Assembly (NCBI GenBank): GCA_016187485.1
Contig: JACPJO010000004.1
Span: forward strand, 56,306 to 120,305
Length of the DNA: 64,000 nt
Direction: 5' to 3'
Source: Candidatus Uhrbacteria bacterium
GTDB lineage: Bacteria; Patescibacteriota; Patescibacteriia; UBA9934; UBA10169
Shown: piece by piece, positions 1 to 64,000 of the stretch
Layout of the letters: the number at the start of each line of letters is the position of its first letter
Numbering within the stretch: the stretch's first letter is position 1
Program-made: the position numbers and the translations under genes
Notes under the pieces: generated by a model
Databases searched by the model: none
Told to the model about the DNA's origin: nothing
The model's input: only the letters and a program-made list of their open reading frames with translations

Positions 1-424
1 GCGTGGTGACGTCAAGGGTCGAGGCCGGACGTTCGGCCGTCGGCTGTTCCGGCACGACGGCCTTGCGCGAACGCAGAACGAGCCCCGCCAAAAGGAAGGC
101 GGCAAGGATAAGAACAGCGATAACAACAACGATCGCGACGATCTTCGTTACAGACCTCCCCCTTCCCCGTGGGACAACCGTCGGAGCCGGGCGAGAAGAC
201 GCGGGAGCGCGTGAAAATTGCTCGTCGGGATCAAGCCCAGCCGGCATGGCTCCTCCCTTCCCCTCAAAAAGCGGCGGATTTGTAGGACGCGGCGGGGCAA
301 CAGGTTCCGGCACAGGAGGTCTTGCTGCGGGGGCACTCACCGGTGCTGGTGGTGCTTCTGCTGCATCCATGCCAGAGAAAATATCCTCGGGCGGCGTGCT
401 GGTGGGTTTTTGGTCATCGAACAT
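1..424 (-). CDS. Hypothetical membrane protein, partial (ATG at about 424, runs off the window start). Pro-rich N-terminus, single TM helix KIVAIVVVIAVLILAAFLLAGLVL
   Basis: My own minus-strand translation gives MFDDQKPTSTPPEDIFSGMDAAEAPPAPVSAP...RSVTKIVAIVVVIAVLILAAFLLAGLVLRSRK... with no stop to position 1. It is absent from the ORF track because it is truncated at the edge. The track's plus-strand ORF 3..644 here has an Arg/Gly-rich composition typical of antisense artefacts. Confidence 0.5.
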   Translation of the reverse strand, partial: MFDDQKPTSTPPEDIFSGMDAAEAPPAPVSAPAARPPVPEPVAPPRPTNPPLFEGKGGAMPAGLDPDEQFSRAPASSRPAPTVVPRGRGRSVTKIVAIVVVIAVLILAAFLLAGLVLRSRKAVVPEQPTAERPASTLDVTT

Positions 425-459
425 ACAAATGTATTATAGCAATTTGCTTTTTGTTTTGC

Positions 460-1350
460 TCACAAGCGCCCCGGGCCATTTGGATTGTACCCGCCCTTTA
501 CCTCTTCCCCGTCGCCATATCCATCCCCATCCGTATCGGGATTTGTGGGGTTCGTGTTGCGCTGACGCTCTTCCCCATCAGAGAGTCCGTCCCCGTCCGT
601 GTCGACCACATCCGGCCGCGTACCAAGAATCTGCTCGTTCTTAAGAGAGAGGCCGTCCCCATCAGCATCGCGCGCCAGGACGTCTTTACGGCACGTCTCG
701 GTTTGACCGGCAGACGAGAGACGATCGCAAAGCGCGACGTCTCCCATCTCGAGCGCCTGAGCAAGAAACGCGGCATCCATACATACCGCCTCGGCAACGC
801 CGTAAGAACGACAAGATCCCTGCTCAACCACGTAACGGAGGAGTTCGCTCTCGCAAGATGCGCGCAGGTTCTCCTCCTCCACTCGCCCGCACCGCGCATA
901 ATCCTTTGCTTCTTTCGCCTGTGTCAAAAAGACATAACTCTCACACACCATGCGCTCGCTCCCCTCAAGGCTTCGGCACACGTCCGGATCTTGTTTCTGG
1001 ATAGCAATATCACGCACACAGGGAAATTGTTCGCCCGCGGGAAGAACAAGGCAGGCTTCCAGCGTTCCACTGGCTACAATTGTGCCCGAAACAAGATTTT
1101 GACGGCAAGCCTCGGGATCGCTCGCGTTCTCACACAAGGCGAGTTCCCCGTTGACGCGCTCGGTGGTGGCCTGCTGTTGCCCTGCACGCTCAAGAGCGGT
1201 AAGCCGTTGATTCGCGCGCCAGCGTACACCAAAGACAGCACCGAGAATCACAAGAAGCACCACAAAAATCCCTACGCCAATCATGACCCAGTTATGCGCG
1301 TCCTCATACCACGGCGGCGTGTAGTTATTGTACGGCAGGGGTTCTTCCAT
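460..1350 (-). CDS. Membrane protein with C-terminal thrombospondin-type-3-like Ca-binding repeats (DTDGDGLSDGEE, DTDGDGYGDGEE). N-terminal TM helix, Cys-rich central region
   Basis: 296-aa ORF. TM helix WVMIGVGIFVVLLVILGAVFGV. DxDxDG acidic repeats at the C-terminus. Its start lies 1 nt downstream of the giant gene's stop, so the two are probably translationally coupled. Confidence 0.6.
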   Translation of the reverse strand: MEEPLPYNNYTPPWYEDAHNWVMIGVGIFVVLLVILGAVFGVRWRANQRLTALERAGQQQATTERVNGELALCENASDPEACRQNLVSGTIVASGTLEACLVLPAGEQFPCVRDIAIQKQDPDVCRSLEGSERMVCESYVFLTQAKEAKDYARCGRVEEENLRASCESELLRYVVEQGSCRSYGVAEAVCMDAAFLAQALEMGDVALCDRLSSAGQTETCRKDVLARDADGDGLSLKNEQILGTRPDVVDTDGDGLSDGEERQRNTNPTNPDTDGDGYGDGEEVKGGYNPNGPGRL

Positions 1351-1351
1351 A

Positions 1352-4300
1352 TTATTGCGGACAGTACTCCAAACGGAGGTCGGAAAGATTCACTGTACCC
1401 GACCCGTTGAAGTTGATGTGGAAAGGAATCTGGAAAGCGCCACTTGCGGGACATTCAAATCCGGGCGGGAACGGGAGAAGGACATCATCGCCTTCGCTTG
1501 CGACACCCCCCGCAAAGCCTGTCGTAGTTTCGTAGTTCAAACTGAGACCCAGAATATTTGCGGTGATGGTGTCTACCACTGCCTGGAAACCATCGGCGTC
1601 TGGAGCGTTATAGGCATATTCCACGCCATCGGCGGGAGGCGCACACTCCGGCGTGCCGTCGCTATTGTTAAGTTCATAGAAGTCCACGCCGCATACATCA
1701 CTCGAAAAATGATTATTGACGGCAATTTCGTCGTCGTTTGAAGTAAAGGCGACCGTATAGATAACCGTATTTTCCAGGGTGTCAAGCGTGTCAGACGCGG
1801 CAGCGGCAGCGAGAAGATCGTCCGATTCCCCATCGGAAACAAGAATCACAATACGCACGTCCGTATCTGGCCGATCGGTAGTGAGAAGTTCGTATGCGCG
1901 GCTAAGCCCGTACGCCGTATGCGTACCCAACCCCGTGCCCGGATTTGCTAGTTGGGAAAGGTTAAGTACAAGTTCACTCTTGCTTGCCGTGAACGAGGCA
2001 TTGGGTAGAGGATTCTCTGCAAGCACATCGGTAGCTGGATTTACTTCATTGAAGATGACAATGCCGCTTGCAAGATTGCCGTTGGGGAACGCGTCATAGA
2101 GTTCGTCTGCCGCATCTACGAGCGCTTCTTTCACAATATCAAGACGGGTTGATTCGTCTGCTTCTGGCGGTGTCCCATCAATCTCGTAGGACATGGAAGT
2201 CGAATAATCAATAAGAAAGATGAGATCTATGTTGGGTGGTTCGACATCATCAAAGCTCACCGAGGCGTACAGCGCCGAACCCACAGTACAGGCCGGGAAG
2301 TAGAGAGTGGCATTATCGGGAGCGCCGGCGGTGGCAGGGTCTTCTGACAAGTAGCTCCTCAAATCCACCGAGGTCGTTCGATTGACGGCCGTCTCGCTTT
2401 GCGCCAGCACAGCTCCTTGTTCGAGTGTGAACGGACATGCAAGCGAGCAGGAAGCATTGCAATCTTGAAGCACGCAGCTTCCAAACGTGTCAGGATTAAA
2501 GATTGGGTCTCCGCATGCCTTGTTATAGTCAAAAGTTTCCGGAGGGGGTTGGGCGCAAGGAAATCCGTTGTACACATATTCCCCATCAACGGCCGTCGCA
2601 GACCCGCCATTACAGGTACCCACAAGCGCCTCGCACGTGTAGTCGAAGGGGCAATCCGCATCCGTCCCACAGACTTCGCCGCGCACTCGTTCGGTGGGGT
2701 TGATTGCTCCCTTGAAGCAGTAAGACGGCACGCTTGCTCCATCGCATACCTCTCCGCCGTTGATAACGCCGTCGCCGCAGTAACCACCCGTGACCGTCTG
2801 GTACGTACATGTGGCAGAGCAATAGTTACAGGTGTCACTGTAGGCGGGATTGCAGGGCACCCCGTTTTGTCCGCCGAGGTCGCATGACTCAACGCCAACG
2901 TTGCGCACGCCGTCGCCGCAGACATTTTGCGTGCAGTTATTCCGACACGCATCCTGTTCGTCCGTATCTCCATCATCGCATTCCTCGATCCCCTCCGGAA
3001 TGCCGTTGCCGCATGATCCCACAGGTGCACAGGCCTGCCAGCCGCCCGGGATCCCCGTCGTTGTAGGCCACCGGCACGCATTGGTATAGGGCGGCAGTCC
3101 AAGTCCGTTACACACACGTGTGCGCGTTTGCGGAAGACCAAGCGTATCAGACGCCGTACTTGCAGGGCAGACTCCCGCCCAGGAAAGTGCGGGGTCGCCG
3201 CAGAGAGAGCCGTCGGCACACTCTGCATTTGTCGTACACGGATCCCCATTGACACAGAGTTTCCCGTTCCACTGCTCGTTTGTGCCATCACACTCTTCCG
3301 CGGCACCGTTTACGGTACCGTCCCCGCACGAAGGAGCAGTCCCGGAACAATCCGCTGCGCATCCATATGCAGGATCTGTCGAGTACAGACCGTTGAGATA
3401 ACTTGCCGACGCCGTGCGGCATTGCGGAGTGGGCGCCAGCAAGTTAAAGGACGCGGCGCTGCCGCAATCACAGGCTTCAGCTCCCCCGATAAGTCCATCC
3501 CCGCAAAAGACCGCACTCGTCCACGTGCAGTTGGTCGCACAGAACCCATATTGACCGTTGAGCGGCCCATCATCACACGTCTCCGAACCTTGAATCACGC
3601 CATCCCCGCAGTAGTTAGGAATACAGGCGGCAGAGGTAGAAGCAGTCTGGAAGGCTTGGCATCCCAGGCCCGACGCGTCCGACGGCCCCACGCACGGCAC
3701 GGCGCGCGTTCCCGATGTGGCCACACAGGAGCCGTTGCTTCCGCAATCACTGGCGGTAGTACAAGGCAGGCCATTAAACGAGAGGTTCACGGCGTTTGCA
3801 CACACATTCGTGGAGCAAGAAACAGATGTTGTCTCTCCTACTTCGCAGATTTCTCCCGATCCAATCAACCCGTCTCCGCAGACATTCGTTGCGGTGAAGG
3901 TCGCTCCATTACAGGTGCGCGCATTTTGGAATCCGCCAAGTACAGGCGTGCTCGCAAACGGAGAGGGAAGATTTGCGTTGCCGACATAATATGTCCCGAG
4001 ATTAGGGAGGGGGGAATCCACATCCACGGGCGAGGCCCACGCGAGCGTCGTCTCGGCAGGAGGAGCCACGCCAAATTCCAAATCGGTCGAAAGCCAGAAC
4101 TCTTCCCCGCCGATACTTCGATAGGTGTACACGTGCGAATCTGCCGGACATATCGCCTGCGCTGCCAGAGCGTTGTAACACGTCTCTGCGTCGTAGCCAT
4201 CCGGACAGCTCACAAATGTGTTGAGCGGATCTGTCGGGACCGCGCGGCCAAGCGCGTTGGCCAATTGCGCCTGCCAGCTTGGCCAGGCAGAAAGGGAGAA

Positions 4301-7300
4301 TGAGGGGATATACGTCCCCGATCCAAGCGTCGGCACCGACGCCACGCATTCCTCGGCGCCTGAACAATCGCTGTCTTCAAAACAGAGTTGATCTTTAGTG
4401 ACACTGCAGTGCCGGTGCGTCTCGCCGTATGATGTAAGGGCCTCGCCAATAGTGCGTACGTCCGTAAGACGCTTGAGATCGCGACGGAGCTTGTCCTTGT
4501 CGGCATCGCAAAGCGCCGGCGAACCTCCCGTTGCCACCGCCGCGCACTCTGCATCCGTTGAGCACGCAACAAGCTCCCCATTCACTTCGATCGGGTCCAT
4601 GTCCCCGCTTGGGAGAGGCGTTGCGCAAACCCGGCCGTTTGTGACGGTCAAAAGCCCTGTCGTCAAGTCACGTGCACCGGCAAATTCCCATGCCCCAAGC
4701 ATAGCTTGATAGATTTGCCTGGTTTCCGCTGACGCCCCTTCGTTGTACGCAATCGCATACATATTGGGATAGAGCGCCGCGCCGGTGTTAGGTGCGGAAA
4801 CGTAGACCGTTCGGCCGTCACGCACACCCTCGAACCCGTCCACCGATTCCGCAGCAGGAGAGCCGACAAATCCTTGACCGGCAAACCACTCGGCGGGAGA
4901 GAGATAGTTGCTGTTGGAGAGCACGCGCACACCGATCGCGTCGTGTATATCCGGATCGTCCACGGCAAAAAGGAACTCCTTAAAAATCCCCGGTGACGCA
5001 ATGTTCTGCGTTTTTTGGACAACCGAGAGAGCCGGTAAGTCGTCACTCGTGCCGCGCTCCCCTGCATCACGGCAATAAAATGCGGAGAAATTCGTGTAGG
5101 GCGCAGTAAGCGTAATGCCCGGCGCTGGGTCTCCCGCATACCAGGCAGAATCTACAAACGGGAAATGTCCCACAGCCGGCCACGGGTTTTCACAAAGGAA
5201 CACGCGCTCCTCTACCGTGCCGCCCACGATTCGCCCAACGGTAGTGGGTGAGAGAACCGTATCTTCCATGATACGCAGTTGCGCCATGACATTCTCAACC
5301 CCATTGATCGCGGGGTTTGCCGTGGAAGCAGTTGCTGTTGTGTTGGCGCTGGTTGAAGCACCGGGAGTCACAACGACAATATTGGGGTCGGCGACACTCG
5401 AATTCCACCCCCATGTGGTAGAGACGGAAGTTCCGCTCCATGCCCACGCATACACTCCCGGCACACTCACGATAGGTTGCGCCAACGGCCCTATAAGTGT
5501 CATCGCCTCCGCCGCAAGTGGATGAGCCGTGTTCGCCTGTGTAAACAGGCCGGGGCTCGCGGAGAGGTCTTCCACCTGCACAAAATCTACGTCGCAAATA
5601 GTATTCCCCGTAGCAAAAATACGGGACCACGATGCCTCAAAGTTGGCAAAGACCGAGGAGTTTCCCACGAGCCCAACGCCCCATCGACTCAATACCCCAT
5701 CAGGATTCGCATCCGTATAGTTCGCATCCGCTTCTACCAAAATGCGGTAGAGCGTCTGTGGTTCAAGGATTTGGTTGTAGAGCACCGACACGCGTGTGAT
5801 GAACTCATCAGGATTCGTCTCGACATCTTCGATGGAGAGATTGGAGGCGACAATGCAGCTCACACTTCCCGCCCACGCGCGTGGCGCCACCACGCGCAAA
5901 ATATTCTGCCACAGACGGGCATACCACGGACGGTCAGAAAAATCCTGCACGATGACGGGCGTCGTATTCGTGGGGCAATCAGAGGCCGTCGTGTAGCGTA
6001 CGTCGGCCGAGTCGTAAGCGCCATTGCCGTTCGTGTCCTCCCCAAAAGCCGTAAGCACAATATGCTTCGTCCCGTTATCTTCCAAAATGCTCTCTTCACC
6101 CATTTGTTGCGTAAAGGCCACACGCACAAGCGCGTTTCGACACACGCCGGCACTCGTGGTGGCAAGCGGAACCGTGGTGCTTTCCTGTACCGCCGGACGA
6201 TCAAAACAGCAGTCACTCACCCCACAGCCAAGCAGGGCCGGCTCGCCGCATGTCGCATCGGTTGTGCAGGAGCACGAAAGACCGATCTCGGCCGTGCCAA
6301 ACGCTGAAGTCTCTGTTGCATCGTCCGAACCCGTTGCGCGAAGCGTCGTACGGACTTCCCCGTCCACGACCGCTTGGGTGGCAACGGCCTCGATTTCAAG
6401 CGTCTGGAGGGGATCGTACGGCCCCACCCCATCATCCGCGCTTGAGGAAATTTCACATTCCTCTCCAAGTTCCGGCAGACCGCCGTTGCCACAGAAGGAT
6501 GGCACCGGATAGAAAACCGACGAGCCTTCGTTCTGGCATTGTGCGGAGCACCCGTCACCACTTGTCGTATTTCCATCATCGCACTCCTCGCCGGCTCCTG
6601 TCGTCACGTTGTACTCTCTCCCGTTGGAACCACAGACACCATTCAAAATTCCCGTGGGGGTTGTGCGCGACCAGACACCCGGACCGAGCGGTTCAGCTAA
6701 ACAATTCGCGCTACACCCGTCCCCACTCGTGATACCTCCGTCGTCACAATCTTCCCCTTCTTCGACGTCACCGTTTCCACAGTGCACGCCAATATCGGCG
6801 CTTGGAGTGGAACCTTCGCGCAAACACTGCGCCGAACACCCATCGCCGCTTATCGTATTGCTGTCTTCACACTCCTCCCCGCCGGAACGGCCGTCCGGTG
6901 TTACTGTGTCGAATTGTGAAATCGTTCCGTCATTACATGTAAGTCCCGCCGCCGTCGAACCTTCGTTAAGACATGTTGCGGAACATCCGTTGCCGTCCAG
7001 GTTGCCGTTGTCGTCACATTCTTCGCGCCCTTCCCGGATACCATTGCCACAACACAACAGATCGGTTGCGGGGTTTGCACATGCGGTCACCCCGACGGTT
7101 TGACACGTGGGAGAACACCCAATGGGGTCAAGCGCGACATCACAATCTTCGTAGAAAGGATTGACGATGCCATCTCCGCAGACCGCCGCATACGAAATCG
7201 TCCCCGTACGCAAACACTGTGCACTGCACGAGAGAGCACGATCGGTGTCAGTGTCAAGAGTGGCCGTGAGCGTGCCGTCGGGAAGGTATGTCGCTACCGA

Positions 7301-10300
7301 GATCTGCGTATTCGTGGCAGAGTTCGTCACTTGATTCACCAGCCAATCCCATGCGTAAGCAAGCGGATTCAATACTTGGCCGGCCACGGCACAGCTGTCC
7401 GGTCGCCCCGTCACTGACGCGGAGAAACTTGCGCGGTCCCCCACGGCTTCAAGAATCACCTCAAGGGGGGAGAGAGCAACGTTCCCAATCCCGCAGGGGG
7501 CCGCATTATCCCGCGTGCGGAAAACCCACGAATAATAATTCCCGTAGTTGAGCGGTATAACCGGTGTGCCGTCCGGATTCGTAACCCCCCAGAGGGGAAT
7601 TCCCGGCACGGTAGGACTTTGCGGCTCCGATGTAATCCCCCCCCAGATCATCACACGATAATACATCGAGGGAGAAAGATCCCCGGCAAGTGTAAGTGCA
7701 ACGCCGTCTTCGACGTCCAATGGATCGTTTACAAAAGAGAGCGCTGTGGGGACAGGAGAGGTCGGATTGAAGGTTGCACAGAACTCATCCTCACAGGCAA
7801 AAACGCGCACATTTGGTTCAAGCACGTTTACCGCATTAACGTGACTCCCCGTAAGCCCCGTCGTTCCTGTTGCTTGCATGGCCGTGTTAAAAACGGCACC
7901 CACTTCTGCGTTCACACAGGCTGTCGTGCACTGTGGGTACGCGAGAGATACGGCGGGGTCGGTGAAATTCACGATCAATTCTTCCGTGTCAGAGATGCTG
8001 TAGCCAATGGGCGTGGCCGTGACAAGTGCCGGCTGTCCCGCATTGGTTTCCTCTTCAGGCACCACAAAGATAGGCTGGAGATTTTCAAAGGCCTGCGCGG
8101 CATTCCCCAAAAACAGGAGCGCATCGTTGATGTCCCCTTCAAGAGGACCGTACTGCGGATCTGCCGTCACGGGATCTGCGGCCTCCTCTGCAGCATCAAG
8201 CGCCGAAGAGAGCGTATCACCGGCAAGCAGCACAGGATTGAGCAGCGAGAAGACCGTGACGGTCTCTGCTGCGAGAGCCGTGTTCGTGCTTGTGAGCGTC
8301 GCAGCTGTTGGCCCTACCAGAGCATGCGCTTCAGGGAGGATCGTTTGCAGCGCCAGGAGAGCATCGGCAAGATCTGCAAGGTTGGTCGGAACCTCATCAA
8401 GAAGAGTTGTTGCCGGCGTGGCCGATTCCGGATCCCCAAGTGTTACCGTGTAGGGCGGATCCACATCAAAGTGGATGTTCTTTCCCTGCCGGTCGAGTTC
8501 CCACGCAAAGGCGTAATCATCAGGGTTGATAAGCACACACGCCCCCGTTGCAGGCAGAGCAACATACGGAATCGTCTCGTCGCTCGTCGCCGTATAATCT
8601 GGCGGACTTACGAGCACCTCTTCTACTTCGCAGGGAGTGGTGCTGGAGCGCGTCTTGAATCGATATGCATACGCCTGTGCCAGAGGAACACCACGGTTGT
8701 TTTTAATACCTGTGGTCGCCGTCGCGCGATACCAGGTATCGGGAAGCAGAGCCGTCGCAGGCGAGAAGATCAGGGAGAGATTCGTCGAGAGCAGAAAGTC
8801 TCCGGCAAGATGTCCTGTGGCAACCGTCTCGCAAGGATCCACTCCCGTCCCCGTACACCGATCTACGTAGAATGAGCCGTTGGTAAACGTAGAGATGTCC
8901 ATGCCGCTCGCGGGAAGGCCGGGAGTGAAGGAAACAGAGACCACCGCATTTGTACAGACGGCATCCCCATCGCTCCACAGTGTTGAGGGCGTGGGGGAAA
9001 TAAATGAGGTATCACACTGCGTACGGATTGTCGGATAGTTCGGGATGGGGCCGGTCGAGAAATGATACACGTACTGGGCGTTCACACTTGGCTCCCCGCA
9101 GGCGGCGGGCGTTGCCGCGCAACTGCCGTTCGAGCAACAAATTTGCGATGCCGTACACAACGAGGGCGTCTCTTGGCAATTCCCTACCGCAAAGAGAAGC
9201 TCATTTGATGGTGCGCCAAGAACCGTCACAGAAACCGGACCTGAAATGGCGCCCGTCGGTACAGGAGCGCTGACGTTCTCCGAAGAAGTGAAGCCAACCG
9301 GGCTTGCGGCTACCCCATCGTGGAAGGTGACACTCACTTCCGACGCGCTTGCGCCAAGATTGCTTCCGTAAATATTCACCGCTGTCCCCACAGGCCCCGC
9401 CACAGGCGCAAGCGCGCAAACGCCGGGTGTTGCAGGCGCCGAGACAACCGTGAAATCCTCCGCGTTACTTTGCGGACTCGTAGGGTAATCCGCACGGCGC
9501 ACAAAAATAGATTTGGGATTGGATTCCTCCGACGTGGTCATACTGGCTGGCACTTGCGCCACAATCGCCGAGTCCGTCCACCATGCATTCTGGCACGCAG
9601 CGGGAAAGTCCGGTTCAAACACCACATCGCCAAGCAAAGGGTCCTGAAAGACAACCACCCCTTCGGTAGATCCAAATCGTTGGCCTAAAATAGTCACGTA
9701 TTGCCCCACGCCACCTTCGGTCGGATGCGCAACACATTGTCCGGTTCCACACTGCGTATCGGACACACAAAGCTGCCCCGCATGTACGATATCGTTTTCA
9801 CACAAGGACCGGCCGGATGTCACTTCGCTGATGAACGGCGCACTGGAGGCATCTTCCGGTGAGAGAACACTGAAGTCAATCGTGTTAGACCCCTCATCAT
9901 TCACGAACACTTGGAGATCGTAGTCGCCCGGAGTACTCGGCGGAACAAGCAAGCTGATAAGCGCATCAAGCCACGTATCCACAGCGGGAAAGAATGACGC
10001 GCGATATACCGACGGACCGCTCAAGTAAAACGCCCCGACCGTCGGATCCTCCCCAAAATTATTTCCCACCACCGAGATGCGCGTAGCGGGCAGGCCGTTG
10101 CCCGGCGTTACCGCACAGAGCCCAGGACGGCGCACGTCATTCACATCAAAGTCTTGGATAAGCGGGCCGAAATCGTCATCCGTTCGGTCGGTAATTCCTG
10201 GCGTCGTGGCCGTCTCTGCTTTTACCACGCCGATCGCCCCATCTGCTGCCTCGGCAGGTACCGCCACAACTACCTGCGTGTTGTTCCAGCTCGGCGCCGG

Positions 10301-11728
10301 ACACGCAATGGGATCCACTTTAATGTCATCCGCCTCGGTATCCGGAGAACCGTAGAAGTACACGATGTTCGCTTGTGCACCAAAACCTGTTCCGTGAATC
10401 GTGACGAAATTATCCGGCGCGCCATTGCCAAGCGAAACCGATTGAATCCGCGGACCCGTGACGCAAACGCCGTTTACACAAAGCCCCGACGTGCAATCGC
10501 TGTTTTGGACACACACCGACGCATCGCAAGAAAGACAGTCCTCCCCGCCGCAATCTATCGCCGCCTCATCTTCATTTTGAATGGTGTCGGTACAGTGCGG
10601 GGCAAGAGCCGTCACGGGCACGCTGGAGGATGTCGTTTGATTACCGGCACAATCTGCCGCCACCGCGCGAATGGCATGGGTACTCGCTGGGGTAAGGTTC
10701 CCGGGCGTCCACGAACCCGATGCAAGACAGCTCACGGGACCGTCCCCCGCACAGGATGCCGGACCCGCAGAATCCACGGCTGTATTATCTACCGTAAAGG
10801 TGGTCACGCCCACACCGGAATCATCTGTAAGACTTGCCTGCAGAGACAGGGGGTAGCCCTCGTAGACAGGCGCGCCAGACGACGGATCAGTAATAGTCAC
10901 GGTTGGCCCCGTTGTATCTATGGCATCTGTCGTGGTGAAACCAAAGGAGCACGGCGCGGCAAGCGAACAGGCAATCTCTACGCCGTCCGCGCTTCGTAGA
11001 CCCTCAGAAACACGTACTTCGTAAGAAGTCGCCGGCTCAAAGCAGCGCTCAGAAGAACTGGGACAAGAAGCATCCGGCAGAACAGTAAGCACACGGCCAG
11101 AAGCGGAGAGATCCGTGGAAATAGCGTCCCCTCCGACAGGCGTCACGGTTATGTAAGGGGCAAGGGCGCTCGCGGACGTGGGAAGGTTTCGATTGAAGAG
11201 AATCTGAATCTCCGCATTTCTCGGCACCGAGGGAACCGAGGCCAGACACCCCCACGACGTAACGACAAATTGTGTGCGGTAGTCGGCAGGACATGTGGCG
11301 CAGGTGCTCAAATTTGTATCCTCCGGCCCCCCAATGACGTTGTTCTGCGACGTGGCGCCCACGAGCGATGAAATGACGAATTGCGCAATAGCAAAGGACG
11401 CCAAAATGATGGCAAGCCCGATGACCGCATTAATAATCATGCCGCGCGCTTTGCGCACCTTTTCCTCTTCTCCCTTCGAGAGCATCCACAAAAACCCGGC
11501 GTACAAGATCATGCCAATCAAGACCACGCCAGAGAACGTAATCGCTGCGCGCACAAGCCGCGCAATGATAAGACGGATGTCCGATGTCCCTCCAAACCCC
11601 GCTTGTGTGGCAAAATCTCCGAGGCCCTCGGTAATCGGCGACGAGGCGGCAAAAACAATATCGGGAAGCCACACGAGTGCGCCGAGAGAGAGGAGGAAGA
11701 CCAGTTGGGAGATGATGCGGCGTTTCAT
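1352..11728 (-). CDS. Giant (3458 aa) secreted, membrane-anchored surface protein. N-terminal signal peptide plus two-helix pilin-like hairpin, IPT/TIG-like beta-sandwich repeats, two arrays of Cys-rich CGDG/CGNG-x-EECDDGN-x-DGCS repeats (Myxococcus cysteine-rich-repeat type), C-terminal von Willebrand factor A domain with a MIDAS motif
   Basis: Single uninterrupted ORF with balanced amino-acid composition. N-terminus MKRRIISQLVFLLSLGALVWLPDIVFAASS, then TM helices GVVLIGMILYAGFLWM and AVIGLAIILASFAIAQFVI. Motifs VTIHGTGFG, VTILGQRFG and VNIYGSNLG are IPT-like. Repeats such as CGNGIREGREECDDNGNLDGNGCSATC occur about 6 and about 10 times. The VWA motif is DLIFLIDYSTSMS...GLGTHTAYGL...VILVSDGES. 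Confidence 0.85.
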   Translation of the reverse strand: MKRRIISQLVFLLSLGALVWLPDIVFAASSPITEGLGDFATQAGFGGTSDIRLIIARLVRAAITFSGVVLIGMILYAGFLWMLSKGEEEKVRKARGMIINAVIGLAIILASFAIAQFVISSLVGATSQNNVIGGPEDTNLSTCATCPADYRTQFVVTSWGCLASVPSVPRNAEIQILFNRNLPTSASALAPYITVTPVGGDAISTDLSASGRVLTVLPDASCPSSSERCFEPATSYEVRVSEGLRSADGVEIACSLAAPCSFGFTTTDAIDTTGPTVTITDPSSGAPVYEGYPLSLQASLTDDSGVGVTTFTVDNTAVDSAGPASCAGDGPVSCLASGSWTPGNLTPASTHAIRAVAADCAGNQTTSSSVPVTALAPHCTDTIQNEDEAAIDCGGEDCLSCDASVCVQNSDCTSGLCVNGVCVTGPRIQSVSLGNGAPDNFVTIHGTGFGAQANIVYFYGSPDTEADDIKVDPIACPAPSWNNTQVVVAVPAEAADGAIGVVKAETATTPGITDRTDDDFGPLIQDFDVNDVRRPGLCAVTPGNGLPATRISVVGNNFGEDPTVGAFYLSGPSVYRASFFPAVDTWLDALISLLVPPSTPGDYDLQVFVNDEGSNTIDFSVLSPEDASSAPFISEVTSGRSLCENDIVHAGQLCVSDTQCGTGQCVAHPTEGGVGQYVTILGQRFGSTEGVVVFQDPLLGDVVFEPDFPAACQNAWWTDSAIVAQVPASMTTSEESNPKSIFVRRADYPTSPQSNAEDFTVVSAPATPGVCALAPVAGPVGTAVNIYGSNLGASASEVSVTFHDGVAASPVGFTSSENVSAPVPTGAISGPVSVTVLGAPSNELLFAVGNCQETPSLCTASQICCSNGSCAATPAACGEPSVNAQYVYHFSTGPIPNYPTIRTQCDTSFISPTPSTLWSDGDAVCTNAVVSVSFTPGLPASGMDISTFTNGSFYVDRCTGTGVDPCETVATGHLAGDFLLSTNLSLIFSPATALLPDTWYRATATTGIKNNRGVPLAQAYAYRFKTRSSTTPCEVEEVLVSPPDYTATSDETIPYVALPATGACVLINPDDYAFAWELDRQGKNIHFDVDPPYTVTLGDPESATPATTLLDEVPTNLADLADALLALQTILPEAHALVGPTAATLTSTNTALAAETVTVFSLLNPVLLAGDTLSSALDAAEEAADPVTADPQYGPLEGDINDALLFLGNAAQAFENLQPIFVVPEEETNAGQPALVTATPIGYSISDTEELIVNFTDPAVSLAYPQCTTACVNAEVGAVFNTAMQATGTTGLTGSHVNAVNVLEPNVRVFACEDEFCATFNPTSPVPTALSFVNDPLDVEDGVALTLAGDLSPSMYYRVMIWGGITSEPQSPTVPGIPLWGVTNPDGTPVIPLNYGNYYSWVFRTRDNAAPCGIGNVALSPLEVILEAVGDRASFSASVTGRPDSCAVAGQVLNPLAYAWDWLVNQVTNSATNTQISVATYLPDGTLTATLDTDTDRALSCSAQCLRTGTISYAAVCGDGIVNPFYEDCDVALDPIGCSPTCQTVGVTACANPATDLLCCGNGIREGREECDDNGNLDGNGCSATCLNEGSTAAGLTCNDGTISQFDTVTPDGRSGGEECEDSNTISGDGCSAQCLREGSTPSADIGVHCGNGDVEEGEDCDDGGITSGDGCSANCLAEPLGPGVWSRTTPTGILNGVCGSNGREYNVTTGAGEECDDGNTTSGDGCSAQCQNEGSSVFYPVPSFCGNGGLPELGEECEISSSADDGVGPYDPLQTLEIEAVATQAVVDGEVRTTLRATGSDDATETSAFGTAEIGLSCSCTTDATCGEPALLGCGVSDCCFDRPAVQESTTVPLATTSAGVCRNALVRVAFTQQMGEESILEDNGTKHIVLTAFGEDTNGNGAYDSADVRYTTASDCPTNTTPVIVQDFSDRPWYARLWQNILRVVAPRAWAGSVSCIVASNLSIEDVETNPDEFITRVSVLYNQILEPQTLYRILVEADANYTDANPDGVLSRWGVGLVGNSSVFANFEASWSRIFATGNTICDVDFVQVEDLSASPGLFTQANTAHPLAAEAMTLIGPLAQPIVSVPGVYAWAWSGTSVSTTWGWNSSVADPNIVVVTPGASTSANTTATASTANPAINGVENVMAQLRIMEDTVLSPTTVGRIVGGTVEERVFLCENPWPAVGHFPFVDSAWYAGDPAPGITLTAPYTNFSAFYCRDAGERGTSDDLPALSVVQKTQNIASPGIFKEFLFAVDDPDIHDAIGVRVLSNSNYLSPAEWFAGQGFVGSPAAESVDGFEGVRDGRTVYVSAPNTGAALYPNMYAIAYNEGASAETRQIYQAMLGAWEFAGARDLTTGLLTVTNGRVCATPLPSGDMDPIEVNGELVACSTDAECAAVATGGSPALCDADKDKLRRDLKRLTDVRTIGEALTSYGETHRHCSVTKDQLCFEDSDCSGAEECVASVPTLGSGTYIPSFSLSAWPSWQAQLANALGRAVPTDPLNTFVSCPDGYDAETCYNALAAQAICPADSHVYTYRSIGGEEFWLSTDLEFGVAPPAETTLAWASPVDVDSPLPNLGTYYVGNANLPSPFASTPVLGGFQNARTCNGATFTATNVCGDGLIGSGEICEVGETTSVSCSTNVCANAVNLSFNGLPCTTASDCGSNGSCVATSGTRAVPCVGPSDASGLGCQAFQTASTSAACIPNYCGDGVIQGSETCDDGPLNGQYGFCATNCTWTSAVFCGDGLIGGAEACDCGSAASFNLLAPTPQCRTASASYLNGLYSTDPAYGCAADCSGTAPSCGDGTVNGAAEECDGTNEQWNGKLCVNGDPCTTNAECADGSLCGDPALSWAGVCPASTASDTLGLPQTRTRVCNGLGLPPYTNACRWPTTTGIPGGWQACAPVGSCGNGIPEGIEECDDGDTDEQDACRNNCTQNVCGDGVRNVGVESCDLGGQNGVPCNPAYSDTCNYCSATCTYQTVTGGYCGDGVINGGEVCDGASVPSYCFKGAINPTERVRGEVCGTDADCPFDYTCEALVGTCNGGSATAVDGEYVYNGFPCAQPPPETFDYNKACGDPIFNPDTFGSCVLQDCNASCSLACPFTLEQGAVLAQSETAVNRTTSVDLRSYLSEDPATAGAPDNATLYFPACTVGSALYASVSFDDVEPPNIDLIFLIDYSTSMSYEIDGTPPEADESTRLDIVKEALVDAADELYDAFPNGNLASGIVIFNEVNPATDVLAENPLPNASFTASKSELVLNLSQLANPGTGLGTHTAYGLSRAYELLTTDRPDTDVRIVILVSDGESDDLLAAAAASDTLDTLENTVIYTVAFTSNDDEIAVNNHFSSDVCGVDFYELNNSDGTPECAPPADGVEYAYNAPDADGFQAVVDTITANILGLSLNYETTTGFAGGVASEGDDVLLPFPPGFECPASGAFQIPFHINFNGSGTVNLSDLRLEYCPQ

Positions 11729-11737
11729 GCAAGGTTT

Positions 11738-13648
11738 CTAGGGAGCGGGAGGAGAGAAAATGGGCGGTAGGGGACACGAGCCGGAGGCAAGCGCATTTCC
11801 GTCGCAACAACTTGGCTGTGAGGCATCCACGGCGCAATCCCCCGGCGGGCCATAGGCGGGGTAATAACAAATTTGATAGGCCGACTCCACTTCGTTATTG
11901 ATAAAAGGGTAGTACAGCTGTGTGATGGTATCCTCCAGGTAGTCCAGGAACGACCCGTGCTCCAAAACCGCAACGGTCCCCACGACTTCTGGCTCCGTCG
12001 CAGGCGGGACTGCGGGCACCGTCACTCCCTCCGCAAGAGGCCGATACCAAATTTCATGGAACGGGCGCGGAGCAATGCCCATATTCGTGTTCGTTAGTGA
12101 CCCTACACGCATCGGCACATCAAACGTCACGCGCACGGGGGCAGAAATATCCACGTCGGGCTGATTTAACGTGGGAAGCAAGGACGCGATGGCGGGGCGA
12201 TCGAGGTTTACATCATCCGTCGTTGAAAAAAATGACCAAAAGTTGTCTATGGCAAGATCGTCGTCCGGCTCTGGCGTCAGTGCCGCGTTGGCTGGCGGCC
12301 CATTGGCAATAAGATTTTGGTCGTCGCCGTTTTTCCCACCTCCATCCAGAGAATTCCCTGCCACGTCCACCACGCCATCGTAGCCCACAGCCGTAAAGAG
12401 CGCTTGAGGCGGTTCGGCGCCGAGCGTGGCGGCACGCACCAGAAGCGTAAAGTCATCATTCCCTGGAAGACAGAAGATTGCTCCTCCGCAAGCGTTCTCG
12501 CCGCATTGGTCAAAACTCGTAAATTCGGTCGTGCGGTACCCATTTGTGATGCGCCATGTGCCTTCTACCGGTACCGCGTCACTATCGTCGTCACGCACTT
12601 GGAGGTTTGAGAAAAATCTTGCCGGCGTGGCGGTGGGACGATGCACTCCCGCCGTGGCGGTAGGGTCTACCGCCTCATTGAAGTTCACTTGCACCACGAT
12701 ATTGCGGTCTACAGTCCGATCGGCAACAGGAATAACGCTTTGCACATAGGGCGGGGTAATATCCACCACCGTGGAGACCGTAAATGACCAGGCATAGCCC
12801 GTGGTATTGGGCGGAGGGAAGGCCGGAAACGTTGTCGTAAGGTCAGGGCCAAGTTTCAAAATATCGGCATCCAAAAGGACAGAGTAGTTTTGCTCTTCTT
12901 CTGCGCTTCCAATAAACTCCACCGGGTCAAAGACAAAGATTTTTTTGTCTGCTGTATACGTGACGTCTACGGCATCTTGCACAAGAGCGCCCGCAACCCC
13001 ATCAGCCGTACGGTAAATTTTCACATTGCCCGCATTCACTTTACCCCGCGGGACTTCGGCCACCGGATCAATCGTGCCCGGAGCAATGAGGGAGTCAACA
13101 AACATCGATTCTTTAAATGTCACGATAATTTTTGTGTTGCGCGGGATCTCTACCGCTCCGCGAGCGGGATAATGATCTTCGATAATCCCCTGCCCCAGCG
13201 CTCCCGAAAGCGGTTCAATAAAGCCGGCAATGTTGGTAGAGGTAGATGGCTGGCGAAGCCCGAGCGAGCGCAGAAGCGCACTTAAGATAAACGAAGCGAT
13301 TCCGTAAGACGCAAGCACGATAGCCAAACCGATGACGGCGGTGCGAATGATGCCGCGCGCGGTTTGGATTTTCTTGGGATCGCCACCTGCCAGCATGTAG
13401 CGAATACCGGCGTACACAATGAGACAGACAAAGACGATGCCCAAAAACCCAATGACCGCACGAACAATCTTTGCTGCAATCACGCGAACGTCTTGTGTGG
13501 GCAGACCCTGAGCGCCAATGTCAGAAAGATTTGCGCCAAGCCCTGCTTCTGCGCCGAATGCTATCGACGAGAGAAAAAACAAACCCGCCGTCACGCTAAG
13601 AGTGATGGCTAAAAAAAGAGCGCTGCGTTTTGCACCCACAAACCGCAT
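11738..13648 (-). CDS. 636-aa secreted, membrane-anchored protein. Its N-terminal signal peptide plus two-TM hairpin module is paralogous to that of the giant protein
   Basis: N-terminus MRFVGAKRSALFLAITLSVTAGLFFLSSIAFGA...VRVIAAKIVRAVIGFLGIVFVCLIVYAGIRYMLAGGDPKKIQTARGIIRTAVIGLAIVLASYGIASFI aligns residue-by-residue with the giant protein's N-terminus. Its stop lies 10 nt upstream of the giant gene's start. Confidence 0.75.
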   Translation of the reverse strand: MRFVGAKRSALFLAITLSVTAGLFFLSSIAFGAEAGLGANLSDIGAQGLPTQDVRVIAAKIVRAVIGFLGIVFVCLIVYAGIRYMLAGGDPKKIQTARGIIRTAVIGLAIVLASYGIASFILSALLRSLGLRQPSTSTNIAGFIEPLSGALGQGIIEDHYPARGAVEIPRNTKIIVTFKESMFVDSLIAPGTIDPVAEVPRGKVNAGNVKIYRTADGVAGALVQDAVDVTYTADKKIFVFDPVEFIGSAEEEQNYSVLLDADILKLGPDLTTTFPAFPPPNTTGYAWSFTVSTVVDITPPYVQSVIPVADRTVDRNIVVQVNFNEAVDPTATAGVHRPTATPARFFSNLQVRDDDSDAVPVEGTWRITNGYRTTEFTSFDQCGENACGGAIFCLPGNDDFTLLVRAATLGAEPPQALFTAVGYDGVVDVAGNSLDGGGKNGDDQNLIANGPPANAALTPEPDDDLAIDNFWSFFSTTDDVNLDRPAIASLLPTLNQPDVDISAPVRVTFDVPMRVGSLTNTNMGIAPRPFHEIWYRPLAEGVTVPAVPPATEPEVVGTVAVLEHGSFLDYLEDTITQLYYPFINNEVESAYQICYYPAYGPPGDCAVDASQPSCCDGNALASGSCPLPPIFSPPAP

Positions 13649-13689
13649 GCGTCTATTATACTCTACTTTCTCTTTATCTTGTGTGGATA

Positions 13690-14130
13690 CTACACGAGAA
13701 TCTTCTCGGCAGTCGCACGGACGCGCGCGCCATCCGCCCGGCCGACCAGACGCTTCACCGCCGCTCCGATAACCTTTCCAATATCCGCTTTCGTCTTGGC
13801 ACCCGTCTCCTCGATGACGGCGCGCACGACCGTTTCGATCTCGCTATCGCTCGCTTGCGCAGGGAGATAGGCTTCAAGCGTGGCAATTTCCGCACGCGCT
13901 TTCTGCGACAAATCCTCGCGCGCCGCCGATTCATAGGAGACGAGCCCGTCCTTGAGCGCCTTGAGTTCTTTTTGGATCACGGCCGTCGCCTCTTCATCGG
14001 TAAGCGCGTGCCCCACCTCGATCTGCCGATATTTCATGGCAGACTGCAAAAGGCGCAGCGTCGAAAGTTTACCCGCATCCTTCTGCTTGAGCGCAGAAGT
14101 AAGATCTTCGTGGATACGTTCGGAAAGCAT
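13690..14130 (-). CDS. yqeY: GatB/YqeY-domain protein
   Basis: MLSERIHEDLTSALKQKDAGKLSTLRLLQSAMKYRQIEV... is typical of YqeY. I took the internal ATG at 14130 as the start. The track's longer 225-aa ORF adds a basic, low-complexity N-terminal extension. Confidence 0.7.
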   Translation of the reverse strand: MLSERIHEDLTSALKQKDAGKLSTLRLLQSAMKYRQIEVGHALTDEEATAVIQKELKALKDGLVSYESAAREDLSQKARAEIATLEAYLPAQASDSEIETVVRAVIEETGAKTKADIGKVIGAAVKRLVGRADGARVRATAEKILV

Positions 14131-14194
14131 AGTGGAAACTAGTATAACAGAATTTTGTGGAAACCAAAGAACGGCGCGTGGCCGTTCTTTTGTG

Positions 14195-14443
14195 TTATGT
14201 TCGTGTCGTTTGCGTCGGCCGCGGTTCTTCCTTCCACTGTCCTGTACGCATAAGGTATTCGCGCATGACCGAGAGTTCCAGTCGGCGCAAAGCCGAGGCG
14301 CGGCGTGCCGTCTTGTTCGGTTCGGCGTTGAAAAAACGAATCTTGCGGACCTGAAGCGTCCGTCCACTCAACTGCATGCGGCGGCTGAAGCGGCGGAAGA
14401 GGCTCTCAAAGCTTTCATTTTTTTTGCGTGTGACTTTCAACAT
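14195..14443 (-). CDS. rpsU: 30S ribosomal protein S21
   Basis: MLKVTRKKNESFESLFRRFSRRMQLSGRTLQVRKIRFFNAEPNKTARR matches the S21 family pattern. Confidence 0.8.
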   Translation of the reverse strand: MLKVTRKKNESFESLFRRFSRRMQLSGRTLQVRKIRFFNAEPNKTARRASALRRLELSVMREYLMRTGQWKEEPRPTQTTRT

Positions 14444-14485
14444 AGTTTCACCTCCCAGAGGTGGGCATACGGTACCGATCGCACA

Positions 14486-15787
14486 TTATTCTGTCAACCC
14501 GAGGCGTTTCTTCACCATCGAGACAACTTTGTTTGCATCTACGATTTCCTGGGCTCCCGATTCCATATCGCGAATGATAATCGTCCCGTCCAGAACCTCT
14601 TTTTGGCCCAAGATCAGCGTGATGGCAGCTTCCTGTTTGTTGGCCATCTCAAGTTGCGCCTTGAGCGCTCCTTTGCCAAACGCTTCCGCCACCGGCACGC
14701 CAGCAAGCCGAAACTCTTCATAAAGTTTCAGTCCCTTGCGGCGCGCGGAATCGCCCAGCTGCGCAAAGAAAATCTTGGGTTGAAAACGAGCGGGAGGATG
14801 TAGATTGAGTTCGCGCATGGCATTCACGACACGCTCAATCCCCACAGCGAACCCGCACGCCGGTGTTCCCTCGCGTCCGCCCAGCAATTCCACCAAACCA
14901 TCATATCGCCCGCCAGCCGCAAGCGCCCCCTGCGTCGCCGTCGAGGAACTTTCACTCGATGTGTAGAGCTCAAAGACTGTCTTGTTGTAGTAATCAAGCC
15001 CGCGCACCAAAAACGGATTCAAGCGATACGGCACTTCCACCTCTTCCAAAAATTCCAAGACTTTCATGAAATGTGCCTTGCTCTCTTCATCCAGCCAATC
15101 CACAATCTGCGGCGCTTCAGCAAGCAGCTCTTTTACTGTAGGGTCTTTTGAATCAAGAAGTCGGAGCGGATTCTTTTGGAGACGCACTTTATCGTCCTCG
15201 CTCAACCGCGAGCGGAACTGGCGGAAGTACGCGACCAGCTCCATGATGTATTCCCGTCGCGTTTCGGCGGTGCCAATCGAGTTGACCTCCACAATCGCCG
15301 GAATGTCCAGGTCGCGGAAAAAACGAGAAGCGATGACTATAAGCTGGGCGTCCACGATAGGATCAGCTTCCCCGATGGATTCAAACCCGAATTGATGGAA
15401 CTGGCGATACCGTCCTGCCTGTGGTCGGTCGTGCCGGAACATGGGGCCGAGATAGAAAAACTTTACCGGTTGCGGGCGGTTCAACATGCCGTGATTCACA
15501 TAGGCCCGCGCGATCTGTGCAGTCGCTTCGGGACGGAGTGCCACGCGCGCGCCAGACTTATCCTCGAATGTATACATCTCCTTCTCGACGATGTCCGTGG
15601 CTTTCCCCACGCTCCGATTAAACAGTTCCTCGTACTCTAAGAGCGGGAGCTCGATCTTTGAGAAACTGTAATATTCCGCAAACGAGCGCGCACGGTCACG
15701 GATAATGTCCCAATACGCCTGTTCTTCGGGAAGCACGTCGCGGAACCCACGCAAGGTCTCAATAACCTTCACGCCTTTTTTTGGCAT
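14486..15787 (-). CDS. hisS: Histidyl-tRNA synthetase
   Basis: LRGFRDVLPEE, class II aaRS motifs and an HisRS anticodon-binding C-terminus. The track ORF extends to 15880 with a Lys/Pro-rich extension. The internal ATG at 15787 (MPKKGVKVIETLRGFRD) is the more likely start. Confidence 0.88.
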   Translation of the reverse strand: MPKKGVKVIETLRGFRDVLPEEQAYWDIIRDRARSFAEYYSFSKIELPLLEYEELFNRSVGKATDIVEKEMYTFEDKSGARVALRPEATAQIARAYVNHGMLNRPQPVKFFYLGPMFRHDRPQAGRYRQFHQFGFESIGEADPIVDAQLIVIASRFFRDLDIPAIVEVNSIGTAETRREYIMELVAYFRQFRSRLSEDDKVRLQKNPLRLLDSKDPTVKELLAEAPQIVDWLDEESKAHFMKVLEFLEEVEVPYRLNPFLVRGLDYYNKTVFELYTSSESSSTATQGALAAGGRYDGLVELLGGREGTPACGFAVGIERVVNAMRELNLHPPARFQPKIFFAQLGDSARRKGLKLYEEFRLAGVPVAEAFGKGALKAQLEMANKQEAAITLILGQKEVLDGTIIIRDMESGAQEIVDANKVVSMVKKRLGLTE

Positions 15788-15883
15788 GTTCTCGGCCTCC
15801 TCTGGGGACGGCTTGGGTTTCTCTTCCTTCAACGGTACCGGCTTAACAAATTTCTTCTTTAGCGGTTTTTTGGCAGGCATAGA

Positions 15884-16495
15884 TTAAAGGGTATCGTACA
15901 CGGGCGTTTGAAATCCTCCAAGACGCGAAAACGGGAAGCCGCGGAACCAGACGCGGCCGACCATTAAGTCTCGCCCGACGGGACCGAAACTGCGCGAGTC
16001 AAGACTGTAATCCCGGTTGTCGCCCAGAAGATAATACTCCTGGGCTCCGAGTTCTACGCGCTTCTTCCCCACGGTCTCGGCGCCATCAAGATACGGCTCC
16101 TTAAGCGGAAGTCCCTCGGGGTATGCGTCGTTATAAATCTTTACGCGTCCCTCATCTACCTCGACTGTTTCGCCAGGAAGCCCGATAACGCGCTTGATAA
16201 AATACTGGCTTGGGTCCCGGGGATATTGGAAAACAATAATCTCGCCACGCTCGGGCTCACGAAACCGGTAGGAGATTTCGTCTATCACCAGATACTCATT
16301 GTCGTAAAAATTCGGTTCCATGCTGGCGCCGCGCACAATGAACGGCTGGATCAGAAAAGCGCGGATGGGGATGATGATCGCTGCGGAGATCGCCAAAATC
16401 TGCACGAGTTCTACAATAAAAACAATCACGGAGCCAAAGACCCCGAATCGTTCCGACCAATGCGCCCTCTCCGGCACCGAAGGCATGTCTTCCAT
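15884..16495 (-). CDS. lepB: Signal peptidase I (S26 family)
   Basis: GASMEPNFYDNEYLVIDEISYRF...IKRVIGLPGETV...LGDNRDYSLDSRSFGPV. The track ORF begins at a TTG inside a palindrome at about 16534. The first ATG (MEDMPSVPE) is at about 16495. Confidence 0.85.
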   Translation of the reverse strand: MEDMPSVPERAHWSERFGVFGSVIVFIVELVQILAISAAIIIPIRAFLIQPFIVRGASMEPNFYDNEYLVIDEISYRFREPERGEIIVFQYPRDPSQYFIKRVIGLPGETVEVDEGRVKIYNDAYPEGLPLKEPYLDGAETVGKKRVELGAQEYYLLGDNRDYSLDSRSFGPVGRDLMVGRVWFRGFPFSRLGGFQTPVYDTL

Positions 16496-16534
16496 AGGTG
16501 CGAGCACTTTATCAAGGAAATTTCCAAAAATCAA

Positions 16535-16558
16535 CCCCTCCCTTCGCGAAGGGAGGGG
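16535..16558 (-). terminator. Perfect 24-bp palindrome CCCCTCCCTTCGCGAAGGGAGGGG followed on the minus strand by a T-run (TTGATTTTTGG). Rho-independent terminator or attenuator after the kinase gene
   Basis: Seen directly. It lies between the kinase stop (16559) and the lepB start. Confidence 0.5.
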
Positions 16559-18631
16559 TCAACTAGCAGCCTGTTTCTCTGCATGCGCCAGAGCATCTGC
16601 GTGGAGCTTGCGTTGAAGAATCTCGTTTTCGATTTTGAATTTGAGCTGGTACGCCTGCTGGAGCGCTTCGTGCGGTGTGGGGCGCGCCAAGAAACTTCGG
16701 GCCGTAAGTTGGCGAACGAAACGAAACGTGTCGGGGATCGCTCCGTAGGTCTTGAATTCTGTGATATGTCTGGCGAGTGATTCCTTCTGCGCCTCGGAAA
16801 ACGGCGGATCCGTTTCCACACGGCCCTCGTAGATGGCCTGCATCTGCGCGAGATTATAATTCAGGTCGCCGTACTGCAGACCTCCGTGTTTGTCGTACGC
16901 GCGGTCTTCAAGAAGTTCTTTTACGCCCGTTCGCTTCATCTTCCCGTGCCCTAAGATATTCATGAGAATCACGCCCACGGCAAACGTATCCACTTTCGTC
17001 TGCTCCTTCCAGTCCGGAACCTTCGCTCTCGCGGCAACTTGCTCCGGAGCGATATAGAGCGGCGTCCCCACGACGTTTCCTTCTTTTGTCTCAAGAGGCG
17101 ATTCTGACCGAAGCCGAGACGGCTGTGTTTGCTCAATCGCCTCACCGTCTGGAAGAGCGGCAAGATACTGTTGCATCCGCGCATTATCCCAATTGCGCGG
17201 TGACCACTTTTGCAATTCCGGAAGGTCGGCGAGTTCCTTGTACGCGTATCTCTCCACGAGCCTTTGCAAGCGTGGAACGAGCTCACGCATGCTCGCAATT
17301 TTTTCTTCTGAAGATAGTTCCTCTTGCGTCACAGCCGCTACATCTCTCAAAGCTTCCCAAATGGCCTCCTGCTCTTTCATGGGGAGAAGTTCCCCGAGGC
17401 GCTCCGCCTTACCCTGTTCCTCCGTCCGTGCAAGAAATCCGACACCCCGCACCGACACCAGGGTATACAGTGCATGCGCATCGTGAAGAATCTTCCCCCA
17501 CAGAGTGTGCGTGGCCTCAGAAAACGCAACAACGTCTCCCGACCTGGACCCTTTGGCAAGTCCGAAGTCAAGAAGGTCAAGGCGCCCGTCGGCTCCGCGC
17601 ATAAGGTTCGCCGGCTTCACGTCCCGATGCCGCAGACCGCGCGTATTCATGATCGCAAGCGCTTCAAGCACATCAATGATGTCGTTCATTGCCTTCGAGC
17701 AAACTTCAAGCTGTTCAAAACGATTTCCCTGTTGAAATACGCGCAGACTTTCCCGGCGGTGATCAATCAACTCTCGTTGAAATGACGAGCCTTCTACATA
17801 TTCCATAAACACCGCGATAGCCTCGCGTGTGCGCACCGTCTCTTGCCATGCGTCGGCCAACACCTGAACTTTTTCTTTCTGTCTCGTCTGGAGACGAATA
17901 GCATCAAAGAAAGCCGGAAAATGCGCGGCCTCAACGGGAGAGAACTCTTTACCCTCTGCCATAATCCCCTTTGCAAGCGAAGAAAGAACCACGCCGTTTT
18001 CGTTGCGTCCGGGATGCAGAGCTGCATGCGCGGCAATCTCACGGGCCACCATGGTTTCCTTGCGGATTGTATCTTCCACAAGCGCCGGCTCGCCACGAGA
18101 AACCGCCACGATCTTCATGACAATTTTCTTCCCCGTCTCGCGCGAAGTCCCTACATACGCACGCGCCATCCCGCCTGCCCCCAAAAATTCAAAATCAAAT
18201 GTCTGCCCATGAAGCTCAAGAGTTTTTGGTGCAGGAAACACGTGTCCATCTTTGTCCTCAAAACGGGAGGCCTCCATGGAATAGGTGTAGCGGCCCATCC
18301 AGCCGTGAACAAAAAGCGGGTTCAGATCTTTCAAGGTGGTAAAGATTCGTTCCGCTTGGTGTTCCTTCTGCTCTTCTGCGGACCACACGGGCCAGGCAAA
18401 ACCTTTTTGGTCGCGCACACGTACAGCGGGGGGCATTTTTACTTCCACGCGCATGGCAGGGGCCCGCTCTTTTTCGAAGTTCGCCGTATCTTCCCACAAC
18501 TCTTCTGGTAAATAGCCCGGGTCGTTCACCTGATCAATGTCTTCCACGCCATAAATCTCAATCGTAGGTTCCAGTGGAACCCGTGGCTCTTCGTTCTGCT
18601 CTTCCATGGACATGCGCTCAACACGTGGCAT
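16559..18631 (-). CDS. Eukaryotic-like Ser/Thr protein kinase, cytoplasmic, with a long insertion in the activation segment
   Basis: LRHRDVKPANLM (catalytic loop), LLDFGLAKG (DFG) and GTPLYIAPEQ (APE). DFG and APE are separated by about 150-170 aa. No TM or PASTA domain. The track start is a TTG at 18670. The first ATG (MPRVERMSMEEQ) is at about 18631. Confidence 0.8.
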   Translation of the reverse strand: MPRVERMSMEEQNEEPRVPLEPTIEIYGVEDIDQVNDPGYLPEELWEDTANFEKERAPAMRVEVKMPPAVRVRDQKGFAWPVWSAEEQKEHQAERIFTTLKDLNPLFVHGWMGRYTYSMEASRFEDKDGHVFPAPKTLELHGQTFDFEFLGAGGMARAYVGTSRETGKKIVMKIVAVSRGEPALVEDTIRKETMVAREIAAHAALHPGRNENGVVLSSLAKGIMAEGKEFSPVEAAHFPAFFDAIRLQTRQKEKVQVLADAWQETVRTREAIAVFMEYVEGSSFQRELIDHRRESLRVFQQGNRFEQLEVCSKAMNDIIDVLEALAIMNTRGLRHRDVKPANLMRGADGRLDLLDFGLAKGSRSGDVVAFSEATHTLWGKILHDAHALYTLVSVRGVGFLARTEEQGKAERLGELLPMKEQEAIWEALRDVAAVTQEELSSEEKIASMRELVPRLQRLVERYAYKELADLPELQKWSPRNWDNARMQQYLAALPDGEAIEQTQPSRLRSESPLETKEGNVVGTPLYIAPEQVAARAKVPDWKEQTKVDTFAVGVILMNILGHGKMKRTGVKELLEDRAYDKHGGLQYGDLNYNLAQMQAIYEGRVETDPPFSEAQKESLARHITEFKTYGAIPDTFRFVRQLTARSFLARPTPHEALQQAYQLKFKIENEILQRKLHADALAHAEKQAAS

Positions 18632-18671
18632 AACGAGGGCTATTGTAGCGGTTTTTTTGGCAGGAGACAAA

Positions 18672-18696
18672 AACTCTCCGTTCGAACGGAGAGTTT
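18672..18696 (-). terminator. Hairpin AACTCTCCG-TTCGAA-CGGAGAGTT with a downstream T-run on the minus strand. Terminator immediately 3' of tRNA-Val
   Basis: Seen directly. 9-bp perfect stem. On the minus strand it is followed by TTTTGTCTCC. Confidence 0.5.
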
Positions 18697-18697
18697 T

Positions 18698-18774
18698 TGG
18701 TGGACGTTGGAGGATTCGAACCTCCGACCTTTCGAATGTGAATCGAACGCTCTAACCAGCTGAGCTAAACGTCC
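18698..18774 (-). tRNA. tRNA-Val (anticodon CAC), CCA encoded
   Basis: Reverse complement GGACGTTTAGCTCAGCTGGTTAGAGCGTTCGATTCACATTCGAAAGGTCGGAGGTTCGAATCCTCCAACGTCCACCA folds into a canonical cloverleaf. Perfect 7-bp acceptor stem. Anticodon loop TTCACAT. Confidence 0.88.
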
Positions 18775-18858
18775 ATGCCGCTCGCACGGTACTCTAAAAA
18801 GAGGCATCTAGCAAGCCCGTTGGCTTCTCTTAAGCGACACGGTATACTGACCCAACTT

Positions 18859-20316
18859 ATGGAGGAACCCCGCGTGAATCTGCTTCACAAGAACACCGAA
18901 GAAATGTACGGCCGACGGCCGCGCCCCTTTTTTTTGCGTGCGCGCGTAGTAGGCACGGTGATCGCTCTTACCCTTGTGATTGGGATCGTCTTTTCCGCGA
19001 CATCCAAAGACGCCTCCGAGGAGGTCGGCGGCTCCGTATTCACAACCATCTCGCGCCTTGTTCGCTCGGCCGATAAAGAACTTTCTGGAGAAACAGACGA
19101 CCGTGTAAATATCCTCCTACTTGGCATCGGGGGGAGCGGGCACGATGGGCCAGAGCTCACAGACACTATTATTTTTGGGAGTTTCCAACCATCCACGAAA
19201 CAAATCGGCCTGCTCTCGATCCCCCGCGACCTCGTGATCCCCCTCGAGGGGTACGGCTGGCGCAAGATCAATCACGTGAACGCATATGGAGAGGAGCAAA
19301 AACGTGAGAGTGGGCCAGAGCTTGCTGCACAAACGATTGGAGAAATCCTGGGCCAGCCGGTTCACTACTGGATAAAGGTAGACTTCAAAGGTTTTGAGAC
19401 CTTCATAGACGCCATCGGCGGCATCGACGTGGACGTGGCGCGCGCCTTCACCGACCCCGCCTATCCGCTTGAAGACGAAGAGGGCACCATCACGACCCTC
19501 CATTTTGAAACAGGGCCCCAGCAGATGGATGGAAAGACCGCCCTGCAATTTGTGCGCTCGCGTCACGGCGACAACGGCGAAGGGTCGGACTTTGCGCGCG
19601 CCGCCCGCCAGCAGCTGGTACTCGTCGCGGTAAAGAAGAAATTACTTTCCGCCTCCGTGCTGTTGAACCCGGCGCGCCTCACGCGCTTAGTGGGAACGTT
19701 GCGCGAGAATATGCGCACGAACCTTTCTTCGTGGGAGATCCTGCGCTTGGCGCGCATGGAAGATCTCTTCACTGGACCGTCTATCAATCATATTGTGCTC
19801 GACACACGCCCCGGTAGTCCGCTGTACGAAACGACAGCGGGCGGCGCGTATGTTATCTTGCCGCGCCACCAAAACTGGGATCGCATCCAAGACATTGCAA
19901 AAAATCTTTTCGACGCGTCCGAAGCAGATCTTGTTTCGCGCGAAGCGGCGCCGCGCGGCATCACGCTTGACATTCAAAATGGCACAGACATCCCAAGCCT
20001 CGCCGCCACCGTGGGCAACCTTCTACGCGAGGAAGGGTACACCGTCGCCGATGTAGGAAACGCCGAAATCAACGGCGTGAAGGAAACGATCATCTATGAC
20101 CGGAGCTACGGTGCCTATCCCGCCGAGCTTCTTGCTCTTGCGGATTATCTTAACGCACGCATTTCCCAATCGGCAGGCGGCTGGCTGGTAAGCCAAGAGA
20201 TCGTCCCCGACGAACTCACGATCCGGCCTATTGACGTTGCCTCGGCTGGCCCGCCGGTTGACTTTCTGGTCATTCTTGGGGAAAGTACCGTGGATCGCCT
20301 CTCCTTGCGACCCTAG
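18859..20316 (+). CDS. LytR-CpsA-Psr (LCP) family cell-envelope phosphotransferase
   Basis: N-terminal TM helix, NILLLGIGGSGHDGPELTDTIIF, LLSIPRDL and HYWIKVDFKGFETFIDAIGGIDVDV are LCP signatures. The track start at 18775 abuts tRNA-Val, so I took the ATG at 18859. Confidence 0.85.
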   Translation: MEEPRVNLLHKNTEEMYGRRPRPFFLRARVVGTVIALTLVIGIVFSATSKDASEEVGGSVFTTISRLVRSADKELSGETDDRVNILLLGIGGSGHDGPELTDTIIFGSFQPSTKQIGLLSIPRDLVIPLEGYGWRKINHVNAYGEEQKRESGPELAAQTIGEILGQPVHYWIKVDFKGFETFIDAIGGIDVDVARAFTDPAYPLEDEEGTITTLHFETGPQQMDGKTALQFVRSRHGDNGEGSDFARAARQQLVLVAVKKKLLSASVLLNPARLTRLVGTLRENMRTNLSSWEILRLARMEDLFTGPSINHIVLDTRPGSPLYETTAGGAYVILPRHQNWDRIQDIAKNLFDASEADLVSREAAPRGITLDIQNGTDIPSLAATVGNLLREEGYTVADVGNAEINGVKETIIYDRSYGAYPAELLALADYLNARISQSAGGWLVSQEIVPDELTIRPIDVASAGPPVDFLVILGESTVDRLSLRP

Positions 20317-20318
20317 CT

Positions 20319-21665
20319 ATGCCTACTCTTCCAACCGTCGCTATTGTCGGCCGAGCAAACGTGGGAAAATCCACGTTGTTTAATTGTTTGGTGGAAGAGA
20401 AGAAAGCACTGGTCTCTCCGGTGGCCGGTACGACGCGCGATCGGCAAGAGGGGTACGTGCTCTGGCGCGGCCACGTCATACGTGTGCTCGATACGGGCGG
20501 ACTCGACATCAAACACCCGGACGACATTGAACGCGAGATCATCCGTCAGACCGATCTTGCCACAAAAGAGGCCGACGTGGTTCTTCTCCTTCTCGACGCG
20601 GGCGTAGGGCCTATGGAATTCGACCGTGAGCTCTATCGGCGCGTGCAGAAACTCCACAAGCCCGTGGTCATCGCGGCAAATAAATGCGACACGAAGCCCG
20701 CCAAACGACAGTCTTCTGCCGACTGGCGATTCCCGGGCGGGGAACCCACGCGCATTTCTTCCATCCGTGGAGAAGGAACAGGCGATCTCCTCGATCATTT
20801 GTTCGAGTTGTTTGAAAAATTAGGCAAGCCGCCCGCTCCGCAATCGGAGGTCATACCTGTGCGTGTCGCCATGATCGGTAAACCCAACGTAGGAAAGTCC
20901 TCTCTCTTAAATAGCCTACTGGGCGAGGAACGCTTCATCACCTCCCCCGTGGCGCACACAACCCGTTCGCCAAATGACGTACGTACAGAGCATGACGGTC
21001 ACTCCTATATATTTATTGATACGGCCGGTATTCGCCGGCGCGTCAGCCGCGAATATACGCCCATGCTGGAGAAAGCGGGGGTGGAACAAACGCGCGCCAC
21101 GCTTCGGCGCACCGACGTCGTACTGTTCGTGATAGACGCCACCGACGCCATCGGTGTCCAAGAAAAAGTTCTCGCGGGAGAAATTGCCGACTCCGGTGCC
21201 GGCGTAATCATTGTGGTGAATAAGTGGGATCTGGTGGAAGAAAAAAAGACCGGCACCATCAACACCTATCAAGAACGCATCCTCGACCATCTCCCCATGC
21301 TTGCCTTTGCACCGCTTATGTTCGTGAGCGCAAAGACGGGTCAGCGTGTCGCGCGTTTGTTCGCCGCCATTGGAGAGGTGCAGAAAACACGTTTCTCAGA
21401 GTTCGACGACGAAGCCGTGGAGGCGTTTCTGCGTCAAGCCATCGCGCGCCACCGTCCCACGAAGGGCATGGGCACCGCGCCGCCGAAGATTATGGGCATG
21501 CGCCAAATCGGCACGGCTCCCCCTACGTTTGTGATTGCGGTAAAATCCAGGCATACAAAAAAACTCCACACATCCTATGTGCGCTATCTTGAAAACCGGC
21601 TTCGGGAAACCTTCGAGCTTTCTGGCGTCCCTGTGCGCTTGGTGGTCAAAGCCGTCGCGTCGTAA
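20319..21665 (+). CDS. der: Ribosome-biogenesis GTPase Der (EngA), with tandem GTPase domains
   Basis: Two G-domains (GRANVGKSTLFN and GKPNVGKSSLLN) plus a KH-like C-terminus. Confidence 0.9.
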   Translation: MPTLPTVAIVGRANVGKSTLFNCLVEEKKALVSPVAGTTRDRQEGYVLWRGHVIRVLDTGGLDIKHPDDIEREIIRQTDLATKEADVVLLLLDAGVGPMEFDRELYRRVQKLHKPVVIAANKCDTKPAKRQSSADWRFPGGEPTRISSIRGEGTGDLLDHLFELFEKLGKPPAPQSEVIPVRVAMIGKPNVGKSSLLNSLLGEERFITSPVAHTTRSPNDVRTEHDGHSYIFIDTAGIRRRVSREYTPMLEKAGVEQTRATLRRTDVVLFVIDATDAIGVQEKVLAGEIADSGAGVIIVVNKWDLVEEKKTGTINTYQERILDHLPMLAFAPLMFVSAKTGQRVARLFAAIGEVQKTRFSEFDDEAVEAFLRQAIARHRPTKGMGTAPPKIMGMRQIGTAPPTFVIAVKSRHTKKLHTSYVRYLENRLRETFELSGVPVRLVVKAVAS

Positions 21666-21666
21666 T

Positions 21667-22179
21667 ATGCGCCCACTCATCGTGGGGCTTGGCAATGTCG
21701 GCAAGGAGTATGAGCAGACACGGCATAACGTGGGATTTGAAATCGTAGACGCACTTGCAAAAGGAAAAAATCTTTCATGGAAAAAGGAGGCGGCACGACA
21801 CGCGTTTGTGGCCACATCGCGAGAAGTGATTTTGGCAAAGCCCACCACCTACATGAACCGCTCGGGAGAGGCTGTACGAGAACTTGTGTCGTTTTACAAA
21901 CCCTCCCGCATCGTGGTGATCTACGATGACGCCGACTTGCCCATGGGAGAAATCCGTGTGCGCGGAGACGGTCGGAGTGCAGGCCACAACGGAATTGCGT
22001 CCGTCATTGAACATATTGGAGAGGAGGCGTTTACGCGTGTGCGTGTAGGCATCGGCCGGCCAGAAAACAAAGATATTCCTCTTGAAGATTGGGTGCTCGG
22101 AACGTGGAATGAGGAGGAATGGAAAAAGATAAAAAATATTGTGGAGGAGGCCACACAAAAAGTCGAAATCCAGCCGTAG
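21667..22179 (+). CDS. pth: Peptidyl-tRNA hydrolase
   Basis: MRPLIVGLGNVGKEYEQTRHNVGF... Starts 1 nt after the der stop. Confidence 0.9.
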   Translation: MRPLIVGLGNVGKEYEQTRHNVGFEIVDALAKGKNLSWKKEAARHAFVATSREVILAKPTTYMNRSGEAVRELVSFYKPSRIVVIYDDADLPMGEIRVRGDGRSAGHNGIASVIEHIGEEAFTRVRVGIGRPENKDIPLEDWVLGTWNEEEWKKIKNIVEEATQKVEIQP

Positions 22180-22202
22180 GGCTGGATTGAGGAGAAAGAA
22201 CA

Positions 22203-23825
22203 CTACTTGATGTCTTCGCCGTAGCAGCTCTGGGCTCTGCCTTCGGCGTTCTTGGTGCAGAGGGTGGGAATGCCCCCGCAGTAGTACCGGTCGTAGAGGG
22301 TGCGCTTCTCGCGACCCTTCACGTTGACGGCACCGGGCACGCACTCGCCCTTGAGGACATCGCCCGTCAGCATCGCCTCGAGCGCGCGCTGGGCGTACCC
22401 AGCTTTCTTCTCGGCGGCGAGAGCGCGCTCGTCAGCCTTGCCGAACTTGGTCTCGGCCAAGTGCGCCGAAGCGGCAGACTCCGCCGCAGCGGCTTCAGCA
22501 GCCGAGCGCAGTTCCTCCCGACGGGACGTTTCCTTCGAGAAGACGGTGATGAGACTGGCCACGTGGTCGTTCATCCACTCCGACGACTCGCCGATGCTCG
22601 CGATCTGCTCGCTCTGGGTTGCGTCCACGCGGCCCTGGTGCATCCAGAACGCAACGATTCCAGTAGCAAGGACGGTAAAGAGGCCGATCACGATCGTCCG
22701 CACACGCTTGAGCGCGTGGAGAGCCAGAGAGAGGCGTTGACCGAGATCTTCCACCTGCTTCACGGACGGGAGCGCGATGACCGGCATCGGCCGCTCCGTC
22801 CCGGGGGTCGTCTGCTGCCTGGACGGCGGCGGCTCGGGGTAGGCCAGCCTGCGCAGTGCCACCATCCCCTGCTCCATGGTCATGAGCCGATCCCACATAC
22901 CGTCGAAGACCGCACGGTTGTACGCCGGCTCTCCGCTTCCGTCGCAGATGACCGCGACGATCTGCGTCCACATGCCCGTGAGGTCCGGACGACTGATCGT
23001 GAAGGGGAACTTCGTCGCCAGGATGGCCCAGACATTCTGGGCGTTCATCGCCTTGGGAGCATCCCCCATCCCGAGGACCTCGGCCCACAGGTAGTCGCGG
23101 CGCAAGTTGGGCAGACGCCACAGATCTTCGGGACTGGGCGGCGCCTTCGCTGCCTGATCTTCACGCTTGAGCTGCTTCCAGATCGTGTCAAAGCTCGCCC
23201 GTCCGAGGGGAGGAAGATCACCCTGGCAGAGCATCAACTCCACCATCAGGTTGAAGTCAAGACGCATCTGCGGAAGAGCGACGATGTTGGGGAAGTGCCG
23301 CTGAAGCAGCCGCCAGGCGTTGTCCTCGTTGATGTCCCGAGGGTCCATCCCCTCGATCTCGAAGACCCGGCAGAGATACGCCCACCGGACGTCCAGGCCC
23401 CTCCAGTTGGCCTCAGGGTTCGGATCCGGCGCCACGGGCGGGCCGTTGCCCCCTCCGTTCGCTTCAAGTTCCGCCGCCACGCGGTGCATCTCGTCGGGGT
23501 CGAAGCCCTCCGTTTCCTCATCGTTCCCGATGCCATCGTGGATGGCTGCGGCCAGCACGTCCCGCCGACGGTCACCCTGGAACAATGGCCCCTCCGGAAT
23601 GCCGGGAATGGATCCCCCCTCTTCGTCTGCTGTCTGCACCGGCGGGGCACCACCAACCACCGGCACGATGCCGGGGCGCGGAAGATCCGTCGAGCCGGGG
23701 GCAGCCTCTCCCTCATCCCCAGGCGGTCGGGGAAGAAATCCCTCGTCTTCCACGATCTGTGCGGGACCCTTCTGGCCCTTGTTTCCATCGTTGCTTGAAA
23801 TGAGCATTCTGTTGTCTCCCTCCAT
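22203..23825 (-). CDS. Hypothetical 540-aa protein with compositionally foreign (very high GC3) codon usage. Disordered Pro/Gly/Glu N-terminus, two tandem aromatic-rich repeats of about 85 aa, one TM helix, a coiled-coil Ala/Glu segment and a Cys-rich C-terminus
   Basis: Balanced amino-acid composition on the minus frame. The overlapping plus-strand ORFs are Arg-rich artefacts. Repeats are ...WRLLQRHFPNIVALPQMRLDFNLMVELMLCQGDLPPLGRASFDTIWKQL and ...VWAILATKFPFTISRPDLTGMWTQIVAVICDGSGEPAYNRAVFDGMWDRL. TM helix IVIGLFTVLATGIVAFWMH. Confidence 0.6.
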   Translation of the reverse strand: MEGDNRMLISSNDGNKGQKGPAQIVEDEGFLPRPPGDEGEAAPGSTDLPRPGIVPVVGGAPPVQTADEEGGSIPGIPEGPLFQGDRRRDVLAAAIHDGIGNDEETEGFDPDEMHRVAAELEANGGGNGPPVAPDPNPEANWRGLDVRWAYLCRVFEIEGMDPRDINEDNAWRLLQRHFPNIVALPQMRLDFNLMVELMLCQGDLPPLGRASFDTIWKQLKREDQAAKAPPSPEDLWRLPNLRRDYLWAEVLGMGDAPKAMNAQNVWAILATKFPFTISRPDLTGMWTQIVAVICDGSGEPAYNRAVFDGMWDRLMTMEQGMVALRRLAYPEPPPSRQQTTPGTERPMPVIALPSVKQVEDLGQRLSLALHALKRVRTIVIGLFTVLATGIVAFWMHQGRVDATQSEQIASIGESSEWMNDHVASLITVFSKETSRREELRSAAEAAAAESAASAHLAETKFGKADERALAAEKKAGYAQRALEAMLTGDVLKGECVPGAVNVKGREKRTLYDRYYCGGIPTLCTKNAEGRAQSCYGEDIK

Positions 23826-23900
23826 AGGTCGCCAGACCCACAGGAGCCTCGGATGCTAACAAGAGAACTTCCTCTCGTCAAGCATCACAAGTACAATAGC

Positions 23901-25019
23901 ATGCACCCTATGTTGACGACGGAGTTGCAAAAAACTGACCTCCCCTTCGCCCTCGCCGCCGCCCGTTTTCCCAAATTCGGCGCCAAACGCCTGGCGCGCC
24001 TCAAGAAGGCTTTTGGGAATTTCGAGACCGTATGGGGTGCCGAGGCAAGAGACCTGGCGCGGGCGATCGAGCACATGGCGCTTGCCGAGGAGTTTGTCGC
24101 GGCACGACGAACCATCGAACCAGCAGAAGAAGTCGACAGGCTTGCGCAGACAGGCGTGTCAGTGGTGTGGATCGAAGAAGAGACGTACCCAGCTCTTCTG
24201 CGCGAAATCCATGACCCACCTCCCTTCCTTTTTCATCGCGGCGCCCTTCCAAAACCAGCCGACGTTCTTCTGTCCGTTGTGGGAAGCCGTCACATGAGTC
24301 GTTATGGCGCAGCTGTCCTTGAGATGTTTATGCCAGAACTCGCGCGCTCCGGTGTGCACATTGTAAGCGGTCTTGCACTTGGGTGCGACGGGTACGCACA
24401 CGAACTTACCGTGAAGCACCGCGGATGCACCTATGGAATTGTCGCGGGCGGATGTGACACCGAGAGTATCACGCCCGGACAAAATCGCGCGCTGGCGCAC
24501 GCCATGATCGCCGCAGGGGGTGGGGTGATCTCTGAACAACCTGTGGGTACCGCATCCTATCCGTCATCTTTTCCGCTGCGCAACCGATTGATTGCTGGCA
24601 TCAGCCGCGCCACATTAGTGATCGAGGCCGCTGAAGCGTCCGGCTCGCTTATCACTGCGCGTCTGGCGCTCGAAGAAAATCGCGACGTCCTTGCCGTTCC
24701 GGGTCCCATCAATGCTCCTATGAGTATCGGCACAAACCGGCTCGTGCGTTTTGGTGCGCATGTTGTTACCTCGGCCGAAGACATCCTCTCTCTTTTAGAG
24801 CTTGCCCCCACCACCCCTGTACCCGCGCGCATCGTCGAGCCACAAAACGCAACCGAAGCGGCTCTCCTCCCCCACCTCAACACGCACGGCATACATGTAG
24901 ACGAGCTTGTGCGGGCCAGTCGCCTCCCTACCACCCTCGTTCTCCAAACCCTTACCGCCATGGAACTGCGCGAGGTCGTTGTCCATATCGGAGGGAATCA
25001 TTATCGGTTGAACGGGTAG
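23901..25019 (+). CDS. dprA: DNA processing protein A (DprA/Smf)
   Basis: VVGSRHMSRYG...SGLALGCDGYAH...GGCDTESITPGQNRALAHAMIAAGGGVISEQ...FPLRNRLIAGIS. The track ORF starts at 23853. The ATG at 23901 is more plausible. Confidence 0.85.
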   Translation: MHPMLTTELQKTDLPFALAAARFPKFGAKRLARLKKAFGNFETVWGAEARDLARAIEHMALAEEFVAARRTIEPAEEVDRLAQTGVSVVWIEEETYPALLREIHDPPPFLFHRGALPKPADVLLSVVGSRHMSRYGAAVLEMFMPELARSGVHIVSGLALGCDGYAHELTVKHRGCTYGIVAGGCDTESITPGQNRALAHAMIAAGGGVISEQPVGTASYPSSFPLRNRLIAGISRATLVIEAAEASGSLITARLALEENRDVLAVPGPINAPMSIGTNRLVRFGAHVVTSAEDILSLLELAPTTPVPARIVEPQNATEAALLPHLNTHGIHVDELVRASRLPTTLVLQTLTAMELREVVVHIGGNHYRLNG

Positions 25020-25100
25020 CAAACCAGGATGTACAGATCGTGGTCCCCGCTTGACGAAGTCCGTCGCTCTTGTCATTGTGTGTCCCATTGACCGCCCTGC

Positions 25101-27593
25101 ATGAGTAAACTCCTCATCGTCGAGTCGCCGACGAAAGCAAAAACGATCTCGAAATTTTTGGGACATGACTATCATGTTCTTTCTTCGTACGGTCACGTGC
25201 GCGATCTCCCCAAGAGCGATCTTGGGGTGGACATCGAGCACGGATACGCTCCCACATATGAAGTATCGCCGGACTCGCGCAAACACGTGACAGCGCTCAA
25301 AAAGGCCGCAAAGGAAGCAGACGAAGTCCTCTTTGCGACGGATGAAGACCGTGAGGGAGAGGCTATCTCCTGGCACCTGGCAGAGATTCTTGGTATGGAA
25401 CCCCGCGAGGTAAAACGCGTCGTATTCCACGAAATCACCAAGCGCGCCATCGAGGAAGCGCTCGCCCATCCGCGGCCGCTCGAAATGCCGCTCGTAGACG
25501 CCCAGCAAGCCCGGCGTATTTTGGACCGCCTCTACGGTTACGAAATCTCCCCCCTCCTGTGGCGAAAGATCGCGCCAAAACTTTCCGCCGGCCGCGTGCA
25601 AAGTGTTGCCACGCGCATCATTGTGGAACGCGAACGCGAACGCATGCGATTCGTGCGCGCCGGTTTTTGGGACGCACACGGCGTGTTTTGCAAATCAGAT
25701 GCCTGCTTCCCCGCACGACTGGTGGAGGTGAAAGGCGCGCGCTTGGCAAATGGAAAACATTTTGACGCCGCAACCGGGCTCCTTACAAAGGAAGCAAAAG
25801 AAAAAGGATTTGTCGTCCTTGATGAAAAAACTGTGCGCGATCTTGTAGAGACATGGAAAACCACGTCGTGGAGTGTAAAGAGCGTGGAAGAGAAGCCGGC
25901 CGTCTCACACCCAAGTGCGCCGTTTACCACAAGCACTCTCCAACAAGAGGCCGCACGCAAACTCCGCTTATCGTCCAAAGAAACCATGCGCTCTGCCCAA
26001 TCGCTCTACGAGCGGGGGTTCATCACCTACATGCGCACGGATTCCACGACGCTTTCCGCACAAGCGATCTCTGCGGCGCGCTCCATCGTGACCACGCGTT
26101 TCGGCAAAGAAAACCTCCCAGCGGAGGCACGCCAATACCAGACAAAAGTAAAAAACGCGCAAGAAGCGCACGAGGCCATACGGCCCTCCGGAGAAGCATT
26201 TGCCGATCCGGAAGAAGTAGCCAAAGAGATGAATCCTGCCGAGGCAGCGCTTTATGATTTGATTTGGAAACGTACGATCGCCTCGCAAATGATCTCCGCC
26301 TCACTTCGGCACACCACCGTAGAAATTTCCAACAACGAAGCGCTTTTCTCCGCAACAGGGAAAATTGTTGATGTGCCGGGGTATCTGCACGTGTATATGG
26401 AGGGGAAGGACGAAACGGAAGAAGAGGCTGAAGCAACTCTGCCGGCGCTTGTCGCAGGCGACAAACTTACGGCACAAGAGCTCTCCCCAGAATCGCACGA
26501 AACAAAACCACCTGCGCGTTATACGGAAGCCTCTCTCATTAAAATGCTCGAAGCAAACGGCATTGGCCGCCCAAGCACATTTTCTTCCATCATCTCGACC
26601 ATCATGACACGCGACTATGTGCGTAAGGTAGGCCAAGCGCTTGTGCCGACATTCAAAGCGTTTGCGGTCGTGCAGCTTCTGGAGCAATGGTTTACACATC
26701 TGGTAGACATTGGCTTTACGGCAGAAATGGAGGAGGGGCTCGACGCCATTTCGCGCGACGAAAAAGAGGCGACGCCGTTTTTGGATGCCTTCTACCACGG
26801 GGGCACGTATCCGGGTCTTGCGGGCATGCTGAAGGCCGAGATTGATCCAAAAGAAGCGTGCACCATCGCGCTCTCCCAACATCAGGGTTCTCCGGTCAAT
26901 ATTCGCGTGGGACGCTTCGGTCCCTACTTGGAGTGGCGAGACCTTCGCGTATCCTTGCCCGAAGACATGTCTCCCGAGGATGTCACGCCCAAAGCGGCCG
27001 AAGAACTCCTCTCGAAAAAAGCCGAGGGACCACGAAAGCTTGGAGACGATCCGGAAGGCGGACTCCCTATCTATGCGATGAGCGGACGCTTTGGCCCTTA
27101 CGTCCAGCTTGGAGAAAAATCCGATGAGAGTAAGCCAAAGATGAAAAGTTTGCCGCGGGGCATGAGTGAGCAGGAAGTTTCTCTTGAACAAGCCGTGTAC
27201 TTATTGTCTCTCCCGCGCGAAATCGGCACACATCCAGAATCCTATGAGCCCGTCGTGCTTGATCTTGGACGGTTCGGCCCCTACATCAAATGCGCAAGTG
27301 AGAGCCGAAGTCTGAAAGCGGAAGATTCCATCTTCACATTGACGCTCCCGCGCGCGCTCGAGCTTCTGGCGCAAGAGAAAGTGGGTCGTGGCGGACGGCG
27401 CATAACGAAAAAGACTGTCTTGAAAGATCTTGGGGAAGGCCTGCAGATTCTCGATGGCCGCTACGGTCCCTATGTCACGGATGGAAAAAAGAATGCGTCG
27501 CTCCCCAAAGGAACAAGCGCGGAAGACATGACCGTAGAATCCGCCCAGACGCTTCTCTCCGAGAAAAAGACAAAGCGCAAGAAAAAGTCTTAG
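25101..27593 (+). CDS. topA: DNA topoisomerase I
   Basis: TOPRIM N-terminus MSKLLIVESPTKAKTISKFLG, an active-site Tyr region and repeated GRFGPY C-terminal motifs. Confidence 0.92.
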   Translation: MSKLLIVESPTKAKTISKFLGHDYHVLSSYGHVRDLPKSDLGVDIEHGYAPTYEVSPDSRKHVTALKKAAKEADEVLFATDEDREGEAISWHLAEILGMEPREVKRVVFHEITKRAIEEALAHPRPLEMPLVDAQQARRILDRLYGYEISPLLWRKIAPKLSAGRVQSVATRIIVERERERMRFVRAGFWDAHGVFCKSDACFPARLVEVKGARLANGKHFDAATGLLTKEAKEKGFVVLDEKTVRDLVETWKTTSWSVKSVEEKPAVSHPSAPFTTSTLQQEAARKLRLSSKETMRSAQSLYERGFITYMRTDSTTLSAQAISAARSIVTTRFGKENLPAEARQYQTKVKNAQEAHEAIRPSGEAFADPEEVAKEMNPAEAALYDLIWKRTIASQMISASLRHTTVEISNNEALFSATGKIVDVPGYLHVYMEGKDETEEEAEATLPALVAGDKLTAQELSPESHETKPPARYTEASLIKMLEANGIGRPSTFSSIISTIMTRDYVRKVGQALVPTFKAFAVVQLLEQWFTHLVDIGFTAEMEEGLDAISRDEKEATPFLDAFYHGGTYPGLAGMLKAEIDPKEACTIALSQHQGSPVNIRVGRFGPYLEWRDLRVSLPEDMSPEDVTPKAAEELLSKKAEGPRKLGDDPEGGLPIYAMSGRFGPYVQLGEKSDESKPKMKSLPRGMSEQEVSLEQAVYLLSLPREIGTHPESYEPVVLDLGRFGPYIKCASESRSLKAEDSIFTLTLPRALELLAQEKVGRGGRRITKKTVLKDLGEGLQILDGRYGPYVTDGKKNASLPKGTSAEDMTVESAQTLLSEKKTKRKKKS

Positions 27594-29020
27594 TGATGGT
27601 CTTTCTTTTCGTGTCCTCCGCCTCCATGACCCCCTGCGGGTTTTTTTGGTTTTCCAAAAAAGAGGTTGCCGACCACGGGAAAAAGGCGCTCGCCGCGCTC
27701 TTCCCACGGCTTCGGACGCTCGTGCGGAGGGTGCAGGTGATCCAAACCAAAGCCAAAGCCAAAATATTTTCTTGTCCAACTACCAAATCCGGCAAGTTGA
27801 TTTACTACGCCATCTGTCCACTGTTCCCCATAGTATAGGATGGGTTCGCCAAGCACGCGCCACGCGGAGCGCAGAAGATACCCGGCGGAAAGTCCCGTGA
27901 ATGCCGCCGTGCCCAGCAGCCCGCGACCGACGTGCCCCAAAAACGGATCGCCTTTCACCTCCCCCTTTCCCACCCTCTCAAGCACTCGTTCATCTTGTGT
28001 CATCTCCCACAGCAGCTGGTTCATCTCAAGACGTTTGACGGGGTGCCACCACGATGGCGGATGAACAACGTCGCCCGTCACGGTACTTTCTATGTGCCCG
28101 TGCGCATTTTCACGATACGGCGCCACAAGTTTTTTGGTTTCTTCCGAAAGCCAAGCGTCGCCGTAGTTCTTCCACCCCTTCTCGGGAAGTCCGAAAACAT
28201 CCTGCAGAGAAAATCCCTCTTTGTCTTCCACCGTCGTGCGTTCGTGCATCTTGTCCGACGTCATCTTCATGAACCGCTCAAAAGCGCCCTTCGCTTTTTC
28301 AAGCGTGCGCGCATAGGCAGCCTCGGATGCTTTGAGCCGCTGCTTCACGTCGGCAAAATCCAGCTCTTCATCGTTGCGAAGATTTTGGATCGTCGTGTGT
28401 AATTCTTCTCGCGCCTTATAAAACTTCAGAACAGCTTCTTGGTCACCATCAAGCTTTTCATCGCTCTGCCGGTCTCGAACCCGAATCTCTTTCACCTCTT
28501 TATCACGTTGGAGTGTCCGCAAGATGGCCAGTTCCTGCAAAATTTTGAAGTAGTCCGGCGGATCGCCCTCGTGGTGATCGATAGTGACGAAGTGAAGATC
28601 CGGGTCGGTGGCATAGGTATCTCCCACGCGAATGCCTATGTCTGACATCCCCACAGCATCCTGCAAACGAACAGCCGTACTCTCATCTGCTTTGTAGACT
28701 CCCACATTCAACTCTACGACCCCATCGGTACGACGCACATATTCTCGCGCTAAATGCGCGCCGGGATTACGCTCCCCGCGATTTTTTGAAATGGCGCGTT
28801 CCTGTGCGGTTTTAAGCGCATCGAGAATCGCACGGTTTGTAAGCACCTCCATCGCCGCCGTCCTTCGAAGGGACGCTCCCGCCTGTTTTTCGGCGTCCTC
28901 GAGCACCTGACGAGCATGGCGTTCCCGTTCGCGAAGTTCCGCCATCGTTGCCGCGTGCGCCATGTCCGGATTGCCGAGGGAAGCTCCAGGTCTTCCGTGA
29001 TCAGGCGAATGCGTCGTCAT
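27590..29020 (-). CDS. Hypothetical 476-aa protein with a Gly/His-rich C-terminal tail (FGFGFGLDHLHPPHE...GGHGGGGHEKKDHH)
   Basis: Long ORF with host-like codon usage. No family recognised. A possible TM helix near the C-terminus. Confidence 0.5.
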   Translation of the reverse strand: MTTHSPDHGRPGASLGNPDMAHAATMAELRERERHARQVLEDAEKQAGASLRRTAAMEVLTNRAILDALKTAQERAISKNRGERNPGAHLAREYVRRTDGVVELNVGVYKADESTAVRLQDAVGMSDIGIRVGDTYATDPDLHFVTIDHHEGDPPDYFKILQELAILRTLQRDKEVKEIRVRDRQSDEKLDGDQEAVLKFYKAREELHTTIQNLRNDEELDFADVKQRLKASEAAYARTLEKAKGAFERFMKMTSDKMHERTTVEDKEGFSLQDVFGLPEKGWKNYGDAWLSEETKKLVAPYRENAHGHIESTVTGDVVHPPSWWHPVKRLEMNQLLWEMTQDERVLERVGKGEVKGDPFLGHVGRGLLGTAAFTGLSAGYLLRSAWRVLGEPILYYGEQWTDGVVNQLAGFGSWTRKYFGFGFGLDHLHPPHERPKPWEERGERLFPVVGNLFFGKPKKPAGGHGGGGHEKKDHH

Positions 29021-29100
29021 ATGGCTCGCATTCTACCAAAACACCGCAAATCCGCACAGCCGCTTGTCGAGACGCAAGGGGTACGTTATCGTGGGTGGAT

Positions 29101-30603
29101 ATGTTGGGTACTTTGGAGGGCCTTCTGGGCGTCATTGCGGAGAACTATCCATCGGGGACAGACGCCTCGCTTGTTGAACGTGCTTATCAATTCGCGAGAG
29201 CGGCACACGAGGGCCAGATGCGCCTTACCGGGGAGCCGTACATCACCCATCCCACCATTACCGCCACGAAATTGGCCGCCATGAAACTTCCCCTTGCCGT
29301 CGTGGCCGCCGGACTCCTGCACGATGTCCCCGAAGACACCTCGCGCACAAGCGAGGAAATTCGCGCCGCGTTCGGGGATGATATAGCCAACATGGTGGAA
29401 GGCGTCACAAAACTTGGAAAAGTGAAGTTCCGGGGGATGGATCGGTATGTGGAAAACCTGCGAAAAATGTTCTATGCCATGGCGGAAGACATTCGCACCA
29501 TCTACATTAAATTCGCCGACCGTCTGCACAACTTGGAAACCTTGAGCGCCCAGCCCATCCCTAAACGTGAACGCATCGCCCGCGAGGTACTCGAGATCTA
29601 TGCCCCCATCGCAAATCGTCTCGGCATGGGAGAATTTAAAGGAGCCTTTGAGGATCTGGCGTTCCAATATTTAGAACCAAAAAAATATCAAACGGTCAAA
29701 GCGCTCCGCGACAAAATCTTGCGCGCGCGCGAAGGCGTGCTTTCGCGCATGATCGACGCTCTGAAGAAAGATTTGCTTGCCGAAGACCTTCAGTTTGTCT
29801 CTGCCCACGGCCGCATGAAGCACCTCTACAGCCTCCACCAAAAACTAGAACGGCACGACAATGACATTGCGCGTATCTATGACCTCATCGCCATCCGTGT
29901 GATCGTGAAAAAAATCCCGGATTGCTATACCGTGCTTGGTATCGTGCATAACCGGTGGAAGCCGCTAAAGGGCCGCATTAAAGACTACGTCGCCCAGCCA
30001 AAACCAAACGGCTATCAGTCCATTCACACAACGATCTTCGGCGACGACGGCATGATCGTAGAGGTACAAGTACGTACCGAGGAAATGCACGAGCTTGCTG
30101 AATACGGACCGGCGCGGCATTGGCAGTACAAAGAAGGAAGCGTTCCCATCACCAAGCTTGATACGCGCTGGATCAATGAACTGGTGAAAGTGCAGAAAGA
30201 GCTCACCGGCAAGGAGGAGTTTCTGGAACACCTGGAAGACCTGAAGCTTGATGCATTTCGCGACCGCATTTTTGTCTTCACCCCCAAAGGAGATGTCATT
30301 GACTTAGCCGAGGGTTCCACGCCGATTGATTTTGCTTACGCCATCCATTCGGAGATTGGGAATAAATGCGTTGCAGCGCGCGTGAATGATCAAATGGTGC
30401 AGTTAGATGCCCCTCTCAAGTCGGGCGACTTGTGCGAGATTGTCATTGATAAAAACCGCAAAGGGCCAAATCCCGACTGGATGGATTTCGTGAAAAGCCG
30501 GCATGCGCGTACGAAAATCAAAGACGGGTCGCGCAGCACGATCCGCCAATGGCTGAAATCCAAGTTTGATAAAAGCCGTGAGCGAAAGATCAAAGGTCTA
30601 TAA
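29101..30603 (+). CDS. rel: (p)ppGpp synthetase/hydrolase of the RelA/SpoT family, minimal form with HD hydrolase plus synthetase domains and no TGS/ACT
   Basis: HD motif LHDVPEDT and synthetase region YIKFADRLHNLETL...GYQSIHTTIF. ATG at 29101. The track ORF starts upstream at 28948. Confidence 0.85.
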   Translation: MLGTLEGLLGVIAENYPSGTDASLVERAYQFARAAHEGQMRLTGEPYITHPTITATKLAAMKLPLAVVAAGLLHDVPEDTSRTSEEIRAAFGDDIANMVEGVTKLGKVKFRGMDRYVENLRKMFYAMAEDIRTIYIKFADRLHNLETLSAQPIPKRERIAREVLEIYAPIANRLGMGEFKGAFEDLAFQYLEPKKYQTVKALRDKILRAREGVLSRMIDALKKDLLAEDLQFVSAHGRMKHLYSLHQKLERHDNDIARIYDLIAIRVIVKKIPDCYTVLGIVHNRWKPLKGRIKDYVAQPKPNGYQSIHTTIFGDDGMIVEVQVRTEEMHELAEYGPARHWQYKEGSVPITKLDTRWINELVKVQKELTGKEEFLEHLEDLKLDAFRDRIFVFTPKGDVIDLAEGSTPIDFAYAIHSEIGNKCVAARVNDQMVQLDAPLKSGDLCEIVIDKNRKGPNPDWMDFVKSRHARTKIKDGSRSTIRQWLKSKFDKSRERKIKGL

Positions 30604-31426
30604 GGCGGCTCAAGAGATCACGGAGCTCTTCTTTTGAGTAATAGAAGAAGGAAACTTTGTTGGTGTCAATTTCAACTTTCGTCCCAAAAACTTCTCGAAG
30701 TTTCGCGGCATGCGCGGCAAGATTCGGGTCAGCCCCCTTCTTTCCCAATCGTTTTGTTCCAATCCCGACGTGTCCCTCTGCTTGGCGCACCGTAAGGCCG
30801 CCCGCAAGCATGGCTTGAAAAAGAGTCTCGCGTTTCGCCGGGTCTGTTTCGGAAAGCAGCGTGCGCGCATGCGTGCGCGTAATTTTGCCGTCACGAAGCG
30901 CACTCTTCATGGCTTCGGGAAGATCGAGCAGTCGCATCGTATTTGCCACCTCTGAACGGCTCTTCCCCACGCGCTCCGCCGCGGCCGCTTGCGTCAAATT
31001 AAATTCCTCAATAAGCGCCTTATATGCCACGGCTTCCTCCAACGCGCCGAGTTGCTGGCGCTGAATATTCTCAATGAGGGCCAATTCCAATTTCTCCTGA
31101 TCAGATGCCGTGCGCACCACGGCCGGCACCTGCGCCATGCCAAGATCGCGTGCGGCACGCAGACGGCGCTCTCCGGCAATAAGTTCAAAACCGTCCCCCC
31201 GGCGCGTGACGATAAGCGGCTGGAGGATCCCGTGTTCCTTGATAGATACCATCAGGTCGTCCATCTCGCTTGCCGAAAAATGTTTGCGTGGCTGAAACGG
31301 ATTCTCCGAAATCTTCGCTACAGGAATTTCCTGCATGCCGTCTTTGGCAAGTTCAGGAAGCACCTGCGACGTAAGACTTTCTTTTTGTGGTAACAGGGCG
31401 CCAAGCCCTCGGGCAAGTCCGCTCAT
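30590..31426 (-). CDS. parB: Chromosome partitioning protein ParB/Spo0J
   Basis: GILQPLIVTRRGDGFELIAGERRLRAARDLGM. Confidence 0.88.
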   Translation of the reverse strand: MSGLARGLGALLPQKESLTSQVLPELAKDGMQEIPVAKISENPFQPRKHFSASEMDDLMVSIKEHGILQPLIVTRRGDGFELIAGERRLRAARDLGMAQVPAVVRTASDQEKLELALIENIQRQQLGALEEAVAYKALIEEFNLTQAAAAERVGKSRSEVANTMRLLDLPEAMKSALRDGKITRTHARTLLSETDPAKRETLFQAMLAGGLTVRQAEGHVGIGTKRLGKKGADPNLAAHAAKLREVFGTKVEIDTNKVSFFYYSKEELRDLLSRLIDL

Positions 31427-32235
31427 AGTGTGGCGGGGTCGGGTTCGATGGTGCCGCCCGATTCGCGCAGGAGAAATTCCCGTGCAAGCCGGTCGTACGC
31501 CTTCGCCCCCTTCCCGGAAGGATCATAATGTAAAATAGTTTTTCCGGCAGATGGCGCCTCGGCCAGCCGTACCGTGCGTGGAATGACCGAACGGAAAATG
31601 CGGTTGGGAAAATACCGATACAGTTCTTCAAGCACATCACGCGACAGCGTTGTTCGGCTGTCGTACATCGTGATGACCGCGCCCATGATCTCGAGCTCCG
31701 GCTTCAAACCAGATTTTACCAAATCAATCGTTTGCATGAGTTGGCTCAACCCTTCAAGGGCAAAGTATTCTGCCTGCACGGGAATAAGAACAGAGTCAGC
31801 TGCTACAAGGCCGTTCACCGTAAGGAGGCCAAGCGAGGGCGGGTTATCAATAATAATGTAATCGTAGTCGTTGCGCACCTCGAGCAGCGCTTGGTGGAGT
31901 TTCCACTCACGCTCGGAAGAGCCGACAAGCTCCACCGGCGCGCCTGCAAGATTCATGGTAGCGGGGATCACACGCAATCCCTCATGCGCGGTAGCTTGTA
32001 CAACTTCTTTGGGTCGGCGCACACCCATGAGGATCTCGTAGATGCCGTGCGGGATCACGCGATAATCCAAACCGAGGCCGGACGTGGCGTTTGCTTGCGG
32101 ATCCAAATCCACCAGCAAGACAAACTTACCGTAATACGCAAGATAGGCCGCGAGATTCATCGCGGTCGTCGTCTTCCCCACTCCTCCCTTCTGATTCACA
32201 ACGGAAACAATGTGGGCCATAGCAGGAGTGTGCAT
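31423..32235 (-). CDS. parA: Chromosome partitioning ATPase ParA/Soj
   Basis: Deviant Walker A NQKGGVGKTTTAMNLAAYLA. Starts are at 32235 (MHTPAMAHIV) or 32220 (MAHIVSV). The track ORF extends to 32388. Confidence 0.88.
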   Translation of the reverse strand: MHTPAMAHIVSVVNQKGGVGKTTTAMNLAAYLAYYGKFVLLVDLDPQANATSGLGLDYRVIPHGIYEILMGVRRPKEVVQATAHEGLRVIPATMNLAGAPVELVGSSEREWKLHQALLEVRNDYDYIIIDNPPSLGLLTVNGLVAADSVLIPVQAEYFALEGLSQLMQTIDLVKSGLKPELEIMGAVITMYDSRTTLSRDVLEELYRYFPNRIFRSVIPRTVRLAEAPSAGKTILHYDPSGKGAKAYDRLAREFLLRESGGTIEPDPATL

Positions 32236-32399
32236 AGTATAGCAGACGGAAACGATTGACAGAAAGGCATTTCTGTGTAACTCTTGGGCTACCCCCCAAG
32301 GGGTGCACGAGACTGGATGGGTCGCCCGCAATCCTGCGGGGATGCCAAAAGGTCTCATGGTGGGACGTCCGGCATCCGGAGTCGCCACAGGAGTCAGTC

Positions 32400-33101
32400 A
32401 TGCACAATCACAGCAAGCCCGTGAGCTCCGTCCTGTCGTGGATCGCCTGGGTCTTCATCAACCCGACGGTTCTGGCCGTCGTGGGCACGTTCTTCTTCAT
32501 CTGGCTCTTCGCTCTTCCGGGTGAGCCTTTCTTCGATGGGCCCATCGTGACGGCGAGCGACAAGATGACCTTCGCTGCCTTGTTCGCCTGCGGTTCCGTG
32601 GTCCTGGGAGGATCTATGTTCATGAGCATGAACATGATGAACTCCCATCTGAAGCGCCATCAGATGGAGGCGAGCCGCCACCGCCTGGAGGGAGCGCTCT
32701 CCATGTCGTACATCTGCAACACGCCCGGCGCAGAAGAGATGGGGTTCCAATACCGGACGCCCGAGGACACGCTTCGGCTCCTCGTGACGGCACTGCGTGA
32801 GTTGCCCCAACGAGATGCGTGGAACATCACCGAGGAACAGCTGCGCGTGCTCGTGCGTCACGGCCTGAACGCGCAAGTGGTGCACAGTCAGCTCCTCGTC
32901 CTCGAGGACTTTCTGCGCGAGCCGCGCAAGCTGGCGCAGAGCAAGGGACTCAACGACGTGCTGGCCGCGATCGTCCCCTACCTCGAGTTCGTCCGCGAGA
33001 CTGCGCTCATGAACTGCGATCCCGACACGGCTACGCGGCGGCACTACCTGATCCGTGAGGCACTCGAGAAGGTGGCGCCCGTCATCACGAGGACGAACTA
33101 G
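32400..33101 (+). CDS. Hypothetical two-TM membrane protein with compositionally foreign (high GC3) codon usage
   Basis: MHNHSKPVSSVLSWIAWVFINPTVLAVVGTFFFIWLFAL... A second TM helix AALFACGSVVLGGSMFMSM. The GGAG RBS sits 8 nt upstream of the ATG at 32400. The track start is 32256. Confidence 0.5.
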   Translation: MHNHSKPVSSVLSWIAWVFINPTVLAVVGTFFFIWLFALPGEPFFDGPIVTASDKMTFAALFACGSVVLGGSMFMSMNMMNSHLKRHQMEASRHRLEGALSMSYICNTPGAEEMGFQYRTPEDTLRLLVTALRELPQRDAWNITEEQLRVLVRHGLNAQVVHSQLLVLEDFLREPRKLAQSKGLNDVLAAIVPYLEFVRETALMNCDPDTATRRHYLIREALEKVAPVITRTN

Positions 33102-33194
33102 TTCCGTTCCTTCTTGTCTCCCGTAGCTCGTAAGAGCGAAGGAGAATCACACGACCCCCCTGGGTCGTTTTCGATTTATCCGTATCTGAAATTG

Positions 33195-33265
33195 AGTTTC
33201 GAAGTGCACTAATATCTACAGGTTTTATTCGATACTTAGTTTCGAAACTTCGTCTCGAAAACAGT
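33195..33265. repeat. AT-rich spacer with three direct copies of a GTTTCGAA-containing motif
   Basis: Seen directly in ...gagtttcgaagtg...tagtttcgaaactt...cgtctcgaaaac... Confidence 0.4.
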
Positions 33266-33293
33266 CTCAAAAATCGTACAAGACACAAGATCC

Positions 33294-33337
33294 ATAAACC
33301 TCACGCAAGGGCCGATCGGCCCTTGCGTGAGGTTTAT
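33294..33337. repeat. Perfect 44-bp palindrome ATAAACCTCACGCAAGGGCCGA|TCGGCCCTTGCGTGAGGTTTAT
   Basis: Checked base by base. 22-bp arms with no spacer. Confidence 0.8.
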
Positions 33338-33360
33338 ATGAGGTCTATATGCTATATGGA

Positions 33361-33388
33361 AGAAAAACAAAAAGACCTTTGTGGTCTT
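33361..33388 (-). terminator. Rho-independent terminator (AAAGACC-TTTGT-GGTCTTT plus T-run) 3' of tRNA-Leu
   Basis: On the minus strand the hairpin is followed by TTTTTGTTTTTC. Confidence 0.55.
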
Positions 33389-33474
33389 TGGTGCCGGGAG
33401 AGGGACTCGAACCCTCAAGGGCTTGCGCCCACGGGATTTTGAGTCCCGCGCGTATACCAATTCCGCCATCCCGG
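33388..33474 (-). tRNA. tRNA-Leu (anticodon CAA), type II long variable arm, CCA encoded
   Basis: Reverse complement GCCGGGATGGCGGAATTGGTATACGCGCGGGACTCAAAATCCCGTGGGCGCAAGCCCTTGAGGGTTCGAGTCCCTCTCCCGGCACCA. Anticodon loop CTCAAAA. Confidence 0.88.
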
Positions 33475-33550
33475 CATTGCAAGCAGGATACTAACAATTC
33501 TTGGATTACTTGACAATCAAGCAGTTGGACTATAGCATTCAGCCACACGA

Positions 33551-33627
<77 letters not shown>

Positions 33628-33636
33628 ATTGTTCGG

Positions 33637-33713
33637 GGCTGGGTAGCTCAGTTGGTTAGAGCGAGGGACTCATAAGCCCTAGGTCGCCGGTTCGATTCCG
33701 GCCCCAGCTACCA
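33637..33713 (+). tRNA. tRNA with CAU anticodon: elongator Met or Ile2 (lysidine)
   Basis: GGCTGGGTAGCTCAGTTGGTTAGAGCGAGGGACTCATAAGCCCTAGGTCGCCGGTTCGATTCCGGCCCCAGCTACCA. Elongator-type acceptor stem. Its identity cannot be fixed from sequence alone. Confidence 0.8.
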
Positions 33714-33745
33714 TATAAAGACCATCTCTTGGTTCTTTTTATTTT

Positions 33746-34192
33746 CTACAGAACTCCCATCACCGTATCAGTGAGAATACCGACAATGATGCCGGCAATG
33801 GCCACACCAACCACGATCGCGGGAATGGCAAAACGCGCAGGGATGCCAAAGAGCACCGCCGCCACAGCACCACTCCATGCGCCGGTAAGCGGGAGTGGGA
33901 TAGCCACAAAAATACACAGTGCCACCGCACCATACCGTTCATACGACGGCCCAAACTTTTTCCGCGTCCGCTCAAACCACCACAGAAGCCACCGATGGAG
34001 AAAGGGAATGTACCGCTCGATAATTTTTACCGACCACGCCAAAAAGAAAAACAGAGGGATCGCCGGAACAAGATTGCCAATCACGGAAAGAAGGTACGCC
34101 TGCCAAAACGGCATACCGCCGGCGAGAGCAATGGGAAGCGCCCCGCGCAGTTCCACAATCGGCAAGGCCGCAATTAATAAAATCTTCCACAT
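33746..34192 (-). CDS. Small polytopic membrane protein, resembling the COG2426 putative small multidrug-export family
   Basis: 148 aa with four predicted TM helices and an N-terminal ELRGALPIALAGG motif. Confidence 0.5.
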   Translation of the reverse strand: MWKILLIAALPIVELRGALPIALAGGMPFWQAYLLSVIGNLVPAIPLFFFLAWSVKIIERYIPFLHRWLLWWFERTRKKFGPSYERYGAVALCIFVAIPLPLTGAWSGAVAAVLFGIPARFAIPAIVVGVAIAGIIVGILTDTVMGVL

Positions 34193-34194
34193 AG

Positions 34195-35166
34195 TTACAG
34201 AGTCTCATCCGGCCAGCGATACACATCAAACGCCCACTGCGAGAGCGCCTTCGCTTCTTGGAACCGACTCTGCGCTGTCTCGGACCCAAGCACCACTGTG
34301 TAGAGTGCATGCCCCACGCCATCCTCCACGCGCACACCAACTCCGTACCCCGCAAGCGGAAGGTATCCCGTCTTCCCTACGGCGATCGCATAGGGCGGCG
34401 CATTCAAGTAGGAGGCAAGAAGATTGTTTGTGGTAGGAATACTGTATGTGCGGCCAGAGGTACTGGAAAATTCAGCAAGAGGAATACGAGATATCTCCGT
34501 GATGGTCGGGTTGTCGAGCGCTGCTTTGAGTAAGACCACGATGTCCCGTGCCGTGGCCACATTATGCGGATCAAGTCCCGTAGGTTCGACAAAGGCCGCG
34601 CGGCGCATCCCTATCTCTCCTGCCTTTTCGTTCATACGCGCCGCAAACTGCTCGGGGGAAAGGCCGGACAGACGCGCGAGCGCTATTGTCGCCGGATTGT
34701 CTGACCCCACCAGGCTTGCCTCAAGAAGATGGCGGACGCTCACTTCATCCTCCACATACAGATGGTCACGTCCGCCCTGGCGTAAGTCCACCGGGAGAAC
34801 ACTTGCCGGAGCGGAGACATCTGGGTTGGTCTCCAAAAAGACAAGCGCCGCTAATAGTTTCGTAAGACTTCCAATGGAGCGCACCTCTTCAGGATGTTTT
34901 GCAAAAAGCTCTGCTCCGCTTCCCGCATCCGCCACCAGCACGCTTGATGCTGTGGTAATAACCCCAAGCCGTGTCGCATCTACTTTCTCGGGAGGACGCA
35001 AACCACTCGTCGGAAGAGGAGCGGGAATCCACGCGCTTATCCCCTCCACCAGGGCAGGCGCCTCTTTCGCTTCCGGAAGCGTGGCGTATTCCAACGCAGA
35101 CGGTGAAGTAGGAACAAATTCCACCATCGCTGCGGCAAGAACAAGTTGCGTAAATAAGCGGATCAT
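34195..35166 (-). CDS. D-alanyl-D-alanine carboxypeptidase (S11, PBP5/6-like)
   Basis: SxxK (SLTK), SxN (SDN) and KTG (KTGY) motifs, and a signal peptide. Confidence 0.8.
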   Translation of the reverse strand: MIRLFTQLVLAAAMVEFVPTSPSALEYATLPEAKEAPALVEGISAWIPAPLPTSGLRPPEKVDATRLGVITTASSVLVADAGSGAELFAKHPEEVRSIGSLTKLLAALVFLETNPDVSAPASVLPVDLRQGGRDHLYVEDEVSVRHLLEASLVGSDNPATIALARLSGLSPEQFAARMNEKAGEIGMRRAAFVEPTGLDPHNVATARDIVVLLKAALDNPTITEISRIPLAEFSSTSGRTYSIPTTNNLLASYLNAPPYAIAVGKTGYLPLAGYGVGVRVEDGVGHALYTVVLGSETAQSRFQEAKALSQWAFDVYRWPDETL

Positions 35167-35723
35167 ACCGAGTCCTCCGGCATGGCGGAGAGCTGTGCTT
35201 GAAGCCGCGCCACATCTTCATTCTTTGCAAACGCGGTGTAGTTTGGAAGCTGCACAACCGACGTGCATCCCAGATGCCGAAGAAGTGTTGGACTCACACG
35301 GTAGGTAGGTTGCATCTTTTGTTCGTTGGGTTCTTCTACAACCATGTCGCGCATCAGCAAATGGCGAAGGATCAGCGTGCAATTCACTCCGCGTACTTGC
35401 TCAATCTCAGGCTTCGTCATCGGCCCGCGGTACGCAATCACCGTAAGCGTTTCAAGCGCTGGGCGTGTGAGTTCGCTCGCGGCATCCTGTTTGACGAACT
35501 GTTCCAGGTCGCTCGCATAGGCAGGATTGCTTACCAGTTGAACGTCCTCGCCTGTTTCCAGCACGCATACGCCCGCATCTGTCGCATGGCAGCGCGACAC
35601 AAGTTCTGTAAGTGCTCCCCCCACCTCTTCTTTCGTGCACCCAAGCGCGCGTGCGAGTTGGGCACGCGAGAGAGGTTTGGCAACCGCGAAGAGTACGGCT
35701 TCAAGACGAGAGGAAAGAGACAT
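35163..35723 (-). CDS. scpB: Segregation and condensation protein B
   Basis: LEAVLFAVAKPLSRAQLA...TLTVIAYRGPMTKPEIEQVRGV. Confidence 0.85.
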   Translation of the reverse strand: MSLSSRLEAVLFAVAKPLSRAQLARALGCTKEEVGGALTELVSRCHATDAGVCVLETGEDVQLVSNPAYASDLEQFVKQDAASELTRPALETLTVIAYRGPMTKPEIEQVRGVNCTLILRHLLMRDMVVEEPNEQKMQPTYRVSPTLLRHLGCTSVVQLPNYTAFAKNEDVARLQAQLSAMPEDSV

Positions 35724-35726
35724 AGC

Positions 35727-36449
35727 CTAGATGCGTTCAATGGTAATGTCGCGAAAGGTCGCAGACTGACGTGTGCGCACAAGCCGCTGTTTCATAAGCT
35801 CAAGAAGCGCCAAAAAGCTTACCACCACATCTATTCTTCGAGACGCACCCGACGTGAGGTCACGAAACGCGAGCGTCGCACGCGACATAATGGCAGCGCG
35901 TAATTCCTGCATGCGCTCCGCTACCGACGCCACGCGCTCCATCGTAGTACGCTTAAGAGCAAAGAATGGTTCAAGTATACGCAGCACGCGTGCAAAAGCT
36001 TCTTCCAGAACCTTCCCTGTAAGCGTCGAGGGAAATGCACGTGTCTTGAGTGTCGGCAGTTGCGGCCTCGGCCGTTCTGCCATTTTTGGCAGGAGAGAAA
36101 ACGCTTCCTCGATGTGCGGCGCCAATTCCATAAAGAGCTTGTAGAGTTGAACTTGCAGGGCAAGTTGCTCTCCTGTCCGTTCCTCCTCTGCTTTCTTCTC
36201 TGGGAGCAATTCTTGGGACTTCAGATAAAGAAGACGCGAGGCGACAAGGAGAAAATCTGCAAGTTCGTCCGCCGGTACTTCATGCGTATCGAGATACCGC
36301 AGATATTGTTCGGTAACGGCCGAAAGGGAAACTTCCGTGATCGGCATCTCTTCGTGCTCGATCAATTCCAGCAATAAATGAAGCGGTCCAGAAAACCGTT
36401 CGGTCTCGATAGTGTACGCAGGTCGTTTGCGATCCTCCATGTTATACAA
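35727..36449 (-). CDS. scpA: Segregation and condensation protein A
   Basis: FSGPLHLLLELIEHEEMPITEVSLSAVTEQYLRYL. Confidence 0.85.
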   Translation of the reverse strand: MYNMEDRKRPAYTIETERFSGPLHLLLELIEHEEMPITEVSLSAVTEQYLRYLDTHEVPADELADFLLVASRLLYLKSQELLPEKKAEEERTGEQLALQVQLYKLFMELAPHIEEAFSLLPKMAERPRPQLPTLKTRAFPSTLTGKVLEEAFARVLRILEPFFALKRTTMERVASVAERMQELRAAIMSRATLAFRDLTSGASRRIDVVVSFLALLELMKQRLVRTRQSATFRDITIERI

Positions 36450-37839
36450 TCTTTATATGCGCCTCGCGGAGCGCTTTGGCGGACACATCGCTTGGCGCAC
36501 CCATCATGGGGTCGCGCGCGTCACCCGTCTTTGGGAAAGCAATCACTTCACGGATGTTGGGCTCCCCCGCCAGCAACATAACGATGCGATCAATACCCGG
36601 CGCGAACCCTCCGTGGGGTGGCGCGCCAAACGTGAACGCTTCAAGCATATGACCGAATCGTGTCTGTTGTTCCTCCTCGCTTACCTTCAAGAGATCGAAA
36701 ATGCGCTTTTGCAGATCACGTTCGTGAATACGGATACTGCCCGACGACAACTCATAGCCATTTAAGACAAGGTCATACGCATTCGCACGAATCGTTAGAA
36801 GATCTTCTCCGGCCATAAATTTTTCGCGGTCCTCTTCATGGATGGAGCAGAACGGATGGTGCTTCGCGGCAAGCTCGCCTTCTTCGTCCATTTCGAACAT
36901 GGGGAAATCAAGCACCCAACCAAACGCGAGTTCGTTTGGATCACTTTTATCTTGGCGAAGATCGGGCTTGTCCGTGCCGTACTTTTCTATCGCCTCGTTG
37001 TACGAAAGACGTGCGAATGGACGCGTGGAGATCCGCTTGTCCGGAAACAATTTTTCCACAAGGGCGATAAACATAGCCTCTGTGTATTGCAGAACATCTT
37101 CTTGCGTCACAAAGGACATCTCAAAGTCGAGCTGTGTAAACTCAGGCTGGCGATCACCGCGCTGGTCCTCATCGCGAAAGCACCGCGCCACTTGGAAGTA
37201 GCGCTCGAACCCTGCCACCATGCAGAGCTGTTTGAACTGCTGCGGCGATTGCGGCAAGACGTAGAACTTCCCTTCGTGGATGCGCGACGGCACAATAAAC
37301 TCGCGCGCCCCCTCGGGGGTGCCTTTCATAAGGATCGGCGTTTCAATCTCCACGAAATCATGTGCATGCATGTATTCGCGGAAAAAAGTGATCACGCGGT
37401 CACGTAGCCGGATATTTCGCTGCATGCGCTCCGCACGAAGATCCAGGTATCGATATTTCAACCGAAGCTCCTCGTTGATACCAGACGTTTCTTTGTTGAC
37501 CTCAAACGGCGGCGTCGCCGCTTTGTTCAACAACCGCACGTCTTTTGCCGCTACCTCAATCATGCCCGTGGGGAGGTCCACATTCACTTGCTTCGCACCG
37601 CGTTTTTGCACAACACCAGAAACTTCCACAACATATTCATGGCCAAGCCCGCTCACCACTTCGATCGTATCAGCCGAAAGATCCGGCTTGTAACACACAA
37701 TCTGCACCAAACCACTCCGGTCGCGCAAGTCAAAAAACACCAATTTATCCCCCATGATACGCACAGAATGCACCCAGCCCTTCAGAAGGACAGCGTTCCC
37801 TTCTGCATTCACCGTCTCCCCAGCAAGTAAGCGCTCCAT
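36442..37839 (-). CDS. aspS: Aspartyl-tRNA synthetase, bacterial-type core but short (465 aa), without the GAD insertion domain
   Basis: QSPQQFKQLCMVAGFERYFQVARCFRDEDQRGDRQPEFTQLDFEMSF and C-terminal GGFAPGIDRIVMLL. Confidence 0.88.
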   Translation of the reverse strand: MERLLAGETVNAEGNAVLLKGWVHSVRIMGDKLVFFDLRDRSGLVQIVCYKPDLSADTIEVVSGLGHEYVVEVSGVVQKRGAKQVNVDLPTGMIEVAAKDVRLLNKAATPPFEVNKETSGINEELRLKYRYLDLRAERMQRNIRLRDRVITFFREYMHAHDFVEIETPILMKGTPEGAREFIVPSRIHEGKFYVLPQSPQQFKQLCMVAGFERYFQVARCFRDEDQRGDRQPEFTQLDFEMSFVTQEDVLQYTEAMFIALVEKLFPDKRISTRPFARLSYNEAIEKYGTDKPDLRQDKSDPNELAFGWVLDFPMFEMDEEGELAAKHHPFCSIHEEDREKFMAGEDLLTIRANAYDLVLNGYELSSGSIRIHERDLQKRIFDLLKVSEEEQQTRFGHMLEAFTFGAPPHGGFAPGIDRIVMLLAGEPNIREVIAFPKTGDARDPMMGAPSDVSAKALREAHIKIV

Positions 37840-37840
37840 A

Positions 37841-39187
37841 TTATGGTGTCAAACGATTAATAGTTCTTGGGAAAGGGATCGTCTCGCGCACGTGGTTGAC
37901 GCCGGTAATCCAGCGTACCCAACGCTCTAATCCGACACCGCCGCCCGCATGAGGAATTCCTCCGTACTTCCGCACATCCAGATACCATTGGTAATCTTCC
38001 ACGCGGTAGTTGCGCTCTTTCAGGTTCGCCAAGAGCTTCTGGTAATCGTTTTCACGCACGGCTGCTGTCGCAATCTCTCCGGCACCCTCAGGCGCAATCA
38101 AATCGGCACAGTATCCGCGTTCAATACCATCTGCGTCTGTATAGCGATGCATATAGAACGCCTTAACCGCGTAGGGATAGTCTTCAATAAACACAGGGAG
38201 TTGATAGATCTCGCCGATTTTCTCTTCAGCCTCGGTGTTCAGATCATCCTCTGCCGTCAAATGAAAACCGTGTTGTTCATTAAGCGTTCGGATCATGTCA
38301 CGTAGTTTGAATCTTGGGAACGGTTCCTTTGCGGCGCGGGCCAAGAGCGTCGTGTCGCGTTCCAATATCTTCAATTCTTGTGCGCGTTCCTTCAATACAT
38401 GCGTGAGCACGTACTTCAACAGGCGCTCCGTGAAATCCATGCTCGCCGCTTGATCGAACAACGGCGCTTCCCAATCCATCATCCAAAACTCATTCAGGTG
38501 CTTGCGCGTCTTGGATTTCTCGGCGCGAAACACCGGCCCAAAGTCGTACACTCGGCCAAGTCCATGCTCCATTGCCTCCAAATAAAGTTGCCCCGATTGC
38601 GTGAGGTATGCCGGTGTACCGAAGTGATCCACCGCATAAAGTTCCGTAGTGTCTTCGCAAGATGTTGGTTGAAAGATCGGCGTATCTGTGCGCGTGAATC
38701 CTTCATGGCGCAAAAACTCCACAATGCGCCAGGTTATCTCATCACGAATGCGCAGCACCGCCCACGGCGTGGCAGAACGTACGTAGAGGTGACGATTGTC
38801 GAAAAGAAATTCAGGGCCGTGCTCTTTCTTCGCGATCGGATAGTCTTCTTCGGCAAGCGAGAGGATTTCAAATCCCGTTCCTTCTACTTCGTATCCGGAC
38901 GGAGCCCGCGGTTCAGCCTTCACGACTCCGCGCACAACCACAGAAGACTCCATCCGCACCCTCGTAAGTTCCTGCCAAAGAGACTCCTCCACTCCCCCTT
39001 TGCTGTAGACTATTTGAACAAAGCCCGTCCCGTCACGAAATTGCAAAAAGAAAATCTTTCCGCTCGAGCGAAAGTTGTAGGCCCACCCTTTCAGTTCCAC
39101 CTCCTCCCCAACCTCCCCCGGCAGATCTGCCACAAAACACGTATGCATAGCAGGGAAAAGTGTACCCAATCTGGGGTTGCGGCGCAA
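37841..39187 (-). CDS. asnS: Asparaginyl-tRNA synthetase
   Basis: FRAEKSKTRKHLNEFWMMDWE and C-terminal GGIPHAGGGVGLERWVRWI match AsnRS class IIb. Confidence 0.82.
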   Translation of the reverse strand: MRRNPRLGTLFPAMHTCFVADLPGEVGEEVELKGWAYNFRSSGKIFFLQFRDGTGFVQIVYSKGGVEESLWQELTRVRMESSVVVRGVVKAEPRAPSGYEVEGTGFEILSLAEEDYPIAKKEHGPEFLFDNRHLYVRSATPWAVLRIRDEITWRIVEFLRHEGFTRTDTPIFQPTSCEDTTELYAVDHFGTPAYLTQSGQLYLEAMEHGLGRVYDFGPVFRAEKSKTRKHLNEFWMMDWEAPLFDQAASMDFTERLLKYVLTHVLKERAQELKILERDTTLLARAAKEPFPRFKLRDMIRTLNEQHGFHLTAEDDLNTEAEEKIGEIYQLPVFIEDYPYAVKAFYMHRYTDADGIERGYCADLIAPEGAGEIATAAVRENDYQKLLANLKERNYRVEDYQWYLDVRKYGGIPHAGGGVGLERWVRWITGVNHVRETIPFPRTINRLTP

Positions 39188-39198
39188 TGCGGGGCCGT

Positions 39199-39957
39199 TT
39201 AAGTAAAAATCATCTGTGAAAGGGAGACGGCGGGGAGGGCCGGGGCATGAGCAAGAAGGAGAGATTCGACCACCTCCCCCATTTCGACAAGCACCTCCGG
39301 AGAGCGCGCCAACCGGTTGACCTCATCCAGAGCCTCACGTCGGGCAAAACGCAAAACACGAATCGTATCAGGACTCAAAGACTTTCCGGTTATCCCTTCT
39401 TGTGCGGCAGCGCACGCTTCGCAAAGAAGCCCTCCCTTAAGCGAGGACCACGTGGCCTTCTCGCGAATAGATTGACGACATTCTACGCACAGAGAGAGCT
39501 CCGGCCCGTAGCCGGCGGCCGAAAGAAAGTGGAGAGCCACGGTGTACCAGGAAAGCGCGTCGAGACGTTCGTCAGGCGTGCGTAGAAGAAATCGCATCCA
39601 TTCCTCAAGCGCGGTATAGGTATGCGGTTCGGCGTGATGAAGACGCGTCGTAAGGTCGGCAAGCGCGCGCGCCGCGTGCGCATATACGCTCGCTTTCGGA
39701 CGTCGGGCCAATAAAGGAAAAGATTCTACCGATTCTACGCCGGCCACCGTAAGGCCGCGCCTCCCTTCAACGACAAGAACCTGCACAACGCCAGGCGATT
39801 CGAGTTGCGGAGTAAGCTTTGCTAATATTTTCGCCCCGCCCTTTGCTAAAAGTTCCACCTTGCCATGCGTGCGGCTTAAAAAAACATACACGCGGTCCGC
39901 CTCCCGGTGCGCGCGGCGGTGGAGCACCATGCCGGTTGTTGAAAAAATATTACCCAC
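39199..39957 (-). CDS. recO: DNA repair protein RecO
   Basis: OB-fold N-terminus MVLHRRAHREADRVYVFL and C-terminal zinc ribbon CVECRQ...CEAC. Confidence 0.85.
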   Translation of the reverse strand: MGNIFSTTGMVLHRRAHREADRVYVFLSRTHGKVELLAKGGAKILAKLTPQLESPGVVQVLVVEGRRGLTVAGVESVESFPLLARRPKASVYAHAARALADLTTRLHHAEPHTYTALEEWMRFLLRTPDERLDALSWYTVALHFLSAAGYGPELSLCVECRQSIREKATWSSLKGGLLCEACAAAQEGITGKSLSPDTIRVLRFARREALDEVNRLARSPEVLVEMGEVVESLLLAHAPALPAVSLSQMIFT

Positions 39958-40351
39958 GCGTTTTTTCTAGATAGTCTTGGAGCAATAACATAGCGGCAAG
40001 GGCGTCTTCCTTCACGCGCGAGCCGTGCTCTCTCTGCAAGCGACGGCTTTCCGTGGTCGTAAAGCTTTCCTCTATCTCCTCCACCAGCACCGCCGTGGAG
40101 CTTGAGAGCTTACGCAGAAAATCAAGCGCGATGTCGGTCTGCGCGCTGGCGCTTCCATCCGCTTTGCGCGGCACTCCCACTACAATGCGGTCGAATTGTT
40201 CGGCGCGCACAAATCCGGCGATGCGCTCCGCCATCTTCCCCGGTTCGTTGTCGTGATACCAAACATCAAGCGGGACAGCGGTCTTCGCCTGTGTGTCCGC
40301 AAGCGCCAGCCCCACCTTGCGTGTTCCATAGTCAACGCCAAGCACGCGCAT
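39950..40351 (-). CDS. ruvX: Putative pre-16S rRNA nuclease / Holliday-junction resolvase-like RuvX (YqgF)
   Basis: MRVLGVDYGTRKVGLALAD...DRIVVGVPRKADGSAS. Confidence 0.85.
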   Translation of the reverse strand: MRVLGVDYGTRKVGLALADTQAKTAVPLDVWYHDNEPGKMAERIAGFVRAEQFDRIVVGVPRKADGSASAQTDIALDFLRKLSSSTAVLVEEIEESFTTTESRRLQREHGSRVKEDALAAMLLLQDYLEKTRG

Positions 40352-40353
40352 AG

Positions 40354-41130
40354 CTACACCGGGAGAGGCGTAAGAATTTCTGGGATGCCATTCACCAAAG
40401 CAAGAGAAACTTCAAAGTGCGCCCCGAGGCTCCCATCCACCGTAACGATGCTCCATCCGTCCGATTCCGTTTTCACGTGGTAGTCTCCAAGCGTCACCAT
40501 CGGTTCTACCGCCAGACACTGCCCTTCTTCCAATTTGGTACGCTCGTACTGCGCGTCATAATAATTCGGCACGTGCGGCGCTTCGTGTACTTCGTGCCCC
40601 ACGCCATGTCCCACAAGGGCGCGCACAATCCCAAACTTATACGGTTTAACAATCCGTTCAACGACTCTCCCAACGTCCGCCACCGTGCCGCCAACACGCA
40701 GGCCTGCCACCGCTGTTTCCATAGCTTCGCGCGTGACACGAAGGAGAATACTCGCTTCTTCAGAAATCTTTCCCACCGGAACCGTCACGGCCATATCTGT
40801 GCACAAGCCCTTGTACCAGCAACCAATGTCGAGGCCAACAATATCGCCCTCCCGAAGCTCCCGATCGCGTGCGCCAGATCCGTGCACAACTTCTTCATTC
40901 ACCGAAATGCATACGGTGGAGGGAAATGGTGGATCGTGAGGTTTTCCTTTGTATCCCAAAAATGATGGCGTGGCGCCCGCTGCGCGCATAGACGCCTCGG
41001 CTGCCGCATCAAGATCACGAAGCCGCACGCCGGGAGCGACAGCATCTACAGCAACTTTCAATGCAGCGGAGAGGATTGCTCCGCCTTCGCGCATGAGGTG
41101 AATTTCTTCCGGGGTTTTTGTCCAACTCAT
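40354..41130 (-). CDS. map: Methionine aminopeptidase type I
   Basis: Metal ligands in DIVGLDIGCWYKGLCTDMAVT and HGVGHEVHEAPHVPNY. Confidence 0.9.
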   Translation of the reverse strand: MSWTKTPEEIHLMREGGAILSAALKVAVDAVAPGVRLRDLDAAAEASMRAAGATPSFLGYKGKPHDPPFPSTVCISVNEEVVHGSGARDRELREGDIVGLDIGCWYKGLCTDMAVTVPVGKISEEASILLRVTREAMETAVAGLRVGGTVADVGRVVERIVKPYKFGIVRALVGHGVGHEVHEAPHVPNYYDAQYERTKLEEGQCLAVEPMVTLGDYHVKTESDGWSIVTVDGSLGAHFEVSLALVNGIPEILTPLPV

Positions 41131-41753
41131 AAAGAGGCAATAATGCGCGCCTGCACTTCCGCAACCGACCCCATGCCGTCCACATGGTGGAGAAGTCCTT
41201 TCGCCTCGTACTGCGCTATAACGGGAGTCGTGTCCTGCTCATAAATTTCCAGGCGCCGCATGATTGCTTCGGGTTTATCGTCGTCGCGTTGCACAAGAGT
41301 TCCCTCGCCGCAAAGACAGGACTCGCCCGCGGCATGCCCCTCGGCGGCACGATACACACGTCCGCAGACAAGGCACGTCAAGCGTCCAGAGAGGCGCCGC
41401 AAAGTTTCCTCTTTTGGAATTTCGATCACAAGCACATGCGTCGGCTCGTCTACCTGTTCCATAATCTCGTACTGACTCTGATTGCGCGGGAAACCATCCA
41501 GAATATATCCGTTTGTTGTATCGGGCTCTGCAAGGCGGTTTTTAAGAACCTCCGCCGCGACCGGATCGGATACAAGGTTCCCTTTGTCGGTAATGCGTTT
41601 GATCTCTTGGCCAAGAGAGGAGCCCGAGGAAACAACGTCGCGTAAAAGCTGGCCCATGCCAAATGCTGGAATATTGAGGTGCTTTGAAAGGAGTTCCGCC
41701 TGCGTCCCCTTCCCGCTCCCCTGGGGGCCCATCATGAGGATTTTGTAGGTCAT
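41127..41753 (-). CDS. adk: Adenylate kinase with a zinc-binding lid
   Basis: P-loop GPQGSGKGTQ and lid CLVCGRVY...CLCGEG. ATG at 41753. The track ORF extends to 41831. Confidence 0.9.
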   Translation of the reverse strand: MTYKILMMGPQGSGKGTQAELLSKHLNIPAFGMGQLLRDVVSSGSSLGQEIKRITDKGNLVSDPVAAEVLKNRLAEPDTTNGYILDGFPRNQSQYEIMEQVDEPTHVLVIEIPKEETLRRLSGRLTCLVCGRVYRAAEGHAAGESCLCGEGTLVQRDDDKPEAIMRRLEIYEQDTTPVIAQYEAKGLLHHVDGMGSVAEVQARIIASL

Positions 41754-41940
41754 AGCGGGAACAGTGTAGCAGAGGTTGGCAGGGTGAGGTAGGGGCCCAC
41801 AAGGGTTCCCTCGGAGCTTAATTCCGGGCAACAGCCATCGTTAAAATGACAAAGCCCCAGTGCGAGATGGTTCGAACCGAAGGTTCGAACCATCTCGCCT
41901 GGGGCGAGACACGTCGTGCGCAGACGACGTGAGTGGAGGT

Positions 41941-42411
41941 TCAGGGGACCGGCAGGAAGCCGACGAAGGAGACGTCGTAGTGCCAGGAGTCGGCGGGCCA
42001 ATGCCGGGCAAGATCACGACCGAACTGGTCGGACATGAAGCCCGGCACGGACAGCGACCTGCTGTCGTGGTACCAGCACGCGTCGATGTCGGGGACGGAG
42101 ATGTGGTAGCCCCGAGGATCAAAGACGCGACACCACCACGTGAAGGCGCCAACGTGGCCCAGGGCACCCTTCTTGCGGAAGTGGTCCCGGACGACGTCCG
42201 CCGGGATGACCTCGCCCGGCCGGAGGTCGGGCGTCCAGACCATCGGCTTGAACTTGCAGCCGCGACCCGGGATCAGCTTGCCGCTCGAGCCCACATAGTA
42301 GTCCCAGATGGTGTAGCCCTGATCCAAGTGGGTGAGATCGAGTTCGCGGGCCACGAGGGCGGTCAGCTTGGTAGCGTGGAGGTCGGGGACCGTGATGATG
42401 TCGTAATTCAT
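41941..42411 (-). CDS. Hypothetical 156-aa protein with compositionally foreign (GC3 near-saturated) codon usage, inserted between secY and adk. Trp/Tyr/His-rich, with a possible Cys...His (GRGCKF...GALGHVGAF) papain-fold-like motif (speculative)
   Basis: Codons are almost exclusively G/C-ending (AAG, GAC, GAG, TTC), unlike the flanking rp genes. Coherent amino-acid composition. The antisense ORF 41860..42543 is an Arg/Asp/Val artefact. Confidence 0.55.
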   Translation of the reverse strand: MNYDIITVPDLHATKLTALVARELDLTHLDQGYTIWDYYVGSSGKLIPGRGCKFKPMVWTPDLRPGEVIPADVVRDHFRKKGALGHVGAFTWWCRVFDPRGYHISVPDIDACWYHDSRSLSVPGFMSDQFGRDLARHWPADSWHYDVSFVGFLPVP

Positions 42412-42490
42412 GTTCCAGTTCCTTCCTTCTTGTCCGACACCAAAGTGTCAGACATGGGGGGTTGTCAAACTTATCACTCCAAACCTGCTA

Positions 42491-42507
42491 ACAACACGGG
42501 GTGTTGT
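42491..42507. promoter_or_regulatory. Operator-like perfect inverted repeat ACAACAC-GGG-GTGTTGT. A related half-site GGGGGGTTGTCAAAC and the palindrome GACACCAAAGTGTC lie upstream. All are in the 5' region of the inserted gene
   Basis: Seen directly at 42440-42510. Confidence 0.4.
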
Positions 42508-42605
42508 CACAAAAAACAGGTCTGGAATGACAAGCTCTTTTAAAGGACGAAGGTGTGAATTTACCAGAAAATCAGACTTTTGTCAATGAATATGGCCTAA
42601 TCTAG

Positions 42606-42640
42606 CATAAAAGCAAGGCCTTTGCCTTGCTTTTTTATGC
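42606..42640. terminator. Bidirectional rho-independent terminator ATAAAAGCAAGGC-cttt-GCCTTGCTTTTTTAT immediately 3' of secY
   Basis: 7-bp GC-rich stem flanked by an A-run and a T-run. Confidence 0.6.
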
Positions 42641-42659
42641 TGCCTCAAGACAACTCTTT

Positions 42660-43925
42660 TTAAACGTCGTATGCGTGAAGAGTCAGCTGCGAATCAACCT
42701 GTTTGATGACATCAATTACCACGGCAACCACGATCAGGATGGATGTGCCTCCAATAACGAGGTTTGCACTTCCCGTAAACTGCTGAATAATGAGCGGGAG
42801 CACGGCCAAGAGCGCCAGGAAGAGAGCGCCAGCAAACAACACGCGATTTACCACCCATCCCAAATACATAGCCGTAGATTGCCCCGGGCGAATGCCAGGA
42901 ATGAAAGCGCCACTCTTTTGAAGGTTCTCCGCTACACGATCAGGATGGAAAATCACCGAGGTATAGAAGTAGGTGAAAGCAAACACGAGCACAAAGTACA
43001 GCGCGCCGTAGACGGTTTGATTATTCACGACTTGTAACAGCCATGTTGCCGTGTCCTTCACCCACTCGGTGCGCGCATTCACCAGAAACTGTCCCACCGT
43101 TGTAGGGAGAAGCAGAATAGAGATTGCAAAAATAATTGGGATCACGCCCGCCATATTGAGCCGCAGCGGCAAATGGCTCGTGGCGGCACCAAGCAAGCGC
43201 GACCCACGGATCTGTCGCGCATGCTGGATAGGAATATTGCGTTGAGCCTCCTGCATCACCACGACGGCGTAGATCGTGACAAGCACCATGAGCACAAACA
43301 GGATCAGTGTGATCAAGCTGTCTTTGGTGTACACACTGAATGTCTGTTGAAGAAACGAGGGAAGCCCGGCGATAATTCCGGCAAAGATGATAATAGACGT
43401 GCCATTGCCTATCCGATATTCAGAAATAAGCTCCCCAAGCCACATCAGGAACACAGTCCCGGCAACCATAGAAAGGAGTGCTAATGCCATCGTCCAGCCC
43501 GACAGACTTGCGACAAGCGCTGGAGCCTGTTGCGACAGGAGTGCTGTGAGTCCGTACGCCTGGATAAAGGCAAGCGGCACGGTGGCCAGACGCGTCCACT
43601 GCATAATGCGCTGGCGTCCACGCTCTTCCTTTTGCATTTCTTCAAGAGACGGCACGACCATTCCGAGAAGCTGGAAGATGATAGACGAGGTGATGTAGGG
43701 AGCGACGCCGAGCGCGACAAGGGAAAAGTTGTCAAGGGTGCCGCCCGAAAAGATGTTCAAAAGCCCGAAGAATTGATTCCCTTCGAGTACTTGTGAAATA
43801 TCGCTCGCGTTCATGCCGGGCACCGGCACGTGCGCGACAAACCGAAACAATACCAACATGCCTCCCACTGCAAGCAGACTCCGGCGGAGAGCAGGGATCC
43901 GAATGACCTGGGTGAGCTTTGACAT
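42660..43925 (-). CDS. secY: Preprotein translocase SecY
   Basis: 10-TM SecY signature ...GGTSILIVVAVVIDVIKQ... Confidence 0.92.
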   Translation of the reverse strand: MSKLTQVIRIPALRRSLLAVGGMLVLFRFVAHVPVPGMNASDISQVLEGNQFFGLLNIFSGGTLDNFSLVALGVAPYITSSIIFQLLGMVVPSLEEMQKEERGRQRIMQWTRLATVPLAFIQAYGLTALLSQQAPALVASLSGWTMALALLSMVAGTVFLMWLGELISEYRIGNGTSIIIFAGIIAGLPSFLQQTFSVYTKDSLITLILFVLMVLVTIYAVVVMQEAQRNIPIQHARQIRGSRLLGAATSHLPLRLNMAGVIPIIFAISILLLPTTVGQFLVNARTEWVKDTATWLLQVVNNQTVYGALYFVLVFAFTYFYTSVIFHPDRVAENLQKSGAFIPGIRPGQSTAMYLGWVVNRVLFAGALFLALLAVLPLIIQQFTGSANLVIGGTSILIVVAVVIDVIKQVDSQLTLHAYDV

Positions 43926-43931
43926 AAGACG

Positions 43932-44366
43932 TTAAACGACTTGGCCGCCCGCGGCTTGTATTTTTTCGCGCGCGCTCGCGGAAACCGAACACCCTTTGAC
44001 CGTGAGGGCTTTCCCAAGTGCTCCCGTGGCAAGAATTTTGACATTCACAGCATTCGCGGGCACAAGTCCTTTTTCCTTGAGCACTTTTGGCGTCACCATC
44101 GCCCCTTCTTGAAATACTTGGGCAAGCTTCGTGAAGTTGACGACAGACGGTTTGGGAGTGAGGCTTCGGAATCCGCGCACTTTCGGCGTCGCCAAAATAA
44201 TGTGGCGCATACCGAGACGCTTAGTACCGCTTACGCCTGAGCGCGCCGTTTGTCCCTTCCCTCCGCGGCCAGAGTACGTCCCCTTAGAGCCAAGACCACG
44301 TCCAACGCGCTTTTTTCCTTTCCGCGCTCCTTTGGCGGGACGAAGGGTATGTAGTTGCAGAGCCAT
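43932..44366 (-). CDS. rplO: 50S ribosomal protein L15
   Basis: LRPAKGARKGKKRVGRGLGSKGTYSGRG. Confidence 0.9.
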   Translation of the reverse strand: MALQLHTLRPAKGARKGKKRVGRGLGSKGTYSGRGGKGQTARSGVSGTKRLGMRHIILATPKVRGFRSLTPKPSVVNFTKLAQVFQEGAMVTPKVLKEKGLVPANAVNVKILATGALGKALTVKGCSVSASAREKIQAAGGQVV

Positions 44367-44367
44367 A

Positions 44368-44982
44368 TTATTTGGTCTGTGTTTTCAATTGTCGCAGTCC
44401 GACAAGCGTCGCACGCGCAATATTCAATTTGTTGCCAGACCCCATGATTTTACTCACCGCATTTGGGACACCGGCCATTTCCAACACGACCCGGACCGCA
44501 CCGCCGGCTTTCAGTCCTGTTCCGGCTGGCGCGGGTTTCAAGAGCACAACCGCTGCGCGATATTTCGCCGACACCGCATGAGGGAACGTTCCTTCCTTAA
44601 GCGGGATCGTAAACACGTTGCGCTTCGCTTGACGATAGGCCTTTTCTACCGACATGGCCACATCCGCTCCTTTTGCTACCCCGACACCGACACGGCCCTT
44701 TTTATCGCCAATCACCAGCGTGGCGCGGAAACGCATGCGCTTTCCGCCAGCGGTCACGCGCGTCACGCGCGAGAGATCTAAAATCTTTTGATCAAATTCA
44801 CGCTGTTCGCGTTCACGTCGGGCACCGCCTGGACCACGACGGCCTCCTCGCCCGCCCCCGGCCCCGCCGCGTCCCGGCATACCTCGGCCGCGACGTTCTC
44901 CGTGCGGCTTTGTGTCTGTTCCTTTTTGTTCTTGTGTCGTCGGTTCCATATTAGAATTTGATTCCTCCGGCGCGCACGGCAT
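44368..44982 (-). CDS. rpsE: 30S ribosomal protein S5, with an Arg/Gly-rich N-terminal extension
   Basis: RVTRVTAGGKRMRFRATLVIGDKKGRVGVGVAKG... Confidence 0.9.
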   Translation of the reverse strand: MPCAPEESNSNMEPTTQEQKGTDTKPHGERRGRGMPGRGGAGGGRGGRRGPGGARREREQREFDQKILDLSRVTRVTAGGKRMRFRATLVIGDKKGRVGVGVAKGADVAMSVEKAYRQAKRNVFTIPLKEGTFPHAVSAKYRAAVVLLKPAPAGTGLKAGGAVRVVLEMAGVPNAVSKIMGSGNKLNIARATLVGLRQLKTQTK

Positions 44983-45313
44983 CCGCCAGAGCCTTCACGC
45001 GTCCATGATAACGATATGCGCCGCGGTCAAACACCGCCGTCGTAATCCCCTTTGCAAGGGCGAGCTTCCCTAGTTCTTCTCCAACCCATACCGCACGTTG
45101 GGTTTTTGTCTTTTTGTCCGTGTGCTTTCGGTCAGAAGCCGCACACAGGGTCTTTCCCGTGTCGTCATTAATCAGCTGCGCTTCAATATATTTAAGCGAA
45201 CGGAACACGCACAGACGCGGGTGTACCGCTGTACCATGCATGGCGGACCGTGTGCGACGCTGCCTAAGCGTGTGGTGCTTTTGCTTCAAAAGTGTAAGAC
45301 GGCGTGTAGTCAT
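44951..45313 (-). CDS. rplR: 50S ribosomal protein L18
   Basis: RLCVFRSLKYIEAQLINDDTGKTLCAAS...GAYRYHGRVKALADAVRAGG. Confidence 0.9.
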   Translation of the reverse strand: MTTRRLTLLKQKHHTLRQRRTRSAMHGTAVHPRLCVFRSLKYIEAQLINDDTGKTLCAASDRKHTDKKTKTQRAVWVGEELGKLALAKGITTAVFDRGAYRYHGRVKALADAVRAGGIKF

Positions 45314-45314
45314 A

Positions 45315-45869
45315 TTATTCGGCTGATTTGGCGGCCTTGCCCGCTTTACGACGGATCACTTCGTCCGTATATTTCATCCCCTTTCCTTTGTACGGTTCCG
45401 GTTTTTTGAGCGAGCGGAGATATGCCGTAAATTGGCCCACTTGTTCCTTGTCGGCTCCCGTTACCGTAATGATACCCTTTTCAACCGTCACGGTTAGACC
45501 TTCCGGGATCGGCACATCCACATCGTGTGAAAAACCAAGCGACAGCTGGATCTTTTTTCCCATCAGGGCCGCTTTGAATCCCACGCCAATCAACTCAAGT
45601 GACTTCGTGTATCCCGTACTGACGCCTGTCACCATGTTGCCGAGAAGCGCGCGGGTCGTCCCCCACAGCGGTGAAAGCTCGTGCGTGTCACCGTTCACCT
45701 CGACCACCAGTGCCTTCCCATTCCCCTCCTCTCCGATTTTCGGCAACATGGAAGCATGAACGTTTCGTGTAAGCGTTCCTTTGGGCCCCTTCACCGTCAC
45801 GTGTGTGCCATCAATCATGACCTCAACACCGGCAGGAAGGAGAATCGGTTTTTTTCCAACACGTGACAT
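45315..45869 (-). CDS. rplF: 50S ribosomal protein L6
   Basis: MSRVGKKPILLPAGVEV... Confidence 0.9.
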   Translation of the reverse strand: MSRVGKKPILLPAGVEVMIDGTHVTVKGPKGTLTRNVHASMLPKIGEEGNGKALVVEVNGDTHELSPLWGTTRALLGNMVTGVSTGYTKSLELIGVGFKAALMGKKIQLSLGFSHDVDVPIPEGLTVTVEKGIITVTGADKEQVGQFTAYLRSLKKPEPYKGKGMKYTDEVIRRKAGKAAKSAE

Positions 45870-45870
45870 A

Positions 45871-46263
45871 TTAGAAGATTTCACAAATCACTTCACCGCC
45901 CAAACGACGGGAGCGCGCTTCTTTATTCGTCATGATACCGCTTGAGGTAGAAACAATCGCAAAGCCAAACCCGGAAAGGACTCGTGGAAGTTCCGTTGCC
46001 TTGCGATACACGCGTGATCCAGGCGTGCTCACGCGGCGCAGAGACCGCAATCGCGGTTCCCCATCTTCGTATGCAAGCGTAAGAACAATCGAGCGTCCGA
46101 TGCCTTCTCCCACGACGTCCGCTTTCTTCACAAACCCTTCGGCGGCAAGAATTTTGGCAATTGCCCACTTCACATTGGAGTAGGGAACCGCCACCTCGGT
46201 TTTGTGAACCGCCGAGGCGTTGCGCAAGCGCGTCAACATGTCTGAAATTGGGTCGGTGATCAT
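45871..46263 (-). CDS. rpsH: 30S ribosomal protein S8
   Basis: MITDPISDMLTRLRNA... Confidence 0.9.
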   Translation of the reverse strand: MITDPISDMLTRLRNASAVHKTEVAVPYSNVKWAIAKILAAEGFVKKADVVGEGIGRSIVLTLAYEDGEPRLRSLRRVSTPGSRVYRKATELPRVLSGFGFAIVSTSSGIMTNKEARSRRLGGEVICEIF

Positions 46264-46265
46264 AT

Positions 46266-46451
46266 TTACCAGCTCGATTTTTTGAGGCCCGGGATCATTC
46301 CCGTGTTCGCTAATTCACGGAAGCAAATACGGCACAGGCGGAAGTCGCGCATGAATCCGCGAATACGTCCGCACCGCCAGCAACGGTGAATCTTGCGTGT
46401 GGAGAACTTGGGTTTTTTGTTCGCTTTCGCGACACGTGCTTTCGTAGCCAT
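46266..46451 (-). CDS. rpsZ: 30S ribosomal protein S14 type Z (zinc-binding)
   Basis: 61 aa with CxxC...CxxC: [27 protein letters not shown]. Confidence 0.9.
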
Positions 46452-46454
46452 AGA

Positions 46455-47012
46455 TTAGGTGCGTTGGAAGGGGAATCCGAGAGCGCGCAAGAGTTTGACG
46501 CCCGCGTCATGCGTCTGCGCATCCGTCGTAATCGTGACTTGCAGGCCGTGCAGACTTTCAATCTCGTCAGACTTAATTTCCGGAAAAGCCGTGTGCTCGC
46601 GGAATCCGTACGAGAAGTTGCCGTGCGCATCCACACAGGAAAGCGGGATACCGCGGAAATCACGCACGCGGGGGAACGTCACCTCAACCAACTTATCCAG
46701 AAAATCCCACATCCGGCCGCCGCGAAGCGTTACCACCATCCCTACCACCATCCCCTCGCGGATTTTGAATCCAGCAATGGATTGGCGCGCAAGTGTTTTC
46801 ACCGGCTTCTGTCCCGTCACGCGAAGAAGGGTCTGCTCCACCACCTCCGCGATTTTCGAATCCTTACCGCTCTTTGCGTTGAGCCCCACATTCACCGTCA
46901 CCTTTGAAACAGACGGCACTTGGTGTGTATTCGAAAGCGCGAGCTCTTTTTGGAGCGCAGACTTCACCGTCTTCGTATAGAGTTCTTTCAGGCGTGTCAT
47001 ATTACGCAACAT
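46455..47012 (-). CDS. rplE: 50S ribosomal protein L5
   Basis: MTRLKELYTKTVKSALQKEL... Confidence 0.9.
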   Translation of the reverse strand: MLRNMTRLKELYTKTVKSALQKELALSNTHQVPSVSKVTVNVGLNAKSGKDSKIAEVVEQTLLRVTGQKPVKTLARQSIAGFKIREGMVVGMVVTLRGGRMWDFLDKLVEVTFPRVRDFRGIPLSCVDAHGNFSYGFREHTAFPEIKSDEIESLHGLQVTITTDAQTHDAGVKLLRALGFPFQRT

Positions 47013-47313
47013 CTTGTGTTTTTCCGGCTTTCCGCAGAACGCGCACCTTCACCGGTTTTCCGTCTTTTTGGATAAAACGGTAGCCCACACGGACCCCCTC
47101 GCCCTTAAGTTGGAGAGCGGAGAGCGCGAGCGGGGCGGGGAATTCGACAATTTGGCCGCGTACGCCTTTGCGATTGCGCAGGTGACGCTTGCGGATGTTA
47201 ATGCCTTCCACCACCGCACGACCAAGCTTGGGAAAGACTTGCAAAATCTTTCCTTCCTTCCCCTTATCTTTGCCGCTTCGTACGCGGACCATGTCGCCCG
47301 TTTTCAGTTTCAT
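47002..47313 (-). CDS. rplX: 50S ribosomal protein L24
   Basis: MKLKTGDMVRVRSGKDKGKEGKIL. ATG at 47313. The track ORF extends further upstream. Confidence 0.88.
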   Translation of the reverse strand: MKLKTGDMVRVRSGKDKGKEGKILQVFPKLGRAVVEGINIRKRHLRNRKGVRGQIVEFPAPLALSALQLKGEGVRVGYRFIQKDGKPVKVRVLRKAGKTQDVA

Positions 47314-47314
47314 A

Positions 47315-47686
47315 TTAGAGAACTTCGGGAGCAAGAGAAAGAATTTTCGTAAACCCGCCAGCGCGGAGTTCGCGGGCCACGGGGCCGAAAATGCGCGTAC
47401 CCTTTGGCTCCTTTGTCTTTTTATCGACAACCACCGCCGCATTTTCATCAAAGCGAATATAGGTCCCGTCCGGACGGCGCACTTCTTTGCGTGAACGCAC
47501 CAGCACGGCGTGCACGACATCGCTTTTCTTTACGAGTCCACGCGGAGCGGCATCTTTTACCACACACGTCATGATCTCCCCCAAACGGCTGTAATGTTTT
47601 TTGTACCCGCCAAGAACACGAATCACTTGCAATCTCTTGGCTCCGGAATTGTCTGCCACGGCAAGCATGGCGCGATGTTGAACCAT
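47315..47686 (-). CDS. rplN: 50S ribosomal protein L14
   Basis: [27 protein letters not shown]. Confidence 0.9.
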
Positions 47687-47687
47687 A

Positions 47688-47945
47688 TTAGGATTTCGTC
47701 ACTTTTTCCACAACGCGCCAGCGCTTCGTACGCGACATGGGCCGACACGTTTCAAAGAGCACCACATCCCCCACGGCAAAGACACCCGCTTCGTTGTGAA
47801 CAGCGTAGCGTTTCTGACGCTTCATGCGCTTGCCATACTTGGGATGCACAAGTGTGCGTTCCACCACAACAATAAGCGTCTTGGCAGGAGCTACCGAAGC
47901 TACTGTACCGGTCATGCGGCGTGTGATTGGGGAAGAGTTGGTCAT
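47688..47945 (-). CDS. rpsQ: 30S ribosomal protein S17
   Basis: [31 protein letters not shown]. Confidence 0.9.
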
Positions 47946-48127
47946 ACGTTATGGGTGCGAAGAGCTGTTTCCAGTTGCGCAATCTCCTTTTTAAGCGCGC
48001 GCATTTCGCGCACGTCTTTGCGCTGTCCGACCGCGCATTCATAGCGCATCGCGGCATGCGCGTTGCGCGCACGGGCGATATGCTCCATGATCTCGGTTTT
48101 GGATTGTGGGATAGTGAGCTTTTTCAT
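47942..48127 (-). CDS. rpmC: 50S ribosomal protein L29
   Basis: 61 aa. Conserved position between rplP and rpsQ. Confidence 0.85.
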   Translation of the reverse strand: MKKLTIPQSKTEIMEHIARARNAHAAMRYECAVGQRKDVREMRALKKEIAQLETALRTHNV

Positions 48128-48130
48128 ACG

Positions 48131-48553
48131 TTACGCGCGAAGCGTTTTCGTCACCACCCGAGCGGTGAGAGGCAGTTTATACGCGGCAAGCGACAGCGCT
48201 TGGCGCGCCACCTCTTCCGTGATGCCGTCCATCTCAAACAGAATAGTGCCTGGGCGCACAATCACCACAAAGTGGTCCACAGCTCCCTTCCCTTTTCCCA
48301 TCGGCATTTCCGAACCTTTTGTGGTAATAGGATGATCGGGAAACACGCGGATCCACACCTTACCTCCGCGTTTGATAGAGCGTGTCATGGCGCGGCGGGC
48401 TGCTTCAATCTGGCGCGAGGTCACAAAGGATTCGCTGGTTGCCTTAAGACCGAAGGAACCAAAAGCCAGACGCGTCTTTTGTGAAGCCATGCGCTTCCCA
48501 AGACCGCGTCCTTTCTGCCACTTTCGATGTTTGACTTTCTTTGGCATCAACAT
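48131..48553 (-). CDS. rplP: 50S ribosomal protein L16
   Basis: [16 protein letters not shown]. Confidence 0.9.
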
Positions 48554-48555
48554 AC

Positions 48556-49218
48556 TTAGGTGGTTTTCTCTTCGGGTTTCCGATCAAAGACTTCCCCACG
48601 ATAAATCCACACACGCACCCCGATCGTTCCAAAAATGGTAAAGGCGGGCACGTGGGCAAAATCAATATCGGCGCGGAGATTCTGCAGAGGCACTTTTCCG
48701 CTTGTAAGTTTTTCGCGGCGCGCAATTTCCGCACCATTCAACCGGCCCGACACAATAATCTTGACTCCTTCGGCGCCGGCTTTCATGACACGATCAATGG
48801 CTCCCTTCATGCACGTGCGAAACGGCATGCGGCGTTCAAGTTCGGTGGCAATCTGCTGCCCCACGATACGCGCAGAAAGCATGGGACGAGTAACTTCCTT
48901 CACGTTCAGCGCAAGGTGTATGCGTTTGCCGGGAAAGAGGGCGCGCATAAGCTTCTTGCGCAGATCCTCGATACCTGCTCCCGCACGACCAATAATAAAC
49001 CCGGGTTTCGCGGCCACAATCGTGACATGGATCTGTTGAAGAGAGCGTTCAATCCGAATGTGATCTACCCCAGCCTCTTTCAAGTTCTTTTCCAAGAACG
49101 CGCGAATGTTATGATCTTCCTGCAAAAGGCGCGGGAATTCTTTTTTCGAAAACCACAAGGAGTCCCATGTGCGAATCGTGGAGAGGCGGAAAGCTTTTGG
49201 ATGAACTTTTGTTCCCAT
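48556..49218 (-). CDS. rpsC: 30S ribosomal protein S3
   Basis: [23 protein letters not shown]. Confidence 0.9.
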
Positions 49219-49223
49219 AGGAT

Positions 49224-49568
49224 TTAGTGTTTTGCAGGGCGTTCGCCAAGCACAAGAGTAATGTGACTTGTACGCTTGCGGATTGGTGCCGCCCGACCTT
49301 GCGCCCGTGGGCGGTAGCGGTATAACACCGGGCCGCCGTCTACACGCAAAGAGATAATCGAAAGCCCCTCGCCAGAATGCTGAAAGTTGTTCTTTGCATT
49401 GGCCACTGCCGAACGCAAGAGCTTCAGCACAACGGAAGCTGCCGCTTTGTTGAGAAGCTGGAGCTGACGATCCGCGCGCGCAGTGTTCATGCCCCGCACA
49501 AGCCCCGTCACAAGACGGACCTTTCGCGGAGACATGCGTACGCTGTTGGCTTTTGCAAAAAATTCCAT
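49224..49568 (-). CDS. rplV: 50S ribosomal protein L22
   Basis: MEFFAKANSVRMSPRKVRLVTGLVRG. The track ORF extends to 49775. Confidence 0.88.
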   Translation of the reverse strand: MEFFAKANSVRMSPRKVRLVTGLVRGMNTARADRQLQLLNKAAASVVLKLLRSAVANAKNNFQHSGEGLSIISLRVDGGPVLYRYRPRAQGRAAPIRKRTSHITLVLGERPAKH

Positions 49569-49569
49569 A

Positions 49570-49905
49570 TTATTTCTTTGGAGAAGCGGCAGGGGCCGGC
49601 GCGGCGGCAGCTGCAGCGCCCTCTGCTCCCTCTTCGATCGCCTTCTGCATCTTTCCTCCGTGGCGCACGAACTTACGTGTCGGAGAAAACTCCCCCAACC
49701 GGTGTCCCACCATATTCTCCACGACCCGCACAGGAATATGGTCTTTGCCGTTGTGCACACCAATCGTGAAACCAACCATTTCAGGCGTTACCATACTTGC
49801 TCGCGACCATGTCTTTATCACCGTTTTATCGCCGGGTTTCAATGCCTGAACACGCGCAAGCAGTTTTGCGTCTACAAAGGGTCCTTTTTTAAGCGATCGT
49901 GACAT
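49570..49905 (-). CDS. rpsS: 30S ribosomal protein S19, with an Ala/Pro-rich C-terminal tail
   Basis: [16 protein letters not shown]... Confidence 0.9.
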
Positions 49906-49907
49906 AG

Positions 49908-50747
49908 TTAGCGCTTTGCCGTTTTACGGCGAGACAAGATAAAGATATCTGAGGACTTTTTCCGACGCGTCTTCACACCCAATGCCGGTTTGCCCGTTGG
50001 GGTCTTTGGATGTTTCAGACCAATGGAGTTGCGGCCTTCTCCTCCTCCGTGTGGGTGATCAACCGGGTTCATGGCTTTTCCACGCACCGTCGGACGGATG
50101 CCGCGGTGGCGCATGCGCCCTGCCTTTCCCCAGCGAATCAAACGATAGTCCGGATTGGACACTGCGCCCACTGTGGCCATGCACCCCTTCGAGAGCAGGC
50201 GTACCTCACCGGACTGAAGACGTACGGTTGCCATCTCTCCTTCCACTGCCACCACTTGCGCCGATGTGCCTGCAGAACGCACCATGCGCCCTCCCTGTCC
50301 GGGAGAGAGTTCTATATCATGAATGGGCATACCCACCGGAATGACGGAGAGGGGGAAACGATTCCCCTCGACAATTTCGCCGCGCTCTTTGGAAGCGACG
50401 ATCATCGCGCCAACCCGTGCGTGCTCGGGAGCAATGCTGTAGCGTTTCTCACCATCACGATAGATAAGCAACATCAAACGCGCACCACGGTTCGGATCAT
50501 ATTCAATCGCGGCAATACGCGCGGGCACGTTAAACTTCTCGCGCTTGTAGTCTACGTCGCGCAAGAATCGCGCTTCCCCACCTCCGCGATGGCGTACCGT
50601 AATGCGCCCGTGGTTTGCACGCCCCGCATGCTGTTTACGCACGCGCAGAAGCGACTTCTCTGGTTCGAATTTCGTCAGGTCGGCAAAAGCATCTACCGAA
50701 GAGATGCGGCGGCCGGCACTGGTTGGTTTGTAGCGTTTGACGGGCAT
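49908..50747 (-). CDS. rplB: 50S ribosomal protein L2
   Basis: [14 protein letters not shown]...[16 protein letters not shown]. Confidence 0.92.
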
Positions 50748-50755
50748 AGGAAAAA

Positions 50756-51133
50756 TTACACGCCTTCGTAGACATCAATACGTGATCCGTGAGGAAGCGT
50801 CACGAGCGCCTTTTTACGCGCGCGCGTCGTGCCAAAGGAGCGGCCAAAACGGACTTGCCGGGGAACAACACGCGCGATGTGCACCGAAACGGGGCGGATG
50901 CCGTAGAGGGCAAAGATTGCTTTTCCAATTTCCACGCGTGTAGCACTCTTTGCGACCTCGAACACATACGTTCCCGTGGACGCAAGCCGTGAAGCCTTTT
51001 CGCTCACCCAGGGACGCCGAATAATCACGGTAGCCGCTGCCTTCAAGACATCAGAAGCCGGCGCGCGCTTTTCTGCACGTGGTGGCGTTTCCTTTTTTTC
51101 TTTTCGGCGATTAAGAAGCCCCATAGGATGCAA
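50756..51133 (-). CDS. rplW: 50S ribosomal protein L23, with an N-terminal basic extension
   Basis: VIIRRPWVSEKASRLASTGTYVFEVAKSATRVEIGKAIFALYGIRPVSV. Confidence 0.85.
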   Translation of the reverse strand: MHPMGLLNRRKEKKETPPRAEKRAPASDVLKAAATVIIRRPWVSEKASRLASTGTYVFEVAKSATRVEIGKAIFALYGIRPVSVHIARVVPRQVRFGRSFGTTRARKKALVTLPHGSRIDVYEGV

Positions 51134-51755
51134 AAAGTGTCTTCATGGTTTCGAGTGCAGAAGAAGACGTGACGAGGCGGCCGGCCTTCAAGACTTCCTC
51201 CACGTTAAGCGCGTTCGCCGGAATCACTTCCACGCCAGAGAGGTTACGCGCCGCGCGTGACACAAGACGATTCTTGGGCTCCACGACCAGAAGCGTGCGG
51301 CGACCTGCCTGTGGAAGCACGGCAAGCATATTGGACACCTGGCGGGTTTTTCCTTCGGGAAATTCCAGAGAATCTACCGCCACGAGCCGTTCAGTCGAGA
51401 GCAGATCCGAAAGAGCCATCGCGAGTGCCTTCTGACGCAACTTGCGGTTTACCTTCACATCAAAAACACGGGTTTTGCGCGGGCCAAAAACTACGCCACC
51501 GCCCTTCCACTGCGGGGAACGGATGGAGCCCTGGCGTGCGCGACCGGTTCCTTTTTGCTTCCACGGCTTTCTCCCACCCCCGCGCACTTCGCCGCGTGTT
51601 TTCGTGTGTGCAAGCACCGCACGGCGGTTTGTCTGTTGCGCTGTCACGACTTCATAGAGCACGTTGGGATCAGCAGGCACGCTAAAAAGTTTTGCGGGAA
51701 GCTCTAGCGTTCCAACGGTCTCACCTTTTTGATTGTAGAGAGAAGTCGTTGCCAT
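51111..51755 (-). CDS. rplD: 50S ribosomal protein L4
   Basis: Conserved L4 fold and position. Overlaps the rplW start by about 20 nt. Confidence 0.9.
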   Translation of the reverse strand: MATTSLYNQKGETVGTLELPAKLFSVPADPNVLYEVVTAQQTNRRAVLAHTKTRGEVRGGGRKPWKQKGTGRARQGSIRSPQWKGGGVVFGPRKTRVFDVKVNRKLRQKALAMALSDLLSTERLVAVDSLEFPEGKTRQVSNMLAVLPQAGRRTLLVVEPKNRLVSRAARNLSGVEVIPANALNVEEVLKAGRLVTSSSALETMKTLFASYGAS

Positions 51756-51756
51756 A

Positions 51757-52383
51757 TTAGTTCCACACAGACCCTGTCACGTTGGCTCGAATAAACAAAA
51801 CGCCGCCTCGTGCTCCGGGAATCGCGCCGCGAATAGCCAGCGTGTTACGCTCGGGGTCAATAGAGACGACTTTCAAGTTTTTCACGGTGACACGCTCATC
51901 CCCCATGTGCCCCGCCATACGCATATCTTTGAACACGCGTTGCGGCCCTTGCGCACCCACGGATCCAGATTTGCGAACTTGGTCTTTGGTACCGTGCGTG
52001 GTGTTGTGCCCGTGAAACCCATGTCGCTTCACTACTCCAGCAAAGCCACGGCCTTTGGATGTTCCCGTAACATCAACGACATCCCCCACGGTAAACTCCC
52101 CGACAGTCCAGATATCACCCGTCTTCACGCCGTCCACAGAAACCACGCGAGCCTCACGCGTGAGACGCACCGGCCCCAATTGTTTCGCGCGAGCTTCTTG
52201 CGGTTTGTTAATCGTGCGCGTCGTTCCAAATCCAATCTGGACCGCATTGTAGCCATCCTTATCTTCCGTGCGAACATCGGTCACGACGCACGGCCCCGCC
52301 TCGATATAGGTGACAGGCACCACAACACCATCGTCTGTGAAGATCTGCGACATGCCCAATTTTTTGCCAATGAGGAATTTCAT
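51757..52383 (-). CDS. rplC: 50S ribosomal protein L3
   Basis: MKFLIGKKLGMSQIFTDDG. Confidence 0.9.
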   Translation of the reverse strand: MKFLIGKKLGMSQIFTDDGVVVPVTYIEAGPCVVTDVRTEDKDGYNAVQIGFGTTRTINKPQEARAKQLGPVRLTREARVVSVDGVKTGDIWTVGEFTVGDVVDVTGTSKGRGFAGVVKRHGFHGHNTTHGTKDQVRKSGSVGAQGPQRVFKDMRMAGHMGDERVTVKNLKVVSIDPERNTLAIRGAIPGARGGVLFIRANVTGSVWN

Positions 52384-52629
52384 ACGGTATAGAAAAACCA
52401 GAAGTTTGGATACGTCCTATGCCGTAGACAAACTTCTAGTTTCCAATACGCGACACACTTACACGTCTGGAGAATGTTGTTTGAATGAAACGTTGAACGT
52501 ATGTACTCTTGGGGGAAGCGCATGAAGGTTATCGCAGGGGATTATCTGACATCGCGCGAACTTTCTTCACGGTTCTCAAGAGTATCTGACTCTCGACCAA
52601 GCCCGTACAAAATTTTTTGTAGGGCGACA
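52384..52629 (-). promoter_or_regulatory. AT-rich 245-nt structured non-coding spacer between rpsJ and rplC. Candidate cis-regulatory RNA (ribosomal-protein leader/attenuator) or small RNA
   Basis: Much lower GC than the flanks. Near-palindrome CCGTACAAAATTTTTTGTAGGG directly 3' of the rpsJ stop. Inverted repeat CAGAAGTTTG...CAAACTTCTAG. Long-range complement TACTCTTG...CAAGAGTA. Confidence 0.4.
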
Positions 52630-52971
52630 CTACATTTTGATCTCTACATCCACCCCGGCAGGAAGATTGAGACTCATAAGCGCGTCCATCGTGCGCTCGG
52701 TGGGACTCAATATATCTACCAGTCGCTTGTGAATACGGATCTCGTACTGCTCACGACTGTCCTTGTGCACAAATGTTGACCGGTTTGTCGTGTATTTCCG
52801 CTTCTCGGTAGGAAGCGGAATAGGACCTACCACCAAAGCATCCGAGCGTTCGGCCGCTTTTATTATGGTTCCCGTCGCCTGATCTATGATCTTATGATCA
52901 TAGGCACGGATCTTGATGCGGATCCGCTGTTTTCCGGCTTCGGCAGACTTTTGATCAACGTCTTTGGACAC
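52630..52971 (-). CDS. rpsJ: 30S ribosomal protein S10
   Basis: [41 protein letters not shown]. Confidence 0.9.
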
Positions 52972-53043
52972 AGAAGAACGATTCCCGTCATCGGCGGGCG
53001 GAGAGAGCGGTTCCCGCTCCCCGTCGCCCGCTGATCACGCAGG

Positions 53044-54237
53044 TTATTTACTTATTTTTACAATGACCCCCGCTCCCACTGTGTGTCCTCCTTCACGAAT
53101 GGCGAAGCGCTGCTTCTCTTCAAGAGCAACCGGGATGATGAGTTTCACTTGGCAGTTCACCGTGTCTCCGGGCATCACCATCTCCGTTCCGGCAGGAAGT
53201 TCAATCTCTCCCGTCACATCGGTCGTACGAATGTAGAACTGCGGCTTATACCCCTTGAAGAATGGCTTGTGGCGTCCCCCTTCCTCTTTCGTGAGGGCGT
53301 AGATCTCGGCCTCAAATTCCGTGTGGGGCGTCACCGAACCAGGCTTCGCAAGCACCATACCACGTTCCACCTCTTCCTTTTTAACACCGCGAAGGAGCAC
53401 GCCGGCGTTATCCCCTGCGCGACCCTCGTCGAGCGTCTTGTTAAACATTTCAATTCCTGTCACGACAGTCTTCATGGTTTCTTCGCGTAGCCCAACCAAT
53501 TCACCTTCCTCACCCACCTTCACGATACCGCGCTCGATGCGGCCCGTCACCACGGTGCCACGACCTTCAATCGAGAAAACATCTTCCACCGGCATGAGGA
53601 ACGGACGATCCGTCTCACGTACAGGCTCGGGGATGTATTCGTCGAGCGTCTTTAAGAGATCAAGAACCGGTTTGGCGGCCGCTTCGTCCGTGGGGTTCTG
53701 AAGCGCCTTCAAAGCGGAGCCGCGGATGATGGGCGTTTCGTCGCCGGGGAATTCGTATTTCTTCAAAAGGTCGCGAATTTCTTCCTCGACCAAATCGATG
53801 AGTTCCGGATCATCCACGGTGTCTACCTTGTTCAAGAACACGACAATGCGCGGCACGCCCACCTGGCGCGCTAGAAGAATGTGCTCACGCGTTTGCGGCA
53901 TGGGACCGTCGGCGGCAGAGACTACCAAAACAGCGCCGTCCATCTGGGCTGCTCCTGTGATCATGTTCTTTACGTAGTCAGCATGTCCGGGACAATCCAC
54001 GTGGGCGTAGTGGCGTGCCGTCGTTTCATACTCCGTATGCGCGGTGGCAATGGTAATTCCACGAGACTTGGACTCTGGAGCTTTGTCCAGATCGTCCACG
54101 CCCTTCTTCTGAGCTATAAGACCATGCGAACTGGCCACGGCAAGGATGGCCGCCGTAAGCGTCGTTTTTCCATGGTCCACGTGTCCAATGGTACCCACGT
54201 TTACGTGCGGTTTTGTTCGTTCAAACGTTCCGGCCAT
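53044..54237 (-). CDS. tuf: Elongation factor Tu
   Basis: [14 protein letters not shown]... Confidence 0.95.
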
Positions 54238-54349
54238 AATTTGGCTTTATTGAGCGACCCCAGAGGAGCGCCAATGATTAAAATTAAGTGAGTTTACAAT
54301 AATGTGGCGCCAGTATAACACAGGTCAGATTCCTTGCAAGAGGCCACCC

Positions 54350-54619
54350 CTATTCTACCGGCTCAAGATAAAACTGGGTTTCGGACTCGAGGTCTGGCGG
54401 GGGAGGCGGGAGAGGAGGTTCCGGCTCCTTCCTTATCTCTGGCTTCGGCGGCTTCTCGGCAGGACGCGGTTGCTCTTTGGGCAGCTCACCTTTTCCATCC
54501 ACGAGCGTCTCGTAGCGTTCGGGACTCAACAGAACAAACGACTCCTCCTCCCCCATGACGATAAGCGGATGGCCTGTTTTTCTTGCAAGAGAGAGCAGGC
54601 GTTTGAGAGAGGCGTCCAT
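54350..54619 (-). CDS. Small hypothetical protein with a Phd/YefM-antitoxin-like N-terminal domain plus a Pro-rich low-complexity tail, between fusA and tuf
   Basis: GHPLIVMGEEESFVLLSPERYETL resembles the Phd/YefM core ([23 protein letters not shown]). Tail PKPEIRKEPEPPLPPPPPDLE. The antisense ORF 54302..54652 is rejected. Confidence 0.45.
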   Translation of the reverse strand: MDASLKRLLSLARKTGHPLIVMGEEESFVLLSPERYETLVDGKGELPKEQPRPAEKPPKPEIRKEPEPPLPPPPPDLESETQFYLEPVE

Positions 54620-54622
54620 AGA

Positions 54623-56713
54623 TTAAGCGCGACGCGCAGTTCCTTGTCGTGATTCGACAATCGTTTGGGCGATATTCGGCGGCACTTCGTCGTAGTGATC
54701 GAACTCCATCGTGTAGGACGCACGGCCTTGTGTGAGCGAGCGCACCGTTGTGGCATAGCCGAACATTTCGGCAAGCGGCACAAATGCGCGAATGACTTTC
54801 GCTTCCATCCGGTCCGACATCTCCTGGATTTGTCCCCGTTTGGAGTTCAAATCTCCCACCACCGTTCCCATAAATTCTTCCGGGGTGATGACTTCCACTT
54901 TCATGACAGGCTCAAGGAGCACGGGCTTGGCACGTTTGGCTGCATCTTGAAAGGCAAGCGAGCCGGCAATCTTAAAGGCTGCTTCAGATGAGTCCACTTC
55001 ATGGTAAGACCCGTCATACAAGTGAATACGAAAGTCCAGCACGGGATACCCAGCTACTACGCCGCGCTCGGCCGCTTCGATAATGCCCTTTTCAATAGGG
55101 TTGATGAACTCTTTGGGAATGACACCGCCCTTGATTTCGTTCAAGAACTCAAATCCTTTTCCCTGGTTGGGCTCCACACGCACGCGCGCATGGCCATACT
55201 GCCCCTTTCCCCCTGTTTGGCGGATAAATTTTCCTTCTCCTTCCGCCTCGAGGCGAATCGTCTCGCGGTACGCCACTTGCGGGCGCCCGACGTCAGCCTC
55301 TACTTTGTACTCGCGCTTCATGCGATCAATAATGATCTCCAAGTGAAGCTCGCCCATTCCTTTAATGATAGTCTGTCCAGATTCTTCATCGGACGCGACG
55401 TGGAATGTCGGGTCTTCTTCCGCAAGTTTTGCAAGCGCCATACCCATTTTTTCCTGATCGGCTTTTGTTTTTGGTTCGATGGCGACAGAAATAACAGGAT
55501 CGGGAAACGTGATGGACTCAAGTACGATGGGGTGATCCGGGTCGCACAGCGTGTTCCCCGTCGTCGTGCCGCGCAATCCCACGGCCGCCGCAATTTCTCC
55601 GGCATACACATCTTGCACTTCCTCACGGTGATTTGCGTGAAGACGCACAATGCGCCCAATCCGTTCTTTGTCCCCAGTGGAGGTATTGTACACGTATGAC
55701 CCCGCCTTCAGGTTGCCGGAATACACGCGGAAGAACACAAGCTTTCCGATGAAAGGGTCCGCGGCAACTTTAAAGGCAAGGGCAGCAAAAGGCTCGCTGT
55801 CACTTGCCTGACGCACTTCTTCTTTTTCGGGATCGTCCGGATGAAATCCTTTGACCGGAGGAATATCAAGCGGTGAGGGCAGATAATAGTTGACGGCATC
55901 AAGCAGCTGTTGAACCCCCTTATTCTTGAGCGCAGAGCCGCAGAGAATCGGAAAGACATCGCGCGCGATGGTTGCCTTACGAAGCGCCAAACGAATCTCG
56001 TCTACCGAAAGCTCCTCGCCCGCGAGGTAGCGCGTCATGAGAGCCTCGTCCGTCTCCACGATCGTCTCCAGAAGTTCGCTCCGATACTTCTGCGCCTGTT
56101 CCTTCAAGTCACTGGGAATATCCTGTTCCTCAATATCTTTTCCCAGATCATCGGTAAACGTGAAAGCACGCATGAGGATAAGATCCACCACACCCTGGAA
56201 ATTGTCCTCAGTGCCGATAGGAAGTTGAATCGGTCGAGCCTTTTTGGTAAGGCGCGCGTGAATGGACGCAACGTCTTTGTAAAAATCCGCACCGGTACGA
56301 TCAAGCTTGTTGATGAAACACACGCGCGGTACAGAGTACTTATCTGCTTGGCGCCACACCGTTTCCGACTGCGATTCCACACCTGCCACTCCGTCAAACA
56401 CGGTAACGCCGCCGTCAAGCACGCGCAGCGACCGCTCCACTTCTACGGTAAAGTCTACGTGACCGGGAGTATCAATAATGTTGTAGCGACACCCTTTCCA
56501 AAAACAGGTTGTTGCGGCAGCCGTGATGGTGATGCCGCGCTCACGTTCCTGTTCCATCCAGTCCATCGTCGCTTCCCCTTCATGCACTTCCCCAATCTTA
56601 TGCTTCTTCCCCGTGTAGAAAAGCACGCGCTCGGTTGTCGTGGTTTTCCCGGCATCAATGTGCGCAATAATGCCGAAGTTACGAGTTTGCTCAAGAGAAT
56701 ATTCGCGTGACAT
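54623..56713 (-). CDS. fusA: Elongation factor G
   Basis: [19 protein letters not shown]... Confidence 0.95.
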
Positions 56714-56721
56714 AGAGGAAG

Positions 56722-57189
56722 TTAGCGAGCAAAGTGCGCGAAGGCGCGGTTGGACTCGGCCATACGTTGAACGTCTTCCTTTTTCTTGAAGGCTTCCCCT
56801 TCGCTGTTCGCGGCTGCAAGCAACTCATCCGCCAACTTTTGATACATGGGACGGCCTTTTTTCGAACGCGCGGCAAGCAAAATCCAGCGCGCCGCAAGCG
56901 TAAAACGGCGTTCGCCGCGCACAGGAATTGGCACTTGGTAATTCGCCCCGCCCACGCGGCGCGACTTCACTTCAAGTGAGGGAGAGACTTGCTTCATGGC
57001 CTGCTCGAAAACTTCGACGGGATTCTTCTTGGATTTTTGCTCAATAAGATCGAGCGCCTTGTACATGACGTCCTGTGCAATGGTTTTCTTGCCATCGTTC
57101 ATGACGTAATTAATAAACTTCGCCACCGACACGTTTTGGAACTTCGGGTCAGGGGCGATGAGACGTTTGGGGGCTTGTTTGCCACGCAT
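56722..57189 (-). CDS. rpsG: 30S ribosomal protein S7
   Basis: [17 protein letters not shown]... ATG at 57189. The track ORF extends to 57249. Confidence 0.9.
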
Positions 57190-57262
57190 AAAGGGTTCGG
57201 AGCTCGTTTCTTCCCCGCGTGATGAGGGTACTGCGAGTCTCCGGATCAATAAAAGTTAAATA

Positions 57263-57688
57263 TTACTTTTTGGTTTTGGCTTTGGGCTTCTTCGATCCGT
57301 AGCGCGAGCGCCCGCGGTTGCGTCCCTCCACTCCTTGCGCATCGTACACACCGCGCACCAAGTGATAACGCACACCCGGCAAGTCTTTCACGCGTCCGCC
57401 GCGCACCAGCACGATGGAGTGTTCTTGCAAATTGTGTCCTTCACCCGGAATGTAAGCCGTCACCTCCGTGCCGTTCGAAAGACGAACGCGCGCGATTTTG
57501 CGAATAGCGGAGTTTGGTTTCTTTGGCGTCATGGTCGTCACCTTCACACACACCCCGCGCTTAAAGGGGCTGGGAAGATTTGTACGCTTGCGGTGCAGCG
57601 AGTCGTAACGGTATTGCGTCGCCGGCGACTTGGATTTGCTCTTTGGGCTCTTGCGGCCTTTTCGGATGAGTTGTTGGACAGTTGGCAT
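57263..57688 (-). CDS. rpsL: 30S ribosomal protein S12
   Basis: [26 protein letters not shown] at 57688. The track ORF is extended. Confidence 0.9.
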
Positions 57689-57738
57689 AAAAAGTGCCGG
57701 AACTGTAGCAAAGGATGAAAAAGGCGTCAATGCGTCCT

Positions 57739-58389
57739 CTAGCCAAAGAAACAGGCATCGCCCACAAGAACGCCACAGAGAGAAAAGACCCAACGAGAAA
57801 GAAACTGGAAGGGATTGAGCGGAGTGAGAAGCGAAAGGAATATGAGAAGGAAAAGAATTTGTGGGCCGCGTGTGAGAAGCCATGTGTGGAGATGCGCATG
57901 GCGTGGGTGGCTGGTAAGCGCAAGAAGAATCTTACTCCCATCCAGTGGGTGAATGGGGATGAGATTAAAGAGCGCCAGAGACAAATTCAAGATGAGGAGA
58001 AAAAGAAGAAAGGGAGTCAGGAGCGTCTCTGTTGCGGCAGGGGCAAGACTGCGTAGAGTAAGCGCGCTTACAAAGGCTAAAAGAATATTGGCGAAAGGCC
58101 CCGCCAAACCAATGACGACTCCGTCGCGAACGGGAGCGCGAAGATTGTAGGGGTTGTACGGGACAGGCTTGGCCCATCCAAAACCAAGAAACATCATGGC
58201 GAAAAACCCGACAAGGTCGAGATGCGCGAGGGGGTTGAGTGTCAGTCGCCCGTCACGCTCGGCCGTTTGATCCCCAAGCCACTTAGCAGAGAGCGCGTGA
58301 GAAAACTCATGCACGGTAAGAGAAAGCACAATCGCCACAAGCCAAAGGATGGCAAGAAGCGGCTCACGAAGAAGCCAAGAAAATATCAT
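57739..58389 (-). CDS. M50-family (site-2-protease-like) membrane zinc metalloprotease
   Basis: HExxH in TVHEFSHAL, a second motif [11 protein letters not shown], and multiple TM helices. Confidence 0.75.
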
Positions 58390-58392
58390 ATC

Positions 58393-59739
58393 TTACGACA
58401 CCGATTCGCGTGTCAGACGCACGCCAATATCCAGCAACTTTTCTTCCAGTCGTTCATAGCCGCGGTCCAGATGCTCCACGCCGCGGAGGATCGACGTCCC
58501 TTCCGCCACCAGTGCCGCCACAACAAATGCAAGTCCGGCACGAATATCAGGAATCTGGATCTCGTCCGCCCGCAGAGCGGTGGGACCATTAATTACGGCC
58601 GAGTGCTTACTGTTCCCTCCACGAAAGCGGCAAGAAATTTCCCCAAGACAATTCGAGAATAAGGTCACATCCGCTCCCATGCGGTTCAGTGTTTCTGTAT
58701 ACCCAAAGCGCGATTCGTAGACGGTTTCGTGCACAATGGATGTCCCCGTCGCCTGCGTGAGCACCACGGCAAACGGCGCTTGCCAATCGGTGCGAAATCC
58801 CGGATACGTATCCGTCTCAAGTTTAATGCTCGAAAGAGGCCGCTCCGTCCAAAAACGAATACCGTCCTCGCGAATATCGAACAATCCGCCGATACGACGC
58901 ACGGTGTTTAAAAAAGTCATAAGGTGTTCGTGCACCGCACCCTTCACAAACACATCCCCTTTCGTCGCAAGCGCAATGCAAGCAAAACTCGCTGCTTCGA
59001 GCGGGTCGGGCATAACCTTCATGACACATCCGCCGAGCCGCTCCACGCCGACGATCTCCACGACACGCCCGGCGCCCACTTCGATAATCGCCCCCATCTT
59101 CTGCAACATTTTGATGAGTTCTAGAATCTCCGGCTCCACCGCCGCGTTGCGAATAACCGTGCGGCCTTTCGCCAAAACACCGGCAAGAATACCGGTCTCC
59201 GTTGCCCCCACCGAAGGATAAGGTAGGTCGATGAGCGCACCTTGAAGCGGGCGCGGGGCACGCGCCCTATACCCGTCGGGACGCTCTTCCACTTCCGCAC
59301 CCATCGCGCGCAACGCTTCGATATGCCACTGCACCGGCCGCTTCCCAATACGATCGCCATCAACAACGGGAACAAACGCTTCCCCTACCCTGTGCAGGAG
59401 CGGCGCGATAGCTAAAATGCTTATCCGGTTCTTCGCGGAAAGTCCGCGCACTTCCCCGCTTGGCACGGAACGCGTCTCAAGAGAGAGCGTGTGGTCCTGC
59501 CACAGGGCACGCGCACCGACCGATTCCACAATTTCCTGCGTGATCGTCGTCTCTCGATGCCGCGGAACATTCTCGAGCACAACAGACTCTTCAGTGAGGA
59601 GAGAAGCGATCATCATCTTTGATGCGGCATTTTTTGCCCCGGAGACCTCCACGCTCCCTTTGACCGGCTGGCCTCCCTCGACACGAAATAATTCCATAGA
59701 TTGGTCACCAGCATACCAGAAACGGACGGTTTCGGACAC
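58393..59739 (-). CDS. murA: UDP-N-acetylglucosamine 1-carboxyvinyltransferase
   Basis: VEVSGAKNAASKMMIASLL... Confidence 0.88.
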   Translation of the reverse strand: MSETVRFWYAGDQSMELFRVEGGQPVKGSVEVSGAKNAASKMMIASLLTEESVVLENVPRHRETTITQEIVESVGARALWQDHTLSLETRSVPSGEVRGLSAKNRISILAIAPLLHRVGEAFVPVVDGDRIGKRPVQWHIEALRAMGAEVEERPDGYRARAPRPLQGALIDLPYPSVGATETGILAGVLAKGRTVIRNAAVEPEILELIKMLQKMGAIIEVGAGRVVEIVGVERLGGCVMKVMPDPLEAASFACIALATKGDVFVKGAVHEHLMTFLNTVRRIGGLFDIREDGIRFWTERPLSSIKLETDTYPGFRTDWQAPFAVVLTQATGTSIVHETVYESRFGYTETLNRMGADVTLFSNCLGEISCRFRGGNSKHSAVINGPTALRADEIQIPDIRAGLAFVVAALVAEGTSILRGVEHLDRGYERLEEKLLDIGVRLTRESVS

Positions 59740-59745
59740 GTAATT

Positions 59746-60477
59746 CTACACGTTCATCGGTTGCTGTTTCTTTACCACCTCAGAGAGAAAAAGCGGCAGG
59801 ACACGAGACGCCTCAGGCGAGGGCCGGAGGCGAAGCATAACGTACTCAAGCTCACCGGGCGCACCGGCATACGTCTCATGGTACCCAATCAAACGCGCGG
59901 CGAGATCATCTTTATCAGACTCCGCCTGAAACTCCAACGCGTAAATCCCCTCGCCCGGAAAACTCCAGGCCATCGTGGAACACCCGTCAGAAGAAAGCAA
60001 AACGGCGGCTTCCTCCGGCGGACGTTCCATGCGATCCACATGCGCCAATTGGACAACAAAAGTGTCAGGAAGGTGTCGGAAGATCGGGTCCTGTGCCGCG
60101 GCCACGCATTTTCGGACGGTGTAGGAGCCGACCTCCCGGTGCTCTTCATCATGCGAGACGGATCCTCCAAAGGCAATCGTCAAAATGTGCGCGCCAAAAT
60201 TGATACCAAGCATGGGGATACGGCGGCGGCGCGCTTCATGCGCGAAACACGAAAAAGACTCAACGCGTTCTCGTGATTCGCGCAGAATGCACGTTTTTCC
60301 CGTCGCTCCGAGGATGATCGCATCTACTCCAGAGAGACGAATATCTTCCAAAGTTGTTTTGTGACTATCTATACCGTGAATATCCGAAGGAGGGAGACCG
60401 AGGCACTCTGTGATGCACGCGCGTTCGTGAGCGCGCATCTCCGGCTCAACACGGGATTGAATCAAAAGAATCTTCAT
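59746..60477 (-). CDS. Class I glutamine amidotransferase-like protein
   Basis: MKILLIQSRVEPEMRAHE...MLGINFGAHILTIAFGGSV. ATG at 60477. The track ORF extends to 60672. Confidence 0.6.
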   Translation of the reverse strand: MKILLIQSRVEPEMRAHERACITECLGLPPSDIHGIDSHKTTLEDIRLSGVDAIILGATGKTCILRESRERVESFSCFAHEARRRRIPMLGINFGAHILTIAFGGSVSHDEEHREVGSYTVRKCVAAAQDPIFRHLPDTFVVQLAHVDRMERPPEEAAVLLSSDGCSTMAWSFPGEGIYALEFQAESDKDDLAARLIGYHETYAGAPGELEYVMLRLRPSPEASRVLPLFLSEVVKKQQPMNV

Positions 60478-60861
60478 ACAACAGTCAACTCTAGCGCGAC
60501 CAAGCAATCTGTCAATAAAAACACGGAAAACAAACAACGTCGCGTTTGACTTCCCTTGTCGTAAAGTCAAAGCGACGTTGCATGGCGACCCCAGAGATTG
60601 CACGGGCATTGAATCCACCTTTCGGAGGACGGTATGTGAACGGACGTCTCTGACAGCCGAAGCCGTCTTCACGTTGTTTACATGGCCCTTACCCGCGTGA
60701 CCAGCCCTCTCTCCTCGAAGAGAGGGTATCGGACAAAATGGTTTGAAAGTGTGCCCGCGGTTCCTCTGAAGTCACTTAAGAGTGTATCACTCAAATATGG
60801 ATTTGTCGTGAGACGCAAGGAAAAATACTCCGTGGTTATCCCACCTGTATCCACAGATTAT

Positions 60862-60891
60862 GCACAAACGAAAGACCAGCCGAGGCTGGTC
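60862..60891 (-). terminator. Rho-independent terminator (GACCAGCC-GAG-GGCTGGTC plus T-rich tail on the minus strand) after the 130-aa foreign gene
   Basis: Perfect 8-bp stem. On the minus strand it is followed by TTTCGTTTGTG. Confidence 0.5.
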
Positions 60892-60946
60892 GAGCAGAAA
60901 GAAGGTACGAATAGGCCAGAATGCTACGGGTCGAGCTCCCCGATAG

Positions 60947-61339
60947 CTAGACGGAGCAGGCGCCCCAGTGGCGACCGCTGTTGGCCGCACGGCGGGTGCC
61001 GCGGCGAATGACGGCGTACGTGCCGGTGTTGGCGCGCACGCGCTCGAGACCGAGGACGCGGCGCAAGTTCTGGTAGAGGCCCTTGGGCTCCTCGAAGCGC
61101 CACGCGTTCACGGCGATGCGGCGCTTGGCCCCGCGCGCCCACTCGGGCGCATCTTCCGGGCTCTCCTCCACCACCCAGCCCCGTCCGAGCGGCTTGCTGT
61201 AGATGGCCGTCACCTCCACTCCGGCGAACGCCTCACTGTCGAGCAGGAAGTGCACCTGAACCTTCAGGCGCTTTTCGAGCATCTTCGTGAGGGCGTCGAA
61301 GTGCGGGTCGTCGGCCACCACCACCGTGCTATCAGGCAT
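60947..61339 (-). CDS. Hypothetical 130-aa protein with compositionally foreign (high GC3) codon usage
   Basis: MPDSTVVVADDPHFDALTKMLEKRLKVQVHFLLDSEAFAGVEVTAIYSKPLGRGWVVEE... ATG at 61339. The track ORF extends to 61447. Confidence 0.5.
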   Translation of the reverse strand: MPDSTVVVADDPHFDALTKMLEKRLKVQVHFLLDSEAFAGVEVTAIYSKPLGRGWVVEESPEDAPEWARGAKRRIAVNAWRFEEPKGLYQNLRRVLGLERVRANTGTYAVIRRGTRRAANSGRHWGACSV

Positions 61340-61440
61340 GAAACTCTCTCCCTTATGATTCAAGCCGGGCCTTGAATCACGACACGAGGGAAAACGTGCT
61401 CCGGAGACGATGCACCGCATGCACCGTCTTCGGAACATTT

Positions 61441-61472
61441 TCATCAAAAACCGCGCTCTACTCCGAGCGCGG
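61441..61472 (-). terminator. Orphan hairpin CCGCGCTC-TACTCC-GAGCGCGG with a T-run (TTTTTGATGA) on the minus strand, in the divergent ndk intergenic region
   Basis: Seen directly. Perfect 8-bp GC stem. Confidence 0.4.
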
Positions 61473-61678
61473 CTTCATGGTCTCTTTTAAAGATAGCTTA
61501 CCCATGAGCCCGCTCGTCTGCATAATCAAAGGCAACAAACGCAATGTTCGTGTAGAGCTTAAATGCCTTTGTGCCCATGCAAGCTGTCATATCTGTATTT
61601 AGGTTATCAGAACACGAGAATGCGTCAAGGCTTGCTTTTCCACAGAGATTTGTATATTATTTTGGCCAAATTCTTCTT

Positions 61679-62278
61679 ATGTCTAGCCAACATCCAAAAC
61701 AAGAGCGTACATTCCTCATGGTAAAGCCCGATGGTGTGAAGCGCGGCCTCACGGGCGAGATCATTCGCCGGCTTGAACAGCGCGGCCTCAAAATCGTCGC
61801 CCTCGAAATGTTCCAGGCGACCCTGGAGCAAGTAGATAACCACTATCCCAAAGAAGAAGCGTGGATTCGCCGCTTGGGACAAAAGACGCTGGCGACGTAC
61901 GAAAAGTACGGGTTTGATGTGATGACAGACATGGGAACGAAAGATGATTTGGAACTTGGAAAGATGGTGCGCGGGTGGCTCATCCAGTTTATGGTGAGCG
62001 CGCCTATGGTGCGCATGGTCATAGAGGGCGTTCACGCCGTGGACATGGTACGGAAAATTTCAGGTCCCACAATGCCCTATGCCGCCGAGATGGGAACTAT
62101 TCGCGGAGACTACTCGGTAGACTCTGCCGCTGCGGCAAACAAAGAAAAGCGTCCGGTGCATAACATCGTGCACGCCAGTGAAACGGCCGAAGAGGCGGCG
62201 CACGAAATCGCCCATTGGTTCGGAAGTGGAGACCACATCTATACATACTCTCGAGGAGAAGAAGAGATGATGTTTTAG
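61679..62278 (+). CDS. ndk: Nucleoside diphosphate kinase with a roughly 35-aa insertion after the HYPKEE segment
   Basis: ERTFLMVKPDGVKRGLTGEIIRRLEQRGLKIVALEM...GTIRGDYSVDS...NIVHASETAEEAAHEIAHWF. ATG at 61679. The track ORF starts at 61571. Confidence 0.88.
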   Translation: MSSQHPKQERTFLMVKPDGVKRGLTGEIIRRLEQRGLKIVALEMFQATLEQVDNHYPKEEAWIRRLGQKTLATYEKYGFDVMTDMGTKDDLELGKMVRGWLIQFMVSAPMVRMVIEGVHAVDMVRKISGPTMPYAAEMGTIRGDYSVDSAAAANKEKRPVHNIVHASETAEEAAHEIAHWFGSGDHIYTYSRGEEEMMF

Positions 62279-62298
62279 GCGGATCCTGTCAGCAAACC

Positions 62299-64000
62299 TC
62301 AAAAAGATAACGCATGGGTGGTGAGGATCGGTTCCTCACCTTTTGATTTTACAAAAATGTCTCCGTCGGTGTCGGTACGAAAAACCTGCACCCGAAATCT
62401 TTTAAGCCGCTCAAGCACCGACGCATGCGGGTGTCCATACCGATTATTCTCGCCAGCAGAAATAATCGCCGCCGTCGGCGTCGTCGCCCCAAGAAGTCCG
62501 GCAGAAGTAGAGGTCTTACTTCCATGATGTGCGGTCTTTAGCACGTCTATATGTCCCAGGCGATCCACAAGCGATACCTCAACAGGGGAAGAAATATCTC
62601 CCGTGAGGAGGAGCGTCGTCTCTCCATAGGTCAGGCGAAGCACGAGCGACGCGTCATTGCGATCCTTTGCGGCACGGAGACGGTCCGGTGAGGGAGAGAG
62701 GAGATCGAGCACAACGGATGATTCGGTAAATGTTTCTGGCGCCGTGACGACATGCAGACGCTCCGGGACATCCTGCTTAAGAGCCCGTATCGTGGGAGAG
62801 GTACGATCGATCTCTGGGAGAAGGATGCGCTCAATGTCGTAGCGACGCACAAGCTCCTCGGCACCCGTTACGTGATCCGCATCGGCATGCGTGAGCACAA
62901 GCGTATCAATGTGGCGATCAAACCACGGCAGGATCTGTCCTACTTTCCAGAGCACCGTATTGTCAGGTCCGGCATCCACAAGCCAACGCGCACCGTTCGG
63001 AAACTCAAGAAGCGTGGCGTCTCCTTGCCCAATGGAGAGGGAGAAGACCCGCAGATCATGATGCGGGATAGCCCGCCAGAGACTTGGCAGAGAAAGAACC
63101 AGGAACAGGCCCGCAAGCGCGAAGACTGGGTACGTTGTGCGAGACGTTGTCCCAGAAAAAATGCGGCGCAAGAGAAAACGGATGGAGAAGGCGCTCCCAA
63201 GAAGGATCGCCAGCAAGGCAAGCGGGTGCTCACGAGGAGTGAATGAGGCAAACGGCAAACGCGCAAAATGGCCTGAAAGTTCGAGGATATAGGAAAGGCC
63301 ACCCACCAGGGGCAACGCCAAGGCTCGCGCAAGAAAGACAGAAACAAACGAGAGTCCAAGCACTCCAAGTCCGAGTCCCATGACAAACGGGAGGACAGGC
63401 AAGACAAACAGGTTGGCCAGCGGTGCCACAAGCGAAAACGTTGTAGAGGAGAACGCCAAAATGGGGGCCGTGGCAAGAATGGCGGCCAGTGAGCTTGCAA
63501 GTGCGCTTCGCAGCCCACCCGTCGCTGGGACCCAAGAAAGAAGCCCGTTGAGCTTCTCTTCAAACAACAGGAGGCCAGTCACCGAAGCAAAGGAGAGTTG
63601 GAAACCGAGGTCGTCACGCAAAAGCCTCGGTTCAAGAAGAAGCATGAGCGTGAGAGCAAATAAGAGAACATTACGCGTCGAAGCACTTCGTCCGCCGGCA
63701 CAGCCAAACAGAACAATCGCTCCCATCACCGTGGCGCGAATAATCGGCGCCTCCGCACCGGCAAGAAATACATACCCGAGAAGAACAAGCACCGTAAGAG
63801 CCGTCGCCTTTTTTCGTGAGAGGAAAAACGATATAAAAAGAGAGAACGCGAATGAGGAAAGGAGCGCAACGTTCTGCCCGCTTGCCACCACAAGATGGGC
63901 CAATCCAGCACGACGAAACGCCTCCTCGATGGGAGCTGGGAGCAAATCCTCCCCTGTGAGAAATCCAAGAAGAAGGGAGGCGTAAGGCTCGTGTAGAATA
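62299..64000 (-). CDS. comEC: DNA internalisation competence protein ComEC/Rec2. The C-terminal metallo-beta-lactamase domain is present. The 5' part lies beyond the window
   Basis: ...LSIGQGDATLLEFPNGARWLVDAGP...LVLTHADADHVTGAEEL... The reading frame stays open from the track start (a TTG at 63945) to position 64000. Confidence 0.8.
   Translation of the reverse strand, partial: ILHEPYASLLLGFLTGEDLLPAPIEEAFRRAGLAHLVVASGQNVALLSSFAFSLFISFFLSRKKATALTVLVLLGYVFLAGAEAPIIRATVMGAIVLFGCAGGRSASTRNVLLFALTLMLLLEPRLLRDDLGFQLSFASVTGLLLFEEKLNGLLSWVPATGGLRSALASSLAAILATAPILAFSSTTFSLVAPLANLFVLPVLPFVMGLGLGVLGLSFVSVFLARALALPLVGGLSYILELSGHFARLPFASFTPREHPLALLAILLGSAFSIRFLLRRIFSGTTSRTTYPVFALAGLFLVLSLPSLWRAIPHHDLRVFSLSIGQGDATLLEFPNGARWLVDAGPDNTVLWKVGQILPWFDRHIDTLVLTHADADHVTGAEELVRRYDIERILLPEIDRTSPTIRALKQDVPERLHVVTAPETFTESSVVLDLLSPSPDRLRAAKDRNDASLVLRLTYGETTLLLTGDISSPVEVSLVDRLGHIDVLKTAHHGSKTSTSAGLLGATTPTAAIISAGENNRYGHPHASVLERLKRFRVQVFRTDTDGDIFVKSKGEEPILTTHALSF

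What the first reader, a model, noticed from the sequence alone, without database searches (positions are those of the whole stretch)
32400..33400. Foreign two-TM gene next to the tRNA cluster, followed by an AT-rich repeat region with a perfect 44-bp palindrome: possible integration hotspot or scar
Immediately 3' of the high-GC3 gene lies ~260 nt of low-GC DNA. It contains three direct GTTTCGAA-type repeats (33195-33265) and a perfect 22+22-bp palindrome (33294-33337), then a terminator and tRNA-Leu/fMet/Met. tRNA loci are classic island integration sites. A palindrome of this length is unlikely by chance and could be a MITE/IS terminal remnant, a recombination site or a very strong bidirectional terminator.
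Basis: seen in the sequence. Interest (0 to 1): 0.55.

Follow-up and report, generated by a model that had tools for sequence, protein, structure and literature searches.

The report
Orphan gene insertion with terminator palindrome
In a Candidatus Uhrbacteria genome, a foreign gene of unknown function sits in a gap between a tRNA cluster and parA that differs from species to species, and the 44-bp palindrome beside it looks like an unusually strong terminator hairpin whose 28-bp core recurs in a few related genomes, which is real but fairly ordinary biology.

Summary
The gene at 32400-33101 has GC3 of 0.85 against about 0.6 for its neighbours. A 287-nt stretch of 43% GC follows it, with a non-random cluster of TTCGA motifs and a perfect 22+22 palindrome at 33294-33337. 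Next come a small terminator, tRNA-Leu(CAA) and two tRNA-Met genes.

The window comes from a Candidatus Uhrbacteria genome. In 80 related loci the same tRNA trio lies upstream of parA. The gap between them is 34-250 nt in 31 loci and holds varied, mostly unrelated ORFs in 37. The closest relative has a 34-nt gap and lacks both the gene and the palindrome. So about 1.1 kb has been inserted here.

The gene has one distant homologue among 1.84 billion representative proteins, at an unrelated locus, and the two share a 5' leader.

I found no integrase and no duplicated tRNA end, and tRNA-Leu keeps its own terminator. This is therefore not a classical tRNA-targeted island.

The palindrome's 28-nt core is identical at four other loci, three of them just after a gene's stop codon, and three flanked by A and T runs. 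It is most likely a bidirectional terminator or insulator hairpin, possibly a small repeated module. The role of the TTCGA cluster is unknown.

The parts
31423..32229 (-). parA, the conserved anchor on one side of the variable gap
   Evidence: Pfam AAA_31/CbiA/ParA. Orthologues at 66-80% identity in 80 loci.
32230..32399 (.). Divergent spacer. The half nearer parA holds a TATACT -10-like box about 20 nt upstream of the parA start. The half nearer the ORF is its 5' leader, and 32326-32389 is conserved with the homologue's leader.
   Evidence: Local alignment with L090 scores 29, against 17.5 +/- 2.3 in shuffles. The leader is non-coding in L090. A candidate hairpin is seen with only two sequences. 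The TATACT box was read directly from the sequence and also appears upstream of parA in L007 and L050.
32400..33101 (+). Orphan gene, 233 aa: two N-terminal transmembrane segments plus a helical domain. Compositionally foreign.
   Evidence: GC3 0.85. No Pfam, PHROG, PADLOC or NCBIfam hit. Only itself among 5.8e9 proteins. One distant homologue, P0002, among 1.84e9 representatives. Hydropathy. AGGAG lies 7 nt before the ATG (read from sequence).
33151..33178 (+). The ORF's own small intrinsic terminator: a 7-bp stem followed by TTTTCGATTT
   Evidence: -11 kcal/mol
33166..33262 (.). Cluster of five TTCGA(A/T)-type cores, at about 33166, 33195, 33225, 33238 and 33251, including the 12-bp palindrome AGTTTCGAAACT at 33238-33249. 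Function unknown.
   Evidence: enrichment P~0.001-0.005. The fold is not significant (z -1.7 to -2.2). The motif is not found in relatives.
33294..33337 (.). Perfect 22+22 palindrome. The core, 33302-33329, is CACGCAAGGGCCGATCGGCCCTTGCGTG. Proposed to be a bidirectional terminator or insulator hairpin.
   Evidence: An identical 28-nt core occurs in L025, L087, L088 and L089. Contig breaks at 33323.
33361..33389 (-). tRNA-Leu's own terminator: a 7-bp stem followed by TTTTTGTTTTT
   Evidence: Relatives have the same tRNA-then-hairpin layout.
33389..33475 (-). tRNA-Leu(CAA), convergent with the orphan gene
33551..33713 (+). Two tRNA-Met(CAT) genes (33551-33627 and 33637-33713). They are transcribed divergently from tRNA-Leu, from back-to-back promoter-like sites at 33488-33538.

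Best explanation
The locus is a small, non-autonomous insertion of foreign DNA into a gap that varies between species, lying between the tRNA-Leu/Met/Met cluster and parA of a Candidatus Uhrbacteria chromosome.

The imported unit consists of a roughly 100-nt 5' leader, an orphan gene for a two-transmembrane helical protein, and that gene's own small terminator (about 32300-33178). It was probably acquired by illegitimate or homology-assisted recombination of taken-up DNA rather than by a site-specific integrase. This step is inferred.

The 44-bp palindrome is an exceptionally stable stem-loop of the intrinsic-terminator type. It sits between the orphan gene and tRNA-Leu, which converge on each other. 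On either strand the RNA folds into a roughly 20-bp hairpin followed by UUUAU. This would stop or pause any polymerase that reads through the two weaker primary terminators, and would protect both 3' ends from exonucleases. The effect would be to insulate the tRNA operon from the new gene. This function is inferred from position, fold energy and the context of its homologues. It has not been shown.

The hairpin belongs to a small family with an identical 28-bp core, found elsewhere just after genes in other Uhrbacteria or Patescibacteria.

The TTCGA-motif cluster is non-random, but I cannot assign it a role. My best guess is leftover or co-imported spacer DNA with a local duplication.
For: Organism and synteny:
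- Searches show the same gene order in the closest relative, L091: aspS, scpA, scpB, a family S11 peptidase gene, a small multidrug-export-family gene, the tRNAs, parA, parB, relA, topA.
- This also rules out a large-scale misassembly at the palindrome.

Foreign gene:
- GC3 is 0.85 against about 0.6 for neighbours.
- The only homologue, P0002, shares 39% identity over 109 aa (pairwise E 5e-21). It lies next to S1 and FtsH genes on another CPR-like contig, where its GC3 (0.71) matches its neighbours (0.68).
- Its leader is also conserved.

Insertion:
- The gap between the tRNA cluster and parA is 34-250 nt in 31 of 80 loci.
- That includes loci with the window's own tRNA arrangement: L050 with 53 nt and L028 with 99 nt. 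There the layout is tRNA-Leu, hairpin, parA promoter.
- The closest relative has a 34-nt gap.
- Larger gaps hold 77 ORFs falling into 63 clusters, 54 of them singletons.

Terminator reading:
- Long perfect A-run/stem/T-run palindromes are common after genes and tRNAs in these genomes, including after the window's own tRNA-Val at 18668-18699.
- The identical 28-nt core occurs with canonical A5-8 and T5-8 flanks directly after the parB stop in L025 and L088, and 12 nt after a transketolase stop in L087.
- In L089 it lies upstream of a peptidase gene, without A/T-run flanks.
- The outer 8 bp differ between copies but stay complementary, so four of the five copies are perfect 22+22 palindromes.
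- The terminator scan flags the site on the minus strand.
- Fold energy is -41 to -43 kcal/mol.
Against: - Both converging genes already have terminators of their own (33151-33178 and 33361-33389), so a third is not obviously needed.
- In the window copy the A and T runs are degenerate (ATAAACCT/AGGTTTAT). A clean U-tract is missing, so the site may pause polymerase rather than terminate.
- No transcript data exist.
- An identical 28-nt core in species whose ParA proteins are only 72% identical is not explained by terminator function alone.
- The TTCGA cluster remains unexplained.
- The source of the insertion and the way it arrived are unknown.
Confidence: 0.55

Rival explanations
1. The palindrome is primarily a copy of a small, spreading palindromic repeat, of the REP, MITE or uptake-sequence type. 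Its 28-bp core is recognised by some protein acting in trans or by the DNA-uptake machinery. Any terminator activity is secondary.
For: - The 28 nt are identical in five loci from at least three genomes and at three or more unrelated positions.
- No intermediate variants (up to 5 mismatches) exist in 1 Mb of related DNA. This all-or-none pattern looks like copying rather than slow divergence.
- L020 is 96% identical to L088 in the flanking coding sequence but carries a different hairpin at the same site.
Against: - Only one copy occurs in about 74 kb of the window's own genome.
- Only 3 contigs, all from one sample, were found among 241 million metagenome records, and none in viral contigs.
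- There are no target-site duplications; the flanks are inverted complements, not direct repeats.
- No transposase was found beside any copy.
- Copy number per genome could not be measured.
Confidence: 0.2
2. The region is the scar of a classical integrase-mediated island that entered at the 3' end of tRNA-Leu. The TTCGA repeats would be former arm-type recombinase binding sites and the palindrome part of a former att region. The integrase and the rest of the island were later deleted.
For: - The region lies next to a tRNA 3' end, the gene is foreign, and the region is absent from relatives.
- The clustered short repeats are spaced 28, 30, 13 and 14 nt apart.
Against: - There is no integrase, excisionase or any other mobility gene.
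- There is no duplicate of the tRNA 3' end at the parA-side boundary.
- tRNA-Leu's native-type terminator still lies between the tRNA and the insert, so the junction is not inside the tRNA.
- Relatives fill the same gap with unrelated ORFs; I did not screen those ORFs for integrases.
Confidence: 0.08
3. 33178-33340 encodes an unannotated small RNA or cis-acting RNA, and the palindrome is its terminator.
For: About 190 nt lie between two terminators with no plausible ORF, and the region ends in a strong hairpin.
Against: - No promoter-like site lies in the stretch.
- There is no Rfam match beyond spurious hairpin hits.
- Outside the palindrome the fold is not better than shuffled sequence (z about -2).
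- There is no homologue in any relative, so covariation cannot be tested.
Confidence: 0.08
4. The TTCGA cluster and/or the palindrome are protein-binding DNA sites linked to the neighbouring parAB genes (a non-canonical parS or centromere) or to replication (origin-like iterons).
For: - The site is close to parAB.
- AGTTTCGAAACT resembles parS half-sites with the central ACGT missing (read from sequence).
- No canonical parS exists in the window or in 80 parAB loci.
- One copy of the palindrome core lies right after parB in L025 and L088.
Against: - Neither motif is conserved near parAB in relatives; GTTTCGAAAC occurs in 1 of 81 sequences searched (80 loci plus the window).
- The core also lies next to transketolase and peptidase genes.
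- Cumulative GC skew runs straight through the site, so this is neither an origin nor a terminus.
Confidence: 0.05
5. The palindrome is an assembly artefact.
For: Palindromes can arise at misjoined contig ends.
Against: - Contigs from independent sequencing runs break exactly where a real 44-bp palindrome would force a k=31 graph to fold.
- Synteny across the site matches the closest relative.
- The same 44-bp architecture appears in assemblies made by other groups.
Confidence: 0.02

Closest known systems
Bidirectional intrinsic (Rho-independent) terminators between convergent genes
   Same: A GC-rich perfect stem sits between two convergent 3' ends. The symmetry gives the same hairpin on both strands. 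Homologous copies have an A-run upstream and a T-run downstream. Such sites are pervasive in bacteria (my own knowledge of the full-length RNA profiling literature; the topic of bioRxiv 10.1101/2022.10.23.513370, listed, title and abstract only).
   Different: The stem is far longer and more stable than usual: about 20 bp and -41 kcal/mol, against 7-14 bp. The window copy has degenerate A/T tracts. It is a third hairpin, placed behind two ordinary terminators.
REP (repetitive extragenic palindrome) elements of enterobacteria and pseudomonads
   Same: It is an extragenic palindrome at gene 3' ends, recurs with a conserved sequence at unrelated loci, and may act on 3' UTRs and termination (bioRxiv 10.64898/2026.03.23.713779, abstract only).
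   Different: REPs are imperfect palindromes present in hundreds of copies per genome, often paired, and linked to RAYT transposases. Here the palindrome is perfect, its copy number is unknown and apparently low, and I did not look for a RAYT.
DNA-uptake sequences (DUS/USS) arranged as inverted pairs that double as terminators in Neisseria and Pasteurellaceae (my own knowledge)
   Same: An identical short sequence is reused as the arms of terminator hairpins at many genes. The hosts, CPR bacteria, are thought to depend on DNA uptake.
   Different: There is no evidence of genome-wide over-representation or of single, unpaired copies. This is speculation only.
tRNA-adjacent genomic islets and islands
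   Same: A compositionally foreign gene lies beside a tRNA gene, is absent from relatives, and occupies a gap whose content varies between species.
   Different: There is no integrase, no att repeats, and only a single gene. The junction lies downstream of the tRNA's terminator, not inside the tRNA.

Membership tests
tRNA-targeted integrative island (tyrosine-integrase type) | Integrase or recombinase gene at one end | tested here: not met
   The 1.16-kb gap holds a single ORF with no family match.
tRNA-targeted integrative island (tyrosine-integrase type) | Direct repeat of the tRNA 3' end at the distal boundary (attL/attR) | tested here: not met
   No repeat of 12 nt or more links 33389-33430 with 32230-32400. 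The only partial match (20 nt, 75%) lies inside the coding sequence.
tRNA-targeted integrative island (tyrosine-integrase type) | Junction inside the tRNA gene's 3' part | tested here: not met
   tRNA-Leu keeps an adjacent hairpin plus T-run terminator at 33361-33389, as in relatives.
tRNA-targeted integrative island (tyrosine-integrase type) | Atypical composition and absence from relatives | tested here: met
   GC3 is 0.85 against about 0.6. The region is absent from all 80 related loci and from the closest relative.
Intrinsic bidirectional terminator | Stable GC-rich stem-loop on both strands | tested here: met
   -43.4 and -41.0 kcal/mol, z about -10.
Intrinsic bidirectional terminator | U-tract immediately 3' of the stem on both strands (A-tract 5') | tested here: inconclusive
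   The window copy has AGGTTTAT/ATAAACCT, and only the minus strand passes the scan. Copies in L025, L087 and L088 have clean A and T runs.
Intrinsic bidirectional terminator | Location just downstream of stop codons or between convergent genes | tested here: met
   In the window it lies between the convergent ORF and tRNA-Leu. In L025 and L088 it follows the parB stop, and in L087 it lies 12 nt after a transketolase stop.
Intrinsic bidirectional terminator | Transcripts end there | not testable with these tools
   No transcript data are available.
REP/MITE-like repeated palindromic element | Same sequence at non-orthologous loci | tested here: met
   The 28-nt core is identical at five loci and in three or more contexts.
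REP/MITE-like repeated palindromic element | Many copies per genome | tested here: inconclusive
   One copy occurs in 64 kb plus 10 kb of flank from the same genome. Three contigs come from one metagenome and may or may not be one organism.
REP/MITE-like repeated palindromic element | Target-site duplication, or an associated transposase (RAYT or IS200/IS605 TnpA) | tested here: not met
   The flanks are inverted complements, not direct repeats. No transposase ORF lies next to any copy. The genomes were not searched for a RAYT.
parS / ParB-binding centromere | Match to TGTTNCACGTGAAACA, or a motif conserved near parAB across relatives | tested here: not met
   No match within 2 mismatches in the window. 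No consistent site in 80 loci. GTTTCGAAAC and the 28-nt core are not conserved near parAB.
Replication origin or terminus | GC-skew switch | tested here: not met
   Cumulative skew falls almost steadily across the whole window, with no switch at 33 kb.
Known RNA family (Rfam) | Covariance-model match at or above the gathering score | tested here: not met
   Only the tRNAs reach the threshold. Low-scoring miRNA-precursor hits merely reflect the hairpin.

The most novel reading that the evidence does not exclude
The 28-bp core CACGCAAGGGCCGATCGGCCCTTGCGTG could be a discrete palindromic module that spreads horizontally among Uhrbacteria and Patescibacteria, in the manner of REP elements or uptake sequences. 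It would be copied between unrelated gene ends and between species, supplying ready-made super-stable terminators. The window copy would have arrived with, or next to, a freshly acquired orphan gene.
Probability: 0.2. Interest if true: 0.55.

Novelty: new member of a known kind. Interest (0 to 1): 0.3.

Why it matters
It gives a concrete example of how the small genomes of candidate-phyla-radiation (CPR) bacteria take up single orphan genes without recognisable mobile-element machinery. The gap involved, between a tRNA cluster and parA, is rebuilt from species to species. It also points to a short hairpin sequence shared exactly between distinct species. If that hairpin proves to be a multi-copy element, it would be the first repeat family of its kind described for this group, and a handle on transcription termination or DNA exchange in organisms that cannot be cultured. 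As it stands, nothing here overturns expectations.

Tried and rejected
- **Origin or terminus of replication:** rejected. There is no skew switch.
- **parS:** rejected. There is no canonical site in the window or in relatives, and no motif is conserved near parAB.
- **Known RNA families, including tRNA remnants and group I introns, in 33050-33420:** none found.
- **Small ORFs in the spacer:** only implausible ones that overlap the gene end or the tRNA.
- **att-type direct repeats:** none.
- **Similarity of 32230-33390 to plasmids or phages:** none.
- **Relatives of the gene, or the palindrome core, in viral contigs:** none.
- **Function of the protein:** no hit in Pfam, PHROGs, PADLOC, NCBIfam or PDB sequences. 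The single-sequence AlphaFold model is poor (pLDDT 53, all-helical), so I did not run a fold search.
- **A closer strain lacking the insert:** none exists in the collections. ParA identity drops from 100% straight to 80%.
- **A misreading I corrected:** I first took the PDDEXK_5 gene in L091 to be cargo lying between tRNAs. It is in fact a homing-endonuclease ORF inside a group I intron that splits tRNA-fMet.
- **Sites orthologous to the L087 copy in two other Patescibacteria** (transketolase 65-66% identical): no core there.
- **Right-hand contigs of the window's organism:** they break inside tRNA-Met, so they give no independent check of the right arm.
Full report
**Observation**

- An ORF at 32400-33101 (+) encodes 233 aa and is preceded by AGGAG. 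Its GC3 is 0.85, while 23 other genes of the window lie at 0.54-0.65 and one further outlier reaches 0.80.
- It has two N-terminal hydrophobic segments.
- A 287-nt spacer at 43% GC follows (40% for 33178-33366). The window as a whole is 55.6% GC.
- The spacer contains, in order:
  - the ORF's own small terminator, 33151-33178;
  - a cluster of TTCGA-type cores;
  - the perfect 22+22 palindrome, 33294-33337;
  - the terminator of tRNA-Leu, 33361-33389 on the minus strand.
- tRNA-Leu(CAA) is on the minus strand, convergent with the ORF. Two tRNA-Met genes follow on the plus strand.
- The TTCGA cluster exceeds chance: 4 TTCGA against 0.8 in dinucleotide shuffles (P~0.001), and 8 exact 8-mer repeat pairs against 1.5 (P~0.005).
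- The palindrome is unique in the window and is its longest. It folds at -41 to -43 kcal/mol, against -8 to -20 for other terminators here.
- Five of the six contigs shown for the same organism, from separate sequencing runs, stop at window position 33323. A k=31 assembly graph would fold back at exactly that point on a 44-bp palindrome beginning at 33294 (the k value is my own knowledge). The palindrome is therefore real.

**Context**

- The orphan protein is annotated in NCBI as a hypothetical protein of a Candidatus Uhrbacteria bacterium.
- The neighbourhood is topA, an unknown gene, relA/spoT, parB, parA | orphan gene | tRNA-Leu, tRNA-Met, tRNA-Met | a small multidrug-export-family gene, a family S11 peptidase gene, scpB, scpA, aspS.
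- The closest relative available has ParA 80% identical (L091-L094) and shows the same order on both sides. The join across the palindrome is therefore not a large-scale misassembly.
- Cumulative GC skew runs straight through the site, so this is neither an origin nor a terminus.

**The gene**

- It matches no family in Pfam, PHROGs, PADLOC or NCBIfam, and no PDB sequence.
- Among 5.8 billion clustered proteins it finds only itself.
- An exhaustive HMMER pass over 1.84 billion representatives finds one real homologue, P0002: E 4e-13 in the library, 39% identity over 109 aa, sharing the motif KGLNDVLAA(I/L)VPY.
- P0002 lies on a 3.5-kb CPR-like contig next to S1 and FtsH genes. It is not near tRNAs or parA. 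Its GC3 there (0.71) matches its neighbours (0.68).
- About 65 nt of leader directly upstream of the start codon are also alignable: score 29 against 17.5 +/- 2.3 in shuffles. The leader is non-coding in L090. The gene therefore appears to travel with its leader.
- It is a real but very rare gene, compositionally at home elsewhere and foreign here.

**The gap in relatives**

- I fetched 80 parA loci from Uhrbacteria and neighbouring Parcubacteria.
- The tRNA-Leu(CAA)/Met/Met trio lies upstream of parA in most of them.
- The gap from the nearest tRNA to parA varies:

| Gap from nearest tRNA to parA | Loci (of 80) |
|---|---|
| 34-250 nt | 31 |
| 279-297 nt | 2 |
| 350-4600 nt | 37 |
| no tRNA seen upstream in the fetched DNA | 10 |

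- Loci with the window's own arrangement (Met-, Met-, Leu+, then parA) can be compact: 53 nt in L050 and 99 nt in L028. Their layout is tRNA-Leu, hairpin terminator, parA promoter.
- The closest relative has a 34-nt gap. The window's gap is 1159 nt.
- The larger gaps contain 77 ORFs in 63 similarity clusters, 54 of them singletons. Some of these ORFs are surely spurious. Some 'gaps' hide an intron-split tRNA-fMet that ARAGORN cannot detect.
- No relative contains the orphan gene or anything alignable to its spacer.
- The position is therefore variable, and the window carries a lineage-specific insertion of about 1.1 kb.

**Not a classical island**

- The gap has one gene and no integrase.
- There is no duplicate of the tRNA-Leu 3' end at the parA-side boundary.
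- tRNA-Leu still has a native-type terminator directly after it. The foreign DNA therefore begins beyond the tRNA transcription unit.
- Nothing matches plasmids, phages or viral contigs.

**The palindrome**

- Long perfect palindromes of the form A-run, stem, short loop, stem, T-run are common after genes and tRNAs throughout these genomes. One sits after the window's own tRNA-Val at 18668-18699.
- The inner 28 nt of the window's palindrome (33302-33329) occur identically in L025, directly after the parB stop.
- They also occur in three contigs of one metagenome:
  - L088, after parB, the site orthologous to L025;
  - L087, 12 nt after a transketolase stop, whose best named matches are Patescibacteria;
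  - L089, upstream of a peptidase gene.
- Four of the five copies are exactly 22+22. Their outer 8 bp differ (ATAAACCT, AAAAATAC, AAAAGAAC, AAAAAAAT) yet remain complementary.
- No variants within 5 mismatches exist in about 1 Mb of related DNA.
- L020 is 96% identical to L088 in the coding flanks but has a different hairpin at the same site.
- Position, symmetry, A/T flanks and stability all fit a bidirectional intrinsic terminator.
- Exact reuse of the core between species whose ParA proteins are only 72% identical suggests, beyond that, some copying or transfer of the hairpin itself.
One copy occurs in the 74 kb of the window's genome that I could read.

**The TTCGA cluster**

- It is non-random.
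- It has no promoter-like site, no Rfam match, no significant fold and no counterpart in relatives.
- AGTTTCGAAACT resembles parS half-sites with the central ACGT removed.
- However, neither canonical parS nor this motif is conserved near parAB in 80 loci. I reject that idea.
- Its role remains open.

**Mechanism, comparison and verdict**

- The best-supported reading (confidence about 0.55) is a single-gene foreign insertion, made of leader, orphan membrane-protein gene and terminator, in a variable gap. Behind it lies an extra-strong bidirectional terminator or insulator hairpin that separates the new gene from the convergent tRNA-Leu.
- Shown here: the composition, the rarity of the gene, its absence from relatives, the variability of the gap, the reality of the palindrome, and the recurrence of its core, mostly just after genes.
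- Inferred: actual termination, the route by which the DNA was acquired, and whether the palindrome came in with the gene.
- The main rival is a REP-, MITE- or uptake-sequence-like repeat (about 0.2). It is compatible with terminator activity, and the novel case rests on it.
- The integrase-scar, small-RNA, protein-binding-array and artefact readings are each at or below about 0.08.
- The closest known things are bidirectional intrinsic terminators, REP elements and tRNA-adjacent islets.
- I file the locus as a new member of known kinds, with interest of about 0.3.

Noticed in passing
L007-L086; window 33389-33713: The tRNA-Leu(CAA) plus two tRNA-Met genes lie upstream of parA in most of the loci examined. 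However, their order and orientation differ from species to species (Leu- Met+ Met+; Met- Met- Leu-; Met- Met- Leu+; Met+ Met+ Leu+; and others). The small cluster is repeatedly inverted and reshuffled while its neighbours stay put.
   Followed up: partly
L091 about 5040-5830 (also L092, L093): In the closest relative the initiator-type tRNA-Met gene is split in the anticodon loop by a group I intron (Rfam RF00028, 48.1 bits against a gathering score of 50, E 7.6e-11). The intron carries a PDDEXK_5 (PF11645) ORF. This is the same arrangement as the I-Ssp6803I homing endonuclease in the cyanobacterial tRNA-fMet intron (my own knowledge). Loci where ARAGORN sees only one tRNA-Met may carry the same intron.
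   Followed up: partly
window 18668-18699; many loci: Perfect palindromes of the form (C)AAAAA-stem-loop-stem-TTTTT(G), with arms of 13-30 nt, are very common after tRNAs and genes in Uhrbacteria. Arms that are perfect at the DNA level, with no G-T positions, suggest correction at the DNA level (quasi-palindrome repair) as well as selection on RNA.
   Followed up: partly
L020 7759-7984 vs L088 2196-2326: Two genomes are 96% identical in parB and in the next gene, yet carry entirely different terminator hairpins and spacers between them. This implies fast turnover or replacement of terminator modules.
   Followed up: no
window 22203-23825 (-): A second compositional outlier: 540 aa, GC3 0.80, with no Pfam or NCBIfam match. 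It lies next to dprA and may be another foreign orphan gene.
   Followed up: partly
window 32326-32389 and L090 about 2567-2626: A leader of about 65 nt directly upstream of the orphan gene is conserved with the leader of its only homologue, at about 72% identity against 58% in the coding region. It can form a hairpin just before the ribosome-binding site. It might be a cis-regulatory RNA, but two sequences are too few to test this.
   Followed up: partly
window 1-64000 and 80 parAB loci: No canonical parS (TGTTNCACGTGAAACA, up to 2 mismatches) is found in the window or consistently near parAB in relatives. The ParB binding site of this group is either elsewhere or non-canonical.
   Followed up: partly
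window 41862-41898: A perfect 17+3+17 palindrome, GCGAGATGGTTCGAACC-GAA-GGTTCGAACCATCTCGC, lies about 30 nt upstream of adk. It sits in an 830-nt stretch between secY and adk whose only ORFs have no family match.
   Followed up: no
window 1352-11728 (-): A giant ORF of 3458 aa has only weak T4SS_pilin, Big_5, TIG and VWA hits. It is followed by two TSP3_bac-repeat proteins. It is probably one of the large surface proteins typical of CPR bacteria.
   Followed up: no

Follow-up and report, generated by a model that had tools for sequence, protein, structure and literature searches.

ORF-X, the single gene found between secY and adk in a Candidatus Uhrbacteria genome, very probably encodes a small C-type-lectin-fold binding protein of a family that is hypermutated by diversity-generating retroelements (DGRs) in related bacteria. 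It is neither a new enzyme nor a new regulatory system. The window analysed is a stretch of 64 kb, and its secY-adk gap contains a terminator hairpin, a sigma70-like promoter, a structured leader, ORF-X and a perfect 17-bp palindrome (Table 1). In the preliminary description, this segment was presented as a single-gene insertion with its own terminator and operator-like palindromes, and the gene as having foreign codon usage and a possible Cys/His catalytic pair. The features named there were all recovered, in the same place or within a few bases of it, and the 156-aa ORF with anomalous codon usage and flanking hairpins was confirmed by ORF listing, GC3 values, inverted repeats and RNA folds. 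The interpretation of several of these features is revised below.

Table 1. Features of the secY-adk region of the window (positions are those of the 64-kb stretch).
Feature	Position	Strand	Remarks
adk	41127-41753	-	208 aa, downstream of the insert; Pfam ADK E 1.6e-37
Near-perfect palindrome	41854-41905		24-bp stem; perfect 17-bp arms at 41862-41898, 3-nt loop; followed by CTTTGTCATTTT
Small GC-rich hairpin	41910-41931	-	8 bp; starts ~10 nt past the ORF-X stop codon; RNA fold
ORF-X	41941-42411	-	156 aa; NCBI MBI2484871.1, HYW18_01850; stand-alone C-type-lectin-fold domain, Patescibacterial DGR-variable-protein family
VR-equivalent region of ORF-X	41944-42081	-	aa 111-156; from alignment with the variable region (VR) and template repeat (TR) of L085 and L107
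Structured 5′ leader	42412-42551	-	~140 nt; sense RNA fold -62.9 kcal/mol, z -6.5
30-mer, 5′ arm of leader hairpin	42501-42530	-	assembly-graph branch node where independent metagenome assemblies break
Predicted sigma70-like promoter of ORF-X	42558-42586	-	TTGACA-17 nt-TAAATT, with upstream TG; 10/12 consensus match
Bidirectional intrinsic-terminator-like hairpin	42604-42641		directly after secY; A-tract, GC stem (core 42609-42634), U-tract
secY	42660-43925	-	closes the spc-type ribosomal-protein cluster; lies upstream of the insert; Pfam SecY E 5e-101

The comparison of the secY-adk junction in related genomes supports the view of a single-gene unit inserted relative to the nearest relatives. 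In the closest relatives that have both genes (L005, L012, L019), secY and adk are separated by 29-86 nt, and ORF-X was absent from the junction in all 80 related loci. The premise that adk directly follows secY is, however, weak in this phylum, as about a quarter of the related loci (13/47) have 0.4-2.8 kb of extra genes at this point. Among them are a GIY-YIG-like ORF, a guanylate-kinase-like gene and genes for membrane proteins of ~280 and 305 aa. The junction is a frequent site of lineage-specific insertions in Patescibacteria; they share the position of ORF-X, but none of them carries a member of its family.

The adk gene starts at the ATG at 41753 and not at the TTG at 41831, since independent gene calls on the Logan contigs give a product of 208 aa. 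In the 187-nt spacer before adk, the promoter scan returned no consensus promoter, and visual inspection showed no Shine-Dalgarno sequence. An antisense ORF of 227 aa (41860-42543, forward strand), which has neither family nor homologues, is a shadow ORF of the GC-rich gene.

The hairpin that follows secY is formed by the arms AAAAGCAAGGC and GCCTTGCTTTT, an 11-nt inverted repeat with 100% complementarity (RNA fold z -4.1). The bidirectional terminator proposed earlier for 42606-42640 corresponds to this element, for which the self-match runs from 42604 to 42641. At the other end of the unit, the near-perfect palindrome folds as RNA at -60.6 kcal/mol (z -9.2) and would act as a terminator, possibly also as a cruciform. 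Given the strength of these two hairpins, the insert plausibly uncouples adk and map from the spc promoter. We infer the boundaries of the transcription unit from these hairpins and from the predicted promoter. TTGAC-type promoters also precede homologous genes at other loci, and every ORF-X homologue has its own promoter-like site, a strong terminator hairpin and an unrelated housekeeping context.

The low GC content of the leader (0.41-0.43) and the palindromes listed for it in the preliminary description were verified, but these palindromes are the arms of a long imperfect RNA hairpin (42467-42537, ~31 bp, at least five G·U pairs) and of a second hairpin of 10 bp (42431-42454). A Shine-Dalgarno-like sequence, AAGGAAGGAA, follows them at ~42418-42430. 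The sense strand of the leader folds far better than the antisense strand, for which the values are -41.4 kcal/mol and z -2.0, and this asymmetry points to an mRNA structure and not to a protein operator. The motif TGACAAC[AC]CCCC[GA]TGT has two copies in the window, both of them in the leader (42452-42467 and 42494-42509; chance mean 0.15), and it is absent from the 107 loci not belonging to this genome. No leader motif is shared between ORF-X and the homologous loci; in the comparison with the leaders of L107, the -35 box was the sole match. Searches of the leader and the 3′ element against Rfam 15 remained far below the gathering scores (best, ar9 with 26.9 against 45; mir-434 with 24 against 100).

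At the protein level, the family of ORF-X comprises at least 163 clusters at 50% identity (E<1e-3), 65 of them at E<1e-10, in a phmmer search of 1.84 billion representatives. The family became visible through this exhaustive search; a word-indexed protein search gave just 2, then 7 matches. ORF-X and 67 family members had no match in Pfam, PHROGs, PADLOC or the PDB sequences, and no family member was found among the viral contigs of IMG/VR. The AlphaFold model of ORF-X has a pLDDT of 95, and its structural matches are confined to C-type-lectin/FGE folds; the DGR variable proteins TvpA and Mtd are among them. The Foldseek search against the PDB returned only non-significant C-type-lectin matches (best E 0.23), which counts against this assignment. 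The near-invariant residues are structural (P9, G51, P61, R75, F78, G85, A89, F90, W93, G101, P107, L134, W143, F149, V150 and F152). No Cys or His is invariant across the 67 members; it is only in the 13 closest ones that C112, which belongs to the VR scaffold, shows no variation and H103 almost none. Inspection of ORF-X revealed neither a signal peptide nor a membrane segment.

The targeting of this family by DGRs was verified in homologues with 45% and 34% identity to ORF-X. The first, P0151 (L085), adjoins a bAvd gene and an RVT_1 reverse transcriptase (RT), and its VR (1655-1783) is 88% identical to the TR (2172-2300), with mismatches essentially all at TR adenines. The second, the target of L107 (E 8e-17), is accompanied by Avd and RT and by a VR/TR pair with 87% identity. 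L107 and L108 are two assemblies of one locus; across 10,966 nt they differ at 20 positions, every one of which lies in the VR. An adjacent DGR is present in just 2-3 of the ~9 distinct family loci with usable context. A cellular DGR clade restricted to Patescibacteria, whose variable regions are C-terminal and of the CLec type, has been described (PMC8144416).

In ORF-X, the scaffold of the VR is kept (C112, L120, V122-P123, R132, L134, W138, W143 and SFVGF). Between these residues the protein is rich in W, Y and H, at sites that are encoded by TR adenines in the verified homologues. The variability of the whole family is concentrated at the columns encoded by TR adenines, with a column entropy of 3.11 bits, against 1.32 for the non-A sites of the VR and 2.08 for the rest of the domain (p ~1e-7). 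A cognate DGR was searched for in the window. No TR-like near-repeat of 41831-42660 was detected in the 64 kb (blastn, word size 7), nor any paralogue of ORF-X, nor any DGR RT or Avd (tblastn with the L085 RT and Avd), and a profile HMM of 60 DGR RTs had no match in the six-frame translations (best E 1.7). The search for RT homologues returned thousands of Patescibacterial RTs, none of which could be assigned to this MAG, and the Uhrbacteria matches belong to other MAGs.

The codon composition of ORF-X is extreme, with a GC3 of 0.88 against a mean of 0.60 for 53 ORFs of the window (sd 0.054), a distance of ~5 sd, and with A3 0.01 and C3 0.59. It had been taken earlier as foreign codon usage. 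The same GC3-rich, A3-poor bias marks the target gene in six out of six Patescibacterial DGR loci (L085, L105, L107, L109, L110 and L111), in which the targets have GC3 0.66-0.92 and A3 0.01-0.10 while the RT has GC3 0.30-0.56; the adjacent RT/Avd and host genes do not have it. As this composition is common to DGR target genes, the anomalous GC3 of ORF-X and of genes like it should not count as simple evidence of horizontal transfer. The GC3 excess is +0.28 in ORF-X and mostly +0.23 to +0.44 over their RT in the DGR-linked targets, with only +0.19 in L085. Among family members with no DGR in the available sequence, it ranges from -0.02 to +0.13 in three of four (L001, L090, L092 and L087), and a fifth, L094, has +0.10. 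The window also contains two unrelated GC3-rich orphan genes; one at 60947-61339 was compared with ORF-X as a possible hidden paralogue and was rejected (hhalign probability 1.6%).

Since no TR, RT or Avd occurs within 42 kb on one side and 22 kb on the other, ORF-X is either a remote DGR target or a fixed VP homologue (a variable-protein homologue that has no cognate TR); both kinds of protein, dispersed in genomes, have a precedent in cyanobacterial DGRs (PMC7517822). The fixed state, in which the patch was frozen after horizontal acquisition or DGR loss and ORF-X is now an ordinary accessory gene, has a little less than an even chance of being correct. Most family loci have no DGR in the 1-8 kb flank examined, and in cyanobacteria ~45% of the CLec orthologues are non-diversified homologues (PMC7517822). 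The absence of ORF-X from the junction in the nearest relatives and the two GC3-rich orphans, which suggest a common foreign source, agree with it. ORF-X is also invariant between samples: the MAG and four Logan assemblies agree at 100% identity, with no break of these assemblies in the VR. This is a weak test of variation in the VR, because another, verified target of the same project likewise shows no difference between its MAG and its Logan contig. Two observations run against the fixed state and are not decisive: in composition the gene is no less extreme than those that are actively targeted, and with scaffold and downstream palindrome both intact, decay has not begun. In the alternative, ORF-X is an active remote target: a DGR located elsewhere in the genome would rewrite aa 111-156 in trans and would home to the 3′ end of ORF-X and to the hairpins that follow it. 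This is rather unlikely, but several features speak for it. Besides the conserved VR scaffold and a GC3 excess that fits most DGR-linked targets, hairpins lie directly past the stop codon. By analogy, the position of the 8-bp hairpin resembles that of the hairpin/cruciform downstream of DGR variable regions, required in BPP-1 (Guo et al. 2011, PMC3240598), and the verified target of L109 is followed by a perfect 26-nt palindrome (5001-5026); the 24-bp palindrome of ORF-X could be a terminator alone, as in all homologues. Uhrbacteria of the same site have many DGRs (L105), and there is documented precedent for remote targets (PMC7517822). A second locus that shares leader sequence is suggested by the assembly-graph node, in the way seen for the tandem paralogues of L107. 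Against targeting in trans stand the lack of TR, RT and Avd in the window, the five assemblies without variation and the origin of the Uhrbacteria RT matches in other MAGs.

The same node has a bearing on a further explanation, that of a mobile cassette (an integron cassette or a MITE- or IS-borne passenger) with the leader hairpin and the 3′ palindrome as its ends. The unit is compact and has hairpins on either side, an imperfect direct repeat (22/31 nt) pairs 42529-42559 with 42649-42679, and family members occur in unrelated contexts. In several samples the assembly graph branches at the 30-mer: the Logan contigs with ORF-X start at 42530 (4/4) and the secY contigs end at 42502 (5/5 shown, of 11). 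However, the 30-mer has no second copy in the window, leader and palindrome are single-copy there, and both are absent from IMG/VR and from the other loci. No transposase or integrase was noted beside ORF-X; by eye, the palindrome has no attC features (no GTTRRRY core and no extrahelical bases), and viral contigs have no family members, which leaves the cassette improbable. The original proposal is the least credible of all and can practically be discarded. In it, the gene would have been acquired horizontally and would encode a Cys/His hydrolase (papain-like, NlpC/P60 or CHAP), with the leader palindromes serving as binding sites for a DNA-binding regulator. Cys and His residues and palindromic sequences are indeed present, but C52 and C94 are not conserved, there is no match to a hydrolase family and the fold is that of a C-type lectin. 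As for the regulator, the palindromes fold into RNA hairpins that contain G·U pairs and favour one strand, and their motif is confined to this leader in the window and in the other loci compared. As a whole, the best explanation, which we hold with good confidence, is that ORF-X is a monocistronic, minimal lectin-fold binding protein from a Patescibacterial DGR-target family.

Among the closest known systems to ORF-X are the DGR variable proteins of the CLec type, represented by Mtd of Bordetella phage BPP-1, TvpA of Treponema denticola, TaqVP of Thermus aquaticus and the Patescibacterial DGR clade 2 (Roux et al. 2021). ORF-X shares with them a predicted CLec/FGE-type fold and a variable patch formed by the last ~45 residues and closed by a conserved ...W..(S)FVGFR-like motif. 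Its homologues are likewise rewritten from a TR at adenines beside Avd and RT, and hairpins that may be equivalent are located just downstream. It differs by the lack of TR, RT and Avd within 22-42 kb and by its reduction to a bare domain of 156 aa, while many family members have an N-terminal extension. The cyanobacterial remote VPs and VP homologues (Vallota-Eastman et al. 2020, PMC7517822) resemble ORF-X as CLec proteins encoded at non-DGR loci. Some of these dispersed paralogues are targeted in trans and others are not, and most are predicted to be cytosolic. They belong to another phylum and to an unrelated sequence family, and their classes were separated by genome-wide TR comparison. 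The FGE/sulfatase-modifying-factor fold (pFGE, 1y4j; C-terminal domains of EgtB and OvoA) is also related in structure, but ORF-X has no Pfam FGE-sulfatase match, lacks the FGE catalytic cysteines and is much smaller.

In the best explanation, ORF-X would be a domain-only, apparently cytosolic, ligand-binding protein of a Patescibacteria-specific family of DGR variable proteins. In its relatives, the adjacent Avd and RT copy the TR into the final ~45 codons, randomising those codons that have TR adenines and reshaping the binding surface on a fixed scaffold. ORF-X keeps the scaffold and the 3′-terminal position of the variable patch, and it has hairpins shortly past its end as well as a composition rich in GC3 and poor in A3, which is typical of DGR target genes. 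It would be transcribed from its own predicted promoter through the highly structured leader, and the strong hairpins may insulate it from secY and adk.

An apparent foreign enzyme with operators in the spc operon is thereby reinterpreted as a DGR-type hypervariable binding protein that occurs as a solo copy in a bacterium of the CPR (Candidate Phyla Radiation, Patescibacteria), and a previously unannotated lectin-fold family without Pfam entry is defined, with verified DGR targeting. A bolder proposal, that ORF-X is diversified in trans as a remote target and that the synonymous purge of A (and T) over the whole gene is a mechanistic footprint of DGR activity, is doubtful. Possible causes of such a purge are GC-biased repair of conversion tracts reaching well past the VR, or selection against adenines in the target transcript. 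If the proposal is true, composition alone would flag DGR targets, including orphans whose retroelement is unassembled or distant. If the bias is general across DGR catalogues, it would allow DGR targets and orphan variable proteins to be detected cheaply in fragmented metagenomes, and would raise the mechanistic question of how DGRs shape whole target genes.

The unit between secY and adk belongs to an already known kind, the variable proteins of diversity-generating retroelements (DGRs): it is a solo, self-contained gene for such a protein with a C-type-lectin fold. The gene, ORF-X, comes from a Candidatus Uhrbacteria (Patescibacteria/CPR) MAG (NCBI MBI2484871.1, HYW18_01850) and has no matches in Pfam, PHROGs, PADLOC or PDB sequences. 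The top Foldseek matches of its model are C-type lectins, below significance. A phmmer search of 1.84 billion representatives returned 163 clusters at E<1e-3, 65 of them at E<1e-10, which define a domain of ~150 aa, commonly preceded by an N-terminal extension of 50-100 aa. In a 67-member alignment, the near-invariant positions are Gly, Pro, aromatics and one Arg. The Cys and His residues that the preliminary description had proposed as a catalytic pair are not conserved in this alignment, and the reading of ORF-X as a Cys/His enzyme is unsupported.

The homologue P0151 (45% identical to ORF-X; locus L085/L086) adjoins a bAvd accessory gene and an RVT_1 reverse transcriptase (RT). Its last 129 nt (1655-1783) recur 517 nt downstream (2172-2300) with 88% identity and, since the mismatches are essentially confined to adenines of the downstream copy (13 A>G, 4 A>T and 1 A>C in the gene), the two repeats form a template repeat (TR) and variable region (VR) pair. 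Locus L093 is syntenic with L085 3' of the gene, and its contig stops before the expected TR. Searching with the L085 RT led to another Uhrbacteria locus, in which Avd and RT are preceded by two tandem family members, and the VR of the proximal member (E 8e-17 to ORF-X; 3955-4090) matches a TR at 4455-4590. The copies of this locus in an NCBI MAG (L107) and a JGI metagenome (L108) share the same 10,966 nt with exactly 20 differing positions. These are confined to 3967-4068, within the VR of the ORF-X homologue, and fall on TR-adenine sites; this is direct evidence of a family member undergoing diversification. Across the family alignment, entropy reaches 3.11 bits in TR-adenine columns, compared with 1.32 in non-adenine VR columns and 2.08 in the rest of the domain (Mann-Whitney, p about 1e-7). 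These findings agree with published surveys, which describe a Patescibacteria-restricted clade of cellular DGRs and place DGR VRs in C-terminal C-type-lectin (CLec) folds (PMC8144416). A complete DGR (274-aa target, TR, RT) was also observed at 4162-6999 of locus L109, immediately 5' of rpsL-rpsG-fusA; there, a perfect 26-nt GC-rich palindrome without a T-run (5001-5026) follows the stop codon of the verified target by 15 nt.

ORF-X itself does not appear to be targeted by a local DGR, but a DGR elsewhere in the genome may act on it in trans. Its VR-equivalent keeps the scaffold of the family (C112, L120, V122-P123, R132, L134, W138, W143 and SFVGF); the differences fall at the mutable sites, which is also where the Trp, Tyr and His residues of ORF-X are concentrated. 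The 64-kb window contains no near-repeat of the ORF-X 3' end, no second family member and no RT or Avd detectable by tblastn; a profile HMM of 60 DGR RTs found nothing in its six-frame translations (best E 1.7). The Uhrbacteria RT matches come from other MAGs. Five other family loci (L001, L087, L090, L092 and L094) likewise have no TR, RT or Avd within the sequence examined for each, and they lie among unrelated housekeeping genes (rplJ, an IscS/NifU cluster, hrcA-grpE-dnaK, UvrD and Pif1). This split into DGR-adjacent and solo loci mirrors that of the cyanobacterial CLec paralogues, some of which are variable proteins within a DGR, some remote variable proteins and others homologues that are not diversified (PMC7517822). 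The MAG and four Logan assemblies have identical copies of ORF-X, but this comparison is a weak test, because a verified target of the same project is also invariant between MAG and Logan.

The secY-adk junction was compared in 80 loci around SecY relatives, 47 of which have both genes. The closest SecY relative is only 64% identical, thus the species of this MAG is unrepresented in that genome collection. ORF-X was found at the junction in none of the 80 loci, and by comparison with these relatives the unit is an insertion. That adk directly follows secY, as had been assumed, holds for the closest loci with both genes (L005, L012 and L019; gaps of 29-86 nt), but 13 of the 47 carry 0.4-2.8 kb extra. 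These inserts include a GIY-YIG-like 100-aa ORF in an Uhrbacteria locus (L006), a guanylate-kinase-like gene and membrane proteins of ~280 and ~305 aa, the last two types recurring in several lineages. Since the junction is variable in Patescibacteria, the position of ORF-X is less surprising than at first.

The single-gene unit is present as first outlined, with a terminator hairpin, low-GC leader, palindromes and a GC3-rich ORF (0.88, against a mean of 0.60, sd 0.054, for the window's 53 ORFs). The adk gene has no recognisable Shine-Dalgarno sequence and sits downstream of two strong hairpins; no consensus promoter for it was found in the spacer 3' of the palindrome. An imperfect direct repeat, with one copy across the secY stop codon and the other 120 nt downstream, flanks the terminator hairpin and promoter; it may have arisen by chance or be left over from the insertion. 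A shadow ORF runs antisense to ORF-X, and stored automatic gene calls place the GC-rich DGR targets of loci L110 (4331-5074) and L111 (1471-2211) on the wrong strand.

Features of the secY-adk unit and other genes in the window
Feature	Position	Strand	Remarks
secY	ends 42660	-	
Direct repeat, 31 nt	42529-42559, 42649-42679		22/31
A-tract/GC-stem/U-tract hairpin	42604-42641		
Predicted sigma70-like promoter	42558-42586	-	TTGACA-17-TAAATT, TG upstream
Leader, ~140 nt	between promoter and ORF-X	-	low GC
Leader hairpin, ~31 bp	42467-42537		
Leader hairpin, 10 bp	42431-42454		just before ribosome-binding site
Shine-Dalgarno-like AAGGAAGGAA	5' of ORF-X	-	
ORF-X, 156 aa	42411-41941	-	
VR-equivalent	41944-42081		aa 111-156
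Shadow ORF, 227 aa	41860-42543	+	
8-bp hairpin	41910-41931		
Near-perfect palindrome	41854-41905		perfect 17-bp arms; -60.6 kcal/mol, z -9.2
Spacer, palindrome to adk	41754-41853		100 nt
adk, 208 aa	real start ATG 41753	-	start called independently on Logan contigs
Orphan, about 130 aa	60947-61339	-	from ATG 61339
Orphan, 540 aa	22203-23825	-	
3458-aa protein	1352-11728	-	

The leader palindromes had been described as operator-like, a reading that found no support. The sense strand folds far better (-62.9 kcal/mol, z -6.5) than the antisense (-41.4 kcal/mol, z -2.0) and the long stem holds at least five G·U pairs; the palindromes are therefore better read as mRNA structure, with inferred functions in stability, processing or the control of translation, for example. 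The leader matched no Rfam family and shares no motif with the leaders of homologues. At the 3' side, the palindrome is most simply a putative terminator, since every homologue is closed by strong hairpins, as a rule with T-runs behind them. It may have a second role: DGR homing in phage BPP-1 needs hairpin/cruciform elements immediately 3' of the VR (PMC3240598), and the palindrome behind the verified L109 target has no T-run.

Every ORF-X-bearing Logan contig starts at 42530, and the listed secY contigs all stop at 42502. Several independent assemblies therefore branch at the 30-mer 42501-42530, which lies within the 5' arm of the leader hairpin, and somewhere in the community this 30-mer must also be joined to other sequence. 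It occurs once in the window and was not found in IMG/VR. The leaders of the L107 tandem paralogues have exact 30-mers in common, and a paralogous cassette elsewhere in the genome or community may be one plausible cause of the node.

The codon usage of ORF-X (A3 0.01, C3 0.59) had been taken as a sign of foreign origin. Each of the six Patescibacterial DGR loci examined has a target that is GC3-rich and A3-poor from end to end (GC3 0.66-0.92, A3 0.01-0.10), while RT GC3 is 0.30-0.56 and the adjacent RT, Avd and host genes have no bias of the target type; therefore, this composition characterises DGR target genes as a class and is not in itself evidence of recent transfer. The GC3 excess of ORF-X, +0.28, is similar to that of most of the actively targeted genes examined; among members without a DGR in the examined sequence, three of which have a smaller excess or lack one, it is +0.13 (L001), +0.10 (L094), +0.09 (L090), +0.05 (L092) and -0.02 (L087). 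It is conceivable that ORF-X shares a foreign source with two GC3-rich orphans of the window, which are unrelated and show the same bias (GC3 about 0.83 for the shorter and 0.80 for the longer).

Composition of target genes in six Patescibacterial DGR loci (neighbours compared in L107, L105 and L085 only)
Locus	Target GC3	Target A3	RT GC3	Neighbour GC3
L107	0.74-0.84	0.04-0.07	0.44	0.51-0.53
L105 (different 93-aa target family)	0.66	0.10	0.30	0.30-0.37
L109	0.79	0.07	0.56	
L110	0.92	0.01	0.50	
L111	0.92	0.01	0.48	
L085	0.73	0.08	0.54	0.66-0.73

Neither orphan has a Pfam match. The shorter, located between ndk and a GATase-like gene, is flanked by hairpins of its own and resembles ORF-X in wobble composition (A 0.03, C 0.52); as a candidate family member it was rejected (hhalign probability 1.6%). 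The longer, between der/engA and dprA, has a Pro/Gly-rich N-terminus, repeated ~90-aa modules and one hydrophobic segment. In addition, the window encodes a 3458-aa protein, a typical large surface protein of CPR bacteria, whose N-terminus is T4SS-pilin-like and which carries TIG, Big_5, Big_7 and VWA domains.

For Wu et al., an atypical GC content of the DGR as a whole served as a sign of transfer (PMC5758913), and no report of a target-specific GC3/A3 bias was found in the literature searched. This target-specific bias, extending over the whole gene, is the most interesting by-product of the analysis.

Follow-up and report, generated by a model that had tools for sequence, protein, structure and literature searches.

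A conserved leader between rpsJ and rplC of Patescibacteria as a candidate S8-sensing transcription attenuator of the S10-spc cluster

In Escherichia coli, two RNA elements controlling ribosomal protein genes are relevant to the locus described here. The first is the spc operator, a translational operator for ribosomal protein S8 at the start of rplE. It consists of a helix with a small asymmetric loop, in which an AAG(U) strand (GCAAGUCCC, +78..+86) is set against an A-A-C strand (GCGAAACUG, +4..+12). The S8 site in helix 21 of 16S rRNA is a helix with an asymmetric loop, seven conserved nucleotides and an odd nucleotide number; it features a (G597-C643)-U641 triple and an A595-(A596-U644) triple, and its invariant A642 stacks against Ser-Thr-Ser, a peptide of S8 (PMC4176348). 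The second element is the S10 leader, where L4 together with NusA drives termination; no other attenuator of these genes has been characterised (PMC3616713, PMC10931766). This structured leader precedes rpsJ and contains a Rho-independent terminator hairpin; a ribosomal protein with its gene farther downstream is the signal by which it controls transcription into rplC-rplD-...-rpsQ, and no classical antiterminator is needed.

The E. coli structures are narrowly distributed and reported to be confined to the Gammaproteobacteria (PMC3616713), and regulation of the S10 and spc operons outside this class has been reported as unknown (PMC10931766). Candidates from comparative genomics exist elsewhere. 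The Rfam family S10-Clostridia (RF03136) is, like the element described below, such a candidate leader, but in Clostridia it precedes rpsJ, and its consensus is unrelated. Eckert and Weinberg described 20 leaders, among them the L4-Archaeoglobi leader upstream of rplC, which is likewise a comparative-genomics candidate but archaeal, and none for the CPR (PMC7247131). We found no description in the literature of a CPR leader between rpsJ and rplC.

The window, by which we mean the whole stretch of 64,000 nt from Candidatus Uhrbacteria that was analysed, carries the ribosomal protein gene region on its minus strand. From the upstream end, the gene order is fusA (54623-56713), an 89-aa ORF, tuf (53044-54237), rpsJ (52630-52971; S10), a non-coding gap of 246 nt (52384-52629), rplC (51757-52383; L3), rplD (51111-51755; L4), rplW and rplB, continuing to secY (42660-43925) at the far end of the S10-spc cluster. 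From rplC to secY the cluster is uninterrupted, with intergenic gaps of a few nucleotides, and rpsH (45871-46263; S8) is located within it about 6 kb downstream of the gap. rpsJ was identified by its ORF and a Pfam Ribosomal_S10 match, and rplD by a Pfam Ribosomal_L4 match, both obtained on the identical genes of locus L001; rpsH matched Pfam Ribosomal_S8 at 1.5e-42. The closest genome in GTDB is an Uhrbacteria MAG with an L3 identity of 65%. The L3 protein is the same, residue for residue, as one listed by NCBI under Candidatus Uhrbacteria, and identical contigs occur in the SRR12113383-SRR12113431 series. A first-pass annotation made from the sequence had pointed to a 245-nt AT-rich spacer between rpsJ and rplC. 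The spacer is real, albeit 246 nt in length, and as its GC content is 0.43-0.46 versus about 0.55-0.59 in the flanking genes, it is AT-rich only to a moderate degree.

The first-pass annotation had also assumed that rpsJ and rplC are normally adjacent, which is true for many phyla but not for the lineage of the window. Loci encoding relatives of L3, 177 in all, were gathered from collections of genomes and metagenomes, as well as from contigs with close homologues. In the 144 loci having both rpsJ and rplC, the spacer measured 45 nt or less in 65 and at least 120 nt in 66 (median 214); the latter belong mostly to Patescibacteria and include the nearest relatives of the window. Long spacers occur in Uhr-, Falkow-, Kerfeld-, Magasanik-, Moran- and Parcubacteria, and a length of 120-440 nt is the rule in Patescibacteria (CPR). 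In Proteobacteria, Bacteroidota, Verrucomicrobia and others the spacer measures 2-45 nt, while some Clostridia have a spacer of their own of about 125 nt. The spacer of the window is thus a member of a family that is conserved across Patescibacteria. Two modules, a 5' domain and a hairpin followed by a U-tract, are found at the same place across this phylum, both with compensatory base changes. The first-pass annotation had allowed that relatives might show neither the spacer nor a conserved structure; both are clearly present.

The sense RNA of the spacer folds at -74.9 kcal/mol, compared to -55.6 +/- 4.6 kcal/mol for 200 dinucleotide shuffles, none of which was as good (z = -4.19); the antisense strand gave z = -2.97. 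Three paired elements noted earlier were all located in the sequence. The palindrome CCGTACAAAA/TTTTGTAGGG (52603-52624) directly after the rpsJ stop forms the hairpin CCCUACAAAAAAUUUUGUACGGG (52602-52624, minus strand), which has no U-tail and is therefore no classical terminator. It occurs as a single copy in the 64-kb window, so that a repeated element was rejected, and the closest relatives (L167 and L006) lack it in their spacers. Hence, this palindrome is specific to the lineage and is located outside the conserved leader. The long-range pair TACTCTTG/CAAGAGTA (52504-52511 / 52577-52584) and the inverted repeat CAGAAGTTTG...CAAACTTCTAG near rplC, on the other hand, were retained, the latter as part of a 20-nt, 85% complementary pair (52395-52414 / 52423-52442) whose arms are 8 nt apart. 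No conserved small ORF was found in the spacer, in agreement with the earlier statement that it holds no convincing one. A 47-aa ORF that overlaps rplC by ATGA at its end had a weak match in the closest relative only.

The 5' domain (52502-52586, minus strand) is a putative protein-binding domain of stacked helices. P0 pairs UACUCUUG (52584-52577) with CAAGAGUA (52511-52504), P1 pairs GAA (52575-52573) with UUC (52517-52515), P2 pairs CGUGAAG (52571-52565) with CUUCAUG (52527-52521), and P3 pairs UCGCG (52559-52555) with UGCGA (52536-52532) below a variable apex. At the P2/P3 junction of the window there is an asymmetric internal loop, in which the five nucleotides AAAGU (52560-52564) are opposed to the four nucleotides UAAC (52528-52531). 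The window and 12 Uhrbacteria-like relatives, which we refer to as type A, were aligned by MAFFT (13 sequences, alignment A1). In these leaders AAAG on the 5' strand and AAC on the 3' strand are invariant, and the consensus reads GUGAAG-AAAGU-UCGC...GCGA-UAAC-CUUCAU, closed by further helices that include the long-range pair. Among the aligned cells, 94.4% were paired, compared to 31-49% when the partners were slid by 1-3 columns, and five pairs were compensatory.

A second group of 24 spacers from Parcubacteria, Falkowbacteria and others, type B, has a closely similar loop (AAGU/AAC) with the strands in permuted order, Y-(U)AAC-(hairpin)-AAGU-G-Y'. Covariation is much richer here than in type A: 94.1% of cells were paired versus 41-55% in the slid controls, and 10 of 11 pairs showed compensatory changes. 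Within the type B loop, a pair that is the counterpart of U598-A640 in helix 21 covaries from A-U to U-A.

Covariance models were built for type A (R1) and type B (R2). In the 64-kb window R1 gave a single match, at 52502-52586 with 72.4 bits, the window copy being among the R1 training sequences. Over 580 kb of loci plus the window, matches of both models were confined to the sense strand of the rpsJ-rplC spacer and comprised the training sequences and their duplicates alone, the window copy included. Rfam 15, run at the gathering threshold on the whole window and on 20 related loci, reported no family in the spacers, and no match at E <= 10 over 52300-52720; the Rfam scan that had been proposed thus yielded no family for the spacer. 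As the S10 leader and the spc operator of E. coli are themselves without a matching Rfam model, this silence is uninformative with regard to those two.

A conserved 5' domain followed by a terminator is also the architecture of transcriptional riboswitches, and the element is not annotated in Rfam. A small molecule or another non-protein signal could be what controls the terminator. We regard such a sensor as very unlikely. The conserved part, a helix with a small internal loop, is permuted and differs in its apical and basal extensions, as is typical for a site bound by protein but not for a ligand pocket, and the downstream genes are all ribosomal. The occurrence of the loop in both orientations fits a local motif recognised by a protein better than a folded aptamer.

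The protein to which the loop points is probably S8. For the comparison, E. coli 16S numbering was verified on rrsH; helix 21 consists of an AAG strand U594-AAGU-C599 and an AC strand G639-AUACU-G645. The leaders of Moranbacteria (type M) have the AAG strand CGUU-AAAGU-CCC and the AC strand GGG-AUACU-GAACG. In their core, UAAAGUC / GAUACUG, the second strand is identical to E. coli 639-645 and the first has one additional A. In the window, AAAGU would be the counterpart of A595-A596-G597(-U598), and UAAC that of (U/A)641-A642-C643 in helix 21 and of A8-A9-C10 in the spc operator. Both this loop and that of type B leaders (AAGU and AAC) resemble variants of the spc operator theme. When the loop strands are set side by side (GCGAAACUG / GCAAGUCCC in the spc operator, GAAGAAAGUUCGC / GCGAUAACCUUC in the window), they share a G-C pair as well as an adenine that is unpaired and lies 5' to the C.

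Several features of the S8 site have a counterpart in the leaders. The loop of the window is asymmetric and has an odd number of nucleotides, as in the S8 site. At the position of G597-C643, both G and C are invariant in the 13 type A leaders, while among the 24 of type B the C is invariant and the G occurs in at least 90%, the pairing being deduced from position. The adenine 5' of this C, corresponding to A642, is invariant in type A and present in at least 90% of type B. Residue 641 gives a mixed picture: the window, with two adenines before the C, has an A available that could be its equivalent, the spc operator also having an A here; Moranbacteria leaders have the canonical U, and type B, with a single adenine, lacks the residue. 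Both the STS tripeptide, which stacks on A642, and a Tyr near position 86 are retained in the S8 protein of the window; the roles of these residues in RNA contact are those given in PMC4176348.

Other features differ or are variable. The A595-(A596-U644) triple has no full equivalent in the window: the adenines are invariant, but a C stands in place of U644 and pairs with the closing G of P2. The U644 feature is present in Moranbacteria (AUACU) and in part of type B (AAC-U). For U598-A640 the picture is mixed as well: next to the G the window has a U-U mismatch, which is variable and non-Watson-Crick in relatives, with a conserved U-A one step further in, and type B has the covarying equivalent pair described above. 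Overall, the loop of the window has one extra nucleotide per strand relative to helix 21.

A search pattern for helix 21 was defined that required the core residues together with three Y-helix and four X-helix pairs; it fixed A596-G597-U598, A640 and A642-C643-U644 and left 595 and 641 free. Besides helix 21, its only site in the E. coli rrn operon, this pattern found six of the leaders and, in 1.6 Mb, about eight sites unrelated to them. Elsewhere in the window the pattern scan detected nothing resembling helix 21. A covariance model of the Moranbacteria mimics (R3) had no meaningful match in the E. coli rrn operon, where helix 21 scored at most 3.8 bits, and none in the leader of the window. 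Therefore, the proposed link to S8 is made by a core of about 13 nt and the custom pattern; it lies below a match at the level of models and consists of this short core in combination with shared position and architecture. The R3 model is dominated by the lineage-specific flanks.

A contig from Magasanikbacteria (L179) carries both the leader and a 16S gene, and here, too, rpsH is located downstream in the cluster. The helix 21 core of this 16S gene is canonical (UAAGU / GAUACUG), indicating that the leader copies, imperfectly, an rRNA site that is itself normal, as is the case in E. coli. The idea that the leader tracks the 16S site of its own organism was rejected accordingly.

The first-pass annotation had suggested L3 or L4 as ligands of an attenuator. 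The same leader and attenuator might indeed sense L4 or L3, or some other primary binder of rRNA encoded in the cluster, a reading that we consider rather unlikely. rplC and rplD are the first genes past the leader, which makes L4 a candidate regulator by position, and the loop of the window departs from the canonical S8 site at two defining positions. L4 is retained as a rival because of the E. coli precedent. Against this, the S8 core is copied almost exactly in sister lineages, no convincing likeness, in sequence or in structure, emerged to the rRNA sites of L4 or L3, and no likeness in sequence or structure was found to the HD/HE hairpins of the E. coli S10 leader that are recognised by L4. 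Specific support for binding of L3 or L4 thus did not emerge, the loop matching the S8 site of helix 21 and the spc operator instead.

Sites of 23S rRNA were also compared, using E. coli rrlH. Helices H19-H20, which we take to be the L4 site, were dropped, the similarity of CGCGCGAU in the window not being kept in relatives. H66, presumably the L2 site, was dropped as its topology is different. The central loop of the peptidyl-transferase center with H74 was dropped as well, its residues being unconserved among relatives or its topology different. When rRNA was scanned by brute force for AAG/AC loops, the result did not discriminate.

About 90 nt downstream of the internal loop, the leader of the window carries the second conserved module, hairpin T with its U-tract (52391-52441, minus strand). 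The stem AACUAGAAGUUUG...CAAACUUCUGGUU (52441-52396) has 13 bp plus 4 inner bp and a stability of -20.5 kcal/mol. The U-tract UUUUUCU (52397-52391) begins on the last two residues of the stem, leaving UUUCU beyond it; the hairpin itself ends 12 nt before the AUG of rplC. In an RNAalifold analysis of 15 type A relatives, 13 of the 21 hairpin pairs were compensatory and the UUUU tract was invariant; a hairpin followed by a U-run precedes rplC in nearly all CPR spacers. With a stable hairpin and a U-run immediately following it on the transcribed strand, hairpin T is a predicted intrinsic terminator. A simple built-in terminator scan did not flag it because the stem is A/U-rich and the loop long. 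Between the 5' domain and the hairpin there is a loosely conserved linker (52442-52501, minus strand), which comprises a CAUUCAAACAAC element and a small hairpin and was delineated in co-transcriptional folds. The idea of an autoregulatory leader or attenuator voiced in the first-pass annotation is thus supported by a family that extends across Patescibacteria, by covariation of both the 5' domain and the hairpin, and by the position of the U-tract.

Sigma-70-like promoters (at least 10 of 12 matches) were found in 14 of 71 long spacers, compared to 5.4 +/- 2.1 in shuffled sequences. They are located upstream of the terminator, mostly just past the rpsJ stop and ahead of the 5' domain as well, which places the hairpin within a 5' leader in these lineages. 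No promoter-like site was found in the spacer of the window itself, and in its closest relatives only about 20 nt separate the rpsJ stop from the 5' domain. Here, continuation of the tuf-rpsJ message is the most likely route by which transcription gets to the leader. No promoter-like match was seen in the stretch between hairpin and rplC, whose length is 9-40 nt in most loci. Transcription of rplC therefore most likely reads through the hairpin, which makes the element a leader by definition.

These findings bear on two further readings. An independent small RNA gene between rpsJ and rplC, also raised in the first-pass annotation, would be compatible with lineages in which a promoter follows rpsJ, where termination at the hairpin would release an RNA of about 150-250 nt. 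In the genome studied here, an embedded sRNA is unlikely since its spacer has no promoter-like site, and read-through of the hairpin into rplC, as deduced above, speaks against it more generally; we judge this explanation to be highly improbable. The hairpin and U-tract could alternatively be a constitutive intercistronic element, that is, a partial terminator or a signal for stability or processing, which would set a fixed step in expression from the abundant tuf-rpsJ message to the ribosomal genes that follow it, the 5' domain being structural only. This would suit the promoterless spacer of the window, which places the element inside a polycistronic message, and the fact that neither an antiterminator nor a switch could be demonstrated. 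A fixed terminator, however, leaves unexplained a separate 5' domain whose invariant loop nucleotides and covarying helices persist over distances at the level of phyla and in two orientations, and the element is not intercistronic in several lineages, where a dedicated promoter precedes all of it. We therefore regard a constitutive element as distinctly unlikely.

Taken together, we favor with modest confidence that the spacer is the leader of a fused S10-spc operon and acts as an autoregulatory transcription attenuator, with free S8 as the most likely signal. In this model, which is drawn from sequence comparison, the loop would be a mimic of the S8 site in helix 21, just like the spc operator of E. 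coli. If S8 were made faster than 16S rRNA absorbs it, the protein would bind the leader and cause more RNA polymerase to terminate at hairpin T, thereby lowering transcription of the approximately 22 genes from rplC through secY, rpsH among them. rpsJ, encoding S10/NusE, is upstream of the leader and would be exempt from this control.

Binding and termination might be coupled by a weak alternative pairing or by an effect of the pause/NusA type, like that of L4 in E. coli. Co-transcriptional folding revealed a possible alternative pairing of 52477-52502 with the 5' half and the loop of the terminator. A conserved antiterminator was not apparent: the energy of the strongest duplex formed by the upstream 90 nt with the 5' half of the terminator gave a mean z of -0.4 versus shuffles across 37 leaders (+1.5 for the window), and in the 13 type A leaders a duplex of the 5' domain's 3' strand with the 5' arm of the terminator likewise averaged -0.4 (-0.45 for the window). 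Complementarity to the terminator loop was conserved in some subgroups of Parcubacteria and was not generalised. Hairpin T may in addition damp rplC translation in read-through transcripts, since it is only 12 nt from the AUG and a Shine-Dalgarno sequence is lacking; in the window, none of 23 genes checked had a Shine-Dalgarno-like sequence.

The putative S8-sensing leader shares properties with both E. coli elements. With the spc operator it has in common a regulated unit that includes rpsH and an mRNA site that is an imperfect copy of the rRNA site; the orientation of the spc operator is that of type B. Unlike the spc operator, the site of the window is not at the start of rplE but before rplC at the head of the fused S10-spc cluster, it lacks an equivalent of A596-U644, and its host phylum is Patescibacteria. 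The distance of about 145-146 nt to the rplC AUG renders direct occlusion of the ribosome unlikely, and where the spc operator represses translation, the site of the window would be coupled to the intrinsic-terminator-like hairpin that follows it. With the S10 leader it shares a structured leader with a hairpin, here predicted to be a Rho-independent terminator, that reads into rplC-rplD. It differs in being located after rpsJ, so that S10 is excluded, in controlling a unit that would extend through spc to secY, and in a conserved loop that points to S8 and not to L4. The element thus appears to resemble the spc operator in the logic of its ligand and the S10 leader in its terminator, yet to belong to neither.

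A broader scenario, which on the comparisons presented here we consider credible but slightly short of probable, is that in Patescibacteria the whole fused S10-spc super-operon of about 22 genes is placed under one S8-sensing attenuator after rpsJ, with S10/NusE kept outside the feedback. The mimic of the S8 site would then exist in at least three forms (canonical, without the 641 base, and with one additional residue per strand) and in both hairpin orientations, suggesting an operator that was repeatedly remodelled or re-invented. If S8 is indeed the ligand, this would be the first S8 operator outside the Gammaproteobacteria and the first to act by termination instead of translation, with one ribosomal protein wired to another operon position and another mechanism by the same logic of rRNA mimicry. 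Across a very large, uncultivated section of the bacterial tree, the leader would provide a concrete and testable answer in the form of an 85-nt RNA, a named candidate protein and a terminator with measurable read-through.

Finally, gene calls for L3 in relatives were observed to run into the leader, resulting in predicted proteins of 262-301 aa. Annotation of the motif would mend such over-extended L3 gene models.

The terminator that closes the leader is followed by a further complementarity in some loci. Its 3' arm, which reads UUCUGG or UUCUAG, matches as complement a CCAGAA or CUAG segment located just 5' of the rplC AUG, as observed in nine of the collected loci encoding L3 relatives (L171, L086, L170, L173, L169, L007, L015, L010, and L013). 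The two segments covary, with CUGG:CCAG being replaced by CUAG:CUAG. The terminator 3' arm and the pre-AUG segment thereby make up a second, post-terminator hairpin, which may reopen the rplC start region in the read-through mRNA. In the window, the corresponding pairing has shrunk to GGU...ACC.

None of the 23 genes from fusA to secY (window 43925-56713, minus-strand starts) has GGAG, GAGG, or AGGA at the usual Shine-Dalgarno position. Many of these starts are preceded by an A/U-rich context of the form ...cUAAnAUG. Judged from the start regions, translation in this genome appears to proceed without Shine-Dalgarno sequences. Automatic L3 gene calls extend 50-100 codons too far upstream in the close relative L167 (P0002, 262 aa), in L172 (P0010, 270 aa), and in the Magasanikbacteria contig L179 (P0206, 301 aa), running into the leader because the latter happens to contain no in-frame stops. 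The true L3 start in all three is the position aligning with MKFLIGKK.

At the other end of the spacer, directly 3' of the rpsJ stop, lies the near-perfect palindrome CCCUACAAAAAAUUUUGUACGGG (window 52602-52624, minus strand). It occurs as a single copy in the window, was not found in the closest relatives, and is not followed by a U-tail; it may serve as a 3' stabiliser of tuf-rpsJ transcripts. Further upstream, an 89-aa ORF with a proline- and glutamate-rich C-terminal half is situated between fusA and tuf (window 54350-54619, minus strand). No Pfam match is on record for this ORF, which is also gene-called in identical Logan contigs. In Magasanikbacteria, the 16S rRNA gene (L179, 5720-7252; L010, 1-224) lies within the str region about 3 kb upstream of rplC, flanked by fusA-trmD on one side and tuf on the other, and is apparently unlinked to any 23S gene.

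The E. coli S10 leader and spc operator are classical regulatory RNAs. Scanning the E. coli S10-spc region (L178) with Rfam 15 at the gathering threshold yielded zero families over either element; both are unrepresented in Rfam, or at least undetected. Oscillospiraceae (L021-L025, L105/L107) carry a different conserved rpsJ-rplC spacer of about 125 nt with the layout GUUGUACCGCGUC-hairpin-GGCAGGUCAUGUU...AACCAAUAACCUU and no Rfam match. These loci also have the known S10-Clostridia leader (RF03136), but as a separate element 5' of rpsJ, and the spacer may represent another unannotated leader. In several Parcubacteria (L096, L098, L099, L101, L103, L112, and L113), runs of short ACGAAU/UACGAAU-like repeats flank the leader or separate the terminator from rplC, bringing the spacers to 300-440 nt. 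Finally, L055 differs from L054 around the spacer start, where the 3' end of rpsJ and its stop region are duplicated in tandem over 78 nt in L055.

Follow-up and report, generated by a model that had tools for sequence, protein, structure and literature searches.

The closest known family to the protein described here is Phd/YefM (Pfam PF02604), a family of antitoxins represented by E. coli YefM (2a6q), M. tuberculosis YefM/RelJ (3cto and 3oei) and P1 Phd (3hs2). Toxin–antitoxin components are usually mobile, fast-evolving accessory genes, and in classical antitoxins the toxin-binding C-terminus co-varies with a fast-evolving toxin. Orphan (solitary) antitoxins have also been described, typically as sporadic remnants or as phage counter-defence genes. 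Two further systems provide analogies of layout: bacterial SSB, which carries an acidic C-terminal tip (DDDIPF), and the archaeal and eukaryotic stalk proteins aP1/P1-P2, whose tails recruit translational GTPases.

Here we describe a small protein, referred to as X, that shares features with each of these systems and departs from all of them. Like Phd/YefM, X has a predicted alpha1-beta2-beta3-alpha2 core with conserved hydrophobic strands and a Y-E-x-L helix start, and it combines a small folded N-terminal domain with a disordered C-terminal region that carries a putative binding determinant. Unlike Phd/YefM, the X family lacks strand beta1 in every member checked and mostly scores slightly below the Pfam cut-off, has neither the DNA-binding arginines of YefM nor an adjacent toxin, is most conserved (rather than most variable) at its C-terminus, and occupies a fixed, vertically inherited locus beside tuf with a housekeeping-type promoter of its own. 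As in orphan antitoxins, an antitoxin-fold gene stands without a cognate toxin beside it; unlike them, X is lineage-wide, syntenic, strongly constrained and located within a translation gene cluster. By analogy with SSB and the stalk proteins, X joins a putatively oligomerising N-terminal module, by way of a long and flexible acidic linker, to an acidic-hydrophobic peptide that is invariant and C-terminal, and the parallel with the stalk-tail system extends to its being encoded with the genes for EF-G and EF-Tu; however, there is no sequence or fold relationship to either system, and the X motif includes a proline and has Glu as its last residue.

The DNA analysed (hereafter, the window) is a 64,000-nucleotide stretch of a Candidatus Uhrbacteria contig in which the gene order is rpsL-rpsG-fusA-(X)-tuf-rpsJ-rplC and onwards. 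As the first-pass annotation had reported, an ORF of 89 residues with the quoted sequence (MDASLKRLLSLARKTGHPLIVMGEEESFVLLSPERYETLVDGKGELPKEQPRPAEKPPKPEIRKEPEPPLPPPPPDLESETQFYLEPVE) lies between the genes for EF-G and EF-Tu, with 112 nt between its stop codon and the tuf start. The features used below are as follows.

54350..54619, minus strand: X coding sequence, 89 aa, stop codon (54350-54352) included; from the ORF list.
54497..54619, minus strand: X N-terminal domain, aa 1-41, with predicted helix 3-15, strands 19-22 and 27-30, and helix 33-40; Phd/YefM-type fold without beta1.
54395..54496, minus strand: X linker, aa 42-75, Pro/Glu/Lys-rich and predicted to be disordered (pLDDT 59-65, no secondary structure).
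54353..54394, minus strand: conserved C-terminal segment of X, DLESETQFYLEPVE, aa 76-89, with the core QFYLEPVE-COOH.
54617..54625, minus strand: fusA stop (TAA), 3 nt, X start (ATG); from the sequence.
54623..56713, minus strand: fusA (EF-G), the upstream neighbour of X here; from the ORF list and the Pfam domains of an identical gene.
53044..54237, minus strand: tuf (EF-Tu), the downstream neighbour of X; from the ORF list.
54312..54339, minus strand: predicted tuf promoter, sigma-70-type; from a promoter scan, conserved in three related contigs (L001-L003).
54249..54275, minus strand: small hairpin within the 5' leader of tuf; from RNA folding (-11 kcal/mol, z = -1.6).

A search of the whole window against Rfam returned four tRNAs and nothing else.

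The ORF between fusA and tuf could be a spurious frame, and two observations could be cited in favour of that reading: the match of X alone to PF02604 is sub-threshold, and X is overlapped by an antisense ORF (54302..54652, plus strand) that is longer than X itself. The comparative evidence is against it. A protein identical to X is deposited in NCBI as a hypothetical protein from a Candidatus Uhrbacteria MAG, and three independent metagenome contigs (L001-L003) carry a homologue (P0002; 73% identical) that again lies between fusA and tuf, with the same 3-nt spacing after fusA as in the window. Between X and its L001 homologue, dN/dS was 0.095, and nucleotide differences were concentrated at third codon positions (13, 8 and 42 differences at positions 1, 2 and 3, respectively). 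The last 23 codons held 13 synonymous differences and 1 non-synonymous difference, and the linker had a higher dN/dS (0.25) as well as indels. The antisense ORF, by comparison, is interrupted by stop codons in the relative and is not conserved, and approximately 130 homologues share the domain and motif architecture of X. X is a real gene under strong purifying selection, and the possibility of a spurious frame in the fusA-tuf spacer, which the first-pass annotation had tied to the lack of both a profile hit and conservation, is excluded: the ORF is conserved and its family matches PF02604.

To delimit the family, we pooled the results of an exhaustive profile search, which at E <= 1e-3 yielded representatives of 53 clusters, a pattern scan in which each GTDB species was represented by one genome (58 loci), and an additional search (44 proteins); the pool contained 132 distinct sequences of 83-220 aa, and the loci examined came from GTDB species representatives and metagenome contigs. 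All named sources were Uhrbacteria or else Patescibacteria/Parcubacteria MAGs. Some database entries carry the generic label 'uncultured Gammaproteobacteria', which their gene content contradicts. The N-terminal domain of approximately 45 residues follows the consensus xxxLxRLLxLxRKTGDxLIVTDxxGxxxFVLMxLDxYExLL, with R7, L11, T15, G16, V29, Y36 and E37 near-invariant; p-distances across this domain reach 0.79 within the family. Helix 1 carries conserved basic residues (R7 in 125 of 131 sequences, and K or R at positions 13-14). The linker, by comparison, is very variable in length and composition and acidic overall (the median net charge of the whole protein is -15), and it falls into three subtypes: one with a DIWDAM..AG..ETWDL..MS module (n = 37), one with KREIPLWK (n = 22) and a plain form (n = 73), to which X of the window, among the shortest members of the family, belongs. 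An NCBIfam search with X found nothing; neither Pfam nor NCBIfam has a model dedicated to the family, whose members are annotated as 'hypothetical protein'. Our literature searches found no paper describing the family, none on the FYLEP motif and none on antitoxins of Uhrbacteria.

The first ~45 residues of X had been read initially as a match to the conserved core of Phd/YefM antitoxins, a resemblance that is weak for X alone and solid at the level of the family. In an HMM scan against PF02604, as had been proposed for checking the resemblance, X by itself gave a weak match (E 0.092, 13 bits, cut-off 29.8) that paired aa 4-41 with positions 12-50 of the 74-position profile. The hits of nine further members scored 24-28 bits, slightly under the cut-off, and 52 of the 54 family representatives matched the profile at E <= 1 (best E 6.9e-10), with no other Pfam family matched by more than three of the 54. 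Structural modelling agreed: in an AlphaFold2 monomer model built from 44 family sequences, the helices and strands of aa 3-40 were predicted at pLDDT 85-90, and the best eight Foldseek matches of this model in the PDB were all M. tuberculosis YefM/RelJ (2.4-2.8 A over 38-42 columns, with E values of ~0.5-1.3, as expected given the small size of the domain); the modelled core superposes on both YefM and Phd. Sequence-based comparison with the PDB gave E. coli YefM as the sole match to the family profile (E 0.23), and nothing when a two-sequence X profile was used; with hhalign, the family aligned to E. coli YefM at a probability of 80.5% (E 1.3e-5) over beta2-beta3-alpha2, and P1 Phd gave no significant match. 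Taken together, the family-level profile, structure-match and hhalign evidence suggests that the N-terminal domain of X is a divergent Phd/YefM fold.

The fold is incomplete. Matches to PF02604 begin at profile positions 11-15 of 74 in X and in the nine further members checked, and because the proteins themselves begin there, strand beta1 is missing in every member checked; in X of the window, an in-frame N-terminal extension that could supply it is impossible, since only 3 nt separate the fusA stop from the X ATG. We also considered whether the C-terminal tail might replace the missing strand by circular permutation, an idea not supported by the AlphaFold monomer model, which has neither a strand nor a bridge in the tail.

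The most conserved feature of the family lies at its other end. The first-pass annotation had described a Pro/Glu/Lys-rich disordered tail, and although disorder is indeed predicted for the linker (pLDDT 59-65), that description overlooked an invariant motif in which the tail terminates, [DE]x[FYE]-G-E-E-Q-F-Y-L-E-P-[IVL]-E. This motif sits at the extreme C-terminus in 123 of the 132 sequences, which end exactly in F-Y-L-E-P-[IVL]-[ED], with F, Y, L, E and P invariant or nearly so, and in the model of X pLDDT rises to 78 over the last nine residues. Because the C-terminus is invariant while p-distances in the N-terminal domain reach 0.79, we argue that X has a slowly evolving partner. A genome-wide scan for the tail pattern gave 168 matches, 58 of them members of the X family; the other 110 are approximately what chance is estimated to produce for a 9-residue pattern in 596 Gb, and they therefore provide no evidence that other proteins carry the motif. 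The beta-clamp-binding motif is QL[SD]LF or QLxLxL, and a role of the X tail as such a motif was rejected, as QFYLEP misfits at the fifth and sixth positions.

We also compared gene neighbourhoods. The gene downstream of X was tuf in all 47 resolved loci, at distances of 70-358 nt. Upstream neighbours, by comparison, varied (fusA, membrane proteins and enzymes), with none recurrent; fusA lay 4-180 nt upstream of X in eight loci, and elsewhere its distance from X ranged from 0.5 kb to over 6 kb. The initial emphasis on a position inside the str operon, between EF-G and EF-Tu, and on conservation of the ORF there thus holds for the window and for the 73%-identical homologue, but the only invariant neighbour across the family is tuf: the conserved linkage is to tuf, and adjacency to fusA is local and derived. 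Pairwise distances between X domains correlated with those between the neighbouring EF-Tu proteins (Mantel r = 0.57; 0 of 2,000 permutations as high), which suggests that X is co-inherited with tuf and transmitted vertically rather than as a mobile gene.

In the same neighbourhoods, no toxin gene was found adjacent to X, either in the window or in approximately 48 related loci, and the earlier designation of X as an orphan stands. Among 20 less obvious window ORFs scanned with Pfam there was no RelE, ParE, YoeB, Doc or Fic, and PADLOC gave no hit. These results bear on the suggestion that X acts as a true antitoxin, or else as an anti-toxin decoy, directed against a toxin encoded elsewhere or borne by a phage or the host (of Doc/Fic, YoeB or ParE type). 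Such a role would suit a Phd/YefM fold followed by a disordered C-terminal region, which is the canonical antitoxin architecture, and orphan antitoxins have precedents in the literature; moreover, Doc, the partner of Phd, targets EF-Tu, which it phosphorylates at T382 (PMC5851678), and X adjoins tuf. The X tail and a strand of EF-Tu have the tetrapeptide QFY[LI] in common, its sole other occurrence among the 51 ORFs (18,557 residues) of the window. A count of residues in the E. coli EF-Tu sequence places T382 in the GGRTVGAG loop and not in the QFY strand, and EF-Tu variants of the tetrapeptide (QFF and QYY) show no covariation with the X tail; the shared tetrapeptide, a resemblance of sequence, is probably due to chance, and the idea that the X tail is a pseudosubstrate or target mimic for Doc was rejected. 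With that mimicry set aside, and given the absence of a toxin gene from approximately 48 loci, from the 20 window ORFs scanned and from the PADLOC results, a C-terminal motif that is invariant family-wide (unlike toxin-specific tails), and vertical inheritance at a single fixed locus under a housekeeping-type promoter, we consider an antitoxin acting in trans to be very unlikely.

In the window, the predicted tuf promoter consists of TTGCAA, a 16-nt spacer and a TG-extended TATACT, followed by a G+C-rich discriminator (GGCGCC), and its -35 element begins 10 nt past the X stop codon. Every X-tuf spacer (n = 48) carries the same strong promoter, in the form CTTGCR, 17 nt, TGnTATACT and then nCGCC. 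A hairpin also occurs at the matching place in the L001 tuf leader, and GGGC-loop-GCCC hairpins occur in many other spacers.

At 33 of the 48 loci, X is preceded by a separate promoter (TTGACA-16-TAAAAT/TAAGAT) with a fixed distance of approximately 9 nt from the -10 hexamer to the ATG, which predicts a leader of approximately 3 nt and thus an essentially leaderless mRNA. Short leaders seem to be general in the organism of the window, as its rpsL promoter (57730..57702, also with a G+C-rich discriminator) leaves only 13 nt to the ATG at 57688; a literature search on leaderless promoters in Patescibacteria found nothing. A terminator hairpin of the preceding gene is often located directly upstream of the X promoter. 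The window genome and one related locus (L014) lack this promoter, and in both X begins 3-4 nt after the fusA stop; the missing promoter and the short gap together suggest that translational coupling of X to fusA is a local, derived arrangement. The discriminators of the X promoters are G+C-rich, as are those of tuf and rpsL. Such discriminators are linked with stringent-type control, and the window encodes a RelA/SpoT homologue; stringent-type control would fit both.

A gene that always abuts the tuf promoter, and whose product has the fold of autorepressing antitoxins, might be expected to regulate it. In such a scheme, X would control transcription of X-tuf(-S10), with an N-terminal dimer on promoter DNA and the C-terminal peptide on a co-regulator, for example EF-Tu in the place of a 'toxin', and, if true, EF-Tu synthesis would come under feedback control, by analogy with conditional cooperativity. 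The repressor function of YefM (PMC4803016) provides the precedent, the conserved basic residues of helix 1 could serve the contact, and an inverted repeat over the tuf -35 element was found in 5 of 48 loci (0.8 expected). Against this, no conserved dyad or operator beyond the promoter hexamers was found, whether for tuf (48 promoters) or for X (33 aligned promoters), strand beta1 is absent, and the proteins of the family are very acidic. Operator binding by YefM requires arginines R10 and R31 (reviewed in PMC4803016), and both are replaced: a conserved Asp of the X family (Gly23 in X of the window) takes the place of R31 in the alignment, and R10 stands opposite residue 2 (D, E or N) when it is extended without gaps. 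As judged from this alignment, neither DNA-binding arginine of YefM is retained in the family, which disfavours X as a 'regulator' in the YefM sense, and we regard transcriptional control by X as unlikely overall. Since the complete fold, the adjacent toxin, the basic DNA-binding patch and the operator are all lacking, X is best placed as a variant derived from Phd/YefM and not as a functional member of that family.

In the reading that we favour, Uhrbacteria have domesticated a Phd/YefM antitoxin: X would be a housekeeping-type protein, inherited vertically, that no longer works as an antitoxin and presents a tethered peptide to a conserved partner; we give this a probability of roughly 45%, so that it remains tentative. 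The ~41-residue alpha-beta-beta-alpha domain would act as a dimerisation module, as suggested by its fold family, the linker as a flexible acidic tether of variable length, and the C-terminal peptide (G-E-E-Q-F-Y-L-E-P-V/I-E) as a ligand that docks in a pocket of a highly conserved partner, to which an X dimer would offer two tethered copies. Such a scaffold is the most economical mechanism for these data and would follow the principle known from antitoxin C-termini, SSB tails and ribosomal stalk tails. The position of X immediately upstream of tuf at all loci and its translation-gene-type promoter suggest that this partner is most probably a component of the translation apparatus, and tuf being the only conserved genomic partner makes EF-Tu (or another translation component) the prime candidate through guilt by association. 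In the window genome, X would have lost its own promoter and become the last cistron of an rpsL-rpsG-fusA operon, where it may be translated by termination-reinitiation coupling to fusA.

Four points weigh against the tethered-peptide model: the assignment of EF-Tu comes only from gene adjacency and analogy; the shared tetrapeptide, probably a coincidence, is the sole link between X and EF-Tu at the sequence level; the basic residues of helix 1 could be contacts for nucleic acid, a point in favour of a regulator; and conserved adjacency to a promoter is also expected of a cis-acting transcription factor. Of the possibilities raised by the first-pass annotation, that of a domesticated antitoxin-fold protein associated with translation factors is still the best reading, with its function proposed from context, whereas a regulator of YefM type is disfavoured by the loss of the DNA-binding residues. 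A more specific version, in which X is a previously unrecognised translation-factor-associated CPR protein, is doubtful at present: as a dimer built on an antitoxin scaffold, it would use its peptide to bind EF-Tu (or a different translational GTPase) and so recruit or sequester it, or else would set EF-Tu synthesis with EF-Tu as a 'toxin-like' co-regulator.

Together, these results describe an antitoxin fold that has turned into a fixed, vertically inherited gene of the translation cluster across a CPR lineage, having lost its toxin, its first strand and the YefM-type arginines while carrying an invariant peptide that classical Phd/YefM proteins lack. X is a clear case of antitoxin domestication into a CPR translation gene cluster. 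If its partner proves to be EF-Tu or another component of translation, X would represent a new kind of factor-associated protein; if X acts as a DNA-binding regulator, it would be a dedicated one whose gene directly precedes the tuf promoter. A scaffold role, if true, would make X a bacterial counterpart of the stalk-tail principle of archaea and eukaryotes, and in either version the core translation gene cluster would have taken in and domesticated a part of a toxin–antitoxin system. In addition, a 10-residue peptide and a small domain offer a testable handle on lineage-specific translation in organisms that are unculturable.

Longer members of the family of X, the antitoxin-fold protein encoded between fusA and tuf, carried extra conserved modules in their variable linker (for example, P0054, P0070 and the members at related loci L019 and L025, and, as a separate set, P0045 and P0062). 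The first, of about 40 aa and found in 37 sequences, follows the pattern DIWDAMxPAGxxGETWDLxxMSxxExxxLExQYxxY, and the second, found in 22 sequences, is a short KREIPLWK motif; both contain Trp and may serve as further motifs for binding or form a small folded unit. The X of the window, in contrast, lacks both modules.

A tetrapeptide in the C-terminal motif of X, QFY[LI], is also present in EF-Tu, its only other occurrence among the 51 window ORFs:

53236-53247: QFY[LI] in EF-Tu, aa 333-336, within '[11 protein letters not shown]'
54359-54370: QFY[LI] in X, aa 82-85

Across 45 genomes, the X-tail and EF-Tu tetrapeptides showed no covariation, and the sharing is therefore probably due to chance. 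The EF-Tu stretch was also considered as a target site of Doc, the partner toxin of Phd, and was ruled out, as the Doc site is T382 (PMC5851678).

At a single related locus (L042), about 1.5 kb upstream of X (3789-4467), an 86-aa excisionase/MerR-like helix-turn-helix ORF is followed by a 149-aa ORF with a putative Fic/Doc-like N terminus, as judged by eye; this pair was confined to that locus. Many metagenome-assembled genome records with a Uhrbacteria-type locus (L015, L023, L029, L033 and others) are titled 'uncultured Gammaproteobacteria bacterium', a label that seems to have been applied wholesale, and wrongly, in the source records.

Elsewhere, the window encodes two regulators whose counterparts in other bacteria act on translation, and two adjacent proteins that are likely to be surface or attachment proteins of this episymbiont-type organism:

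16559-18670, minus strand: Hanks-type Ser/Thr protein kinase, 703 aa, partial Pkinase match
28948-30603, plus strand: RelA/SpoT homologue with HD, RelA_SpoT and TGS domains
1352-11728, minus strand: 3458-aa protein with a T4SS-pilin-like N terminus, TIG and bacterial Ig-like domains and a C-terminal VWA domain
11738-13648, minus strand: next ORF, 636 aa, with a T4SS_pilin-like N terminus and a Big_5 domain

The ribosomal protein S12 gene is annotated inconsistently, given the differing lengths of its apparent product (141 aa), the mechanical ORF (206 aa) and gene calls on identical contigs (only 89-94 aa); in the window protein, [19 protein letters not shown] is inserted relative to typical S12.

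57263-57688, minus strand: ribosomal protein S12 gene, 141 aa, apparently beginning with [11 protein letters not shown]

In the tuf 5' leader, a small hairpin rich in G+C, often of the form GGGC-loop-GCCC, lies about 10-25 nt 5' of the start codon, and no Shine-Dalgarno sequence is obvious; hairpins also occur in many X-tuf spacers of L016-L069. Stem sequences differ between the window and its relative L001, and both z-scores are modest:

54249-54275, minus strand: tuf-leader hairpin, z-score -1.6
L001 818-837: corresponding hairpin, z-score -1.2

Within the 40 nt 5' of the X start in L016-L069, a promoter (TTGACA-16-TAAAAT/TAAGAT) stops about 9 nt before the ATG in 33 of the 48 loci, so that an essentially leaderless X mRNA is predicted there. 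Similarly, the rpsL promoter of the window would give a leader of only about 7 nt:

L019 5964-6000: example promoter region upstream of the X start codon
57730-57702: rpsL promoter of the window, ATG at 57688

In Uhrbacteria, first cistrons may generally have short leaders or none.
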